A stretch of DNA of 64,000 nt. Origin: Amphiscolops sp. MND2022 (Eukaryota). How positions within the stretch are numbered: position 1 is the stretch's first letter; every line of letters begins with the position of its first letter. This document shows positions 1 to 64,000 of the stretch, piece by piece. The stretch covers positions 36,394,001 through 36,458,000 of the forward strand of contig OZ076420.1 of assembly GCA_964187785.1 (NCBI GenBank), in the 5' to 3' direction. A program made the translations under genes and the position numbers. The notes beneath the pieces are model-generated. The model made no database searches. It saw nothing but the letters and a program-made list of their open reading frames with translations, and was not told where the DNA came from.

Positions 1-1503
1 GGGAGTAATTTTTGCTAATTTCATCCAATCTGGGTATATCGAAAATTCAATCATCTCATTGAAAATTTCTGCAAGAATTGGTTCTATGACTGGTGAGCAA
101 CACTTGAGAATTTCATTTGAGATTCCATCATGACCACTACTTTTTTTGTTTTTTAGGTGCTTCAGAATTCTCGCAATTTCTTGTAAGTTTGTTGGAGTTG
201 TAACCATTGTGTCTTTCACTCTGGTAATCTTAATTTTGTTATCAATAGGTTTAATTTCCGCAGCGAGAACAGATCCAATCTGGGCGAAATATTCATTGAG
301 TGCATCCGCATCCGGTGCAAATTTACTCATCTCACTCTGTCGTTTTTTAGATTTGAGCGTTGCATATATTTTCTTGGGACTAGGATTTTGACCAAGTGCG
401 TCGAAATTAACTTGCTTTTTTTCTGTCCTTATAATGTGAGTAACTTTGTTGCGTATAGTTTTGTACGCTATATGGTTTTCTTCTGTCGGACTAAGTATCC
501 ATTTTTGGAACAGTGCGTCTCGTTTTGTGATTAGATTTTTTATTTCGTTTGTTATCCATGATTGTTTTGGCGTTAATTTATTCATTTTTCTCTCGGGTGC
601 ATATTTATCAACACATCTCATGATTGTTTTAGCAAGATATTCAACTTTATCATCAATTGGAGCAGCTTTGTTCATTTTACCTAACTCATGATTCAAGAAG
701 AAAAGAAATTTTATTGCATTTTCATTCTTTAGGTTTCTCAAATTTCGGGAAGTGTAACTATTTGTATTACTATAAGACTCTGTTTTGATACCGAGATCAG
801 CCATAACTGTGAAATGATCACTTATGGTAGTTTTGATGGTGTCGGTCTGAATATTTTTTTGGGTAATTATATGATCAATGCAGCTTTTGGAGTTGATTGT
901 TATCCTTGTAGGTAAATTATTTTGAATTTCAAAACCAAATGCCTTCAGTAGATTTATGTACTTTCTACTCTCAGTGTCGTCTATGAGTGTATCGATATTG
1001 AAATCACCGAAAATAACAGTTTCTGACCTGAGTGAGCTGAGAAAATGTAGTAGTTTCTCGAAATGATCCAAAAACTTGTTCACTCGAAATGTATCCGGTC
1101 GGTAGATGACACAAACATTTTTGGTGTTGTTATCGTCTAGCCTAATTTCTATGATAGAACATTCAATTTCTGTGTTGAAGCCGATGGGCTTGAAATAATA
1201 GCCATCTTGGACGTAAAATGCAACACCGCCTGATCTTCTCTTGCAGTTCAGCCTGGGGGTAGATTCAATTGGTTGATATCCTAAGATGTCGTATCCATCA
1301 AGGGGGTCATTTTCAGCTATCCATCTTTCTGTTAGTGCCAGAACAACCGGTTTATGCTCAAAAGTATTTAGTAATATGTTTAACTCGTCATGATGGAATC
1401 CCAAGGACCTAATGTTTAAGCCTAGTAGCGTTAATAACCTAGAATGTGCTAATGATTGATCAACATCAAAGTTTTTATTCAAATTTGGAGTTTCCACTTT
1501 CAT
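1..1503 (-). CDS. LINE ORF2 (APE endonuclease + start of reverse transcriptase), open to the window edge; missed by the ORF track
   Basis: Manually translated 1503->1 with no stop in 501 codons: LGLNIRSL, LALTERW, SGGVAFY, VIYRP, FGDFNID, PTRIT, CIDHI, ISDHF (APE); SWIT, LNEYFAQIG, KSSGHDGI, YPDWMKLAKITP (pre-RT/RT domain 0-1). The ATG at 1503-1501 overlaps the ORF1 stop. Confidence 0.93.
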   Translation of the reverse strand, partial: MKVETPNLNKNFDVDQSLAHSRLLTLLGLNIRSLGFHHDELNILLNTFEHKPVVLALTERWIAENDPLDGYDILGYQPIESTPRLNCKRRSGGVAFYVQDGYYFKPIGFNTEIECSIIEIRLDDNNTKNVCVIYRPDTFRVNKFLDHFEKLLHFLSSLRSETVIFGDFNIDTLIDDTESRKYINLLKAFGFEIQNNLPTRITINSKSCIDHIITQKNIQTDTIKTTISDHFTVMADLGIKTESYSNTNSYTSRNLRNLKNENAIKFLFFLNHELGKMNKAAPIDDKVEYLAKTIMRCVDKYAPERKMNKLTPKQSWITNEIKNLITKRDALFQKWILSPTEENHIAYKTIRNKVTHIIRTEKKQVNFDALGQNPSPKKIYATLKSKKRQSEMSKFAPDADALNEYFAQIGSVLAAEIKPIDNKIKITRVKDTMVTTPTNLQEIARILKHLKNKKSSGHDGISNEILKCCSPVIEPILAEIFNEMIEFSIYPDWMKLAKITP

Positions 1504-2297
1504 TCGCATGCATTAGCGCCGCCCAGTGCCTCCAGTGTTGGCGAATTGTTATTGTTGAGCTTCTTCATAATAGGCGTAGCCTCATGTGTACTCATATTGT
1601 TAGTCTCTGCGTTCTCAACGTCCTCTAAATTGCGTTTATTGTCTTTTCGCTGCATACTGACTTTGTCATTCGTTCTGGGGGACCGTTTAATGGCTTTGTC
1701 CTTTAACTGCTTCACTGCGAGAGTTGAACCCACTTTTTGACTATAAACCATTCCTTCAGGGTCCTTCAGAAAAACTTTGACCTCGCAATTGTGTGTTGTA
1801 GTTACTAAATTTTCTTCTTCACATGCTTTTTTGACTTCAAGTGCAGCTGCAGGAAGTCGTTCAGTAATGAAAAGATTTTTACCTTTGAACTGAAAACCAG
1901 CGAGCATTTTCCTCCTGGCATAGATTTCGTTTTTGTCCCGGAAGTAGATGAATTTTATTATTATTGGAACGCTCAAACCTGTGTTTTGGGGCCTTCTGAG
2001 AGGATGACAGGCTTTCAGATCACCTGGAGACAGCTCATAATTGAAGTGATGTTTGATGGCCCTGCACATGTCGATAACCAAATCATCTGAAGCAGCATCT
2101 ATCGGGAAGTTGTAGAATATGATACAGTCTTTGCTTGTATATTTCTCTTGCGCCGATACCCTTTCTTTGAGATCCGTAAGTTCATTTGTCAAAGTAACAA
2201 TCTGGGATTCTTGGCGAGTAACTTTTGCTTCAAGCTGCTCAATTTTTCCTGATAATTTGAGTACAAGTTGTTTCATTTCGGAATACGATAACTCCAT
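1500..2297 (-). CDS. LINE ORF1 protein (coiled coil + RRM-like + CTD)
   Basis: 265 aa. N-terminal heptad coiled coil (KIEQLEAKVTRQESQIVTLTNELTDLKERV), then EKYTSKDCIIFYNFP (EQYSR-type RRM start), ACHPL, PIIIKF, LFITERL, typical of LINE ORF1p. Lies directly upstream of ORF2. Confidence 0.85.
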   Translation of the reverse strand: MELSYSEMKQLVLKLSGKIEQLEAKVTRQESQIVTLTNELTDLKERVSAQEKYTSKDCIIFYNFPIDAASDDLVIDMCRAIKHHFNYELSPGDLKACHPLRRPQNTGLSVPIIIKFIYFRDKNEIYARRKMLAGFQFKGKNLFITERLPAAALEVKKACEEENLVTTTHNCEVKVFLKDPEGMVYSQKVGSTLAVKQLKDKAIKRSPRTNDKVSMQRKDNKRNLEDVENAETNNMSTHEATPIMKKLNNNNSPTLEALGGANACE

Positions 2298-4059
2298 TTC
2301 AAAGATTGAGATGTCAATTTCAAGATAAATTCAAAGGATGAAGCTCTGCAATGTATTAAATTGAATGCTATTACGTAATACTGTCAACAATAAAGCGAGC
2401 GCCTGCAAACGAACGCGACTGAACTCTAGCTGCACATGTTGAGGGATAACAAGAACTTACTTTAACTGAGCTTCTTCACGAAAAAAAAACGAAAACATGT
2501 ATACTCTGTGAAACCTGTTTGAGCAAAGTTACTTAGAAACGCATGAAATTTTGCCTGATAAACTTGGGTAAAAAAGTATCATGAGAAAATTTTGAGATTC
2601 ATGAGAAGGAAATAAGAAAAAAGCAAATTTGCCTGAGAAACTCAATTAAGACAGCATGAGCAATATCAGATGTTTTGAGGCGAAAAAGCACGAATTCTTG
2701 GGTTTTTTGTTTCTGTGCATTAAGAAACTCAGCGAATTACCGGGCTGCAATCTTGTCTGCAGTTATACTACTAGCTGAGGTAAGTTTGTCTTGTTATCAA
2801 GTTATAAAAACTTGTTGAACAGGGGCGAACGTTCTGGAATGGCGTTAGCTGAAGAAAAAATGTTTTTTTTTTGTCTATTTTCTACCAACAACTACTGGAG
2901 TGTTGGTGGAACTCTGGAAAGTACTTTCCACTTGGCTTAGCAGTTAACGTGAGTTTTTTCCACAAGGTGAGTGAGTTCTTATGCATGTAGATGAGTTCGA
3001 CCCCTCGCAATAAACCCAACCTTTTTACGCTTGCGAAGGTGGAGAAGAGTCAAAAGTATCCTCTTTTTGTGTTTCTTCTGCAATGTGTGCCTTGTTTTTC
3101 GAAACAATCAAACTATGCTTAAAGATCCCTCTTGAAATCTTGTAGTTTAAAAGCAAAGACGAAAAAAAGATTTTGCGAGCTTAGGAAGCTCCTCCGGATT
3201 TTCCTGTACTGGGAGACTATTTTCACAAAAAGACCTTTTTGAAAAGCTAAATCTTATCCCGCATTTCGGGTTTAATAATGTTCTCTATTGAGAAAATCGT
3301 TATTCGAGCCTCAGAAGATATCTTTTTAGTTTTTCCAAGTTGTCTACTTGATAAAATTTCACCATCATTGTGAAAAAACGCTCTTTTAATGTTTTGAGTG
3401 GGGGCTCACTTGAGCCCTTTTCGGGTTGTTTTTAACTTGGAAAATTTGCGCTCCTCAAGCCTTAAAAGTCTAATGTTTTTCTAATGTGGCAAGTTACGGA
3501 CAAATCCCTTTTTTAGTCGGCGCTTTTCTTGATAAGAGCTGCCTGTAGTCATGGCTTTTCGTCAGTGTCTTCTTCGATACACCTGAAAAGACCAAAATAG
3601 TTTTATAAGTTCTACAAAATTTTATGATGTCAAATTGAACCATTTGGTTTAGCGAACAGAGTCAAAAAAGTTTTTTCGCGTAACATACAATACCGGGCGA
3701 GACTAAAGGGTCCCACCTTTGAGTTTTTTTCGGCATTGTGGAACATTTTTTCCGGAAAAAAATCCCCAAAGAGTCCCCCTTCAATTTTTTTTAAGTTTTG
3801 CGACAGAATGGATCTTGAAAAATCACAAAGGGACCCCCTTTCAGTTTTTGTGGCATTGTGAGACTTCATAACAGGGTCCCCAATTCACCAATACTTTGAC
3901 ATTTTGAAGTCCTTTTGCTATTTTTAAGCCTTAGGTATGGCGTCGACTTAGGCCGTTCCCGGCTTGTTCATTTTTGAGTCAGCCTGAGATCTGAAGAAGT
4001 GCATCAAGGGACGTCAAAGGCTCCACTTGATTATTTTATATTTTTAAACAATTCAAAGA

Positions 4060-4427
4060 AGCTGAAAGAGACCAAATGAGATTCAGTCATTAAACCTTCA
4101 GGGCAGTTACAGAACGTGGCTGGCGATGTTTCACAACACTGTTCCATGCAAAATAGAATGTAAATTCTGTGAGAGTTATTGTTTGTTGGGTTTTTGAAAA
4201 ATCAATAGAATTTTTTGATTTTGTGAAACCAAAAGACGTAAAAAGTTATCCACATTTTGCCTGGATGGCTTCGTACGTCATTGACCATCATGGCCCATGT
4301 CTCTGAGGTCATTTTGTTGGTTTTTGAATTTCTCTTGTCTAATAGGATGACTCAAGTAGATAGTCAGTGTTGTTCTGTAACTGCCCTGAAGGTTTAATGG
4401 CTGAATTTTATTTGGTCTCTTTCAGCT
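4060..4427. mobile_element. MITE-like element with ~56-bp terminal inverted repeats
   Basis: 4060-4115 (agctgaaagagaccaaatgagattcagtcattaaaccttcagggcagttacagaac) is the reverse complement of 4372-4427 with ~3 mismatches. Non-coding interior; no clear TSD. Confidence 0.6.
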
Positions 4428-4825
4428 AACGAGGTAAAAAATCATTGAGGTACAGACAAGTGTTATTTGAAAACAACCAAAGAAGCTCAAAATCCAGAGA
4501 GTGGCACAATTGTGTTATTTTTTGGAATTTGAGCTTCTCAAGATTGTTTTCAAAAAATTTCCCGTACCTCGTTGATTTTTGGTTTGCACAGCTTGAATTC
4601 ATCTGAACTCGAAATGTAAGATTGATTGACTCTCAAAGCAGATTAAAGTTCTCGAAACTTCTTTGTCCCATTGATGAAGGTTTTGATCATTAAAGTCTTT
4701 TGAAAACAATTCTCTCTAACAAATTGTTTCAATTTGAAGAGGTTTTGATTCGTGGAGTGTGTCTGATTAGACAAAACGGCACTTTTCATTTACCACGAAA
4801 ACTTGTACCCTTTGATATCTGCAAT

Positions 4826-5148
4826 TAAAAGAGTGAAAGAATTCGGTTTCTACATCTCGTTTTTAAAGAGAAAGCAATCGAATATTTTATTGTTCTCGTA
4901 CTAAGTAAACCACTGCTGTCGTATGGAATCAGAAAACAATGATACAATATGAAGAGACTGCGAAAATAACAAAAGTTGTTTACTAACAAAGACGAACAAT
5001 TTAAGGTTTCGAGATAGCAAATTATTGAAACTAGTATTTTAGTCGGAAACGGTATTTTAGTACTTTTACCGAAGGATCCGCTGATTCCGAGAAGCTATAG
5101 CGTTTTATTAATTGTTTGTTTTAATTCAACCATATTTGCTTTGCAACA
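4826..5148 (-). repeat. BEL/Pao 3' LTR
   Basis: Begins TGTT (minus strand) immediately after the PPT-like GGGCCCGGAGGA. About 85% similar by eye to 31541-31782. Confidence 0.75.
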
Positions 5149-5166
5149 TCCTCCGGGCCCAAGAAG
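5149..5166 (-). other. BEL/Pao polypurine tract
   Basis: Minus strand CTTCTTGGGCCCGGAGGA directly abuts the LTR start TGTT. Confidence 0.65.
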
Positions 5167-5242
5167 ATGTGAATGCAAAACATTAGAACTGAAGCAGTAC
5201 TTTTTTTTGGAAAACGGTTTACATGGTTTTTCGATTTACATT

Positions 5243-5813
5243 TGTGATAATCCTCCTCCTCGGGGTCCTCATTTGAAACGATTGTTTCATTTATATTTTG
5301 TATGTTTTGGTGAATTGGTCTAGCAGAATTCCTTAGTTCATGCATTTGCGAGGCCCTTAGGGGATGATCATCTTCATCTTCTGTATCAGAATTCTCTATA
5401 TTTGATGCGTGAACTCCATTAGACCTAACACGTTTGGATCCCGAAGGTTGTGAGTTTTGCATTCCGTCAATTTCAGATCTAGGATTTCTTATTGTTGACG
5501 TTGTTTTGTTCGTTCTTATTTCTTTCAAAATTGCGTCAAACTTGTTTTCCATCTCTTCTCTCATTTTCATTATCCTGTCATTGTTCTTTTGCTCAAAGTT
5601 TTCTGTCCAAATTTGGATTTCGTTACTGATCTGATTAGGTTCTATCAGACTAGATCTGTTTTCGTTTTCACCTAAAGGTTCCTGAATAACAGTACTAACA
5701 GTAGTTAAAGTTTCATTACCTTGCATTGGTGTTTCTATTTGTGCCTCACTCAATTCTCGGTCAGGTGATGGTGTTTCATGTCTTCTAGATCTCCTGTTTC
5801 TCTTATTTCCCAT
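5243..5813 (-). CDS. LTR-encoded 190-codon ORF (Gag N-terminal extension); in this 3' LTR it reads out into flanking BEL DNA
   Basis: ATG at 5813, MGNKRNRRSRRHETPSP...EEEDYH up to the LTR end. The same ORF in the 5' LTR continues across the PBS into gag. Confidence 0.6.
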
Positions 5814-6099
5814 TGTTCTCGAGTGAAAAATGTGTTGGGTTTGCTGGGGAAGAATTTGAACTTATTCAAAAGGATTTGAGGAAACAAGTTGAGAAGATAG
5901 AACAGAGATTGAATGCAAGAACTGTTTTACAAAATTGGGTGTGTGTTATCAAGCAACTGCTTCTGACGGTGTTTTTTCAAGGAATGATTGAGCTTTAAGC
6001 TTTCGAACCTCGATAAAAATGAAAAGGATTACACCCATAATTATGGGTGTCATGGTCCCCAAAATATATAAAAAAGAATTACGTCATATGCTGTAATCC

Positions 6100-6107
6100 T
6101 ATTTATA
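6100..6107 (-). promoter_or_regulatory. Putative LTR TATA box (TATAAATA)
   Basis: Conserved in both LTRs (25615-25622). Lies ~290 bp upstream of the LTR ORF ATG and just downstream of the 32-bp array. Confidence 0.5.
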
Positions 6108-6174
6108 GTTCCAAATATACATTACATGACAAGCAAGACAAGTATCCTACAGTTACAGCAAAAACCCTGGAAAA

Positions 6175-6510
6175 CTGTATAGCGACGCATATGCGGACTC
6201 ATTTTTCCGCATTATAACGTGCAATCACTATGCAATAATAGTATAACGTCGTGTGATAGGAAACACGGAAAACCGCATATTGACGCATAAGCGTCGGCGA
6301 TTATCCGCACAATGACGTGTAACTATCATTATATCATCGTATAAAACAAAGTTCAGAATTCCGCATGATACAGCATAAGCGGTGGTGAGAATCTGCATAA
6401 TGCAGCATATGCGTCAAGAAAATTCCACATGTTAGCGAATAATGAATATTCAGAAACAGCACAATGGAGCATGATCATTTCAATATTTTCGCACGGTGAC
6501 GCATATTTAA
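6175..6510. repeat. Degenerate 32-bp tandem array in LTR U3 (second copy ~25690-26020)
   Basis: Successive 32-nt units, e.g. ccgcatattgacgcataagcgtcggcgattat, ccgcatgatacagcataagcggtggtgagaat, ctgcataatgcagcatatgcgtcaagaaaatt. Confidence 0.75.
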
Positions 6511-6814
6511 TGATCAAAAAGGTTACATATTAACCCGAAACCAATTTTCATTGATAAAAACAATTCAAATTTACCAAAATGAGTCATCAGACTGGATTAC
6601 GATTAAGGCAAAGAATCAAGAAAGCACTTATGATAAATGTACCTTTTACACATCAATAAAAGAAAATACAAAATCAAATCTTTACATGACGTAAATTCAC
6701 AGCTAGAACAAATAATGAGACATAAAAAAGGAGGGACATAAAAAAGAGAAACAGTTTGTAAAGTTTAATCAAAACAAGTTATGTCTCTTTGGGCTGCATC
6801 AGTTGTTCTCTTTC

Positions 6815-7842
6815 TCATTCTTGCACAACAGGTCCAGAGCACCCATGAGGCTGCGACAGTCCCGCACCTTTAAAAGAGAACAGTGCAGCCTCGAACCCAT
6901 CTATGAAGGCGCGGGACCTCAAACCCCTGTCCCTGACTGTCTCCCCATCGTAGGTGGTAGCGACGAGGTACTCCCCCAGAGTCTCCAATGCAATCAAGTC
7001 GTAGCATTTTCCACACAAATCGCAGAAGCCAGCGACGTTAGGCATGACAGTGGGTAGGAGTCTGTACATTTGTCTCTCTTGAAGAGGCAAAAGCAGTAGG
7101 TTCGTGCTGTGCCCTACATGGAATGGGAAGTGATGGGCCGGCACAGGGTTGGGTCCCCCATTCAACCGAGGGATATGAAGGCTACCTTCATGGGGCGGTA
7201 TTTGTATCATTAGCGGAGCATTGTTGTACATTGGCAAGTTGTTAGGAATGGAGGCGAAGTCACTATTCAGATTTACCCCGTTCGTATTGATGCCATTCAA
7301 AGTTCTGTGTGTTTGTTGAAGTCCGTGATTTGATGGTTGTTGAGCCTGGAAATCGCGATTGTTGGTTGTAAAATTAGTTGGATCCATTGGTATAGGTCTA
7401 TTAATTGCTGGTGGTGCTTGATTTGTATTCCTGGGTGTAGGAAGAATTGCAGCTGTTGGCCTTCCGTAACTATCTATTGAGATTCCCATTGGCTCGTTTA
7501 TATCCCAAGGGTACATTGGTGAGTCTTCTAGTTCAGTATCTTTGAAAGAAGTTGGCGATGATTCCCTACTAAAATGGTGTTCTTCAATAATATCCATCAT
7601 TTGACGCTCAATCTGAGTGCCAGCAGTGTCGATTATTTCAGTTACTACAGGATCTTCAGGTTCCGAAGCGAACAGAGTTGCAGAAGTCGGGCCCACAAAC
7701 GCTGAAATCTTCCTTCTATAACTGGCAGACGACTTGGTTGTACTACAAATTCTTCTCCAGAATCGCTCGACACATCGATTATACTGGGCGACTGGATTGA
7801 CAACAGAGGGCTGTCTTCAAGATTGAATTGCAGATTGTCCAT
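6815..7842 (-). pseudogene. Frameshifted copy of Gypsy-1 sense accessory ORF3
   Basis: Matches 10698-11756 but carries a ~31-bp deletion near 7700 that splits it into 7645-7842 and 6815-7696. Confidence 0.8.
6859..6875 (-). other. Gypsy-1 polypurine tract (duplicated internally at 10742-10758)
   Basis: TTTTAAAGGTGCGGGAC immediately 5' of the 3' LTR TG. Confidence 0.6.
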
Positions 7843-7943
7843 ATTTTTATTTTATTGATACAATTGACTCTTGGCAGAGTTTAAAAGTAGGGTTAGTTCA
7901 GGTGAAGCTACTGTTTCAGACGAGTTGAAAGACCATGTGGTGA

Positions 7944-8177
7944 TTATTTTTCTCTTTTCTTTCGTTTATAACAAAACCCCACGGGAAAGTTGAGTGTCAT
8001 GTTTTCGGGGTTCCCGATTTCCCTATAAGGTCTCTTTCTGTGATAAACATCACCCAACCCGCAAAAAAGATCGAGTTTTCCTTCAATTTGACGTAAACAA
8101 TCTTCTATTTTTGGTGTTTCATCATCTATCAGGGAGAATTTCACTTTCACCCTACCTTCTTGTCGGTGTTGAATCAT
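7944..8177 (-). CDS. Small sense ORF upstream of ORF3 (77 aa; duplicate 11864-12091, 75 aa), unknown function
   Basis: ATG-initiated, open in both duplicate copies, basic C-terminus (CYKRKK). No recognisable domain. Confidence 0.35.
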   Translation of the reverse strand: MIQHRQEGRVKVKFSLIDDETPKIEDCLRQIEGKLDLFCGLGDVYHRKRPYREIGNPENMTLNFPVGFCYKRKKREK

Positions 8178-8674
8178 TTTAATGAGATATAAACAAAACC
8201 ATAACTAAACTAACTTCAAAGGGTTTCATGACTAATAACTACCATTGATAAAGGAATGAAGTGAAAATTGATATACATATCCAATTCTACATGACTGGGA
8301 TTCTTATTTATGAATGAAATTTTCTAGACTAAAAAGTTTGAATTTATTGAAATGTCACATTTATCCACAGTTCATCAAAGTTTTGTTTCAAGTCCCGCAC
8401 TTGAAAAGTGCGTTATATCTCGAAAAGTAAAAAGAGCATCAGGTCTCGTTTATTTTCATTTGTTTCGTCTGTATTTGCTCACCAATGCATAATCATGTAT
8501 TCTGTTGATAGACCACCATTTCCGCGTATTCAATAACTAGTGTTAACTACTGAACATCACAGCATTGTAAGGAGTTGAAATTAGGTCGTGTATGTCCTTT
8601 AAACATGTAGACATAGCACTCAGCATGAGATTGTCTATCTGTATTACGCTGTGTATGCAGTTGTAATTTTCCAC

Positions 8675-8879
8675 ATACTGCCGTATGTGTAGTGGTGACT
8701 TTTTGTATGCTGCCGCATATGCGGCTGTGAATTTCCGCAAACTGCCGCATATCTAGTGGTGACTTTCTGTGTACTGCCGCATATACGGTTGTGAATTTCC
8801 GCATACTGCTGCATTGGTAGTGGTGACTTTCTGTATACCGCCGCATATGCGGTTGTGTTTTTCCGCATCCTGCCGCATG
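8675..8879. repeat. Alternating A/B 32-bp tandem array (copy 1)
   Basis: Duplicate of 12589-12793. Confidence 0.85.
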
Positions 8880-9255
8880 AGGGCTATTTGTAAGATTTGC
8901 ATCGATAAACGATTGATAATTACGTAATCGTCCATTTTGGCAGTAATGGACGGCAATTAATTGACCAATCAGATTAGAGTATTTTGCGCATTTTGTACGC
9001 AAATTTTGTGCTCATTTACTTTTTGCCTTCTATTGATACGCCACGCTTTTTACATCTGTTGAAAATCGCTTAAAAGTTTCTACTTTGTTTTGAGTCTTTA
9101 TATCAGTCTGTTTAGATTTCCAGATAGTAGTCAGATTAGTCAAATTCTCAATTCCAATTCCATTGCCTCCATTATTCCCCTTATCAATTGTCAGTCGTAT
9201 CGTACAATTGTGTCATTCCTTTATTCAACTTTGGATAGCCGCTCTCCATTTTGAG

Positions 9256-10684
9256 ATGGGACCACCGAGTTGCAGGAAGGCCAGAGACCAGCAGACTCGA
9301 CGAAAGGAATATGCCAATTGGGGGTATAAATCTCCCACAGCAACTTCTCCTGGTGAGTTCATTTAATCTTTCCAGTTTGCAAAATTTGAGATTTGTAAAA
9401 GTTTTGATCAAGGCGAATTTGATTTGCTTAGCTGGCCAGGCTAGACAAACGAAACTGATCTGTTTTTAACTGAGCTCAGATTTCAAATTTCTTTTGGAGC
9501 AATTCTGCTTCCGGTTTGATTGTGAGATATTTCCGTTTGTTTTATCAACTTCCGTTAACCGCGTCCGGCTTTCGTTGTTGTTTGAAACAGAAAAGGCTCA
9601 CTTGGTTCTTCCCTCATCCGTATTTGAATTCAGGCAAATTTGTTTCATTTGAACTCGGATCCACGCAGAAGTCACCGGCTAGAACCCCTACCAAGACTTA
9701 TATTCCTCTTGAAACTCCTGCTGTTACTGCTGAAGAATCCCCTAGGTCTGCTGTTACTGCTTCCAATAATCCTCCTGAGACAAACCAAGTTACCGCCAAA
9801 ACCCCACGTGAAGTCGTCCAATCAAACGAGTTGGATGGATCCATGAATGCTGACGGAATAACTCAGGAGGTTCTGAACATTCACGAGACATCTCTGTCTC
9901 CAGGGGTACTTGCTATTCATGAAACGACTTTTGAAGAGAGAAGGGACACTACTGGAAATTTGGAGGGTGACGACAACCCTTTACTCCCTGACTTGTCGAC
10001 GATGGCGGTGAATGATACGTTCATCCAAGACATTTCTGCAATCGCTAACGCACTTAACTCTTGTGCGACTATATCTTCACCCTTCTCCTCCTTCCTACGT
10101 CGTGATAGCAATGTCGAAGAGAACGTAGAGAACCCGCAAGTTGCTGAGGCTAACTCTTCAACTGAAGCCCGAATGTTAGAGACCCCTATTGGTAGTCCGA
10201 TAATTTCCCCGGGGGCCCCGATTACGATGGAAGAGGAAGTGTCCCAGATGGTCATTACCTGGAGGGAGGTACTCGCGATAACAAACGTTCTGGGGAGAAT
10301 CCCTCAATCTTTGCTAAATGATCCTGACCCGGCAACAACCAGTAGCTTCACTTTCAATTTGATTGAAGACCCACCTGAGTCTCCTACTAAAATAATTGTC
10401 AGAAGAGAAACAGAAGGAGCTGATAACCAAAACTTGGGCGAACCACTGACGTATTCTAGTTGCGAAGATGTTCCTGCACCAGGAGGGAAACGACGTCGAC
10501 CCAAGTATTCATTAAGGACCCATATGATGAGGAAACACCCTGTACTCAAATTTTTCGCAACAGGACCCATTGATCGACAAAAAACACCATATAAATGGTG
10601 GTGTCGCGTATGTAGAGTGGAACTGTCACTCATGAGCAGAGGCGTCTTAGAATTACTCTCTTACTTTAGAACCGATTCCCATTT
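9256..10684 (+). pseudogene. Truncated copy of the antisense BED-finger gene (exon 1 9256-9352, exon 2 from 9634), cut at the duplication junction
   Basis: Same exon 1/intron 1 as 13170-13547. The sequence switches after ...RTDSH to LTR/ORF3 antisense sequence. Confidence 0.75.
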
Positions 10685-10697
10685 CTCTCTCTCTTTC

Positions 10698-11756
10698 TCA
10701 TTCTTGCACAACAGGTCCAGAGCACCCATGAGGCTGCGACAGTCCCGCACCTTTAAAAGAGAACAGTGCAGCCTCGAACCCATCTATGAAGGCGCGGGAC
10801 CTCAAACCCCTGTCCCTGACTGTCTCCCCATCGTAGGTGGTAGCGACGAGGTACTCCCCCAGAGTCTCCAATGCAATCAAGTCGTAGGATTTTCCACACC
10901 AATCGCAGAAACCAGCGACGTTAGGCATGACAGTGGGTAGGAGTCTGTACATTTGTCTCTCTTGAAGAGGCAAAAGCAGCAGGTTCGTGCTGTGCCCTAC
11001 ATGGAATGGGAAGTGATGGGCCGGCACAGGGTTGGGTCCCCCATTCAACCAAGGGATATGAAGGCTACCTTCATGGGGCGGTATTTGTATCATTAGCGGA
11101 GCATTGTTGTACATTGGCAAGTTGTTAGGAATGGAGGCGAAGGCACTATTCAGATTTACCCCGTTCGTATTGATGCCATTCAAAGTTCTGTGTGTTTGTT
11201 GAAGTCCTTGATTTGATGGTTGTTGAGTCTGGAAATCGCGATTGTTGGTTGTAAAATTAGTTGGATCCATTGGTATAGGTCTATTAGTTGCTGGTGGAGC
11301 TTGATTTGTATTCCTGGGTGTAGGAAGAATTGCAGCTGTTGGCCTTCCGTAACTATCTATTGAGATTCCCATTGGCTCGTTTATATCCCAAGGGGACATT
11401 GGTGAGTCTTCTAGTTCAGTATCTATGAAAGAAGTTGGCGATGATTCCCTACTGAAATGGTGTTCTTCAATAATATCCATCATTTGACGCTCAATCTGAG
11501 TGCCAGCAGTGTCGATTATTTCAGTTACTACAGGATCTTCAGGTTTTGAAGCGAACAGAGTTGCAGAAGTTGCGCCCACAAACGCTGTCATCATGACCGA
11601 CCTCGGTCCTTCGACTCTAAATCTTCCTTCTATAACTGGCAGACGACTTGGTTGTACTACAAATTCTTCTCCAGAATCGCTCGACACATCGATGATACTG
11701 GGCGACTGGATTGACAACAGAGGGCTGTCTTCAAGATTGAATTGCAGATTGTCCAT
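10698..11756 (-). CDS. Gypsy-1 sense accessory ORF3 (352 aa), not env-like
   Basis: ATG-initiated. Acidic/Pro/Asn-rich N-terminal two thirds; compact C-terminal region with CxxC (GFCDWCGKSY). No signal peptide or TM helix seen. Reads through the PPT and stops inside the LTR-derived sequence. Confidence 0.72.
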   Translation of the reverse strand: MDNLQFNLEDSPLLSIQSPSIIDVSSDSGEEFVVQPSRLPVIEGRFRVEGPRSVMMTAFVGATSATLFASKPEDPVVTEIIDTAGTQIERQMMDIIEEHHFSRESSPTSFIDTELEDSPMSPWDINEPMGISIDSYGRPTAAILPTPRNTNQAPPATNRPIPMDPTNFTTNNRDFQTQQPSNQGLQQTHRTLNGINTNGVNLNSAFASIPNNLPMYNNAPLMIQIPPHEGSLHIPWLNGGPNPVPAHHFPFHVGHSTNLLLLPLQERQMYRLLPTVMPNVAGFCDWCGKSYDLIALETLGEYLVATTYDGETVRDRGLRSRAFIDGFEAALFSFKGAGLSQPHGCSGPVVQE

Positions 11757-12588
11757 ATTTTTATTTTATTGATACAATTGACTCTTTGCAGAGTTTAAAA
11801 GTAGGGTTAGTTCAGGTGAAGCTACTGTTTCAGACGAGTTGAAAGACCATGTGGTGATTATTTTTATCTTTTCTTTCGTTTATAACAAAACCCCGCGGAA
11901 AAGTAGAGTGTCATGTTTTCGGGGTTCCCGTTTTCCCTATAAGGTCTCTTTCTGTGATAAACATCACCCAACCCGCGAAAAAGATCGAGTTTTCCTTCAA
12001 TTTGACGTAAACAATCTTCCATTTTTGGTGTTTCATCATCTATCAGGAAGAATTTCACTTTCACCCTACCTTCTTGTCGGTGTTGAATCATTTTAATGAG
12101 ATATAAACAAAATCATAACTAAACTAACTTCAAAGGGTTTCATGACTAATAACTACCATTGATAAAGGAATGAAGTGAAAATTGATATACATATCCAATT
12201 CTACATGACTGGGATTCTTATTTATGAATGAAGTTTTCTAGACTAAAAAGTTGGAATTTTTTGAAATGTCACATTTATCCACAGTTCATCAAAGTTTTGT
12301 TTCAAGTCCCGCACTTGAAAAGTGCGTTATATCTCGAAAAGTAAAAAGAGCATCAGGTCTCGTTTATTTTCATTTGTTTCGTCTGTATTTGCTCACCAAT
12401 GCATAATCATGTATTCTGTTGATAGACCACCATTTCCGCATATTCAATAGCTAGTGTTAACTACTGAACATCACAGCATTGTAAGGAGTTGAAGTTAGGT
12501 CGTGTATGTCCTTTAAACATGTAGACATAGCACTCAGCATGAGATTGTCTATCTGTATTACGCTGTGTATGCAGTTGTAATTTTCTAC

Positions 12589-12793
12589 ATACTGCCGTAT
12601 GTGTAGTGGTGACTTTTTGTATACTGCCGCATATGCGGCTGTGAATTTCCGCAAACTGCCGCATATCTAGTGGTGACTTTCTGTGTACTGCCGCATATAC
12701 GGTTGTGAATTTCCGCATACTGCTGCATTGGTAGTGGTGACTTTCTGTATACCGCCGCATATGCGGTTGTGTATTTCCGCATCCTGCCGCATG
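12589..12793. repeat. Alternating A/B 32-bp tandem array (copy 2), 6.4 monomers
   Basis: Exact 32-nt period: atactgccgcatatgcggctgtgaatttccgc alternating with aaactgccgcatatctagtggtgactttctgt. Confidence 0.88.
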
Positions 12794-14385
12794 AGGGCTA
12801 TTTGTAAGATTTGCATCGATAACCGATTGATAATTACGTAATCGTCCATTTTGGCAGTAATGGAGGGCAATTAATTGACCAATCAGATTAGAGTATTTTG
12901 CGCATTTTGTACGCAAATTTTGTGCTCATTTACTTTTTGCCTTCTATTGATACGCCACGCCTTTTACATCTGTTGAAAATCGCTTAAAAGTTTCTACTTT
13001 GTTTTGAGTCTTTATATCAGTCTGTTTATATTTCCAGATAGTAGTCAGATTAGTCAAACTCTCAATTCCAATTCTATTGCCTCCATTATTCCCCTTATCA
13101 ATTATCAGTCGTATTGTACAATTGTGTCATTCCTTTATTCAACTTTGGATAGCCGCTCTCCATTTTGAGATGGGACCACCGAGTCGCAGGAAGGCCAGAG
13201 ACCAGCAGACTCGACGAAAGGAATATGCCAATTGGGGGTATAAATCTCCCACAGCAACTTCTCCTGGTGAGTTCATTTAATCTTTCCAGTTTGCAAAATT
13301 TGAGATTTGTAAAAATTTTGATCAAGGCGAATTTGATTTGCTTAGCTGGCCAGGCTAGACAAACGAAACTGATCTGTTTTTAACTGAGCTCAGATTTCAA
13401 ATTTCTTTTGGAGCAATTCTGCTTCCGGTTTGATTGTGAGATATTTCCGTTTGATTTATCAACTTCCGTTAACCGCGTCCGGCTTTCGTTGTTGTTTGAA
13501 ACAGAAAAGGCTCACTTGGTTCTTCCCTCATCCGTATTTGAATTCAGGCAAATTTGTTTCATTTGAACTCGGATCCACGCAGAATTCACCGGCTAGAACC
13601 CCTACCAAGACTTATATTCCTCTTGAAACTCCTGCTGTTACTGCTGAAGAATCCCCTAGGTCTGCTGTTACTGCTTCCAATAATCCTCCTGAGACAAACC
13701 AAGTTACCGCCAAAACCCCACGTGAAGTCGTCCAATCAAACGAGTTGGATGGATCCATGAATGCTGACGGAATAACTCAGGAGGTTCTGAACATTCACGA
13801 GACATCTCTGTCTCCAGGGGTACTTGCTATTCATGAAACGACTTTTGAAGAGAGAAGGGACACTACTGGAAATTTGGAGGGTGACGACAACCCTTTACTC
13901 CCTGACTTGTCGACGATGGCGGTGAATGATACGTTCATCCAAGACATTTCTGCAATCGCTAACGCATTTAACTCTTGTGCGACTATATCTTCACCCTTCT
14001 CCTCCTTCCTACGTCGTGATAGCAATGTCGAAGAGAACGTAGAGAATCCGCAAGTTGCTGAGGCTAACTCTTCAACTGAAGCCCGAATGTTAGAGACCCC
14101 TATTGGTAGTCCGATAATTTCCCGGGGGGCCCCGATTACGATGGAAGAGGAAGCGTCCCAGATGGTCATTACCAGGAGGGAGGTACTCGCGATAACAATC
14201 GTTCTGGGGAGAATCACTCAATCTTTGCTAAATGATCCTGACCCGGCAACAACCAGTAGCTTCACTTTCAATTTGATTGAAGACCCACCTGAGTCTCCTA
14301 CTAAAATAATTTTCAGAAGAGAAACAGAAGGAGCTGATAACCAAAACTTGGGCGAACCACTGACGTATTCTAGTTGCGAAGATGT

Positions 14386-17300
14386 TCCTGCACCAGGAGG
14401 GAAACGACGTCGACCCAAGTATTCATTAAGGACCCATATGATGAGGAAACACCCTGTACTCAAATTTTTCGCAACAGGACCCATTGATCGACAAAAAACA
14501 CCATATAAATGGTGGTGTCGCGTATATAGAGTGGAACTGTCACTCATGAGCAGAGGCGTCTTAGAATTACTCTCTCACTTTAGAACCGATTCCCATTTGA
14601 TTAAGGAACACCGGATCAGATCAGAGATACCGGGAATGCCATTATACGACCGTCATGAAAAAATCCTCACAGGGACAGCGCTCCAAGAGGCTCAAAAGGT
14701 AGCAAAAAAGACATTCCCTATCGCGCAGCAACTTGACGGTTGCCGACTATTGGTTGGTCAGGATACGCTCCCGGATTCATCCACTACTTCGAGTCCCAGT
14801 GAAGATGTGATTTCACAAATTAGTATTTTGGAACATGGACTTCGACATGGGGGAAACATTGACTCGCTCATTGGCAAGGCTTTTTATCATTCGCTGTGTT
14901 CTCGATCACTGTTAGTAGGAATTTGATAGCCTTTATTAGCTGTTGTAATAGAGAATTTTCATCCATTTTCCACTTTGTGAAATCCGCATATAATCATTTA
15001 GCATGCAATCATGACAATATTCCAAATTCTTCTAGTTTTTACACGTGCATTTGTTTCTCAAACTAGGGTTACGCAATTGGTCTTTCACTTCTGTACACAG
15101 CTGTCTATGCGTTTCTTTTATTTCGTATGGTGCTGCGTCTCTAATATCCAAATTCCGCATAATGACGCATAAACGTCAGTTAGGAAACGCCTAGTGACGC
15201 GTGGTCACCGGCTGAAAATAGTAGAGTGACGTATATAGGTTAATTCAAATCCGCATGGTGACGTATGGTCACCGGTTGCAATCCGCATAGTGACGTATAT
15301 GCAATATTCCAAGTCCGCATAGTGGCGTATATGCATTATTTCAAATCCGCATAGTGACGTGTAGTCACCGGTCGAAATCCGTATAGTGTAGTATATGCGT
15401 TATTCTAAAGACGCATGGTGACGTATGGTTGTTTTCTAACTGGATTGTAGGCTTCTTAAAAGGTACATTCGTTTACTCTCTTTCATGTTCCTGCACCAGG
15501 AGGGAAACGACGTCGACCCAAGTGTTCATTAAGGACCCATATGATGAGGAAACACACTGTACTCAAATTTTTTGCAACAGGACCCATTGATCGACAAAAA
15601 ACACCATATAAATGGTGGTGTCGCGTATGTAGAGTGGAACTGTCACTCATGAGCAGAGGCGTCTTAGAATTACTCTCTCACTTTAGAACCGATTCCCATT
15701 TGATTAAGGAACACCGGATCAGATCAGAGATACCGGGAATGCCATTATACGACCGTCATGAAAAAATCCTCACAGGGACAGCGCTCCAAGAGGCTCAAAA
15801 GGTAGCAAAAAAGACATTCCCTATCGCGCGGCAACTTAACGGTTGCCGACTATTGGTTGGTCAGGATACGCTCCCGGATTCATCCACTACTTCGAGTCCC
15901 AGTGAAGATGTGATTTCACAAATTAGTATTTTGGAACATGGACTTCGACATGGGGGAAACATTGACTCGCTCATTGGCATGTGGAACGAAATGGTCCGAT
16001 TGTTCCCCGGGAAGAGTCAAGAATCGACTTTCAGCTGGAGTCGCGAACGTTTATTTGTAAGTACGTTTATGCTTCTTTTATAAACATTATAATTACTGAC
16101 TAGGCTAATAACGGTTTTAATTCCAGGCTATAATCGTCTTCATGTTTCGTGAACTTATGCAACACAGCGTAACTTCCGTATCTGCAGTTGGAACATATTC
16201 TCTATCTTTCCAAAGCAATCCGTTTGAGACTTATATCTTTGCAAATTTCTGGGCTGGTCACGTGTTTTATCAAGTGTGCCTTGGATCAGGTCCGCGTGGG
16301 ACACTTATTCCAAAGAAAATGATGGGAGTTGTATCTTCATTTCTGAGCTTGTTCGAATATCATCCATCATGTGTATGCCTCGTGGATTGCCCCGACAGAC
16401 TCACCACTTGTTTCAAAACATCTTTACCTAGTAACCTGCGCCCTACTTCTGTCAACCGTTTTGGGACCAATGAGCTAGAACGTTGTTCGTCATTGCCTAC
16501 ACCTCGCATCTTTGAGAGACACGACTACCGAACTATTCTAGACTTTCTTCTCATGAAGTTGCGCACAGCCCTGGACAGGGACTGGCTTCAAAGCTTGCCA
16601 ACGCTTCATAAGGTATGAGATCACCTGCTTGGTTTTAGTTTTAATTCCTTTCTGGATTTATGAAAACATGTGTTTGTAGTGCGTGATGGATCTCTCTTAT
16701 ACCCCGAAGGAAGCCTCATTGCGACAAAGTTCTTGACCACCTCAACCGAGTATCCAGATTTCCATTTTACAGATTCCACATGCGAGAAGTTCGTATCATT
16801 CCCCTAATTTTCTGATTCTAGAGTTTTTGACATTTCCCATTGTAATAATCAATTTTCTGTTATAGCCCAACACCCTCGACGAAAGTTTTTGGCTCGATAC
16901 AGCCTATTTGGCAAGGCTTTTTATCATTCGCTGTGTTCTCGATCACTGTTAGTAGGAATTTGATAGCCTTTATTAGCTGTTGTAATAGAGAATTTTCATC
17001 TATTTTCCACTTTGTGAAATCCGCATATAATCATTTAGCATGCAATCATGACAATATTCCAAATTCTTCTAGTTTTTACACGTGCATTTGTTTCTCGGGT
17101 TACGCAATTGGTCTTTCACTTCTGTACACAGCTGTCTATGCGTTTCTTTTATTTCGTATGGTGCTGCGTCTCTAATATCCAAATTCCGCATAATGACGCA
17201 TAAACGTCAGTTAGGAAACGCCTAGTGACGCGTGGTCACCGGCTGAAAATAGTAGAGTGACGTATATAGGTTAATTCAAATCCGCATGGTGACGTATGGT

Positions 17301-17520
17301 CACCAGTTGCAATCCGCATAGTGACGTATATGCAATATTCCAAGTCCGCATAGTGGCGTATATGCATTATTTCAAATCCGCATAGTGACGTGTAGTCACC
17401 GGTCGAAATCCGTATAGTGTAGTATATGCGTTATTCTAAAGACGCATGGTGACGTATGGTTGTTTTCTAACTGGATTGTAGGCTTCTTAAAAGGTACATT
17501 CGTTTACTCTCTTTCATGTT
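14386..17520. repeat. Duplication with deletion (A-C-A-B-C arrangement)
   Basis: 14391-14876 matches 15487-15979, and 14871-15489 matches 16908-17520. Microhomologies TTGGCA and ATGTT at the junctions. Confidence 0.88.
17186..17460. repeat. 32-bp tandem array inside intron 5 of the antisense gene (duplicate 15155-15430)
   Basis: 32-nt units such as ccgcatagtgacgtatatgcaatattccaagt and ccgcatagtgacgtgtagtcaccggtcgaaat. Confidence 0.85.
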
Positions 17521-18808
17521 TTAGACAACTCCGCGTTCTCAGAGGTGCGCATTCAATTTGGGGCTGGGCTTAGATTGCACAACCAATTTGCTGTCTTCAC
17601 CTATAGTCAGCTTCAAAACATTTTGCCTGATAATGTCCTCGGCAAAATTTCCGACTGGGAAAGATATTTAACCATTGATTTGAGCCGCACTGATCTACCT
17701 TTTAAAACTGCTGATGAATTCATTTTGAATGAGGACTACCATAGACTTGCTACCACTGTAAACTACCGAGGCCCGGTAAATTCATTGAGCAAACTGTCTC
17801 GTTTTGCAAATCATTCTGTGGAATTTTACTGTCACGTGAAATCGTCAGATCTAATTTGATCCGCGGCTTAGCTTGTTTCGACTCAGCAGTGATTTTGCAT
17901 GGTACGTACTGAGGATCAGTATATAACCGCAGTGGAAAGCCTCACCAGTCTTTGTGGGTACTGGGTGGATGTCCTCGAGTGAAAAGACGAAAGCTGTTAG
18001 TCAGTATCGGTCATTCGTTGCAAAATTCAGGGCTTCTGGAGTTACTTTACCCGAAGATTGGTTCCAATTCATGGCCTCACATTATGAGCTACAGAAACGG
18101 TCTGAGTTATACCAACTGTTTAAATACGCTGGTTTATGTTTTCCTCCCCAAGTTTAAGTTCCAATGCCTTTCGTTGTTCCTATTCCTGAACTTGGGAGTG
18201 ATGAAGATGATTTCCGATCCTGCATTGGGAGTGTGCAGATGTCATTTACTACGATCCCAAATGTATCAAGTTTATATCGTGATCCACGTTCAATCTCTCG
18301 TGTCTTCCGGTTGTTAGGAAGACAGAAAGACTTGCTACTAGACCGTGAGTTTACGGTTTGGAACTTTTTGAAAGGGAGTAACCCCAAGAGGACAACATTG
18401 CAGTCTTCCTTTGAATCTGCCTACAAGAAAGCTTCTGTTGCGCCAGTGAATTTATCTCTCCCTGATGATGGGGACATTACTTATGGAAGTGATTTCTGTA
18501 CGAGCAACAGCTCGGCATCGCCCCGTTCTTCTTTGGCTAAGGCAACGATTTCTTTGCCTCGCTGTGAACCAGGAGGTTCTGGCGCTCAAAAACCCAAGGC
18601 AAACAAGAGCAAGAAAAACTGATTAACGTTTGTTCAAACTTTGAGTTGATTTCTTTTGTAAATAGTTGTTGCTTATTCTGTGTTATCGTATTTATTCTAT
18701 CCATCAGTATTATTGTCTAAGATGGAGCAATGCGCAGAATGAAGATAGTTTCTTCAAAAAAAGATAGGCTGGAAAAGGAAGAAGAGATTGTTTTCAGTCT
18801 GTGTGTTT

Positions 18809-21800
18809 TTAGTATCTGTAAGAGTCAGAGTAATTTGGGTTGGGGTTAGGACGTACGTTGTACTTTTCACAACGAGTATTTATGGGTTCTTCTTGCAATG
18901 GGGTATTTTCGGATTTTTCTGTGTTTTTTTGGGTTTGTATTTCTGGTGTATTTTCATTTGGGGTTTTTTGGGTAGCTTCTGCTTCATCACAAATTTCTTG
19001 TGGTGTTTCCTCATGATTTTCTTCTTCGTTTTCAGTGGGCTGCTCCACTGGGCTCCCCCCGCCTTTTTCTGGAAATTTGAGGGAGGGAGGGTGGTTATTA
19101 TCAGGTATTTCAATAGGTACGTATTCAACGTCATCATCGTTTGACGTGTAATCTGGAGGACCGTCCTCGAATGGGTTAGGTCCAAAATTTGTGTTCCATG
19201 ATTGTGCATATAAATCATCATGGGCCACTGGCATTTGATTATCTTTCTGCCAATCAGATTCTCGGACAAAGATATCGGCTAAAGGTGCTTGCGGAGTGAA
19301 CTTTCTCAGCCGAATTCTGTGTAGGAGTTGTGTTTTGTTTGTTCCTAGTCTCCTAACTATATAATTATTGTTAGGAAGAACTTTTTCAACTTTGTAAGGA
19401 CCCTGCCATCTAAATTCCCGAAATGGGATTTTCGTTGCTTGTGTGTCAGCCTTCGGGTTTATGATGTAACAGTAATCCGTTGTTTCTAGCGGTGATGCTT
19501 TTGCTTTCCTGTCGTAATATGCTTTGTATTTGAGATAGGATTGCGTTATGTTCTTTTTGGTCTGGTCTAATAGTATTTTCATTCTTCTTTGTATTTCTTC
19601 TGCAACATCGGTTTGGGGTTGATACTTCGGGTTGGGATTATACCCCAACTTGTAATCTAGTATGTTGTGTGGTATGCGGCCATGAAAAACTCGAGAGGGC
19701 TCGCAACCAAGTGATGCATGATAGGTTGTATTGTGATTTAATACTGCTAACGGGAGGAATTTATGCCAATTATGTCGGAATTCTCCAGTTGCTGCTTTGA
19801 GTTGCGTTGTTACTTAAGCATGGGTTCTTTCCAGGACTCCTATTGTTTGAGCATGCTTCATTGTTGCATGTTTAAGCTCAACACCTAGGACAGCTGTAAC
19901 TTCATGGGTTACTTGGGCATTAAATGGTGTACCAAGATCTGTGATGATTGTTATCGGAAGGTAGGCATCTTTGCATAGGATGTCCATTATGACTCGAGCC
20001 ACCGATGTTGCAGTGATGCGAGCTACTGGGTATGCAAAAAGATATCGAGAGAAAACATCGATTGCGGTTATTATATGGTCGTATCTCTTGGTGGGAGATT
20101 TGGTAGAATATCCATTTGAAGCATATCTTCAGGTCCCATTCGGGGCAATTAAGTAATTCGGTCCTGAGGAGGTCGTTGTTGATTCTTTTGGTTTGTATGC
20201 AGGTTTGGCAGTTCCTAACCCATTTTTATTGTATTTTGCAATACATGGGTAGTAGTATTTCTGCCTTACTTCTTGTATCATCTTTGTGATGCCTGGTTGG
20301 TTCGAGTTATGACCACGTAATGCTCGGAGTAGTTCCTCAAGGAGTTGCGTCGGTATTAAAATCTGATAATGTGAAGTGGTTCCCGTGTCTGTATAATATT
20401 TGCGTGTCAGAACCTCTTGTTTGATTTCGATTCTAATTATGTTTTGGAGATAGTGTTGGTATCTGTAGTCGGATGCCAAGTCATTTTCGTCGAAGTGGTT
20501 ACCTTCTACTTTGGCTCTCAGGTTCCTGAGGGCGATGTCATTATTTTGTTCAAGACGAATCCGTGCCTTATCTCGGAAATGTCCTTCAGAGCAGGTATTC
20601 AGACCTGATGTTGGTTTGTCGAAATGTTGGAGTTCCGTGACGTTGTTTTTTGGTTCATAGTGGGTTGCAGTTTGAGCCTGATTTCTAATATTTTGCTTTT
20701 CTTCCCAAAGCTTCTTTTCGTCAAATTCATCATCTGGAAGAATGTAGATCTGTTCTTCTTCTACTATACCTGATGATTGTATGTTGACTTCGATGGCTTT
20801 CGTTTGAATGTCGTTACGTATGCTCATTTCGAGTTTCTCAACTGGGTTAACTTCTGTTCTGGGCAGAAAGTCCGCTGCAGTGTTCATTGAACCAGCTACA
20901 TGGGCAATGACAAAATTGTATTGCAATACATAATCACATGAATGAGTTTTGCTTGGAAGAAGCGGGTAACCGATCTGTTGTCTGTGAACACTATGACTGG
21001 GAACGTGCTACCCCACATGAGGTGTCCAAACTCAACGAAAGCAAAGTAAATGGAAAGAAATTCTTTGGCATTTATGGACAATTTCGTTTGCGTTGGATTA
21101 AACGTTTCAGAGCCAAATGCAATTGGTGCATATGTTTTACGCTTGGACTGGAGTTTTTGATTAGGATCATCTTCTATCATGATAGCATATCCTGCTGCTG
21201 TAAAGCTTGAATCAGACATGACTATGAGTTGTTTGTCTTTGAGAGGTTGTCTCAAGGCTAATGGGCATGCGTTTTCGAGAAGTTTGTTGAGGTTGGTGAA
21301 ATCTTCTACCAAATTAGTGGGTATATAGAATTTGGAGGTTTCTTTAGGAAGTTTGAAGAATGGAGAGAGTTGTTCAGAGAGTCTCGGGATGTAATTGCGG
21401 TAATAGTTTAGAAATCCTATGTACATTAGGAGTGCTTTTTTGGATTTGGGGAATCTCAATTTCGACAAGAAATCTTTGACTTTGTCGGCTTGAGGGGCCA
21501 CGCCTGTGGGTGTGATTGTTCGACCTAGGAAGTCGACTTGTTTGACTCCGAAGGGGCATTTGGACATTGTGAGATTAAGACCTGCGTTTCTGATGCATTC
21601 AAAAACTGTTCTAATGTTGGCACATAACTGTTTTGCATCGTTTGCTGCTATGCCAATGTCATCGACATATTGTGTACATTGGTCAGCTTTGATTGCCTTG
21701 TCAAGGTACTCTCTCATGAAGCTTGAAAATGCCGAAAGAGATCTGCTAAGTCCTTGGGCAAGTCGTCGGAAGGCGAAAGTTCGGCTTGCGAAGTTGAAGG

Positions 21801-23289
21801 CAAGCCTCTGGATGGTTTGGTAATCGGCCATTTGGAGGCAGTGGTAAGCTTGGGAGCAGTCTAATTTGCAGAAGAGTTTTTTGCCTGCCATATCTTGTGC
21901 TGCGTCCGATAGTGTGCTTACCGGGAGGTTATTGTTGATATAGTCTTCGGTGATTAGGTTGTTAATTTTCCTGAGGTCCACCAAAAGTCTGAGTCGTCCG
22001 TTTGGTTTGCGTTGCGCAAAAATTGGGCTAGCGTATTTAGAGAAAGGTTATGTTGTTATGATTCCATATTTATGTAGAAGTGCCAGTTCGACTGTGATGT
22101 CATCCTTAAGATTGATTGGTGTTGGCAAACTTTGGCTATAGGCTGGTCGGTCATTGTTTGGTGTAAGTTTGACCTTGAATTCACGATTGGTACCAATGTC
22201 GAATCGGTGTCTGGCGAAAATGTCGTGAAATTCAATGAGAATTTCTTCGATTTGTTACCGCTCATCGGCGTTGAGGGTTGTGTCGGTCCAGTCGAAATTT
22301 GAAAGGAATGCTTTCCTTGATTCTTCATTATCTTGAGGGTTGAGCTGTTCGCGCTCTCTCAGTTCAAGGAGTTCATTGTAGATTCGTTGTTGTATTGGAG
22401 TATATGTTGTATGATCCCCTGGTTCTTCTGGTGTTGGGAACCAATAGGATTCTTGTTCAGGGTTTTGTGATGGAACTTTCAGGAGTTCGTTTATGTAGAT
22501 CTCCGTTGTGTCTTCATGTTGTATCATGAATGATAACATTGCTGGGTCTACAGGTTGTATATGTTTGATTTGTTCTGGTGTGAGAATTTTGAAATCGGCC
22601 AAATGGGTATCACAAGTTATTGTATATGGGAGTTCTGAAAAGTTGATTATTTGGTACCCGATAGCATTATTGTTGACCGTGCTTAGTGACGATGTGATGA
22701 AAATGCTGTCATGGTTCTCAAATTGTGGTGAAGGTGTGACTATTCCTGTTGCAGCATGGTCTAACAGGTGGGGCATTCTGCTTGCTATGGCGAGAGTTTC
22801 GCCCGGTTGTAGTGTGTATGTATTTTCAGCAAACAAGGGCGTTGCTTGGCGCAATGTTACTTGCGTGTCTGGTTTTAATTGCATTGAAAAGTATGGAAAA
22901 GTTAGGATGCCTTGTGTGACATCGAAAACTGCATTGTTTCTGCGGAGGAAGCAGAGACCGATGAGTGGTTTTGGGAGGTTTTTCATGATGATGAAGTTTT
23001 CTCGTAGCATGAAATCAGCCACTTCAAATTCAAGTAGAACTGTGCCAATTGGTACTTCTAATTGACCGTTGGCCACCATAATTTGGACATTTGGCGGTGG
23101 ACCAGTATCTTTTATTGCTTCATTGGCAAGCAATTTGATTTTGTTAAGGTCTTGTTCAGAGGTAGCACTAGTCAGGGCTCCTGTGTCGATGAGTCCATCA
23201 AGTGTGAGTTTTTCGAAGTCCATTGGCATATAGTACATGTGGCGTTTTCGTTTCAATGTTAGCGAGGTTGACATAGGTAGGTATGACAT
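18809..23289 (-). pseudogene. pol: Gypsy-1 pol (PR, RT, RNase H, IN), fragmented
   Basis: LIDTGAL (PR, ~23180); KLDCSQAY, RLAQGL, QYVDDIG (RT, ~21660); SDSSFTAAGY, FTDNRS (RH); ITDLGTPF, GVLERTH, WQGPYKV (IN). Several frameshifts and stops. Confidence 0.92.
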
Positions 23290-23644
23290 GTTGCGTTCGT
23301 GATCAAAATGGATATGGTTTGAGATGTCCTCATCTAGAAGGGGTTGTTTTTGTTCATTGCAAGAAAAAGTACTCGGGTGGTGAATTTCTGGTGATTTGTC
23401 TGTAAGTACAGGGGAGGTTTGAGTATTGTCTGAAAATTACTTGTCAGGAGCATCTCTCATGAGTTCATAGTATGATTCCAGTGGGGGTTCATCGTTGTCA
23501 GAGTGATTATGTGTTTGAGGTGTGTAGTCTGGTTCTGTAGTCAGTTGTTTAAGTTGTATGTTTATTGTTTCCACTTGACGCTGTCAGTCGTCTTGTGGTT
23601 TTGTAGTTTTTATTTGGCGTTTTGGTTGTTAAGGCGTGGCGTTT

Positions 23645-24978
23645 TTAGTTTAAATCCTTGGAAGATGATTGTTGAGGTCGTTCTATTTTGGGTTTTATGG
23701 GTTTTCGAGCATGTTTATAAGCTTCGATAACTTTCTTTTGGGCGTCAGTGAGATTCCACTTAGGTGGGCGGTTTTCCATATTAGTGCCGAAATAGCAATT
23801 TTCTTCTTCATGACCTGGTGTATTGCAGTTTTTGCATTTTTCTGCATCTGCATCCTCTTCAAGTTTATGCCGTTTTGCTAGCTTGGGGCAGTCAGCCATC
23901 ATGTGGCTCGTCTCCTTGCAGTAACGGCATTGGTCATTTTTAAGTGTCTTGTTAGATACTGTTTTTGGGGTTTGAGTTTTAGAGGTTTCATTTTGTTTTT
24001 TGGTCGATTTTTCAGTTTTTTGTTCTTTTTTAGTTGCGGTCATTTGGGTCTTGACCGAAGGTTCGTCTGCCTCCAAACCATCTCCCTCTCGAGATTTTTA
24101 ACGATCTGGTCGTATGTGCCGTTCTCGAGATTGGCTTGGTTGATGGATTTTTTAAGGTGAGGGGACATCTTTGCATAGAGTAAGTTCTCAATCATCTGGT
24201 GTGCGTTTTCTCCGAAAGCTTTTTCAGCACTTTCTTGGAGTTTTTCAAGGAAGTCCGGTAGTGTTTGGTTTTCGGGGTCAAAGAAAAGTCTATTGAATCG
24301 GTGCTTTGCAGAGGCACTGGATTCTGGTTTCACGTATTTTCTGCGAAAGACTTTTAGAATGTCTTCCAGTGTGGTAGATGGCGTTCTTTGTATGTTTTTG
24401 AATGTTTTTAATGCCAAACCTCTGAGGTGTGCATGAAAGTGGATAATTTTCCTTTCCTCTGTTAGATTTGGCTGCATGCGAAGTATTGTATGAAACAAGT
24501 CTTCAAAGTACTCGAATTTCTCGTTTTTCTCGTTTTTTTTTCCATTGAATTTCAATGTGTTTTTCGGGTGAAAAAGTGATTAAAGGGAGTTTTTATTTGC
24601 CAGTTTCTTGATTGCTTGTGCAATTTGATTACCTGGGTCAAGGGGTTTGTTTGTCGATGATGACGCTGTTTGGTCTGCATGGGATCCAATTGTATCATTT
24701 AATGACTGAGGACTTTGCGAGCTCTGTCTATGGAGTTGTCGGTTGGCTCCTGTCACCATGTGATAACCTCCCTCCTCGGAGTCCTCATTTGAAACGATTG
24801 TTTCATTTATATTTTGTATGTTTTGGTGAAATGGTCTAGCAGAATTCCTTAGTTCATGCATTTGCGAGGCCCTTAGGGGATGATCATCTTCATCTTCTGT
24901 ATCAGAATTCTCTATATTTGATGCGTGAACTCCATTAGACCTAACACTTTTGGATCCCGAAGGTTGTGAGTTTTGCAT
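23645..24978 (-). pseudogene. gag: Gypsy-1 gag, fragmented
   Basis: Capsid-like segment (KIIHFHAHLRGLALKTF...) and two CCHC knuckles (CRYCKETSHMMADC, CKNCNTPGHEEENC), split over three ORFs. Confidence 0.85.
24741..24758 (-). other. Gypsy-1 primer-binding site
   Basis: TGGTGACAGGAGCCAACC immediately after the 5' LTR CA. tRNA identity uncertain (partly resembles a tRNA-Leu 3' end). Confidence 0.7.
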
Positions 24979-26363
24979 TCCGTCAATTTCAGATCTAGGA
25001 TTTGTTATTGTTGACGTTGTTTTGTTCGTCCTTATTTCTTTCTAAATTGCGTAAAATTTGTTTTCCATCTCTTCTCTCATTTTCATTATCCTGTCATTGT
25101 TCTTTTGCTCAAAGTTTTCTGTCCAAACTTTGATTTCGTTACTGATCTGACTAGGTTCTATCAGACTAGATCTGTTTTCGTTTTCACCTAAAGGTTCCTG
25201 AATAACAGTACTAACAGTAGTTAAAGTTTCATTACCTTGCATTGGTGTTTCTATTTGTGCCTCACTCAATTTTCGGTCAGGTGATGGTGTTTCATGTCTT
25301 CTAGATCTCCTGTTTCTCTTATTTTCCATTGTTCTCAAGTGAAAAATGTGTTGGGTTTGCTGGGAAAGAATTTGAATTTATTCAAAAGGATTTGAGGAAA
25401 CAAGTTGAGAAGATAGAACAGAGATTGAATGCAAGAACTGTTTTACAAAATTGGGTGTGTGTTATCAAGCAACTGCTTCTGACGGTGTTTTTTCAAGGAA
25501 TGATTGAGCTTTAAGCTTTCGAACCTCGATAAAAATGACAAGGGTTACATCCATAATTATGGGTGTCATGGTCCCCAAAATATACAAAAAGAATTACGTC
25601 ATATGCTGTAATCCTATTTATAGTTCCAAATATACATTCATGACAAGCAAGACAAGTACCCTACAGTTACAGCAAAAACCCTGGAAAACTGTATAGCGAC
25701 GCATATGCGGACTCATTTTTCCGCACTTTAACGTGCAATCACTATGCAAAAATAGTATAACGTCGTGTGATATGAAACACGGAAAACCGCATATTGACGC
25801 ATAAGCGTCGGCGATTTTCGGCACAATGACGTGTAACTATCATTATATCATCGTATAAAACAAATTACAGATTTCCGCATGATACCGCATAAGCGGTGGT
25901 GAGAATCTGCATAATGCAGCATATGCGTCAAGAAATTTCCGCATGTTAGCGTATAATGAATATTCAGAAACAGCACAATGGAGCATATTCATTTCAATAT
26001 TTTCGCACGGTGACGCATATTTAATGATCAAAAATGTTACATATTAACCCGATACCAATTTTCGTTCATAAAAATAAGTCAAATTTACCAAAATGAGTCA
26101 TCAGACAGGGTTACGATTAAGAGCAAAGAATCAAGAAAGCACTTATGATAAAAGTACCTTTTACACATCAATAAGAGAAAATACAAAATCAAATTTTTAC
26201 ATGACGTAAATTCACAGTTAGAACAAATATTGAGAAATAAAAAAGGAGGGTTTTAAACAGTTTGTAGAGTTTAATCAAAACAAGTTTTGTCTCTTTTGCT
26301 GCATCAGTTGTTCTCTTTCTCATTCTTGCACAACAGGTCCAGAGCACCCATGAGGCTGCGACA
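24759..26363 (-). repeat. Gypsy-1 5' LTR (1605 bp)
   Basis: Homologous to 5243-6858, followed by the PBS. Its ORF copy has a TTG->TAG nonsense change near 25043. Confidence 0.92.
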
Positions 26364-26429
26364 ACATTGTACTCAAGTTAGGTACGATTACAAGAGAAAA
26401 TAAATGAAAGAATTATTATAGATTAGGTA

Positions 26430-29400
26430 AGATTGGGAGAATTTGTGGACGGGAGAACGGGTGCCAGTTTGACAACGGGTCGAACAAGGTTTTCTGTTGC
26501 AGTTTTCAGTTCTGCAGAACGAGCGATAACTTCGGTGCCGTAGTTCAGCTTGACCACACGTGTATGTGGGTAATGTCCTCGTGGACTCGTAGGCTCGACA
26601 ATCCGGACAAGGTCACCGGTCTTAAGATCTCGATCTGGTTGGGCTGGCCACTTTGAATTGAGGTTGAGCGACGGAACGTAATCTTTTTGCCAACGGTCCC
26701 AAACAGCATCTCAGTACTCTAGCGCTCGTGCGTAGCGTTTCCTGTGGTCTACGTCGGCTCTTTGGTGTGATGGCACTGTGGAACCCGCGGTTCCCAATAG
26801 GAAGTGGTTTGGTGTCAAGTCGTCCAAATCCGTAGCGGCGGAGCGAACGGGTACCAGTGGACAGTAATTGAGACACTGTTCTACTAGACAGACGGTAGTT
26901 GTTAGTATCCCGTCAGTTTGGCGACGGTTTCCAAGGATTGCGTAAAAGACGTGTTTGAAGCTTCTGACAATTCGTTCCCAGACACCTCCGTGGTGAGGAG
27001 CACTGGGAAGATTGAATTTCCAGTGGAGCCCTTTTTTGACCAGAGCTTCAGACAGAATCTGTTGATTCCAAGCTGACACGTTTTGTAGCAATTCCTTTTC
27101 GCTTGCGATGAAATTGGTTCCGTTGTCAGACCACAAAACCGATGGGACGCCCCGGGAGCCAGCGAAACTCTCGTTTCCAATAACACAGCTACTAGTGTCC
27201 ATTGACGGGACAACTTCAAAATTGACAGCTCTGGTTGTCAAGCAAGTGAATAGGAATCCCCATCGTTTTTCGGTTGATCATTTCACAGCTAGGTAAAACG
27301 GACCAAAATAATCGATTCCGGTGTTAGTGAATGGAGGCTCTTTAAATGCAAGTCTTTCCCGAGGAAGGTCGGACATTATCGATTTGAGAATTTACGTTCG
27401 ACGTTTGCAGCAAGTGACACAATTGGAAACAAATGACCTCAAGGCGGTTCTAAGCTTGACGATGGCGAACTGTTGCTGCGCCAACGCCCTCATGTAGTCG
27501 ACACCCTGATGGCAATGCGTTTCGTGGAGCTGTTCTAAGTACAAACCTACGACGGGTGACGGCTGTCCAGTAACATTGGGTGCTTTGCATCAAAGGTGGA
27601 AACTGTTATTTGTTTGGTCCGGCTCGTTGCTCGTAGGGGGCCTTGAGGCCCAATGAAAAGGGAGAGTTGGGAAATTTTGGAAAAGTTGCTGACAGGCGAT
27701 TGTTTCAGCAAGCACTTCGTTTCAACGAGGAATGACTCTTGTTGGATGAGATAAAAAAGTCTCATTTTAGCATTTCGCATATCATTTGGATCGGTTATTA
27801 AGTCAGATTCGGAGCGGTAACCTTCGTTTTTTGGCAGTAATCGCAAAATGTAAGCAACAATGCGCAGAAGTTTCTCGTACGAGCTTTACTTCTGCCACTC
27901 GAAAGGTGTCGCGATGCCGATACCAGTTGCGCTTACAGCTGTCACAAACTCCGAAGTTTCTCGTTCCGAATTGGGAGCGTCTGACGATTTCGCTTTTAGT
28001 TTGATGTCAACTTCTTTAGGAGGTTTGAACGGCCAGTCATCTGTTCAAAAGAATGCAGGACCTTTAAACCAAGGACTGTCACGAAGTGAATTGACTGAGA
28101 GGCCACGCGTTCCTGCATCAGCGGGGTTGTCATTTAATTTGACATAGGAAACAGGGTTCTTGACAAACACCGGTTGCTTCTCTAATGAAAGGAGCCATTG
28201 AAGGACCGTCGTGCTAACCGTCAACATGGAAGTGTTGTCGATTTGGTCCGTTAGAGCATTTTGAATTTCGTTTCGGAGTCGTGCAGCAAGCAACGAGGCT
28301 TGTAACTCGAGCTTCGGGATCGTAAGGGCTTTCATGGGTGCCACTCTGGCTCTCCCGAAGACGAAAGCTAACTCTGTGGTGTAACCAGTCGCAGTGGTAA
28401 TTTTGTCTCGTAGGTAGGCGACGGCGCTGAAGACATCTTGAGAACTGTCACCGAACATTTGAACCTCTAAGGATTCTACTCTCTCTTCAAAGTAGCTCGT
28501 GGGATTTGAATTTCGCTCAAAGTTGGCAATTCTTTGCTCCATTCGTTGCACTTGGTTACAATTTCGTTTGGCAGATCGTCATCCACTGTTGACCACTCAA
28601 TCTCCAGATTTCTTTCAACAACAGTCTTGCTGGGACCGTAAACGGAGCACCGAGTCCAATTGGGTCGTAGACAGCTTAAACTAAGCTCAGTACTACTCGC
28701 TGAGTATTTGTTTTGTTCGTATCAAGGCTCGTTCCCCGACTTACTACGAGGGTTTCAGAGACATGATTCCACTCAGGTCCCAAGACATGGGAGGACTCGT
28801 CTGGATTCGGAATCACCTTTTCATTGGTCGGTGCTGGTTCTCCGTTGTTTTGCAGTTCGGTTGGAAGGTGGTTAATGTTGGAGACAAACTTTGTTAAAAT
28901 GAAGCCACCTTTGCCAGCAGTGTGATCAAGTCCTTTGCTTTGTGACTGGCCTCTTCGACTGTGGCGCTTGACTTCAAGTAGTCGTCCATGTAAAAAAACG
29001 CGTTGAACGCTTTCCGCTGCTTCAGGGAAGGTGTTTCGGTTGTCGCTACCACAGCGCTTCAGTGCGTAGTTGGCACATGATGGTGAGTCCTTGAATCCAA
29101 AGATGTGCCGGACGTATTGATAGACAGCGATTTCTGAAGCTGGGTCTTCCCGATACAGAAAACGAAATGAGGTTGATCCTTTGGTATGACTCCTACTTGA
29201 AGAGACATACACTCTATGTCGGCAGAGACGGCGTACTTGTGTTGACGAAATCGGAAAAGTATGTGTATCAATCTTTCAAGCAAGTCTGGTCCGGTTAAAA
29301 AGGCGTTGTTCAATGATTGACCCTGGAACTTCAGTGCGCCGTTCAATACTCTGCGAACTTTGCCAGGTTTGTGCGGATCCACTACTGGATGGTGTGGCGG

Positions 29401-31100
29401 GTACCACTCTCGAGTTGGTCAACTTTGAAAAGGTCTCTTTTGTCACTTTGATGATGTAGCCTTTGTCTAAGTCGTCACGAATTGTCTTGGCATAGAGTTA
29501 TTTCAATTCGGAACATTGTCAAGGCGACGTTAAAACAATTTTAGCTGCACAATTTCGGAAAAGTAGTTATTCGGCAAACTGCTGTCGGCTTCGGTCCACA
29601 ACATTCCCACATGGTATCGGTTACCATCGTGGTAAGTCGTTTCTTCAAGTATTTCCAACGATCTCGCATCGGCAGCGGAACGCGAATCTACTTGTTTGTA
29701 CGCTCCATACGATTCAATATCCTACCAGCTACGGAGTTGGTCGGCAAGTTCGGAAACCAATTCTTTGCTAGAGGCAACAGTTTTAAAACAAGTTGAATAG
29801 AGACCAGAGGACGAGGGGAGCAGTCCACTTAAACCCAACCCAACGGCACACGAACAACAACTGGAGCATTTTTGCGGTCAAAATCAAAAAACTCTAGCGG
29901 GCGGATTGAGTGGAACACATCCTGACACAGGATCTTTTCAACATCAGCGTAGCTGTACCTTTTCAAAGAGATTGGTTGCAAATGGGGGTACTTGGTTTTC
30001 AAACGTTCGTCATCTATTGTGTCAGTTCCGACTGTAAGATCTTCCCTGACGTACGGCTTGACACCAAAGGGAGAGCAAGAGCCACATAAATGAACGGGTG
30101 TCAATTTAGGCTCCACCAGTTGTGTGTCTACGACTTGGTTGGAATTTTTGCCTGGACAGTAAGTTTGGTCGAGGTTCCATCAACGTTTAACTTCGTTGCC
30201 AGATTTGCTGAGATCCAGGAATGGCTGCAGGCAAAATCGCAAAATGCTAGGAGATTTTCGCTTTTGCCGTTAGCGTGAAGGTCGACTTCCGTTACTCGTA
30301 GCCCTTAACATCGGCAACGAAAGGCATGCCTGAGCTCTCGTCTGATCTTTCGTTTTTCATTGATGTTCCGATGCAACCAGATGTTTCAGTTTCATCCTTG
30401 TTTGTGACTTTTTTGGCAAATATTCTTTAAGCTTCATGTAAGAAGGTGTTATGTGAACTCCCGCATCCATCTTTCGTACACTTGCGGGTCTGCGGGTACT
30501 GGCGAAAGGTGTGATTTTGGTTGAGGCATGAGAAGCAAAGCTTATTGTCAGCTACAAGTTTTGCTCTCTTTGTGGGAGTTTTTCCTCTGAATGCTGGACT
30601 CCTCCACAAAGGATGTTTTTCTTTACAGGCGACACAAGTGTTGAGCGGCTTGTCACTCTTACATTTGGCACTTGCACTTTGTTGACTAGAAGTCGTTGCG
30701 ACGAAAACCTTAGAAGTAGTCTTGGTCTTAGTCACAGTCGCGTTGTTACTTTCTTCAGGTTTCGCTTTGTTGGGCAGAGACTTCATGCGCTCAATGGCTT
30801 TGGCTTTGTCTTTGAGCCAGTCATTGAAATCAATGAGTTTCGGTCTGTCCAAAGTTCGCCTCACTGCGTGCAGTGACTATGCTTCTTTCATGTTTGGCGG
30901 AAGCTTTCGAACAGCTTGCCCAAGCAATAATGCGCTCGACAGATCTTGGACGTAGTTTAGAGATCGGAAGACCCCAACTAGGGAACAGATCATTGCTCAG
31001 TAACTGATGATGCTCTTACTGTTATACATCTTGTTGTTAGGCATCTTCGCAAATCAAGTCATTCGCTTTCAAGATTCTAGAAGCTGTACGGTTCGGTTAA
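26430..31100 (-). pseudogene. pol: BEL/Pao gag-pol, heavily frameshifted
   Basis: Gag Cys/His (CVACKEKH, CFSCLNQNH, CTKDGCGSSHNTFLH); RT (KPGKVRRV, YAVSADI, FYMDD at 28981-28992); RH (MFGDSS, TIPKLELQA); IN (IDYFGP, WSDNGTNF, APHHGGVWER, RPVVKLAP). Confidence 0.9.
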
Positions 31101-31522
31101 AGTTCAAAGGTGGATTTTGCTATCTCGAAGAATAAACATTCGGCAGGGGAGTGTTGGTGTGTTTACCTTCAGGCATTAGTGGAGGGACAATTTCTGTTCT
31201 TTAGGAGTGTCGGAGATTCGGATGTGAGCGTCTAGGGGTCAGGATATGCCTTCCTGGGGTCGGGATTGAAAACTTCTGAGGGGTTGCGCTAGCGTGTCGT
31301 TCGGGGGCGCACCACTTTAGAGCTTGCTTCAGGAGCACTTCTTCAATTGCGGATAGCCATGTCGTCAATTGAGGAATGCACTTTCGGAGTTCCACCAATC
31401 AGTGGGGTCGAATTTCAAAGCAGCGGTCGTCCTGAGGAGTTCGCATTTTTCGATGAATAAGGATGATGAATAAGAAGGATCAATATGAGGATGAACACAA
31501 GGATGAAGTAAACAAGTTGATT

Positions 31523-31540
31523 GCCTCTCTACGGCCACCA
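31523..31540 (-). other. BEL/Pao primer-binding site
   Basis: TGGTGGCCGTAGAGAGGC directly after the 5' LTR homology; resembles a tRNA-Ile 3' end. Confidence 0.6.
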
Positions 31541-31782
31541 TAAAAGAGTGATAGAATTCAGTTTCTATATCGCGTTTTAAAGAGAAAGCAATCGAATATT
31601 TTATTGTTCTCGTGAACCACTGCTGTCGTATTAAACCAGAAAACAATGATACACTATGAAGAGACTGCGAAACTAACAAAAGTTGTTCACTAACAGACAA
31701 ACAAATTGATGTTTCGAGCAAAATATTGAAGGTAGTATTTTGGTCGAAAACGGTATTTTAGTATTTTTACCAAAGGATCCGC
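31541..31782 (-). repeat. BEL/Pao 5' LTR (lacks the first ~67 bp of U3)
   Basis: Aligns to 4826-5081. Homology stops at GGATCCGC, where LINE sequence begins. Confidence 0.72.
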
Positions 31783-34600
31783 CGCAGAAAACAACCCTCC
31801 CGTTTCTCCCACACACTACGACAAACGTACCAAACAATGGTCTCGAATAGATTTTATCTACTGCTACCGGACTAAGCATAACCGAATCCTTGATTTGATA
31901 CAAACGTCTTTTTCAGACCATAAATTACTTTTTGCATATGAGCTCACTGATGATGACTACGGTACGAACATCTGGAAACTAGTTCACTCAGTGCTCCAAA
32001 ATAAAGATAAAGTTTCGGAAATTTCGAATTTCTACTGATCATAATGAAATTTATTAATCCAAGTCAATACGAGTTATTCAAAGCTCGATTACAGTGCTCT
32101 GCGAAAAAACTTAGCATTCAAGTTAAGCGAGAAAGGAATGAACATGAAAAAAATTTGATCTCGAAAATAAGCCAATTGGAGATTATCATTTTGTCCAAAA
32201 GAACTGATGAAAGTATCTCACAATATGAACAAGCTGTGAACGAGCTTCGCTCTTATCGTTTTTCAAGATACCAGAGTAAAAGGAACACTATCAAATGTTT
32301 CTACCGAGACGAGAATGAAGGCGATGCGAAGGCTATGTAAAATATGTTAACTTCTAGACGTAATAAAGTAACAAAAACATGCACAACATTGAAATGCTGA
32401 AAACTGATAAAGGCGAAATACTTACGGAACAAACACAAATCCTAAATGAGTTTCAAAAATGGTATAAAGAACCATCGAAACAAAACCTTTCTGATAGGAC
32501 AACACCTATTGAAAAAATTGCGGACATTCAATTGTCGTACATAGAAAAGTATTACCTGTACCTTTTCGAAACTCATCTAACGATAATGAAAACATCACTG
32601 GATATGAAGTCAGGAAGGCTATATCGAGACTTTATCAAGATAGCGTTCCAGGACCTGACGGTCTCACCGCCAGTTTGTATAAATCAACTATAGATTTTCT
32701 TTCGCTCCGGTACTCACAGAATTATTCAGTAATATGAGTGAAACAGAAATATATCCTCAGTCTTTCAAGATAGCCATTATTCAACTTATACTAAAAAAAT
32801 CAACATCTGCAGAAATTGGAGATTTTCGTCCACTGAGCATGATAAACACTGGCCTAAACATTCTGTCACATGTCTTGGCTGAAAGAATTAAAGTATCGGT
32901 ATCGGAAGTGGTAGGCAGTCATCAAACGGCCCATTTGCCGAATAGAAGCATCATACAGCATTGATGAAAATTCGAAAAAGCTTCCGCAATTGATGACAAA
33001 AATTGCATTGTCACGATTGATTTCAGCGAAGCATTCGACAGAATAAATCGATCCTTTCTGATGCAGATTGTGGACAGGCTCAACATCAATGATATTACTA
33101 AAAAAACTAAATAATCTCATGTATGGAGAAACATCCTTGTTTATAGAATTGAACGGTTTTTGTCGCTTCCAAAATTAATTGAAAGGGGTGTTAGACAAAG
33201 ATGTCCGCTATTTTCTCTTCTATTCGACGTCGGTCTCGAACCTTTGTTACGACAGATACAGTCAGAAAAAGAGATACTCTCCGAAAATGACCAAAAAATC
33301 CTTGCTTATGTTGACGATATAACTGCAGGAGTTAGCATTGACTCGCTCTCCCCGTCTTTTTGCTGCCTTCGACCACTTCAAGACCATTTCAAGATTGGAG
33401 ATTAATGACACCAAAACTGAAATAGCCACAAATGGCATACTACCTAAAAATATTACTCCGTCAAAAACTATTACAGTTCTTGGAGAACCTATTTGGCCCA
33501 CTAACAATCATAACCGCGTTTCCGACAGTCAAGGCGAAAATGCTGGAAAAGCTTCTCGATATGCCCTGTAGTCCATGTCCTACAAAGCCAGATCAATAAA
33601 CATTGAAGTCTTCGTAATCTCCAAACTTGTTGAAAGACTGACACATCTTGATAATCGAAAAAAACGGATATGTAAATTGAATCGCAATCTATTTAACCAA
33701 TTCTGGCAAAATGAAAAACATAGAGTCAGTTCTGAGATCCTACACTTGGATTTGAAAGAATGTGCTTTCAGGCTCAAAAACCTTCCGATTTTAGTTAAAG
33801 CGTGTAAATTCATGAATTTGAAGGAATTTTACTTTCAAGAGAAAAATAGGAATCTAGTAGAATAATTTTTCCAGAGTTCTTTTTTCTTTGCGAAAGATTT
33901 GAAATTGAATGCAGAAAGAAAAGAACTTTTGGAATCAGAGACCACAAACTGCTGATTAAACAAGGAGGCCTCGAAAAAGAAATCACGGCAGATACGAAAT
34001 CCAGAGAAATTTATAGCTTTCTGATGGAATTTTATAACCGAACAAAAGCGATAGATAGGCTCTCTGATGGGATTCAAAAATTAGGCAAGAGAAAAGAAAA
34101 CTTGATACTCTGCGTTCAAAAATTATGGAACCTGGAATCTTTGCTAGCTTTCCAAAAAGCATTAATTATTGTTTTTTTAATGGGAAGTATCATAGATGAA
34201 CCAGAAAAGTGGTTCAGAAACTTAGTCCCTGACTAAAATCGCCAGACTATTACAGTAACTTTTCTGGAGAACGACACGAGTGCGACGAATTGGAGGACGC
34301 GGTCGATACAAAATTTTTCAGATTAAAAACTTTAGTGTAATAACAGAGTTTCATATTTTTTGTTAATTCGAGTCTGGAAAAAGTCCTTTTGAGCCCAAAA
34401 TGTGTTTTTCGGCAAATAGAGGTTTTCCAAAATTTTCTTGAAAACACCAATTCAGCATTTTTCAAAGACTTAGCATTTTTAGAGCGTTTAGCTTCTCTAT
34501 AGAACCTAAAAACATTTTTGTTATTAAATTTGGCCAATTTCTAACAGTTTGAAGATAGTTTTGACACACAATTTTTGAAAGGCCCGTTAAAACTTTTCTG
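31783..34600 (+). mobile_element. Decayed L1/Tx1-clade LINE ORF2 fragment
   Basis: SRIDFIY...SDHKLL (APE end); GDFRPLSMINTGLNILSHVLAERIK, QTAHLPNRSI, IDFSEAFDRIN, RGVRQRCPL, AYVDD (RT). Many stops and frameshifts; right end approximate. Confidence 0.85.
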
Positions 34601-34859
34601 TTTTCTTCTTTGACACTTTTTTCTAAAAAGTTAGTCACGATGAGCAAAATTGGCCGTCAGAAACATTTTAAAGCAAAAACGTCATCCATGGAAAACCTCA
34701 AAAGTCTATATATGTTCTTGGTACCGTTTTGGTACGGAATGATTCTTCTATGGCAAGGCTCAACTGAATTCATTCGTTACATCATATGACATTTTAAGAC
34801 CATCGTGTTCATTGTATGAAGATTAACCATCCGAATTATTAAAGCAAACCGTTTTACAG

Positions 34860-37800
34860 GGGCGAGGCTTGTCAGAGAACCGGACGAAGGAAAAACTTCT
34901 GGATTACCGAAACGGAAAACATCTGACGCTTTTCCAATAGGGCAAACGAGGCATTTGAGCTTTGTGCAAAGCAAAAACAAAAATGATAAATTGGTTGACA
35001 ATTGTCGGAATATTGATTGCGATAGTTTGCGTTTTGCGATCTTTGATGAACTTCTTCACTATCATCGCAAACCGATCACTGGTACTTCAATTGCATTTCA
35101 GTATATCAACGTTATCGAAAAGATGACCAATTGTGTGGGTCGCGTAGGAGATTGGTTAAAAAAATTCGAAATCAACCATCGTGTCGTAAGTTTTGAATAT
35201 TAACTATTGTTTTGTGTTTTTAAATAATCGCCTATCGCAGAAAAAATGTTTTGAACTTCATTTTTTCCTGGAAATCATGGAAATGCAATTGGAAATATTG
35301 GAACAGAATCGTGGAAAAGATTTCGACATATACTTTCTGCCGATTCTGCTGGTGACTGTAGTGTCCCCTATCGGCTTCATCCAGGCAACCATGGCCAGTG
35401 AGTTCGGTGACGTCAAGATGAGGGACCACAACTGTTTCCCATTCGTCACCGTCCTTTTCCACTCGGCTCTGAGTTCGTGTCTCATGCAGATCGCCTTGAA
35501 TTGGATGGAAGTTGCTGGTTAGCTCTGATTGTTATTTTCTGCCCCCCACATATTTATTTGTGAACGGGGGAGGAAAATCATAATCTGTGTTGCGTTTTTT
35601 AAATTTTTTTTGCCAAATCTCCATTTTTTACTCCACTTTTTATTTATTATCCTGGTGGTTAAAAAAACATCTGCCATTTGTTCTAGCACGCTTCATCCGA
35701 ACTTTTAACGTTATATATGAAGTAAGTTGCGTTTTACTAAGGAGGAAGCGGAACTTCGAAATTATTGCGCTATATCCAAATTTTGACGTTATCTCCGAAG
35801 GGGTAAATTTTCGATAAATTGTCTTTTGTTAGTCAATTGAAAATATCCCGTTGCATAGCGAGCGTCTTGTTCCATTTTAAATTCTCAGTCTGTGAAGAGA
35901 AAGTTTTCGCACACAATTTTTTTATTCAACGCATTTTAGGGACAATTTTTCGCAATGAAAAAGAATGACTGAAAACTGGAACGACTTCTTGTAAATATAA
36001 AGTTGTTCCCTAAGTCTTCTAGTGACAAGAAGCTACATAGCAGCAATTTTTTATCATTCAAAATGTTTCAGAAGCTTTCATAGAGCTTGTCGAAATTTTA
36101 CAGTACGAAAACATTTGAAAAGTTTCAAGAATTCAATGATAAAATAAATACACATTGACTTTTGGGACGCCTCTTCAGATCATTGCAATCATGAAGAACT
36201 TCATAAATTCAAAAATTAGCAAAAAAAATGCAAAAAACGGGACCCCCTGCTATTTTTTAAACTTTGCTAGCGTGAAAGCTTGCTGGAGAAATGCTAGCGT
36301 TCAATTGTTTTTAAGTAGCCAGTTTTGAACACACACAGGGATGTTTTGTAACCCGTTACATGGTAACCAAAACAAGTGTAACCGTGAAAATGGTTGTTAC
36401 TTACTTTCCACAGCTGATAGCACGTAAAACAGTTTTGTCAACTAAAAATTTCTATCGAAAGACGTTATTACTGAACATTATTACCTAAACCACTACTACA
36501 ATAAATGCAAATTATATAAATTTTAATTGAAGATTTTCATGTGGTATACAATACTCCAAAAAATGCGGTTCGTATCAATCGAAACAGAATTGAAAGTTTC
36601 AACTAGGGTAAGATCCACATGTGGTCTATGAGAATGAGCAATTATGCTACCTGCCTTGAAAGTCATAAAGTATTGGAAAAAGGGTCCTCCTAAAAACAAG
36701 AATGACACTTTGATGTATTTGAAGCTGGTTCAAAAGGGTTTTAGGTAAGTACTTTTCCAAATTTTTCATGGCAAGACCTAATACCAATAGAAACAAACGA
36801 CATTTTTTTCGTTTTCTATTTTATATTCATGTAAATTATTTGTATTTTATGTATATATGTATCGTTTTCTAACTTTACATAGGAAAAAGTATTTTTATGG
36901 AATTTGACAATATACAAAAGTTCGGCATTGGTTAGATTCAAACCCTAACTCTCTCACGGCAAAACGAAATATAAGTTGGACCAAGCAGGGTTTAAAATTT
37001 TTTTTCGTGATTGAAAACATCAGAAAAATCAAAAAAAATTCACACAAATAAAAACATTTTGAATAAAAGAAGAAACCTGAAAAATGCCCCACAGTGATAA
37101 AATCGAGGATAAGGGTCAAGATTTGGCCCAAGATTACTATATTCAGTTGTTTAGTAATTCGGGCATAATAAAGTTTCGTACTGAAAAAACTTGTTTAAAT
37201 TGAAATGCAAACAATGAAAAGAAGTTTTTGATGTATACGCACGTGCTGACAACCCAGGGCAACCCACCGGTGGCCACCTCACTTCCCATCGCAGCCCCAC
37301 CGATGGCCATCGCGGTGGCCATGACACATTTTATTGTGACCAGGGGTGGACCACCAGTGGGGAAAAATTTCATGGTGTATACAAAATATTGCAAAAATCA
37401 TTACGCGAATATGTATCAATTTTGTTGACACTCCAGCATTTACCTCTGCGCTATCAGCTTTTGTAATTTGTTTGTTTTGCCTAGCTATATTTGTTCTGCA
37501 GCTGCCTACATCGCGGCTCGCGTACGCGCGGTGCCAAAATAGCCTTAATTGCTGCAGAACTTCTTGAGTGCAGAAGTAAATTTTTGAAAAATTAAATAAC
37601 CTTCGGATTCCACAATGAAATAATAATTTTCAATGGTTTCCCATAATTCACAATACATTTTTTGAAAAAATTCCACCGGTGACCACCGGTGGAGCACCGG
37701 TGACCACCGGTGGAAATAGTGACTGATTATCCAAAATTGCCTCCACCTGTGGTCACCGGTGTTCCACCGGTGGTCACCGGTGCTTTGCGGTGGAGTGTCA

Positions 37801-38180
37801 CTACGGGCGAGAATATTTGAAACAAAAAAACCATGTTTCAATTATGTTCCTCACAAATAATTTCAGTCGAAGGAACTCAACTAGTTCTGAACTTGGAGCA
37901 CAAGAAGATTTTTCTACAAATGATGTTCATGAGTGTGTGTGAAGCCAGCTTGCAGTCTTTCTTCAACCTCTTCTCAGAAAAGGTTGAATGCAACTACATC
38001 CACATTCTGGCAGCTGACACAGTTCTGTTGTGGAAATCACTCATGGTATTCCTCTGTGGAGCACCAACGTTCCTCTACTGCATCTATACCTCATACTTCA
38101 CCATGGAAAACCGCAAGAAGCTGTTCCCAAGGTTGAACTCGAAAATTGAAGGAGAAGACCATCAAAATCCGAAGTCTTAA
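34860..38180 (+). pseudogene. Putative spliced host gene or pseudogene for a multi-pass membrane protein with GPCR-like helix spacing
   Basis: Candidate exons 34860-35185, 35241-35517, ~36533-36744, 37437-~37530 and 37867-38180. The first three junctions are phase-compatible GT-AG; the last is not, and exon 3 needs a frameshift. GC3-rich codons in 35330-35517. Hydrophobic segments (FLPILLVTVVSPIGFI; FPFVTVLFHSALSSCLMQIAL; ISFCNLFVLPSYICSAAYI; LMVFLCGAPTFLYCIY). Confidence 0.45.
37673..37783. repeat. GC-rich foldback (41-bp arms built from CCACCGGTG units)
   Basis: 37673-37713 is the reverse complement of 37743-37783 with 3 mismatches; ~29-nt loop. Confidence 0.8.
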
Positions 38181-39749
38181 CCAGATGGTAGTGTTTAATA
38201 CCATGAAAAGTTATAGCAAACAACGCTATTTTTGTAGTTCTTCAAGTCCGATGTTTTTCTTGAAATTCGACATTTGAGTATATTTCACAAAAGAGGCGCA
38301 ATGGCACTGAGATATTTTGCGTTTCCTGTTGTAAGACGTTACTAACAGCTGTTTCACAGCCCTAGCACTTGCGTTAACCATTATACCAAGTGCGAACTAC
38401 TTTCCTACCTTTTCACTTTGGCCACTTGTTTCAATCCAAAATTGTTGAAAAATTCAAAAGAAAAAAATGATTGCGTAAAAACTAAAGTTCTTCAATATCT
38501 GAAGACACATGACTACGAATCAATTGAACAATGGTTAGAGTTAATTTTGGAATGCTATAAATGTTTTGTAATTTTCCTTTCCATTTTCAATTCAGCACGC
38601 GTTTTTCTTCATCGTGTAAAAACAAAAATCAGGGAATACTTATTCCTGTAAATTTAACAGTTTCAAAACAGTAAAGGCAGCGTTTCAGTAAACAGAGCCA
38701 AAATTGATGAAAAACTTGAAACAAACGCATCCTATTGAAAATATTACTATGAAAAAAGTCTTTATTGACTAACTTCATGTGAATGAATTTTATAATAATT
38801 CGTTTAATTTAAATTTCTAGAATCACCCACAGCTTTCACACAAACAATTTTGATTTATGCAATTTCAACTTTTGCCATTTCAACCGCTAACAAATTCAAT
38901 CAACTGCAACTTCGACTAATTGGTCCTAGTTCGTTGTAGAAGTGTTTCCGTCCGTTTTTCTTTCCACGCATTTCAGAAGCACAGTATACTGTTTTTTGCA
39001 CAGTATGCTGGCTTCTTCATGAACAACTACCCATAATTAGGCCTAGTTGGTTCATCAATGACTTTTGTGTCAACATCATAATATGCACTGACATCTCGCT
39101 GTATTTGGAATTTCAGCATTTGATTAAGTGAATTGAATTACATTTTAAAGGAAAAATGTTTTTTATTGAGTTCAACCTTTTCTCTCTTCTCACAACAGAT
39201 ACCATGTGAACCATCCTGATGACGTCAGTTCAGGTACATGATGGGTCTCTAAATCTCTTTTCAACTTTGAATTGTCTTGATGTTCGACGCTCTTTTTCTT
39301 AATCAATGTGGTCTACGCTGTTCGATACCTGTGTCAACAAATTGTTCACGAATAAGGTTCAGCGTTAAAGTTATAAAAGAACAAGACGGGAACGTCTCAA
39401 GTTAGCGCCCCGCTTAGGCCTCAAAAAGCGCAAAGCTTTTGAATTATGCTCAGGTGTTAGCAAAACGCGACAAACATAAGAGTGGTGCTTAATATACCCT
39501 TAAACGCTTTTCTCTAACTGAAAACATCAAAAAAGCAAAATAGGGGAGAAATTTTCCTGAATTATTTTTCTCAAAACAAGTCGCACAGTGCCGAAAAACC
39601 TGAGGGGGGACCCTTCACACTCTTGAAACATAATGCCTTAATTAAAAACATGAAAAAATATTGAAGGGGGAAAATTAAAAATTCAGAAAAATGTCGCACA
39701 GTCCCAAATAGTTTCACGGAAACAGTAAATACTATTAAAAAAACTAAAT

Positions 39750-40250
39750 GGGAGTACCATTTAGCCTCCTTGGACTACTTGGGTACCCTTTAGAACTTCG
39801 GTGTAAAGTCTCTAGAAATGGACCATTCAGTGCGAGGTCTGTGGTCTGACGAAAAAAACTGGCCTCTATAAGAGTCGGGTATTTTTTCCTACAAAAAGCA
39901 AAATTGTTCGACTTAAAACGAGCATTGTTTAATATCTTGAAGATCGCATCCAATCCTGAAAGATCTCCAAGAAGTACAAAGTGTTATCCAAGATGTTCCA
40001 AGGTACTCAGGACATCGCAAAAGTATCCGAGTTGTCACAACTTTTCAACGTCTTTGTACCAGACGCCCAACCCTGTTGAATCAGTGAAAAACAAGGATCA
40101 GAGAGTAGTGAATATTCTTCGAATGCCGCAACTATGTGTAGTATACGGCAAAGTATTGAGATCATGCATCATAGTCTGTAAAAGTACGAGTCGACTGATT
40201 TCATGTTTTATAAAATTTTCGAAGTGTGTATAGTTTTCCAAGTTAGCCTT
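39750..40250 (-). pseudogene. Highly decayed LINE APE endonuclease remnant
   Basis: Across stops: LGVWYK...VLLGDL...YPTL...TTDLAL, spaced like VYRPP / GDFN / PTR / LDL. Confidence 0.35.
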
Positions 40251-43200
40251 TGGATAAAGACATGTCACGGTTTATATATTTTTTGGGAATAGATTTGGAG
40301 ACTCATCAGTTGTAGGACAGGACATTGGTTTGGACATTCGGACACATCACAAATCGCTGCTCAAAGAGTGTTTCATTGGGTTCCTGTTGTGTACTGGCTA
40401 CTTGTGTCGTCCCCTGTTTGCTTATCTAATTGAAGACGACTACATTCTCGGCTCGCTAATCATAGCAATCTTTCTCAGCAAGTATGCCGCAGTGGCGTGT
40501 CTCAGTTTCTAAAACTGGGTTTCAACTCAAAACATTTGAAAAAGGACATTTAATTTACGATGCATTTCCCTGGTTGAGGAAAAATGATCTTATTGCAAAA
40601 ACTTTCAAGATATGGAAAATTTGGTGAACTGCGGCAAGATAGTATATGTTGCTGGAAAGTTTAAATGAACTTTGCGAGATCCATGCATGAAATGGAATTA
40701 CTTGCAAGGTCGAGAGGAGAAAACATTTCCGATGAAGATCGTGAGAGCAGTGAAATTTCTGAAATTTTCCAATTTTTGCAAAGTTTGCATTGCTTCTCAA
40801 CCAAGGTGGAAAAGTATTTTTTATTTATACCAATCTACAAGACAAACATTTTGTGTCATGGCGCCAGTATTAAAAATATATATAACTCTACTCATTACAA
40901 GCCGCAAGCCTTTCTTGCGTTATCGGTGTTCTTTCAATTTTAACAAAATTTTTGTTGTTTTCAATAAAAAAATGGAAACCTTAGATCTAAGATTTGCCTT
41001 TTCTTCTAATTGCTGCGAAATGCGTTTTAGTTGACAACGGTCGAGCTGTAGAAAGGCTAACGGGTTTCCTGTAGTTCTGTATTTTTTAATTATGACCCCA
41101 CCACAATGGTAGTGCTGGCGCCCAAATTACGGCTTCGATTCAGAGCCTTTCGCGTCAGTATAGCGGAACGAATTGAAGTATAAACATATCAAAATTCGCC
41201 TATAGATGCTTCAATGGTCGTGGGGCATTAGAATGTTTTAACAGAAAAATCTTATGATAAAATGTTTTTTTCAATGTGCAAAAACCATTGAGAACTGTTT
41301 TTCGTGTTTTTTTAAAAATCGATCATTCCCGTGAGGAACACCTTATCTATAAAGCTGAAGACCAAAAGCTTTATACTAGCAAGTGTAAAACAAAAGATCG
41401 AAAGTTTTTTCTTTGAGCAATTGGATAGAGTAAACGATCAACCTGAATATGGAAAACAATCTTGGAGTAATTACCGTTTTAGAAGAACGTTTAGGTGTGC
41501 TTTTCCCCAAATGTACTTTGCGTTTATTATTTTTAATATCAGTGCTCCACTGCCTTTTTTTAAAATTGTGTAATAATCATGGTTTTAGCCAAAAATTTCA
41601 GTGTTCCATTTTAATGAACTGTTTTTGTATTTTCAATTTTTAATATCAGATCACTCACGTTACCTGATTCGATGATAAAAAATGATGAGTCAAAACTGCA
41701 GAAGAACCTTTAGCTTCCATGAATTCTCTAGAAAGACAGAACGAAAAATAGGAAAGAAGCTAGAAACGTTCGGAATCAGAATTTATTCGCTTTGTGGAAT
41801 TTTTTCTTCATTCACACATTTTTAGAGGAAATATGAAAAAACGAATTCAAAACTCTTACTGGTTCTTAATATCAAGAGACTCAAAATTGAGTTAAGTTTT
41901 TTTATACTTGAGTTTTGACTATAAGATTTCGTTTCCGGTTAACAAAGATCATGGGTAATTTAGCGCTTTCTTGTGAATTGAGTGTGTTGAAATCGACTGA
42001 GCGAACTTTTCTTCATTCATTTCAAACGTTTTTATAAGAACCGGTAAAACGGTAACAGTGTTTGAATCGCCCAAATGTCTATTTCTTGAAGAATCCAAAT
42101 TTGAGATTCGAATTTGAACCATAATGAGTCCACTACACAATGCAGTGAGATCAAGAGTAACATGGGCGAGTAACAATTTTACTTGTAAAATTCGAAGTCA
42201 ATTTTGGGCCAAGAAGATATAGATGCACTAAAGAGGTGTTTCTTTGTAAATATTTTCAAGGACAGTTTTCGAGAAGGTTTTCATAAGTACCTGTAAGGGC
42301 TTGAAAATTGTCTTTGAAAATACCAAAACTTCCAAATCCAAATTTCGGAAAACGTAAAACTGTGCCAACAATCCAAAGAGGGCCGGGCCATACGGTCTTG
42401 TCATTGGCTCAAAAACGAAAAAAGGGTGAAGCCTGCTTTTTTGGATGCGTTGTAGAATTGCTACATTCCGATGCATTTCCAATATGGATAATCTATACAG
42501 AGTTTATCTATACATGTTTCAGACATCAAATTGATCATGAAATATCTAAAAATGCACCTGAAGTTGGAAAATCATAGAATTCTGCTCTCACAAACGCAAA
42601 TTAAAGATCTGACTTAAGCAAAATCATGATCTAAATGGATTGAAAACAAGTTCCAAATAGTATAGATTTCGGATCCAAAAATTACATGTTCCAAACCCAA
42701 AAATGATCATATAAGATTGAAAAGTTGCAAAAATGGTAATTGCACACGATTGGTCTCTGAAATTGGCCGTAAATTTGCTGATGAAAGGGTAATTTTTATA
42801 GATTTTCCCATAACATGGCCCAAAATTACTGTAAACAGGCCCTAATACAACAATTTGCAAAACCGCACAAAATTTTGAATTAATCGAAATGTTCACCTAC
42901 CTGATTTCTTGATAAGAATCTTGTCAAAATTCTTGTCAAAAAATCAAGATTTTTTGGAACAAGTAAGATTTTCCAAGATCTTAGCAAGAAATTCGAGGTA
43001 GCAGGATTTTGTAGGAAAATCCAAGATCTTGGTAAGAAATCCAAGAGTATTTAAACTGATTAGTGAGTTTATAAAGTTTATTTGAGGGGACCTTACAGTG
43101 CCGTACATCTTTAGAAAAAGATATTTAACCGCCCAAAGAGTCTTGGACCGCTTTCAAATAGCTTCTCCATAACATTCCATTTTGACGTCTTTTACCGCAT

Positions 43201-43263
43201 TTTGTTTGTCTTACTGCGATGCTGAGATTTGGGTTGTTGGGAAGCTCATACAATCTGTTGAAA

Positions 43264-43973
43264 TGTAACGTCCACCAGTCAATACCAAATTTTCGTTGAA
43301 AAATTCGTTCAAGAACCAAAAAAGGTGCGAATCAAAATGGCCGACCTGGCAGGTCCTTAAAGCCCATAAAAAAAAGAAAGAGAGAACGAGTGAACAAGAA
43401 GAATGACAGAAGAAGAAAAAGAAGTAGACGACTGACGACATGAAGATCCATGGGATAGAATTCAAAGAACGTTACCCGGTGCTGTGTCCTCCCTGGGAGA
43501 GCAGAGCCACTCCAGAACTACATGATCGGATCCCCGAGAACCCACAAACAGTAACTCCATTCCCACTCGGGGCTTATCCCCTTGATTTTGTTGATTTATG
43601 TCAATGTATTTTGCTATTTTTCCCATGCCTGACCTTCTAGGTCGGCATTTCATGCCCATGACTGTTGAAATGACAATTTTCGGATAAACACACTTTTGGA
43701 CCTCGGAAGTATGTAGGAGATGGCAGGAACGCGCTAAAACCTTAGGATACGTTTTTACAGGCTTGTGGGGCGTGTCCGGACTTTGAAAGTGCCGGCGCGT
43801 TGCCTCGGAGCTCTAATTAGAGGAGTCTCCTTAGACGTTAGAAAAGTCCCCCATGGAGACCATTTTGGGATGAAAAACTAGTGTCTAGGTATGTAGTAAG
43901 ACAACGGTCTCCTGTTTAAGCATCCTAGGCATTATCCCTCTTCCTAGATGTGCGCCGCTAGCCGGACGTTACA
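43264..43973 (+). repeat. Gypsy-2 5' LTR
   Basis: TGTAACGTCC...GGACGTTACA (10-bp terminal inverted repeat). Matches 61598-62307 except 43787 A vs 62121 G, by eye. Confidence 0.96.
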
Positions 43974-43989
43974 TCTGGAATAGTTTTTA

Positions 43990-44006
43990 TGGCGACCACA
44001 GAGGGA
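43990..44006 (+). other. Gypsy-2 primer-binding site, likely tRNA-Arg(UCG)-like
   Basis: TGGCGACCACAGAGGGA, 16 nt downstream of the LTR. Resembles the complement of metazoan tRNA-Arg(UCG) 3' ends. Confidence 0.65.
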
Positions 44007-46938
44007 TATTTTTCCTAACCGCGTCCTGCGAGGAGCAACTCCTGCTTTCCGGCCCTGAAAGGTCCGGATCTAGGAGAAGCTTTTAGGAGAGTCCTAGATT
44101 GTTTTTATTGCTTTGTTCTAGCCCTTTGGGCCTCGTATTAGTGTTTTTCCTGCGTTTCCTGCATGTTTCCGAGGTTCCCAGCCTGAAAAAGACAGTTTGA
44201 AACAGTGTACCCCCTTGTGCCTTATCTGTACTCATTAAAAAAGCTATTCCGGCTTATCCGGAACGTGTTTTAACGGGTTTTCCAGCTTCTTTTCAGCTAA
44301 TTAGCAATGTACAGGGACTGCGAGGACGATTGGTGAAGACCCGAACTAGCTGAGTGCAGGGCTGCAGGTGCTTCACGTCATAGCCTCTTCCTCCCCACTT
44401 GATGCCAATTCACCGAAGATAGCTGGGTTATTTCGTTCCCCTTACGTTTTCTAGCCCCAAATTAGTATTCCCAGGCCTGTTTTTGCATAAATTAACTGTG
44501 AATAATACCCACAGGGTATTTACATCAGTTATTTTAAGGACTTGAGCTCGAAAACGCCAAAAAAGACAGTAAAAACAGCTCAAATATCGAAATTTCCCGT
44601 TTTGAAAGCCAAAATTTTATAGAACTGTCTACGGCCTGAGGGAATACCTGAAAAACGTTCTATCGGACCTACCAGGTCGAGAACAAATAATTTTGTTGGG
44701 CTGTTTTTCTAGAAAACCTGAAAATTTCAGCAATTTTTGTTCAAAAATAGGCAAAATTGGCCATTTTGACCAATTTTGACGAGGGCGAAGCCTTGGGTGT
44801 TTGCTCCCAAGCCTCTTGAAAGGCCCAAAATTTTTGTTGTTGTGCTTGGTAGTACGCAATACTACTACCAAGACGGTTTTTGAACATCCCCAATATAAAT
44901 TGAAGTTTTAACATCACTTTTCTTTCATTAAAATAAACCTGAGTAGAGGACCCCATAGACCTGAGAGCTATAACATCAAAAATAATAATTGAAAGAACCC
45001 CACTCCCCTAAATAAAGCAGTTACACCTTCCTACTGTACCGTTGAAACCACCTTTAACCTCTGGGAACCGAAGAATAACAAGTTCCTAGGGAAAATACGT
45101 GTTTTTCATAGGTGTTCCCAGAGTGTCCAAGGTGTGACCTAAAACCAATATTGAGAGACCCTAGCTGGAACCTGCCAGGTTTCGCTCGCCTACTTTCTGT
45201 TAGTAGAGAGTACTAGATTACCAACGCCGAAAACCGCGAGTGATTCCAACCAGTGGTTACCGAGAAATAGCCAAAAACGTGTTATTTTTGTGACATTTTC
45301 GGAACACCAGAGTAGTGCTTCCAGTACAGGTCGAAATCTCTCCTAGCAGGAGTAGCCCAAAACGGATTGCACCATCGTGTAGACCATAAAAAGTTACGTT
45401 AGTGGTGTAATTTTCATAGCGCTACCATTACTAGTGATTGAGAAATCTTAGCCGCAGTTTTGCTCAAAAATGATCCGAAAATGTCGAAAAAATTGAATTT
45501 TAGTTGAGCATAGTGCTACACCTTGCGGGTATCCCAGCACTAAAATTCTTGCATTTTCGTATATACGGCGCTAGATCCCGACGATTTGTACATTTTGAGC
45601 AGCTTGCTACTGTCCAACTTGGAGAAATTGACAATTTTGTGAGTTTTAGCCCCTGAAAGTGACATACAGGGTACATCATAGTTTTGTCGACTCGGATTGC
45701 GAAATATTGACCTGGGCACCCCGCTAACTCATTTTTCTGTTACGTGGGCGTAATTCACGCTCGCATACAAAATTTCAGGTAGCTAGGACGCCTAGAAGGC
45801 GAGTTTAACCAATTTTTGCGAAATCCGCGACATAGCCAATTTCTCAGTGAACATTGTTAAGTGGCCGTGACACACGCAGAATCAATTTTAACGCAATCGG
45901 AAGCTCATTCCCCACGATTCAGCTAGTGTACTAGACGGTGTGAAATTTTCAGGTCGCTAGCACCACTAGAAGTGATTTTCGTCTTCCCCGGAGGTACTAC
46001 TTGATGAGAATAACGAGATTTTGAGAAAAAATTAATAGAAAACCCGAGCATTCCCAATCCTGACACACCCCATTCAAGGCTGGAGTCATCTATTTAACGC
46101 ATTGAGCAAGTCCCACACGCCTTACCGAACCTATAAAATCCATGTAAAGTTAGCCCCAAAATCAACGATCTTCCACTAAGCCCTCCACGAGATCAAAAGA
46201 AAGTAAACTCCAAAATTCGAAATTCGTTTCTTCCCCGCCGCTAAGCTCGCCTAGGTGGAATCTATTCGCCATAACCACCTTAAACCTACGCCTCGCATAC
46301 CCTGAGGGTACTAGAGTACGCCTGAGAATATCGAAACAATCACAAACCAGGTTTACGCAACGCGCAGAGAAACTAGAACGAGCACAGGGAAGATCACTCG
46401 CATCATTGTAACCCCTTCACCCACGACCCAAAAAGCCATAAACCAGGTCATCACTCGATACTCAACCCACTTGTTCCCAATCAAAGCCCAGATCATTCCC
46501 AGTCCATTGTCCACCCATTGTCCCGGAATCAGCCCACCCATTGTTTTCAGCCTCATCAAAAAAAAAAAAAAATTTTTTTTGAAGGAAGTCAAACCTTCTA
46601 GGTGAGAAGAAAGTAGAGGTAACTTTAGTTAACCAAACCAGCGGTAGTGTACTTAGTGCACTCCACGAAAGTAAGAAGCAGTTCAAGCCCATTTAGCAAA
46701 CCTTTACCCCAATTCGAGAAAAACGAGTGACAGAGCGCGCTAAACGGCCTAGTCAGTCAGCTGTTCAGTGCAGTTTAGATAACAGCCTTTTGAGTTATTT
46801 AGTAGAAGCAAACCCTCCTCTTTCCTTCACCTGCCATTTGTTTTGTGGGGGGGAAGGAAGTAGAGAAAAGCCAAAAAAAAAAAAAAAAATTTTTTGTTAT
46901 CTTTGATTTTATCAACTAAAACATTACATTTAGTGGCC

Positions 46939-49900
46939 ATGGAACGACGCGAGACTAACGCCATCATTAGCGACTTCCATGCCACCAACCCTTTCGGAAG
47001 AAGAACGGAAACCACAACCGAACAAAACGAATGTAGATTAGATTCAGCCATAGCAGCCGTAATTTCAGAAGCTATGTCTGACTTCGTACCGAGCCAGGAA
47101 CAAAACGCGGAAATAGCCGCTGCCAATACCCAGCCCAACTCCTCGCGAGCCTCCCCCGATAGCACCAATCTACCGGATGATGCTGAGAACAACACGCAAA
47201 GAGACACACGGCCTCCGCTGGAAGTCACTGACTACAGCTTGGAAAACTGGCCAAACTCCAACCAAGGGCCCATCAGTGAGCTCAGCATTGTTGGTACCGC
47301 CAACGAACAAAATGACACTCCGCGGGCGGACCCAAGGATGGCACAAGTCGAAAGGAACCCCCTGGGTTCCCAAGAGATGATCAATAGCATAGGCGGAAAT
47401 CCCTTCCGAAGCGGATATGCGCTATCGGAAGCACCGACCAAAACGTCGAACGGACCAGCGGAAAACTCGAAGACGAACATAACCGAGAATCCGTTAAGAT
47501 ATGTTTTTCGAACGCCACCCTCGGTGACACCAAAAATCAACTATGCGAATGCGAGTCGAACGTCTCACACACCAGACTCTCAAACTAGCGCCGACACCAA
47601 TCTCGACTCAACAATAACCAAAGCGAGAAAGGAAGTGCAAACGGTTCGAGAAGACTTTCAGAGTAGTCTGGCGCAATTAGCTCAAGTCCAGACGAGGCTG
47701 GCGAGAGAAAACAACGAACATGAGATGCGCGCCGACATGATAATGAGGGACATGGACGAGCTACGAAAAGGTCTGTTGGAAATGCAAGCGGAAGGGCGAC
47801 AAAATCAAGGTCGACTGGAAGCGTCAATGGCATCTCTCAATGATCTGATTAAACAGAGAGAAACTACAGCGGACGCTCGCATGGCCGAGATGTCTGCAAT
47901 AATGAGAGAAAGGGACCGCCAAGCAGATGAGCGCATGAAAGCAATGACCAACACGATGCAGCGTCGCGACATAGACTCCAATGTCCGCATGGCGGACTTG
48001 ATGATGGCAATGCAAGATCTGACATTGGGAGTGAAAGCAATCGTGTCGCAAACCCCCGCGCAGCAAGCACAAACGGCGCCGCGGATTCCCCAAAAATATC
48101 AACAGACCGAAATACCATCTACAAGCGAAGCTCCCCAACCTCATTATAGAACGGTGGCACAACACACAGTAGAACCTCCTAGGCCTCCAAAACTAATGCC
48201 ACCCGCAACGTACAGGCGTGACCTGTCTAAAGCTAACAAGATGGCTAAAGTGACCCACACGGAATCACGAGACGCAGGTACGGATCCAATGACTGACCCG
48301 CCGTCGCTCGACCAGTACGCTCGCGGAACATCGACCTCCGACGATTTTTATTCCGCCGCCGACGAGACGAACGCCCGCAGGACCAGCTACTACACGGCCG
48401 ATTCAAGCGCAGCATTCCGCCCACCTGCGCGAACGCAAACGTTCAGAGACTTCGTTCCGCGGCCAGTGGCCACCAGTACGCAGCGCAAAATGACAAACAA
48501 GCGGAATTTAGAACAAGGCAAAGGCGAACACAGCGACATCGAAGAAATGCCCTCAATAGCAGAAGAGACTCCAGACACGCCGAGAACTACCCAACGACAA
48601 GCACTGGCGGAAGCAATATCTACGGCCATGTCTAAAGGCTTAGAGCCGTTGCTCGCCGCCAAGGAATCCAAAAACAAGCCCACGAAATACAGAGGAACCC
48701 GAGACGGAAACGCAGATGGATGGATGATGTTAATGAAACGCCATTTGGAAAAGGCACACCCTAAGGCAACCCCCCTCGATAAGGCGTGGACAATAATCGA
48801 GTATCTAGAGCATGAAGCCAGGGATTACATCACGAATAAGTCCGAAGCAGAGAGGGACACTGACGAAAAAGTATTCGCATTATTAGCGCGTCGCTTCGGG
48901 ACAGGTTCCAGCAAAATCCACATCCAACAGCAATTTAGAACCCGCAACCAGAATAGCGATGAAGACTACATGCAATACCTTGATGCCCTCGAAGGCCTGC
49001 GTAGTCAAGGTTACCCCAATGAAGAGGTGACAGTTCGTCGATACGAAATCATGCAAAGATTCATTGAGGGAGTACGCAACTTCGAACTAAAAAGAAACCT
49101 CGCGCTAATGTATGCACCGGAACAATACGTGGAAACCCCGCCAACTGTGGAAGCCCTCCGCTTCACAGTGCAACAATACTTACGCATGCGAGGCTCGACC
49201 CGTTCGGACAACTACCCAATGATGCCTCCTCCACAACAACAAGCCAATATCCAACAACCAAATCAGTCCCCAGTAGCACCCACGCCTGCCCAAAAAGTGC
49301 CACAACAACAGCCTCCTCAACCAGCAGCATACCAACAACAACCAATGCCACCGGCAGCCTATCGACCGCAACCCCAAAGAGCGTGCTTCAACTGCGGAGA
49401 CCCATCGCATTTTGTGGTAGACTGCCCCCTGAAAGACCGTGCACGGAAGCCAGTACAACAGCAGGTGAACTCCTGTCACACGAACCCGACGGGTAGTTGG
49501 ATGTGCCCCTCCCAGCCACACGGCTTAAACTATGATGTGTTCCCAGCATCCCTACCAACCCAAGGCACTGTTGCCTTTTGCATTAATTGCGGCCGTACTG
49601 AACACTCGGCGTCAGAATGCATGGCCTCGGAACAGATGGGTCACGAAGAACAAATCCGTGCAGCTTGGTATGCTCCTTCACCAAGTCAATTCGATGGCCT
49701 GAGTCAAGACGACCAAGTCCGGGTAATATCAGTAGCGGAAGACGGAGGTCCCTCCCGACCTGTAGTAGTCACTTGTGGCGAGAAACAAGTACTCACCACA
49801 CTAGAGGCACCCGCCCCAGATTGCACAGAGACACTTATCTCAATACACTTGCTACTCTCGGCCGAACAGAAAACGCGACCCACGCTGACGCTCTCGCAAC

Positions 49901-52900
49901 TAAAGGAAGAATTATGCAGAAACGTGAAGTATACCATCGCAGCCCGACCGCTCCCACATTTTGCGCGAGAAGACGAAACGAAACTGGCCCCAATACAGAA
50001 AGTTAAAACCGTTTCTCCGGTGCCGGTAGCCATTAACGTAGACGGTGTAGACATGAAATTTGATGCTATTGTAGTCTTAGAAGGCCACTTCCCTCAGGGA
50101 TTGTATTTGGGCCGCCAGGAGTTACGATGTTATAACATCGGAGTGCAAGATGCCCAGGGGGAGGCTCGTATTGACGAAAGGGCATCCCTGGTGGTTGCCT
50201 TTGGCAACACTATCCAGGAACCAATACCCTTGTACGGGATGATAGACACCGGTTCCGGTGTCTCCATTCTCTCCCTCAAAGCCTATCAAAAAATTGCATC
50301 ACCCCACGCCTTGAGCCTCCTACCGTATGACATCCAACTGTATGCCGCCAACGGTAAAACCATCAACACCATTGGAATCGCCGAAAATGTTAGCTTCCAG
50401 TTGGGCGGATACACCCTCCGAACCAATTTCATAGTCATTGCCGATCACCTAGGCGCGGAAGACTTCCTACTTGGCAGAAACTTCTTGCGCACCTACAATG
50501 TTCTCGTGGACCTGACGGCCATGAGGGTCACTATACGAGACCCCAAAGCGCCACGCCACTTCAAACCCGTCCATGAGGTAAGTGATCATGAGCCATCCCT
50601 AGTGATATCCACCGAAAAAGTAGTTCTAGGCCCCTATGAGCGTAGGCTAGTACGAGCCCAAATCATTTCTCAAAAGCACAACGAGTACCTTTTCCGAAAC
50701 GTAATGATTCGCCCCCAGGGGACATCTAAACGATCCCCCTTTGTTTCAGAAGATACATTGACGTCTGTTGGAGATGAAGGCATTGTCTTCATAGCCCTAC
50801 GAAACACTACCCCCTCTGAAAACGTAACCATTCAAACCAAAACTGTCCTCGGTAAGGCAGAAACTACAAAATTTGTGTTGCAACCTGTGGCTGCCGACAC
50901 GGCAACCGAAGTTGATAAATCTTTGTTTGAACAAGTTAATAAAGTTTATACCGAAGAGTGGTTAAACGAAACGAGTTCAGAATATAGTTCTTTTGCTCAA
51001 AACTTCTTGTCCTCTACTGAGATGTCTGAAGAAGGATTATCGGAAAGCGAAAAGCGTGCTAAGACTGACCCACAATTGCTAAAACCTATACCAGGTCCAG
51101 ACCTTTCTTCCGTCCTTTCTTCGTGGGGGGAGGGAGCGAGAGATCAACTAGCAAGCGTTCTGAGCGAGTACGATGACCTTTTTATGAAACATAAAGCCGA
51201 CATAGGGAGGTGCAAAATAGCAAAACACCGCATAGAACTAGAGCCGGAAGCTATCCCGCATAGAGAAGGCGCTCGGCGCATGTCCCCGGATAAGGCAGCA
51301 AAGGCTAATCAAGAGGTACGGAATCTACTGGCCCTTGGCCTAATTCAACCCTCCTATTCACCGTGGGCAAGCGGAATAGTCATGGTCAAAAAGAAAACAG
51401 GCGAACTTCGCTTCTGTTGTGACTTTCGACCGCTCAATGACGTAACGGTCAAGGACGCATTCCCATTGCCCAGGATTGATGAAAGTCTATCCCGGATAGG
51501 CAATGCGAAAATCTTCACAAGTATCGACCTAGCGTGGGCCTTCTGGCAGATACCGCTAAAGAAGCGCGATAGAAGGAAAACAGCATTTGCCTGTGAACTG
51601 GGATTGTTCGAATGGCGGCGCATGCCCTTTGGGCTATGCAATGCATCGGCCACATTTCAGCGCTCTATTACACGGGCCCTGCAACGGATCCAGCAGCGAC
51701 ACGGGAGTGTCGTCATGGCTTACATTGACGACATAGTTATCGCCACGGAAACCATAGAAGACCACATCGTACGAATCAAGGAAGTATTCGAATGTCTCCG
51801 AGAGGCTGGATTCAAGATGCGCGCCGAGAAGTGTGATTTCATGCGCACGGAGACGAAGTACCTGGGGCGAGTGGTATCCTCGGAGGGCATCAGACCAGAC
51901 CCCGAAGCTATAGTTAAAATCCAAGAATGGATGCCCCCGAGAAACAAAGAGGAGCTTCAGAGCTTCCTGGGGTTTGCAAACTATTACAGGGACTTTGTAC
52001 CGTTTCATGCAGCCAAAGTGCAACCCCTGCAAGAGTTGCTCAAGAAAAGTCAGCATTTCCACTGGGAAACGAAACACCAAGAAGCCTTCGATGCAGTAAA
52101 GGAAGCACTGGCAAACGCGACCGCCTTGGCAGCCCCAAATGAAGACGGACGATTCGTGCTCGATACTGATGCTAGCGCAGTAGCGATAGCTGGAATCCTG
52201 CACCAGGAACAAGAACACAATGGGAAGACTATTTTGCGGCCAATAGTCTTCGGGAGCAAATCCCTGACGAAGACACAGCTAAACTATGGAGCACCCAAGT
52301 TGGAAATGTACGCAGTATTTTACTTCATCGAGAAATTCCATTCATATCTCGCAGGCCGAGAGTTCACGCTCCGTGTGGACAATCAGGCCCTGTCATGGCT
52401 TAAAACGTACTCCATGGACCAAGCCATGATAGGTCGCTGGATAGCCCGTCTAGATCAATACAACTTCAAGACGATCCACCGACCTCGCACACAGCATCGA
52501 AACGTAGACGGCCTCAGCAAACGAACCAACGACTACGTGCACCGGGAGAAAATCCTCGAGAAGTTACCGGAAGTGAGTGAAGGATTCAACTTCATGACCA
52601 AAGAAGACTATGAAGCGCTCCCCACCGTACCATACTTCGACAAACACGGACGCCCAATACCAAACCACCCAGAGCTCCCGCCGGAAGCTCGAGCCCAACT
52701 CCCACTGCTGTATATCTTGGGAAAAAGACCCAAAACGAGCCTGCAAGAGCCCCCGGTGAATGGTGCCCCATGGTATCCTCAAGTACAGTGGGAGGCGACA
52801 CCTACCACAGATGAGGATCACCGACCCACTCACATCCTCAGCATCACGACCAAAGTGCCACCGGCACGCCTAGACACTGAAAAACCTGATCCTGTGCTTG

Positions 52901-55900
52901 AAGAGATGCCACCCGAATGCCAAACACAAGCCAACGCCCTTAGAACAGTTGGGACAGAGCTGCATGAACACTTTTTGACTAGACGTGGCCTCAAAGACCT
53001 GCACCTAGCACAAAATAGGGACGTACACCTCCTAGCGTTGAGGAAACTCATGAAAGGCGAACCACTGGAGGAAACGATGTTCCCCGACGACGTACAGGAC
53101 TTCGCACGACGCTACTTCCATCAAAAGAAAGACCTGCTCTTCCTGAACCCAGACGACATTCTCTGCGTCAACTACGTTCCGCAACAACGTGCGCTGCACG
53201 TGCGACCGTGTATGATAGTCATGCCACAACTATACCAGCACGAGATTCTGTATAGGGCACACGACGAATCGGGACATCAGGGCGTAGGGAAGGTGCTAGC
53301 GAGAGTACAAGAACGGCACACCTGGCCGGGCATCAAGCGTGACATAGTCAATCACATCAAGCACTGCTTGACCTGCCAGCAAACAAAACACCCCGCCGGG
53401 AACCCCTGCTACCCCTTGCAGAACATCAACAGTAGCAATTTCAACGACCTAGTACAATTCGACCACCTCAAACTTTGCAAAACCGACTCGGGAAACACCG
53501 GTCTCTTAGTCATGATAGACCACTTCACGAAATTTGCCGAGGCCATTCCATGTGCCCACGACGAATATGATGCCCAAACCACAGCTAAAATCATCCTTAA
53601 CAAATGGTTTGCCAGGCACGGCACCCCAGCACGGATGCAATCCGACAATGCCACGAATTTCACAGCTGAAATCGCACAGGAGCTAATGAAAGCCTCGCAA
53701 GTCACTAAAGTGACATCCACTCCAGCGCATCCTCGAGGGAATGGACTCGTGGAAAGGCAGAACCGAACGTTACTCACACTGCTGAGAGTCTACACTTCTC
53801 GACGAATGCAGGATTGGGATGAGCATATTGATGGAATCCTCGGTGCGTACAATTCAACTAGACACGCAACCACTGGATTCTCTCCCTATATGCTCCAACA
53901 CGGAGCCGAGAAATCAATTCCCCTGTCATTCATCTACCCAGAATTTGCTGCCCGAGGATTCGATTCCAAAGAAGAATTCGTAGAACATCTTCTAGCCAGA
54001 CAGCAAGAAATCCATGAACTCGTCAGAAGAAATACACACCAAGCACAGCTACGCCAGAAGCTGAAGTTTGACCGCCACCTGAAGGCCAAAGCGCATGCTG
54101 TAGGCGATGCGGTGTGGGTGTTCTGCCATATCATACCCAAGGGTGGCACCCGCAAGCTGATTCGCGCATGGCGCGGACCCCACAAGGTAACCGACGTGTT
54201 GCAGGACGGACGATTATACGTACTAGACACTGGCCAAAAGGTCCACTACGAAAGATTGAAAAAGCATGTGCCTGCCCCTTGGGACTGGGCCGCACACCAG
54301 CCCTTTGGGCCGAATCAAAACGTAGCCATTATTGCTGATCCGTACGTAGAAGAAAGCAATGAAGAGATAGCGTCCGACATCTCCCAAGACTCTTTCCTAC
54401 CGGAACAACTTCCGGAAGCATCCTTCGAAATGGAACCGACAGGATCGATTCCACCTCGTACCATTCAGACTCGTACCCAAACGGCACTCGAACAAGGAAT
54501 ACCCAGAAGAAGATTCAGCCACTTCGGGTACCCCTCCAACTCAGATTCCGAAACAGAGGAAAATGAACCACCGATTCAGAGCCCACCACCGCCAGTAGTG
54601 TTCCCCGACTTAGACGACCTGGAACCACTGTACTCCGACCAGGAGGAAATTCAGCCGGCCGTACCTACAAGTCTGATACCATCACCCTCAGGGACCTCAG
54701 CCCCCCTACTATCCAATCCGTCCCTAACAGACACCCTGAGTAACTTTCCCTTGTTTGGCCCCCAACTAGAGAACCCGATCGACCCGATAGAAAATAAACC
54801 AAAGTCAGAAACTGAGAATGAGGAAGAGACAACCCATCGCAGTCCAAGCCATTGCTCAACGCAACCCAATACCACGAATAGTAGAGGACGGCCTCGAGGC
54901 CGACCACCGGGTAGAGGAAAATCCCGCGCTATACCATCTACTAGAACCACAACATCGTCACGAACCCAAACCGCACGACCCAGAAGAGGCCCCAGAGCAA
55001 GAACGAGCACTCGTGCACCCCCTCGAAAACTAGACCGAGCGATGACTCTACCAGAAATACCCGAAAGCCAACAACCACCAGATGTCCAGGATTCAGAACC
55101 AAGACCATCATCGCGAACATCACGATATCAACTGCGAGCTAACAGAGCACCACGTTACAAGTGTGGAACCTGTGGTTCCCGCAACTGTAGTTGCGTCAAG
55201 CATCTGACTCGCCAGTCACCGGACGACCGATTGGCCCGGGGAGCAGTAGTCCCTGCCAGGGATCTCTTTATGGCTAGGACACATTGTCACCCACAACATG
55301 AGATCTTAGCCGTGCAAGCCCAACGAGAAAAGGTGGAGACACCCCCGCTAGTGCACCATTTGGTCATCACGGTAGAAAAAACTTTCACCAGTGTGGAACG
55401 AGAAGCGATACCACCACTGGAAGAAACACTCAAAGCGATGCACGCGACATCTCCCTCTGACTGCCCGACTTACCGATTCAAAGAATGGACACTTCCCCAT
55501 CGGGGCGGTCTAGAATTCACCCTACATGCCATCATACCACCTTTGCCACCATCGATGACGTTCGGCGAGCTAGCAAAAGAGGATAGTAGCCCGGAGATGA
55601 TTCGCTGTATCACTGCACACCAACTGTGGGAGAAATATCACATTGCCTCCCCGCCGGGAGACATATATCAGCCCACCAATGGATGGTGGCTACTTGTCAC
55701 CTCTCTAGACGCAACGACATTGGTATCTCCAACAACTTTACTGATGTGCTTAGAAAGTTTACGTACGGTAACCGAACCTGAGAACACGCTTTGTTTCCAC
55801 ATGGCCGATATTTATCGTGGCAAGTTCCTAAGCCAACACTGGCTACAGTTAATAGCGGTAGTCTTTTGCCGGCAGGCGAAGATACACTTCCTGGATCGAC

Positions 55901-56598
55901 AATCTTATACACCAGAAAAACCCGTGACAATTAGCGAAGCACTCTCAATAGTACACGATTGGTCATCTACAAACTTGGGAGATAGACCTCTACGACGAAC
56001 CGTCTGGGAAGACCGAAAAGCAATCTTGCAGCATTTGACACCCCGACCCACCGATGATCAGAGCAGAACCACCGGCAAATGGCTCATAACCCAGCCTAAA
56101 ACCAGACCGAATTACTTACCTTGGATAAGCTATGACGACACAGATATCCTGCAGGCACCTGGCACCGTAATATTATGCTGCCCTGCGGATTTGTTCTCTT
56201 ACTCGGCTACGATCCGTTACGTCATTCGCGAATACGGTCAAGAAAACATATTTCGTCTAAGACCATCAGTTGGCACCGCAATTCGTTTAACCCGCTCGCC
56301 AACTGCACCCTGGAATAACGAAATCTTCCTTCTGTGTACCAGAGCATCAAACAAGCATCCGCTCTTACATGAGGTATTACATGCGTGTTTGACGAATTTG
56401 ATAACTCAACTCCATCGAAACCACATTACCAGAATCCACTTGCCCATCTATGATCCTGAGCGATCGATGAACCTCCTCCCAGCCTGGTACGCCACCCTAC
56501 GCGACCACTTTGCAGATCACAACATAACAATAGTCTTGCACGATCGCGTCTATGTCACAATAGCGTCGATTACCTCTGCCAACTTTGGCGGTAGTTAA
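46939..56598 (+). CDS. pol: Gag-Pol polyprotein (~3,219 aa from the ATG) with C-terminal macrodomain-like extension
   Basis: gccATGg at 46939 (the track starts at an upstream TTG). CCHC knuckles at 49384 and 49579; PR IDTGSG at 50245; RT YIDD at 51721; RH DTDAS, VDNQAL; IN HHCC (HDESGH...CLTC), FDH, SDNATNF, NGLVER. About 800-aa tail after IN. Confidence 0.96.
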   Translation: MERRETNAIISDFHATNPFGRRTETTTEQNECRLDSAIAAVISEAMSDFVPSQEQNAEIAAANTQPNSSRASPDSTNLPDDAENNTQRDTRPPLEVTDYSLENWPNSNQGPISELSIVGTANEQNDTPRADPRMAQVERNPLGSQEMINSIGGNPFRSGYALSEAPTKTSNGPAENSKTNITENPLRYVFRTPPSVTPKINYANASRTSHTPDSQTSADTNLDSTITKARKEVQTVREDFQSSLAQLAQVQTRLARENNEHEMRADMIMRDMDELRKGLLEMQAEGRQNQGRLEASMASLNDLIKQRETTADARMAEMSAIMRERDRQADERMKAMTNTMQRRDIDSNVRMADLMMAMQDLTLGVKAIVSQTPAQQAQTAPRIPQKYQQTEIPSTSEAPQPHYRTVAQHTVEPPRPPKLMPPATYRRDLSKANKMAKVTHTESRDAGTDPMTDPPSLDQYARGTSTSDDFYSAADETNARRTSYYTADSSAAFRPPARTQTFRDFVPRPVATSTQRKMTNKRNLEQGKGEHSDIEEMPSIAEETPDTPRTTQRQALAEAISTAMSKGLEPLLAAKESKNKPTKYRGTRDGNADGWMMLMKRHLEKAHPKATPLDKAWTIIEYLEHEARDYITNKSEAERDTDEKVFALLARRFGTGSSKIHIQQQFRTRNQNSDEDYMQYLDALEGLRSQGYPNEEVTVRRYEIMQRFIEGVRNFELKRNLALMYAPEQYVETPPTVEALRFTVQQYLRMRGSTRSDNYPMMPPPQQQANIQQPNQSPVAPTPAQKVPQQQPPQPAAYQQQPMPPAAYRPQPQRACFNCGDPSHFVVDCPLKDRARKPVQQQVNSCHTNPTGSWMCPSQPHGLNYDVFPASLPTQGTVAFCINCGRTEHSASECMASEQMGHEEQIRAAWYAPSPSQFDGLSQDDQVRVISVAEDGGPSRPVVVTCGEKQVLTTLEAPAPDCTETLISIHLLLSAEQKTRPTLTLSQLKEELCRNVKYTIAARPLPHFAREDETKLAPIQKVKTVSPVPVAINVDGVDMKFDAIVVLEGHFPQGLYLGRQELRCYNIGVQDAQGEARIDERASLVVAFGNTIQEPIPLYGMIDTGSGVSILSLKAYQKIASPHALSLLPYDIQLYAANGKTINTIGIAENVSFQLGGYTLRTNFIVIADHLGAEDFLLGRNFLRTYNVLVDLTAMRVTIRDPKAPRHFKPVHEVSDHEPSLVISTEKVVLGPYERRLVRAQIISQKHNEYLFRNVMIRPQGTSKRSPFVSEDTLTSVGDEGIVFIALRNTTPSENVTIQTKTVLGKAETTKFVLQPVAADTATEVDKSLFEQVNKVYTEEWLNETSSEYSSFAQNFLSSTEMSEEGLSESEKRAKTDPQLLKPIPGPDLSSVLSSWGEGARDQLASVLSEYDDLFMKHKADIGRCKIAKHRIELEPEAIPHREGARRMSPDKAAKANQEVRNLLALGLIQPSYSPWASGIVMVKKKTGELRFCCDFRPLNDVTVKDAFPLPRIDESLSRIGNAKIFTSIDLAWAFWQIPLKKRDRRKTAFACELGLFEWRRMPFGLCNASATFQRSITRALQRIQQRHGSVVMAYIDDIVIATETIEDHIVRIKEVFECLREAGFKMRAEKCDFMRTETKYLGRVVSSEGIRPDPEAIVKIQEWMPPRNKEELQSFLGFANYYRDFVPFHAAKVQPLQELLKKSQHFHWETKHQEAFDAVKEALANATALAAPNEDGRFVLDTDASAVAIAGILHQEQEHNGKTILRPIVFGSKSLTKTQLNYGAPKLEMYAVFYFIEKFHSYLAGREFTLRVDNQALSWLKTYSMDQAMIGRWIARLDQYNFKTIHRPRTQHRNVDGLSKRTNDYVHREKILEKLPEVSEGFNFMTKEDYEALPTVPYFDKHGRPIPNHPELPPEARAQLPLLYILGKRPKTSLQEPPVNGAPWYPQVQWEATPTTDEDHRPTHILSITTKVPPARLDTEKPDPVLEEMPPECQTQANALRTVGTELHEHFLTRRGLKDLHLAQNRDVHLLALRKLMKGEPLEETMFPDDVQDFARRYFHQKKDLLFLNPDDILCVNYVPQQRALHVRPCMIVMPQLYQHEILYRAHDESGHQGVGKVLARVQERHTWPGIKRDIVNHIKHCLTCQQTKHPAGNPCYPLQNINSSNFNDLVQFDHLKLCKTDSGNTGLLVMIDHFTKFAEAIPCAHDEYDAQTTAKIILNKWFARHGTPARMQSDNATNFTAEIAQELMKASQVTKVTSTPAHPRGNGLVERQNRTLLTLLRVYTSRRMQDWDEHIDGILGAYNSTRHATTGFSPYMLQHGAEKSIPLSFIYPEFAARGFDSKEEFVEHLLARQQEIHELVRRNTHQAQLRQKLKFDRHLKAKAHAVGDAVWVFCHIIPKGGTRKLIRAWRGPHKVTDVLQDGRLYVLDTGQKVHYERLKKHVPAPWDWAAHQPFGPNQNVAIIADPYVEESNEEIASDISQDSFLPEQLPEASFEMEPTGSIPPRTIQTRTQTALEQGIPRRRFSHFGYPSNSDSETEENEPPIQSPPPPVVFPDLDDLEPLYSDQEEIQPAVPTSLIPSPSGTSAPLLSNPSLTDTLSNFPLFGPQLENPIDPIENKPKSETENEEETTHRSPSHCSTQPNTTNSRGRPRGRPPGRGKSRAIPSTRTTTSSRTQTARPRRGPRARTSTRAPPRKLDRAMTLPEIPESQQPPDVQDSEPRPSSRTSRYQLRANRAPRYKCGTCGSRNCSCVKHLTRQSPDDRLARGAVVPARDLFMARTHCHPQHEILAVQAQREKVETPPLVHHLVITVEKTFTSVEREAIPPLEETLKAMHATSPSDCPTYRFKEWTLPHRGGLEFTLHAIIPPLPPSMTFGELAKEDSSPEMIRCITAHQLWEKYHIASPPGDIYQPTNGWWLLVTSLDATTLVSPTTLLMCLESLRTVTEPENTLCFHMADIYRGKFLSQHWLQLIAVVFCRQAKIHFLDRQSYTPEKPVTISEALSIVHDWSSTNLGDRPLRRTVWEDRKAILQHLTPRPTDDQSRTTGKWLITQPKTRPNYLPWISYDDTDILQAPGTVILCCPADLFSYSATIRYVIREYGQENIFRLRPSVGTAIRLTRSPTAPWNNEIFLLCTRASNKHPLLHEVLHACLTNLITQLHRNHITRIHLPIYDPERSMNLLPAWYATLRDHFADHNITIVLHDRVYVTIASITSANFGGS

Positions 56599-56928
56599 GA
56601 GCACGTCTCGCCCTCTACTTGGCATATCAGGCCACTGGCCTTTTGCACTGCCTGTAGTTGATTCGAAGCACTTTAAAATTTTAACAAAACCGCGCCGACA
56701 AGCGCAAATTTTAATACTAACCACTGTAACTTTTTAACCTTATGTTTGTGTGTTCGTCCTAAAGAGCTTAACTGCCCACCCGTCTATGTGATGTCTTATC
56801 TCCAACTGTGACCTGTTTTTCAGTTTTGTCCTGTTGCCTCGCCTCTGCGCGGCCCCCATACTTATCACGCCAAATCAGTCTTGCCATCACAATCTTCGGT
56901 GCTAAACATCCCTTTATTATCGTTTCCA

Positions 56929-59900
56929 ATGGACCCATCTGCGCGACACCGCCTGCCTGCACCCCAGAACGCTGCGCGTGCCCAACCATCCACTAGGAAC
57001 GACCCACCTCCAATGATGAGCGAGATAGATGGTCGAGTCGACCAGCTAGCCCTCGTCCAAGACACCCTTCTAAACGGAGCGACACCTACAATGATTACTG
57101 GCTTTGCCATGATCATCGCCCAAACCCAAGCTCAAGCTGAGTACCCTGATATTAGCTTCACTATCACCAGCCGAGTCGGCCCGATAGAACGCTCCGCCAC
57201 TTTTCGCGACGGCACCTGGCAAGGGTATGACTTGACCCATAGCCTCATAGACCCTCGCTCTCACGTAGTCTATGGAGAACCTACCAGGCCTCCCATGGAT
57301 CAAGAACGATCACTCCGTATTTCACAGTCAGCACTACAGACATTACAGACGCAAACTACGACCCCGTTGCCCTCACCGCACCCGGTGCAGTTCAGCTGCA
57401 CTTTGCCAATCGTGCCACCCCCAGTACTAACACCGCCCATGCCCCTGGCATCGGAAGGCATTCGCCTACTGACCACCCCATCCTCTACCTTCATGCCTCC
57501 ATCTACCTTTCAGGGGGGAGGGGTGCAAGTAGACAATACAGCAAGTGCTACCCTGAGCGAAGAACAGCCCAGGAGAACGGTGACGTTCAAAGATTCATAT
57601 GAAGAATTAACTCAGACGTCTTCCAGAACCGAATCTCAAGTCTCGGAACCTCCACAAGCCTCAGAACCAGCTAGCCTAGTAGGCTTCCAAATGGACCCAC
57701 AATTCCGAGAACGTCAGCGAGAACAACAAAAAGCAGAAAGTAAGGCAGCCAACACTGTGGTAGACCTCCGGGAGAAAATAAAAGCTGGAAAGCGAGCCAG
57801 AGAGGCGATCATGCAAAGCAAACAATCGAGCTCGACCAGTGCCCCGCAACCCTTGTCTGCCTCACCTACGCAACCAGAAACAAGGAGACCGAGAATAACA
57901 CACGAACTCCTAACACATTCGGAAAAACGGCAGCTGGATATCACTGCACGCGACGCACTGCGTCTGCAGCGGGAAATACCAACCACAACGCCACCAGAAG
58001 ACCCTCTACGACAGAAATTCGAGACCGCAACGGGAACTGGGGACTACGCCACAAGGCAGAAAATAGAAAAAGCCACAGTGGGAGTACTCTACAATCGTCC
58101 CGTCAAGAAACCAGTGTTCACTCAAGATGGATGCCCCCCATGGTTCAATCGCATGCGAGCAGAATTGGAGAGAGTGAACTCGACATACATGCGTATTCCT
58201 GACAACTTCCTCCGACAGCGCCCTGGCCGCTTCGACGAAGACCGCTTGCGAACAAAAAACTATGCGAGGGACCCCATTACAATCCTGCCCATGGGAAAGG
58301 ATCTCTTGCAGAAAACCAGAATAGCCTTCTTCGTCGACTCGACGATGAAGTCTTCATTCAACTCTCACAACACCCTTATGGATGTCAGAATAATGAACAT
58401 GCCCTGTACAACACTGAACGAAATGGCAGAAGTGACCGACAAAGTATTCACCCAAGCGGGAACAGAGACCATCCCATTACCTCCGTTGCTGGTATATTCA
58501 AATGTTATAGATCACCTCGCTTTGCGAGGGACCTTGGAATTTTTCCGACCAGACCACGAAAGATTTACTGAGGGGTTCGTCACCGACGAAGTGACCAACT
58601 ACGTGGAGACAATGGCGAATATTGCCCAAACTATGCGCAGAAGGAAAGCTGTCACTGGAACGGTATTTATGTCGCCTCCAGGCTACATGCACCTTCCTCG
58701 GACCCTTCAGCAATTCTTATACCTAGTAATGGAGGCAGCGTACGCAAGAGATCTGGCCTTTTACATTGTGGCCCCCAATTTACGCATCAGCAATAATAGC
58801 TGGCGCCCTTGTGAAGCCTCTTACCCAGCCTTCATTGCTGAAGTCTCAAAGGCCCTTCAATCATACGTCGGTTACCGTGGAAACTCCCAAATGGTAGTGG
58901 ATGAAGCAGCAGCATTCGACTACGGGATGGAAATGGCTCGCCGATCATTGAATGAACGTGGAGACAGAATCGTAAACGACCCAAACGAAAGTGAGCGCAA
59001 TAACCTGGTGGATAACCTCTGGTTTGAACGCCGGGACGAGTCAACTGTAGACGAAAAAACACACGAACCCAAGTTTCACAAGGAACTCACAAAGCTAATG
59101 AAAGAAACCGAGACGGTTCTGGGTGATAGAAAGAATTCCTCCATCTTCCCCATGGCTCAAATATCATTAGATGCTGAACCTGGGCAAAGATCGCCGACAT
59201 TGGCCATGCTGTTGATACTGGCTCGAGACGTTATACAAAAGAATATTCAAGAGCCGACACACACGTACCAAACATGGCACGATCAACTACGAGAACCTTT
59301 GGGCCAAGTCGCGGACCGACTGGGTATAACATTTCCCGTATTTCTCCACAACATCTCTCCCTTCTGGCTTCCTTCCTTAGTACAAGCCGAGTACGGCCTA
59401 GATGAGCAGCGAATGCGACTCTACATGGAGGCCATGGAAAGAGCGACCGTTAGTGAACTACTAGCGTACCTGATGGCCGTGGGGTTAACCATGATGTACA
59501 GAGGACCATCGGCCCTCATACAAAAGTTCGTGCTCAACAAGGGAGGCTCAGCCCTGTTCAGCTTCCTAGTCTTCTCGCAGAATCAAAGAGGTTGGATATC
59601 TGCGCTCATTGAAACCCTAGACCCAGCGGGTTCCTTGAAATTAAAGACGCAGCTGGACTTAAACGTTCAAGCACTGCTAGTGTGGATTTATTCCACCTGG
59701 GTCAATGTCTCGGGCGTTATGCATCCTCTGGATGAGTGCCCAGCTATTAACCGAGACCCCAATCAACTTCCTGGGTTCCTGTTCCCTACACAAGTTGCAA
59801 CACTAATGCTCGTAGAAACAGAGGACCTAATGCCCCTCATTGCTCCGATAGTCTGGCCCATCTTCGGCGCAGTCATGGCCCTACGCTATCCAACGCAAAC

Positions 59901-61023
59901 CCTGCGAGTGGCAGCAGTGAGCCCTTCCCTCTCGATTCTACATTTCGTGACCTCTGATGGGCCCCTTCAGGGTCCCACCTATCAATCAGTGATACACAGC
60001 TTTGCCAACTTGCGACCTCCCTTGGCGTATACCGTAATCAAAGACCGCCAACAAGTGGAACACAACTATCTCTCCTTGATCAAGGCGAGAGCACGTAGCT
60101 CGCTCCCTTTGCCGATGGAAATCCATCCTGTAGTTTGGCTGCACACCCCTATTGATCCAAATAATGGAGCAGTGGCGACATTCGAAGGGTGGGACGTGCC
60201 AGTTGTCCTGCGTATCTTGAGAACAATTATCCAAAGATTGGGTGGTCGTCGAAAAGGAGAAGAACCTACTAGGTTATTGTATCCCTATGCGTGTGACACT
60301 TCCAGAATATATTGTGCGAGGACAGAGCCCCGCGAGCACACCGCCAGAATCTTGAATACCATTACGTGTTGGGCCCAGCCGGAGCTCGTGGACCTCGCTA
60401 TACACCAGACCTTCCAACAGCTGCCGACAACTATTCCGACAGTAGCCAAGGAACCAAGCAAGAAAGATTTGCCCGTGAACACTGACGTTCCCAGCAATCC
60501 GCGTATGGCACTAGAGATATTCGTGCGCCTGCATGGTCTCCAACGAGAACGTACTCGAGCAGTGGGCGAAGAGTACGCTAGGGGAATACGAACGTTCAGG
60601 CAGCTGTTCATCCAATATGGCCACCAAGAATTAGCGGACGGTTTGCCGAACTTGGAATCACTCGAAGCTATCCCGGGAATTAGCGATTTGAGCGAAGCTG
60701 CCTCTGGCAGCTCTCGCACCGCCTTCCCCACACCCCACGTGAGTCAAGACTCCAATGAAATATTGGTGGAAAGAGCACAAGATGATGTGCCAGACGTCAT
60801 GCCACCATCAGGGGAACCTATGACTGGTAATAACTTCACGTTCTCTGACGCCACCACTCCTGTAAGAGATGAAGTGGAAACCAATATCTCGAACTTGGAG
60901 GCAGCGGACATAGAGTCAGAGCTCAATAATCTGCTGACAATAGACGAAGAGTATCAGAACACAGTGGATGCCATGGGCAACACCTCAGTCCAAGAAACCC
61001 CACAGGATCAACTGCTGGAATAA
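56929..61023 (+). CDS. Accessory ORF2 in env position (~1,364 aa) with SGNH-hydrolase-like domain
   Basis: First ATG at 56929 (the track starts at TTG 56881); no stops. P/T/S/Q-rich N-terminus, charged coiled coil, SGNH-like blocks at ~58321-58860, hydrophobic helices at ~59450-59890, acidic tail. Confidence 0.88.
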   Translation: MDPSARHRLPAPQNAARAQPSTRNDPPPMMSEIDGRVDQLALVQDTLLNGATPTMITGFAMIIAQTQAQAEYPDISFTITSRVGPIERSATFRDGTWQGYDLTHSLIDPRSHVVYGEPTRPPMDQERSLRISQSALQTLQTQTTTPLPSPHPVQFSCTLPIVPPPVLTPPMPLASEGIRLLTTPSSTFMPPSTFQGGGVQVDNTASATLSEEQPRRTVTFKDSYEELTQTSSRTESQVSEPPQASEPASLVGFQMDPQFRERQREQQKAESKAANTVVDLREKIKAGKRAREAIMQSKQSSSTSAPQPLSASPTQPETRRPRITHELLTHSEKRQLDITARDALRLQREIPTTTPPEDPLRQKFETATGTGDYATRQKIEKATVGVLYNRPVKKPVFTQDGCPPWFNRMRAELERVNSTYMRIPDNFLRQRPGRFDEDRLRTKNYARDPITILPMGKDLLQKTRIAFFVDSTMKSSFNSHNTLMDVRIMNMPCTTLNEMAEVTDKVFTQAGTETIPLPPLLVYSNVIDHLALRGTLEFFRPDHERFTEGFVTDEVTNYVETMANIAQTMRRRKAVTGTVFMSPPGYMHLPRTLQQFLYLVMEAAYARDLAFYIVAPNLRISNNSWRPCEASYPAFIAEVSKALQSYVGYRGNSQMVVDEAAAFDYGMEMARRSLNERGDRIVNDPNESERNNLVDNLWFERRDESTVDEKTHEPKFHKELTKLMKETETVLGDRKNSSIFPMAQISLDAEPGQRSPTLAMLLILARDVIQKNIQEPTHTYQTWHDQLREPLGQVADRLGITFPVFLHNISPFWLPSLVQAEYGLDEQRMRLYMEAMERATVSELLAYLMAVGLTMMYRGPSALIQKFVLNKGGSALFSFLVFSQNQRGWISALIETLDPAGSLKLKTQLDLNVQALLVWIYSTWVNVSGVMHPLDECPAINRDPNQLPGFLFPTQVATLMLVETEDLMPLIAPIVWPIFGAVMALRYPTQTLRVAAVSPSLSILHFVTSDGPLQGPTYQSVIHSFANLRPPLAYTVIKDRQQVEHNYLSLIKARARSSLPLPMEIHPVVWLHTPIDPNNGAVATFEGWDVPVVLRILRTIIQRLGGRRKGEEPTRLLYPYACDTSRIYCARTEPREHTARILNTITCWAQPELVDLAIHQTFQQLPTTIPTVAKEPSKKDLPVNTDVPSNPRMALEIFVRLHGLQRERTRAVGEEYARGIRTFRQLFIQYGHQELADGLPNLESLEAIPGISDLSEAASGSSRTAFPTPHVSQDSNEILVERAQDDVPDVMPPSGEPMTGNNFTFSDATTPVRDEVETNISNLEAADIESELNNLLTIDEEYQNTVDAMGNTSVQETPQDQLLE

Positions 61024-61583
61024 AGGAGTCCTCTGGACCCTCAAGACTGTTAGAACATAATTGAGCATAAAGGACCCTGTCGTCAATATATTAATGCCAA
61101 TTCTTGTGCTATACCATCTTACTGGTGCTGAAAACTTTCAGTGCAATAAACCTTAATTCCTGAGTTTTGTTTGATGTATATTATACTTTGCTACCATTGT
61201 AACAATGCAATATAGTTACATCCTCTGGGTGGGTCCCGGCTCGGTGCCCTCCCGTTTTGATTTGAATTGGAAACTTCTACCAAGCCCAAAAGTTGTTATT
61301 ACTCATCTGGCCGCGCAGGGGCCCTATTTTAGAAAAAGAAATTTTAACTTGAACTGAGTAGTTAGTGAAAAAACCTTTTAAAGAAAGAATCCGACTGCAA
61401 AATTTTTAATTTAAAAATCAGTGCTTTTTGAATTCGATGGCTTTAAGGTGCTAGACATGTAGTAGTGAGGCGAAAAGAATAATAGTGTGATATCAACGTA
61501 TCTTTGACATAAGACCTTTTCTGTGGACCTCAGAGTACCCTTTGGGTGCGAGCATCCTCTCGTTTGCCGAGGACGACAAACTA

Positions 61584-61597
61584 CGGCCCGGGGAGGA
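61584..61597 (+). other. Gypsy-2 polypurine tract
   Basis: ...CGGCCCGGGAGGA immediately before the 3' LTR TG. Confidence 0.7.
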
Positions 61598-62307
61598 TGT
61601 AACGTCCACCAGTCAATACCAAATTTTCGTTGAAAAATTCGTTCAAGAACCAAAAAAGGTGCGAATCAAAATGGCCGACCTGGCAGGTCCTTAAAGCCCA
61701 TAAAAAAAAGAAAGAGAGAACGAGTGAACAAGAAGAATGACAGAAGAAGAAAAAGAAGTAGACGACTGACGACATGAAGATCCATGGGATAGAATTCAAA
61801 GAACGTTACCCGGTGCTGTGTCCTCCCTGGGAGAGCAGAGCCACTCCAGAACTACATGATCGGATCCCCGAGAACCCACAAACAGTAACTCCATTCCCAC
61901 TCGGGGCTTATCCCCTTGATTTTGTTGATTTATGTCAATGTATTTTGCTATTTTTCCCATGCCTGACCTTCTAGGTCGGCATTTCATGCCCATGACTGTT
62001 GAAATGACAATTTTCGGATAAACACACTTTTGGACCTCGGAAGTATGTAGGAGATGGCAGGAACGCGCTAAAACCTTAGGATACGTTTTTACAGGCTTGT
62101 GGGGCGTGTCCGGACTTTGAGAGTGCCGGCGCGTTGCCTCGGAGCTCTAATTAGAGGAGTCTCCTTAGACGTTAGAAAAGTCCCCCATGGAGACCATTTT
62201 GGGATGAAAAACTAGTGTCTAGGTATGTAGTAAGACAACGGTCTCCTGTTTAAGCATCCTAGGCATTATCCCTCTTCCTAGATGTGCGCCGCTAGCCGGA
62301 CGTTACA
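61598..62307 (+). repeat. Gypsy-2 3' LTR
   Basis: Offset 18334 from the 5' LTR; same termini. Confidence 0.96.
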
Positions 62308-62321
62308 AAATGTGTGCATTG

Positions 62322-62868
62322 TAGGCATCCGATGTTTTTCTATTCTTTTTTATTTTTTTTTCTAAACAAGCAACTCTTTATCTGTGAGAAAATTTTAAAG
62401 TATAATTGATGTGTGTATTGATACTGAAGTAAACTGTTCTCAATCCATGTTTTGTCGTATGCCAATGTTAATTTAATATAAATTATCATAATTAGTTTTC
62501 ATCGCAAAAGTTCATCGTGGGGATTTTTCCCTCCAGATGCCTGATTCTAACCAAAGGAACCATAACTAGTTACGATAATTCATTTTTAATTAGCATTGGA
62601 ATACGGAAAAAATTAAATGGGAACAATTTCATTCAGAATCGATACACAAATCAATTATACTCTAAAATTTTCTCAGATATTAAAGAAATGATTGGTAATT
62701 ACCAATCTGTGAGGAAAATTATACTCTAAAATTTTCTCAGATATTAAAGAAATGATTGGTAATTACCAATCTGTGAGGAAAATTATACTCTAAAATTTTC
62801 TCAGATATTAAAGAAATGATTGGTAATTACCAATCTCTTAAGAGGAAAACTGAAAAATCGGATGCCTA
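62322..62868. mobile_element. MITE-like element with TA-flanked inverted ends and an internal tandem array
   Basis: TAGGCATCCGAT(G)TTTTTC at 62322 vs GAAAAATCGGATGCCTA at 62852-62868. The terminal TA is compatible with a Tc1/mariner-type TSD. Confidence 0.5.
62653..62836. repeat. 64-bp tandem repeat, 2.9 identical copies, each with an 18-bp palindrome
   Basis: Units start at 62653, 62717 and 62781; each contains GATTGGTAATTACCAATC. Confidence 0.92.
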
Positions 62869-64000
62869 AAATAAACATTCGAACGCAGATTTTTTTGGAG
62901 CTAAACGTTTTAAGGTTACACCGTGAATTTAGCTTTTTTCATTTGATTACGATGCAAAAGCTCTAATTGAATGTATTTTCGTAGTTGATAAAATTTTTCA
63001 TCGCCTTTTTCGAACAAAATTGTAAGAGGCAGACTTTGATTGGCAGACTTTTTCTCTCGCAGTTGAAAAAAATTGAAACCATCGATGGAAAAATTTTGCA
63101 CTTCCCTATGCAATGATTTTCAGCCGATTTATTGAATGCCCACCACGGCAATGTGACATTGGTGGACGTTTCAGTTGAATTCGAAGGGACTTTGAGTTTA
63201 TAACATGGCACAATCGCTGAAGCAAACCACAAGGATGTGACATTTCAGCAACGTTGCAGTTAAATTTGAAAAGACTTCAAGTGAAAAAATGACATAATCG
63301 TTCAAGAAATTACACTCAGAAAATCAGGAACTTTAAAAGCTGTCAGAAAAACTTGCCGTTCAAAGAAATGGCCGCAAAATTATCAACAAGATTGTAACAT
63401 TGCTGAAAGGTTTTAAAATGCAGCAAACATTTTCATGTTGCATCAATGCTGGGGGTTTTTTGTCACCAGTTGAAAAATATGGAACTGTTCAAAAATTTAC
63501 ATTTACAATTTTTTTCTATGCAGAGGTCTGAAAGTCTTTTTTTGGTTGAGGTTACTCTGTTTTCAAAATCAGTATGAGGTACTTACGAAATGATATTAAC
63601 AGAAACAAATATTTTCAACAACGCATTTCGATATCACCTTGGAAATATACTCTCAGTTTGCAAAAATGACCAACCGTGCCTTCGAGATGGAGACGGATTG
63701 TTGCATTGAAACGGATAAAACCGCCGGTTTCTTTTTACCGAAACTTAAATTTTGTTGGGTGCTGGTACAAGTGACAGACTGACTGGGCTTCAGCCTCTTG
63801 CTATGATTTTGACGTAATTATTGGAACTGCAATTCTAATCTCCTTGAAATCTAGCAAGGAATCTAGAAAGATAGAATTTTCCAAATCACACTGACGTTCA
63901 AATGGGATCCGTTAAACGTGAAACTTATTGTTGTAATTTTAATCAGGTTGAACCCGTTAAAAATGGAGAAGTTGCTGAGGTTTATTCATAGCATTTTAAA

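Follow-up and report, generated by a model that had tools for sequence, protein, structure and literature searches.

A recently inserted Ty3/Gypsy retrotransposon with a protease-like repeat, a predicted macrodomain and an SGNH-fold domain in Amphiscolops sp. MND2022

What does a Ty3/Gypsy element do with accessory modules that resemble enzymes, and do these modules still act as enzymes? The question is raised by a locus in a 64,000-nt stretch of the Amphiscolops sp. MND2022 assembly GCA_964187785.1 (contig OZ076420.1, positions 36,394,001 to 36,458,000), hereafter the window; coordinates below are those of the window and all features lie on the + strand. The element occupies 43264..62307 (19,044 bp, of which 17,624 bp are internal) between two 710-bp direct LTRs, at 43264..43973 (TGTAAC...GTTACA) and 61598..62307, which differ at a single site (43787), a divergence of 0.14% (95% CI 0.004–0.78%). 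A PBS-like sequence beginning TGG (TGGCGACC..., 43990..44007) lies 16 nt 3' of the 5' LTR, and a polypurine tract (GGGGAGGA, 61590..61597) abuts the 3' LTR. We take the former to resemble the 3' end of tRNA-Arg; no tRNA gene was found within the 64-kb window, and an Rfam search of 43000–62500 gave no useful match. The interior carries two ORFs without internal stops: ORF1 (46939..56598; 3,219 aa counted from its initial Met), which runs from Gag to the end of Pol in one frame, and ORF2 (56929..61023; 1,364 aa). The preliminary description of a young, open-frame Gypsy element of this length, with one LTR mismatch in 710 bp, a leader of about 2.96 kb, a single-frame Gag-Pol of about 3,220 aa, a second ORF of about 1,360 aa and no stops or frameshifts, was therefore borne out. 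Its word 'giant' was an overstatement, given an internal region of 17.6 kb against the >20-kb criterion in the available text of PMC6431247, a length of >30 kb for Burro and 21.1 kb for another Gypsy element in the window.

The core of ORF1 follows the Ty3/Gypsy order. A Gag capsid region (48661..49218; weak Pfam PNMA match, E = 0.007; 85% identical in the sister subfamily) is followed by two CCHC zinc knuckles (49384..49620; two Pfam zf-CCHC stretches), a canonical DTG retropepsin, PR2 (50185..50544; Pfam gag-asp_proteas, E = 5e-6), a YIDD reverse transcriptase core (51385..51867; Pfam RVT_1, E = 6e-36), RNase H (52063..52512; Pfam RT_RNaseH and RT_RNaseH_2, motifs present) and an integrase with HHCC, DDE core and GPY/F-like motifs (53224..54200; Pfam Integrase_H2C2 and rve). 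The closest PDB relative of the reverse transcriptase was that of Ty3 (E = 1e-33), followed by another reverse transcriptase (1e-19) and foamy-virus Pol (1e-9). Between PR2 and the reverse transcriptase lies a spacer domain (50581..50898) matched by one unnamed PHROG (E = 0.002), the only useful match when seven segments were searched against NCBIfam and PHROGs. No dUTPase match to the spacer was obtained in Pfam, NCBIfam, PHROGs or a PDB profile search; our guess is a possible dUTPase-like remnant. With TG...CA LTRs, PBS, polypurine tract, PR-RT-RH-IN order with catalytic motifs and a Ty3-type reverse transcriptase as nearest relative, the element is a Ty3/Gypsy LTR retrotransposon, recently inserted and most likely autonomous and env-less.

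The element is potentially active in transposition, although this particular copy need not be competent. Its flanks read GAAA/LTR and LTR/AAAT (AAAT directly follows the 3' LTR), so the direct repeat is just the 3-bp AAA (chance ~2%), where Ty3/Gypsy elements have target-site duplications of 4–6 bp. A clean duplication, of 5 bp, flanks the other Gypsy element in the window. In view of these lengths, the copy could be a recombinant, a false join made in assembly between two near-identical insertions, or an insertion that lost one junction base. The doubt about competence stems from the lack of a clean duplication together with the residue position adjoining the last RNase H aspartate, which differs from 60/64 relatives.

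The architecture is shared widely. The matches listed comprised at least 174 Pol-type relatives, and ORF2 had 11; all were ENA proteins without a family name. The reverse transcriptase tree consisted of such Pol-type proteins and the window's other Gypsy element. Among cluster representatives, ORF2 had 358 relatives. CCHC, DTG and YIDD motifs together with a terminal macrodomain were present in 40/54 relatives, which supports the layout as a lineage trait. A search for ORF2 relatives in prokaryotic genomes gave 40 pattern matches, none of them confirmed. In the literature covered (most subscription journals, Repbase Reports and supplements fell outside it) we found no Gypsy LTR retrotransposon with a macrodomain and none with a doubled protease. 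The supplements of PMC13524379 or PMC9911081 could list elements of such a layout. Two acoel genome papers report genomes rich in LTR elements and, in their available text, describe no such element.

For the extra modules, we give an even chance to the reading that most of them descend from enzymes but now serve for binding or regulation without catalysis, carried by an autonomous env-less Gypsy of a large lineage. It seems unlikely that they still work as enzymes through rewired active sites. In that case the SGNH domain would use its serine with the block-III Asp-His, the macrodomain would hydrolyse ADP-ribose without the TARG1 lysine and so counter a host defence that ADP-ribosylates cDNA, RNA or particle proteins, and the two protease copies would be a single-chain pepsin-like enzyme to which the first gives the second aspartate. 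The residues of each module bear on this choice.

Directly upstream of PR2, whose D[TS]G is kept in 150/159 relatives, HMM comparison identified a conserved protease-like repeat, PR1 (49741..50154), which has no Pfam match. PR1–PR2 HMM cross-scores exceeded shuffled and reversed controls; hhalign gave P = 3.5e-4 with shallow profiles and 0.067 with deeper ones, and its global mode aligned neither this pair nor the M1/M2 pair of the Pol tail. The distance from motif to motif is ~26 residues greater in PR1. The doubled protease announced in the preliminary description thus has moderate support, weakened by the deeper profiles, and its first copy lacks the catalytic motif: a direct search found D[TS]G in 0/146 PR1 copies. 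An apparent D-S-G in 3/146 was an alignment artefact from an omitted inserted residue. Neither of the two nearest subfamilies has the glycine (0/86). PR1 is probably a pseudo-protease. In favour of a working pair, the aspartate is retained in 131/146 copies and reads D-P-x-G in 52/60 distant ones. A step of duplication and fusion was the origin of the pepsin-like enzymes.

The integrase tail begins with a basic GRP motif, which we label AT-hook-like, and a C-x2-C-x4-C-x-C cluster (54883..55194), found in 56/56 relatives of a set chosen by presence of the cluster. The conserved domain M1 (55468..55902; 69% identical in one subfamily and 46% in another) follows. The last domain, M2 (56116..56553), has a fold nearest TARG1/DarG, the ALC1-like class, in a low-confidence model (mean pLDDT of the tail 36) and an independent Atlas feature match; a PDB phmmer search with the tail gave no useful match. 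On this model, Pol ends in one TARG1-class macrodomain. M1, the candidate for a second one, aligned to M2 with hhalign at P = 0.013–0.014, but reversed sequences scored equally and pLDDT was <50 there, and M1 is for these reasons kept without a fold label; only the M2 part of the earlier 'macrodomain(s)' stands. M2 reads T-R in 51/51 relatives at the presumed equivalent of the catalytic lysine (TARG1 K84, DarG K80), where TARG1 has T-K, and this invariance would speak against hydrolysis. Activity would nevertheless have precedents, as SCO6735 hydrolyses without equivalents of TARG1 Lys84 or Asp125 (PMC9411070), and TARG1 and DarG strip ADP-ribose off DNA (PMC8501950).

ORF2 begins 105 nt 3' of a putative splice acceptor (TTTTTCAG, 56816..56823); the VFQF reading also occurs 5' of the Met in P0007, the sole relative with an upstream extension. 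Fold searches corroborated the SGNH fold proposed earlier (58246..58872), and the best Atlas match of this region (0.81) is a lead only. With blocks placed by motif on the alignment, the serine was retained in 20/21 relatives and the block-III Asp and His in 28/32 each, whereas the canonical block-V His was present in 1/36. Other residues stand in place of the glycines of blocks I and II (at block II, one of C, L, H, R and I in 30/30). Active SGNH hydrolases have invariant Ser, Gly, Asn and His in blocks I, II, III and V. Judged from these motifs, catalysis has probably been lost. An all-helical domain (59203..59715) was modelled confidently (pLDDT 72–95 per ten-residue block) and has no fold assigned. 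Pfam gave no useful match to ORF2 or its distant relatives, the best hit of a PDB profile search had E = 0.08, and the fold-search matches listed were taken up by the SGNH domain, so that they say little about a fusion-glycoprotein fold in the rest of ORF2.

It is improbable that ORF2 is a stand-in for env, a non-classical membrane protein by which particles of a virus-like element pass between cells, for example from soma to germline. Its position, the putative splice acceptor and one 19-residue window at KD 2.06 would suit such a role, and GDSL ORF3s have been proposed as an aid to membrane crossing (available text of PMC5408684 and PMC6431247). Against it, a hydropathy and motif scan found no hydrophobic N-terminus and no furin-type R-x-K/R-R site, in line with the earlier view that ORF2 is not env-like; ORF2 contains 8 Cys in 1,364 aa and ends in an acidic low-complexity segment without a membrane anchor. 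Very improbably, the modules are captured passengers in neutral decay and the copy an assembly chimera of near-identical insertions: catalytic motifs are degenerate in all three modules, the duplication is not clean and many relatives are fragments, but PR1 matches PR2 in conservation, ORF2 reaches 55–64% in its SGNH, helical and C-terminal parts versus 32–36% in the surrounding low-complexity segments, frames remain open across subfamilies 45–50% divergent, and a chimera of like copies would leave the architecture unchanged.

If the modules are mostly non-catalytic units, the element might work as follows. The leader (43974..46938; 2,965 nt) is purged of sense-strand AUG: ATG occurs 8 times versus 31.3 expected and is the rarest of the 64 trinucleotides, a depletion equalled in 0/1000 Markov resamples (rank 15–38 in host control sequences); the eight uORFs are each ≤9 codons long and ORF1 starts in the context GCCATGG. 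Ribosomes would scan through it on the genomic RNA and make one Gag-Pol polyprotein without a frameshift. PR1, as a retropepsin-half fold, would pair with PR2 and keep it inactive until particle assembly, a hold that may substitute for the frameshift as a brake on early processing. The tail, from AT-hook-like motif to macrodomain, could anchor the integration complex on chromatin, the part played by the chromodomain in chromoviruses, and the macrodomain may bind or remove ADP-ribose. ORF2, from a spliced subgenomic RNA, would act in the cytoplasm as a pseudo-esterase scaffold and guide particles or RNA toward membranes or granules; this model follows the esterase-type ORF1p of the non-LTR element ZfL2-1, whose membrane binding is independent of its active site (available text of Schneider et al. 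2013, PMC3905857).

As far as the available text of the sources extends, known systems share single features only in part. ZfL2-1 also encodes an SGNH fold, in a catalytically active LINE ORF1 with an intact triad, whereas the domain here lacks the His and belongs to the post-pol ORF of an LTR retrotransposon (PMC3905857). Vesta of bdelloids (Rodriguez et al. 2017, PMC5408684) is likewise Gypsy-like, with an SGNH-fold ORF after pol instead of env and near-identical LTRs; its GDSL ORFs (1.3-kb amplicons) keep S-G-N-H intact, in contrast to a domain without His inside a 4.1-kb ORF, and the elements described there have no doubled protease or macrodomain. A dUTPase between PR and RT is a mark of these GDSL-ORF3 elements; at that place the present element has the spacer domain, a dUTPase-like remnant at most by guess. 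The planarian Burro/GYPSM1 (Arkhipova and Yushenova 2019, PMC6431247) shares a very long single-frame Gag-Pol, accessory domains and high copy number, but its 4,873-aa ORF bears AIR1, SMC, MATH, BIR, ankyrin and BCL2 domains and an in-frame env, none of which Pfam found here. Fish epsilon-like ERVs have a macrodomain too, as a separate accessory ORF of env-bearing Retroviridae (PMC4977317, citing Basta et al. 2009), unlike the predicted TARG1/DarG-class domain fused behind a Gypsy integrase. Chromoviruses (bioRxiv 10.1101/2021.11.30.470311) offer a functional analogy, with a modification reader at the integrase C-terminus; it is a chromodomain, of which Pfam found none here. Env-bearing errantiviruses (Chary and Hayashi, PMC13524379) share a large separate ORF after pol, but no F-type or gB-type hallmarks were seen in ORF2, and the terms SGNH, esterase and ADP-ribos were absent from the available text.

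A bolder form of the preferred reading, in which the lineage combines a tethered two-domain retropepsin, an integrase-linked ADP-ribose reader or eraser and an Oskar-like ~150-kDa pseudo-esterase, is unlikely; the same doubt covers, taken jointly, its two options for the duplicated half, gating the protease or completing it asymmetrically. If true, the ADP-ribose module would imply host restriction of LTR elements by ADP-ribosylation, or integration into ADP-ribosylated chromatin, and the pseudo-esterase would bring particles, with no envelope involved, to membranes or to the granules of the germ line. Should the family already be catalogued with the same layout, the element would be merely a good example of it. 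Otherwise this intact, high-copy lineage offers three accessory modules, each testable as an isolated domain, and its leader a natural example of very long-range scanning. The lineage bears on how elements with Gag-Pol in a single frame keep their protease from being activated too early, on whether ADP-ribosylation matters in host–retrotransposon conflict or target choice, and on the role of retroelement SGNH domains after loss of catalysis, a question open since the work in PMC5408684 and PMC3905857. The three degenerate enzyme-like modules hint at unstudied modes of maturation control and intracellular movement.

The Ty3/Gypsy element occupies 43264–62307 on the forward strand, where the preliminary description had placed it. 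Its LTR pair with a single mismatch (710 bp each, 43264–43973 and 61598–62307), the long Gag-Pol frame (ORF1, open over 46939–56598, 3,219 aa) and the second, post-pol ORF (ORF2, open over 56929–61023, 1,364 aa) were all recovered as described. Assignment to Ty3/Gypsy is near certain. A PBS-like sequence begins 16 nt past the 5' LTR and an 8-nt PPT directly adjoins the 3' LTR. The LTR divergence (0.14%, 95% CI 0.004–0.78%) supports the young age originally proposed, but a normal target site duplication (TSD) is absent. Recent insertion therefore rests on LTR identity and not on the TSD, because the flanks share AAA only (chance ~2%), compared to a 5-bp target duplication at the other Gypsy element of the same window. 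The focal copy may represent a join of near-identical copies, or one base may have been lost. The term "giant" was not retained, as the element falls short of the size criterion of a review (PMC6431247). A foldback or MITE-like sequence starts 5 bp to the right of the 3' LTR (62313–62877); it has inverted arms and contains a 64-bp unit in 2.9 copies.

ATG was the most strongly depleted of all 64 trinucleotides on the sense strand of the leader (43974–46938), occurring 8 times versus 31.3 expected; the opposite strand carried 48. Equal scarcity was seen in 0/1000 resamples, and in four host control sequences ATG depletion ranked 15th to 38th. Every upstream ORF was ≤9 codons, and ORF1 starts in the context GCCATGG. 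Such a pattern would be expected of a 3-kb leader that stays unspliced and is scanned by ribosomes. An Rfam search returned no structured RNA. An A-run followed by a T-run occurs in two copies 315 bp apart (46557–46581 and 46872–46896), just upstream of the ORF1 start.

Within ORF1, the retropepsin PR2 (50185–50544, forward strand) is canonical, with D[TS]G in 150/159 sequences. The protease-like PR1 (49741–50154, forward strand) lies ~10 residues upstream, and resembles PR2 chiefly in the C-terminal strand and the G-x-x-L-G segment. HMM cross-scores exceeded the shuffled 99th percentile in 63/124 scored (128 given) and 104/129 sequences; reversed sequences and unrelated domains, used as controls, were negative. 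In profile–profile comparison, P was 3.5e−4 with shallow alignments but only 0.067 with deeper ones. Homology between the two halves of the doubled protease region noticed initially is likely, though not proven. D[TS]G occurred in 0/146 PR1 sequences. An Asp was kept in 131/146, and PR1 was conserved like PR2 (identities of 87–88% versus 78–80% and 49–50% versus 59–61% in two comparisons), consistent with a constrained pseudo-protease-like domain. Retropepsins work as dimers, and from this geometry we infer that PR1 pairs with PR2.

The element is part of a large lineage. ORF2 had 11 long relatives (55–99% identity), and the nearest cluster comprised 342 member sequences, possibly from several assemblies and so not a copy number. 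A wider search gave 358 representatives, reaching ~27% identity among the best 150. The Pol tail, an integrase tail ending in a macrodomain, had 54 relatives, 40 of which carried CCHC, DTG and YIDD and shared the terminal domain. Some invertebrate Gypsy polyproteins are annotated automatically with TARG1-like domains. The protease region had 141 relatives, the best 120 including a subfamily at ~50% identity, in which two clusters comprise 575 and 693 members. ORF2 appears linked to pol in relatives, because divergence tiers match and one database protein (P0136) unites gag and ORF2 sequence of a sister subfamily. No full-length Pol at least 90% identical occurred among the 54 tail matches, although the 342-member ORF2 cluster is 99% identical and partial Pols at 95–99% do occur (P0216, P0325); the database or the search may be limiting here. 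The ORF2 N-terminal segment (57031–57303, ~90 aa) is conserved, with 48–49% identity in a distant subfamily, and one ORF2 relative (P0003) has its entire C-terminal half duplicated internally, in frame.

The second Gypsy element (5244–26363, minus strand, 21.1 kb) has ~1.6-kb LTRs (95.6% identical), a Pol broken across several frames and an RT only 26% identical to the focal RT. It contains a 3.9-kb tandem duplication (6807–10684 and 10690–14598, 98%), repeat arrays of 32/64/96 bp and two antisense ORFs of ~500 codons (9474–10940 and 13388–14926), negative in a Pfam search. Its insertion target was apparently an older BEL/Pao element, with remains at 4826–5081, 26711–29275 and 31541–31782 (Peptidase_A17, E = 2e−17) between 256-bp direct repeats (86%). 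The 5' part of a LINE (1–2330, minus strand; endonuclease ORF and upstream ORF1-like frame) and short palindromic or inverted-repeat structures (37674–37782 and 4060–4580) were also present.

Several of these features are known one by one. SGNH ORF3s whose catalytic residues are intact are already described in bdelloid Vesta elements (PMC5408684). Fish ERVs carry macro-domain ORFs (PMC4977317), and planarians harbour Gypsy elements that are larger and multi-domain (PMC6431247, PMC11410931). Searches of published papers found neither the focal domain combination nor a Gypsy element in which the protease is doubled, and the accessible part of PMC2774666 held nothing usable for clade assignment. 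The accessible part of an env survey (PMC13524379) makes no mention of SGNH or ADP-ribose domains. That the cargo consists of active enzymes with rewired sites is doubtful. Use of ORF2 as an env substitute is improbable. Neutral passengers are the least probable reading.

Doubt concerns the functions of the cargo, not the element class. The reading we favour, with about even confidence, is an autonomous, env-less Gypsy element with mainly non-catalytic add-ons. PR1 would act as a brake, holding back PR2 within a polyprotein made without frameshifting, and the integrase tail would tether to chromatin or ADP-ribose, by analogy with chromodomains. ORF2, which would be made from a spliced message, may be a pseudo-esterase that serves membranes or RNP granules as a scaffold, on the model of ZfL2-1, which still binds liposomes when its active site is mutated, and of Oskar (PMC3905857).

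Follow-up and report, generated by a model that had tools for sequence, protein, structure and literature searches.

A predicted SGNH-fold pseudo-esterase domain under purifying selection in the env-position protein of a giant Ty3/Gypsy-like retrotransposon from Amphiscolops sp.

The protein encoded in the env position of a 19-kb LTR retrotransposon from Amphiscolops sp. MND2022, here called ORF2, contains a domain that almost certainly has an SGNH fold, judging by its predicted model. This domain is a likely pseudo-esterase and is under purifying selection. LINEs, Penelope-like elements, and rotifer LTR elements have all acquired esterase folds; in the present case, the SGNH fold was kept under strong purifying selection after the catalytic set was lost, with one fixed substitution, an arginine at the histidine position, across relatives down to ~25% identity. 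A dead domain with a fixed arginine separates binding from catalysis, and the reason for such captures can be tested on a single domain of 200 residues. By analogy with a LINE esterase, our tentative preference is that the dead pocket may act as an anionic-lipid module that docks the RNA-protein complex of the element on internal membranes.

The window, which is the whole 64,000-nucleotide stretch of contig OZ076420.1 that was analyzed, contains an intact LTR retrotransposon of 19,044 bp at 43264 to 62307 that houses the segment under study (Table 1). Its two LTRs, each 710 bp long with TG..CA ends, show a single mismatch to each other. The element is very young, and its family is abundant. 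All 150 scored genome copies of the segment (150 scored of 2,781 candidates) are at least 94% identical to it, 149 of the 150 are stop-free within the segment, and, by our own count from the table of matches, ~110 of them lie in reading frames of roughly 1,400 aa. The same layout is found in six further elements of this genome, the ORF2 proteins of which are 93%, 60%, 46%, 46%, 30%, and 30% identical to the present one. ORF1 encodes zinc knuckles, protease, RT, RNase H, and integrase in the order typical of Ty3/Gypsy elements. No tRNA gene was found within the 64-kb window, and an Rfam scan returned one chance match and nothing else.

Table 1. Features of the element and of ORF2, with positions in the 64,000-nucleotide window
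Feature	Position	Strand	Remarks
Target-site duplication AAA, 3 bp	left 43261..43263, right 62308-62310	.	also 3 bp in 16/17 other copies
5' LTR, 710 bp, TG..CA	43264..43973	+	1 mismatch vs 3' LTR
Non-coding 5' leader, ~2 kb	43974..46028	+	comparison between families
Primer-binding-site-like motif, starts TGG	43990..44007	+	~16 nt inside LTR; also in the most divergent families
ORF1, single Gag-PR-RT-RH-IN polyprotein, 3,244 aa stop-to-stop	46864..56598	+	
Pol C-terminal extension, macrodomain-like	55723..56570	+	moderate support
ORF2, env position	56812..61023	+	between pol and 3' LTR
Putative splice acceptor, T-run then CAG	56816..56823	+	upstream of ORF2
Small conserved N-terminal domain of ORF2	57019..57306	+	31-72% identity in 7/7 loci
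SGNH-fold pseudo-esterase domain, aa ~486-691 of stop-to-stop ORF	58267..58884	+	predicted model
IAFFVDS	58321-58341	+	in-frame motif of ORF2
Block I Asp509-Ser510-Thr511	58336..58344	+	serine kept
MPCTT	58399-58413	+	in-frame motif of ORF2
Cys532 at block II glycine column	58405..58407	+	Gly in 1/13 divergent rows
YSNVIDHL	58495-58518	+	in-frame motif of ORF2
Block III N564-V-I566-D567-H568	58501..58515	+	aligned to G-x-N-D
VFMSPP	58663-58680	+	in-frame motif of ORF2
WRPCEASYPAFIAEVSKAL	58801-58857	+	in-frame motif of ORF2
Arg665 at catalytic histidine column	58804..58806	+	Arg in 15/15 divergent rows; inferred register
All-helical ORF2 domain, aa ~825-957	59284..59682	+	confident in model, without fold match
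Sole strongly hydrophobic 19-mer of ORF2, aa 1006-1024	59827..59883	+	two prolines
Short purine tract ahead of 3' LTR	61590..61597	+	
3' LTR	61598..62307	+	

ORF2 is 1,403 aa long from stop to stop and 1,364 aa from the methionine at 56929, and it ends ~570 nt short of the 3' LTR. This agrees with the earlier note on this DNA, which had described an env-position ORF of ~1,360 aa in an LTR element, and the five motifs that it had listed are all in frame within the ORF at 56812 to 61023 on the plus strand. It had also placed a coiled coil upstream of the SGNH domain. The putative coiled coil there is weak, with a score of 0.72 on a crude heptad scale versus 0.9 to 1.0 for that of Gag; the best upstream scores in seven relatives range from 0.53 to 0.85, and their place along the protein is not conserved.

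Sequence searches did not assign ORF2 to a family. Pfam returned no hits for ORF2 and two of its subsegments and recognized an SGNH family in none of the 60 aligned members of the domain, and searches against the sequences of solved structures gave one chance hit each. The best ESM Atlas score for ORF2 was 0.81, to helical Med5-like clusters and under the lead level of that tool, and context searches of metagenome and viral contigs found nothing. Protein relatives numbered 11 in a first search and 368 at an E value of ≤0.001 in a second, the best 150 of which were listed; a wider profile search found nothing beyond 6 relatives that were already known. Since the domain is invisible to Pfam and to sequence searches, similar ORFs elsewhere have probably been filed as “env-like” or unknown.

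Structure prediction provides the evidence for the fold. A template-free AlphaFold2 model of aa 480 to 735, based on a 60-row alignment, has a pLDDT of 82.9 and a pTM of 0.79, and its predicted topology is five strands alternating with helices in the three-layer alpha/beta/alpha arrangement of the SGNH fold. The model matched SGNH/GDSL hydrolases in three structure libraries, with best Z scores across the comparisons of 12.6 to 12.9, for which the stated background best Z is 7 to 8. Among 48,161 solved chains, the first rank went to brain PAF acetylhydrolase (Z, 12.6; rmsd, 3.4; 170 aligned), and 63 chains had a Z of at least 8; SGNH/GDSL proteins dominate the best 50 of these 63, with rank 50 at a Z of 9.1. 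Foldseek, a check that had been suggested along with the original assignment of an SGNH/GDSL-hydrolase-like fold, also returned SGNH proteins (best E value, 4.3e-4), including the ZfL2-1 LINE esterase (4c1b) at an E value of 2.4e-3, and so both comparisons bear out that assignment. In the viral structure library, the best named matches were SGNH domains, and no viral fusion protein was found among the best 50 rows, several of which are unnamed. As a control, the C-terminal part of ORF2 (aa 736 to 1290) was given the same treatment. With a 77-row alignment, its model had a pLDDT of 53.9 and no Foldseek match, and it reached a best Z of just 5.3, indicating that the method does not return SGNH folds by default.

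The structure-matched span (about 58267 to 58884) is somewhat wider than the interval 58321 to 58860 that was originally proposed.

The register of the active-site residues was derived from four lines of evidence, namely, the ends of the alignment with TesA, the spacing of block II, a glycine in the relative P0305, and block III of the relative P0238. The structural end points versus E. coli TesA place residues 22 to 208 of the model on residues 1 to 179 of the chain. If its ends are ungapped, this match would put Ser510 on Ser10 and Arg665 on His157 in TesA numbering. Ser510 and Cys532 are separated by 22 residues, equal to the spacing between S143 and G165 of ZfL2-1 (PMC3905857). The divergent relative P0305 has a glycine at the Cys532 column, and P0238 reads G-I-N-D-H over the N-V-I-D-H of ORF2.

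Conservation was scored in 15 hand-picked divergent rows, 14 of them from the 60-row alignment plus P0305, with gapped rows not counted in a given column. Block I is retained (D509 in 11/11 rows and S510 in 10/11), whereas the block II oxyanion glycine occurs in just 1 of 13. In block III, N564 and D567 are each found in 14/14 rows and H568 in 12/14; the oxyanion asparagine is found in 0/14, with column 566 hydrophobic in all 14 in the register taken from P0238. An alternative register could make N564 the oxyanion asparagine. For block V, the aspartate is present in 1 row and the histidine in none of the 15, and all 15 have an arginine at the histidine column. In the 60-row alignment, which includes decayed fragments, the serine is kept in 34 of 36 rows and the histidine column holds arginine in 40 and histidine in 2 of 51. 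The earlier reading of a retained block I serine and a replaced block V histidine is therefore correct, but the loss extends beyond it to the block II glycine, the block III asparagine, and the block V aspartate. With most catalytic and oxyanion residues lost across the divergent rows, its judgment that the domain is probably non-catalytic also stands. By this residue test, the domain falls outside the active SGNH hydrolases, and it likely hydrolyzes no ester.

Despite these losses, the domain is maintained by selection. Between natural intact copies, its dN/dS was 0.06, 0.07, and 0.07 in three unsaturated pairs. In four deeper comparisons, for which synonymous sites were saturated, the identity of the domain was 78, 63, 65, and 37%, in each case the highest of eight ORF2 regions. 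These low ratios and the top identity within ORF2 indicate that the domain has some function.

The near-invariant serine and the presence of H568 in 12 of 14 rows leave some room for unusual catalysis. An atypical active enzyme, a slow esterase or acyltransferase with Ser510 as a nucleophile aided by His568 or Arg665, would fit the conservation of S510 (10/11), D567 (14/14), H568 (12/14), and N564 (14/14) and the fact that this domain is the most strongly conserved part of ORF2. However, the block V histidine is missing in 15/15 divergent rows and the block II glycine in 12/13, H568 is replaced by Asp or Tyr in two divergent rows, and a related lineage retains, next to a homolog of this domain, a second SGNH domain that is intact, all of which make such an enzyme quite unlikely.

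ORF2 is not an Env, because a signal peptide, a furin site, and a convincing membrane anchor are all missing, and the phrase “replacing env” describes nothing beyond its position. By simple hydropathy rather than SignalP, no hydrophobic core is evident within 35 residues of the first methionine in 7/7 relatives (maximum KD10, −0.56 to 1.34); splicing to an upstream exon could conceivably extend the ORF2 N terminus. No furin site (R-X-K/R-R) occurs in the ORF2 of this element, and one was found among the seven proteins scanned. There is no C-terminal transmembrane anchor, since the sole 19-mer with a KD above 1.5 sits in the middle of the protein, where it is probably a buried helix. Eight cysteines follow the methionine. 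Taken with the predicted SGNH fold, these observations indicate that ORF2 is probably not a known viral glycoprotein; had it been one, the original assignment would have failed.

That assignment had also suggested a route of membrane association or particle spread without a fusogen. An envelope substitute, by which ORF2 would let particles leave and enter cells with no fusogen, is in keeping with the env position, the very high copy number and youth of the family, and the membrane-crossing roles proposed for GDSL ORFs (PMC5408684 and PMC6431247). It is nonetheless very improbable given the missing signal peptide, furin site, and C-terminal anchor. Furthermore, no env-bearing ancestor of the element was found, another Gypsy family in this genome has, by eye, an intact Pol esterase together with a separate env-like ORF, and Rodriguez et al. 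themselves prefer auxiliary roles.

The explanation that we tentatively prefer is that ORF2 would be a soluble intracellular accessory protein, presumably cytoplasmic. The former active-site pocket, with its serine and fixed arginine, may hold an anionic ligand, most likely a phospholipid, and the lipid-holding domain would then dock the RNA-protein complex of the element on membranes inside the cell. A serine hydroxyl next to a fixed arginine suits a phosphate group, and that this phosphate would belong to a lipid is suggested by analogy with ZfL2-1. The ZfL2-1 esterase binds anionic phospholipids and liposomes, its lipid binding persists with active-site mutations, and oligo-A RNA is not bound (PMC3905857). 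The same account attributes liposome binding to a basic surface, and this raises the main objection, as the present SGNH domain is neutral: its net charge is about zero, with a pI of 5.7 to 8.8 in 14 rows (six host esterases have a pI of 6.3 to 9.7). The sequence similarity to retroelement esterases, which is at or barely above shuffle level, also counts against docking on lipids. A more far-reaching version, which we regard as improbable, is that an undescribed giant Ty3/Gypsy-like lineage with 3-bp duplications made a captured esterase into a Ser/Arg lipid gripper and that ORF2 would be a matrix-like movement protein loading 19-kb particles into host vesicles for Env-free cell-to-cell spread.

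A further argument against the lipid reading comes from the OSK domain of Oskar, the best-known dead SGNH domain, which binds RNA and is among the structural matches to the model (PDB 5a4a; Z, 9.2; rmsd, 4.2; 161 aligned). An OSK-like pseudo-esterase might bind the unspliced ~18-kb RNA, perhaps contacting the conserved 2-kb leader, and aid its export, localization, or protection in the manner of CERV, with ORF2 itself made from a spliced mRNA. A T-run followed by AG precedes ORF2 in 7/7 aligned copies, which suggests that such splicing may occur; in a DNA search across the putative acceptor, the best 40 of 424 candidates were all unspliced, by design of the search. The non-coding leader is 76 to 80% identical between families, compared with merely 46 to 60% for ORF2 of the same families. 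The OSK domain lacks catalytic residues and binds RNA (PMC5785220), the action of CERV for Cer1 is a precedent (PMC10309623), and the linker ahead of the SGNH domain is basic in 4/7 relatives. We nevertheless consider RNA binding possible but on the unlikely side, in that OSK scores 3 Z units under the active esterases, the domain is neutral, the linker is not basic in the other 3/7 relatives (pI, 5.5 to 6.0), there is no strong conserved nuclear-import motif, and splicing is putative.

A neutral surface would also suit a protein-binding scaffold or counter-defense module whose partner would be a protein of the host or the element, or else a nucleotide-type ligand, and which would work with the macrodomain-like tail of Pol, for which a sequence search of solved structures gave no match. 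ORF2 and this tail co-occur in the families examined, and Macro or Upf1-like helicase domains, which are typical host-interaction cargo, are found on related Pol proteins. The former active site, with its fixed Ser, Asp, and Arg, points instead to a small ligand, and we find the scaffold doubtful.

Regarding the origin of the domain, a quick RT-RNase H tree of 72 rows, consisting of database hits and no curated reference elements, places the ORF2-bearing families in one clade (SH-aLRT, 100). This clade lies inside an unresolved group (SH-aLRT, 96) that also contains P0233 and a clade to which P0238 belongs (57% identical in RT-RH). P0238 appears to be a copy with an internal deletion, its truncated integrase continuing into coding sequence from farther downstream. 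All catalytic motifs are present in its SGNH domain (Pfam GDSL E value, 8.8e-7, under the curated cut-off), and ~250 aa past this domain is a truncated one scoring 18.6 bits against the ORF2 profile. None of 1,000 shuffles reached that score (best, 6.5), and the iE was 0.0034 among 314 proteins; the truncated segment was chosen by eye and ranked just 2nd of 2,001 with an earlier, narrower profile. From these sequences, the related lineage appears to encode an intact SGNH domain and then a homolog of the dead one, as seen in a single two-member cluster. The dead domain would thus be older than the split from P0238, and duplication followed by catalytic loss is the simplest story. The active domain of P0238 has no sequence similarity to the ORF2 profile, and the P0238 lineage was absent from searches of this genome with two queries.

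Intact esterases also occur in this genome, both in LINE-like elements and as part of Pol in a distant Gypsy family, but none is detectably closer to the ORF2 domain. A first comparison of the ORF2 profile with the esterases of other elements was not significant (E value, 0.05; 1 of 30 shuffles higher), and a later one was marginal (E value, 0.007; probability, 5.7%; above 50 of 50 shuffles). The active domain of P0238 and six host esterases did no better than sequence shuffles, 20 to 778 of 1,000 of which reached their scores. Because these candidates score at shuffle level, no donor is named.

The earlier note had pointed to the ORF1p of some LINEs, but GDSL ORF3 of the bdelloid rotifer Vesta LTR retrotransposons is a closer precedent (PMC5408684). 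Vesta ORF3 likewise follows pol as an ORF of its own in the env position, with a GDSL/SGNH domain and no transmembrane domain. Vesta ORF3 keeps the invariant catalytic residues intact, whereas four of five positions are changed in the present ORF2, and the present domain is part of a 1,364-aa protein that has additional domains. The GDSL derivatives of Athena-L (Terminon) described in the same source are retroelement-borne SGNH domains without catalytic residues, but they belong to Penelope-like, not LTR, elements (PMC5408684). ZfL2-1 ORF1p (CR1/L2/RTE-X LINEs; PDB 4c1b) shares the fold and the spacing from the serine to block II; it differs in having an active triad, a basic membrane-facing surface, and a dimerizing coiled coil and in its gag position in a non-LTR element (PMC3905857). 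Oskar OSK resembles the present domain in having an SGNH fold without catalytic residues but is part of an insect host gene with a LOTUS domain, and we found no sequence link between the two. The planarian Burro elements are likewise very long and Gypsy-like with accessory domains, but these are apoptosis- and ubiquitin-related, and Env homology lies inside ORF1; the part of that report considered here mentions no SGNH domain or macrodomain (PMC6431247). Env-position SGNH ORFs of bdelloid LTR elements and dead GDSL derivatives of Athena-L elements have thus been described before (PMC5408684). What is new, within the open-access text covered, is a dead SGNH domain inside a 1,364-aa env-position protein, for which no earlier case was found in such text (Repbase, subscription journals, and supplements lie outside it).

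The family carrying this domain is itself notable for its 19-kb length, recent high activity, and 3-bp target-site duplications. Among 20 further copies, 17 have both termini, and 16 of these show a 3-bp duplication and none a duplication of 4 to 7 bp; mismatched flank pairs, used as a control, gave 3 bp in 1 of 272. When seven elements were compared, including the six further ones, the duplication was 3 bp in six and 4 bp in one. A 3-bp duplication is described as particular to Troyka, and Ty3/Gypsy elements usually have 4 to 6 bp (PMC12440569); literature searches for other cases of 3-bp duplication gave nothing relevant by title or abstract, and those on a presumed host group gave no account of this element. 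The Gag-PR-RT-RH-IN order, TG..CA LTRs, CX2CX4HX4C knuckle, and GPF/Y-like GPH at aa 2438 are Ty3/Gypsy traits. We file the element merely as Ty3/Gypsy-like because its duplication is 3 bp (16/17 copies) rather than 4 to 6 bp.

Troyka is the group that resembles the present element in its 3-bp duplications. Troyka elements have CG..CG ends, LTRs of 100 to 400 bp, a CX2CX8-10HX4C knuckle, and no GPF/Y, and an ORF of the ORF2 type is not described (PMC12440569). The present element has TG..CA ends, 710-bp LTRs, CX2CX4HX4C knuckles, and GPH after the integrase core. Membership in Troyka is ruled out by the termini, LTR length, knuckle, and GPH motif. The duplication is 5 bp long in a distant Gypsy element of this genome.

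SGNH domains also occur in other mobile elements, in several arrangements. In the related lineage of the database proteins P0238 and P0284, one reading frame contains an intact SGNH domain and, after it, a homolog of ORF2's dead domain that is truncated. The genome also contains a distantly related Gypsy family (loci L090-L097 and L160-L165), which makes a 5-bp target-site duplication. Its integrase is followed in frame by an SGNH domain whose catalytic motifs are intact, and a downstream ORF has a hydrophobic N-terminus and looks env-like by eye. Esterase domains are also found in ORF1 of several LINE-like families here (L098-L119). Two further ORF2 domains, one small and N-terminal and one all-helical, are conserved and have no known match.

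Features of the element (window coordinates)
Feature	Position	Strand	Basis
Target-site duplication, 3 bp	43261-43263 and 62308-62310		Flanks element with TG..CA termini
Non-coding leader, 2 kb	43974-46028	+	Comparison between families
Primer-binding-site-like motif	43990-44007	+	Compared in seven elements
Small N-terminal ORF2 domain, conserved	57019-57306	+	
All-helical ORF2 domain, conserved	59284-59682	+	
Macrodomain-like extension at Pol end	55723-56570	+	Profile and Atlas matches

The C-terminal extension of Pol is, judging from profile comparison, macrodomain-like: its profile matches the Pfam Macro region of related Pol proteins (iE 2e-10 to 1e-7), and Atlas clusters match it at 0.89-0.90. 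By eye, it possibly comprises two tandem copies. In P0258, a Pol relative that is more distant, the C-terminus bears a helicase of the Upf1-like SF1 type (AAA_11/AAA_12).

Identity between families is 76-80% for the leader, compared with 46-60% for ORF2 of the same families. Candidate readings of this conservation are a packaging or export signal or, alternatively, inter-family recombination. The leader had no match in Rfam. The primer-binding-site-like motif begins approximately 16 nt inside from the LTR, rather than adjoining it, in all seven elements.

TG..CA termini with a 3-bp target-site duplication were found in 16 of 17 copies (L120-L159), and duplications of this length flank six of the seven elements compared across families. 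Such duplications are described in PMC12440569 as particular to Troyka, an LTR group with CG..CG ends; Troyka identity was ruled out for the element despite this common trait.

Elsewhere, window 6800-15800 contains a tandem duplication of ~3.9 kb with 32/64-bp internal repeats, window 4900-26400 also includes one duplicate pair spaced 19.5 kb apart, and long, fragmented ORFs lie on the minus strand at 18800-25400. The duplications and broken ORFs of window 4900-26400 are probably other transposons. Directly to the right of the element, at 62377-62844, lie an inverted repeat and also a tandem repeat of 64 bp.
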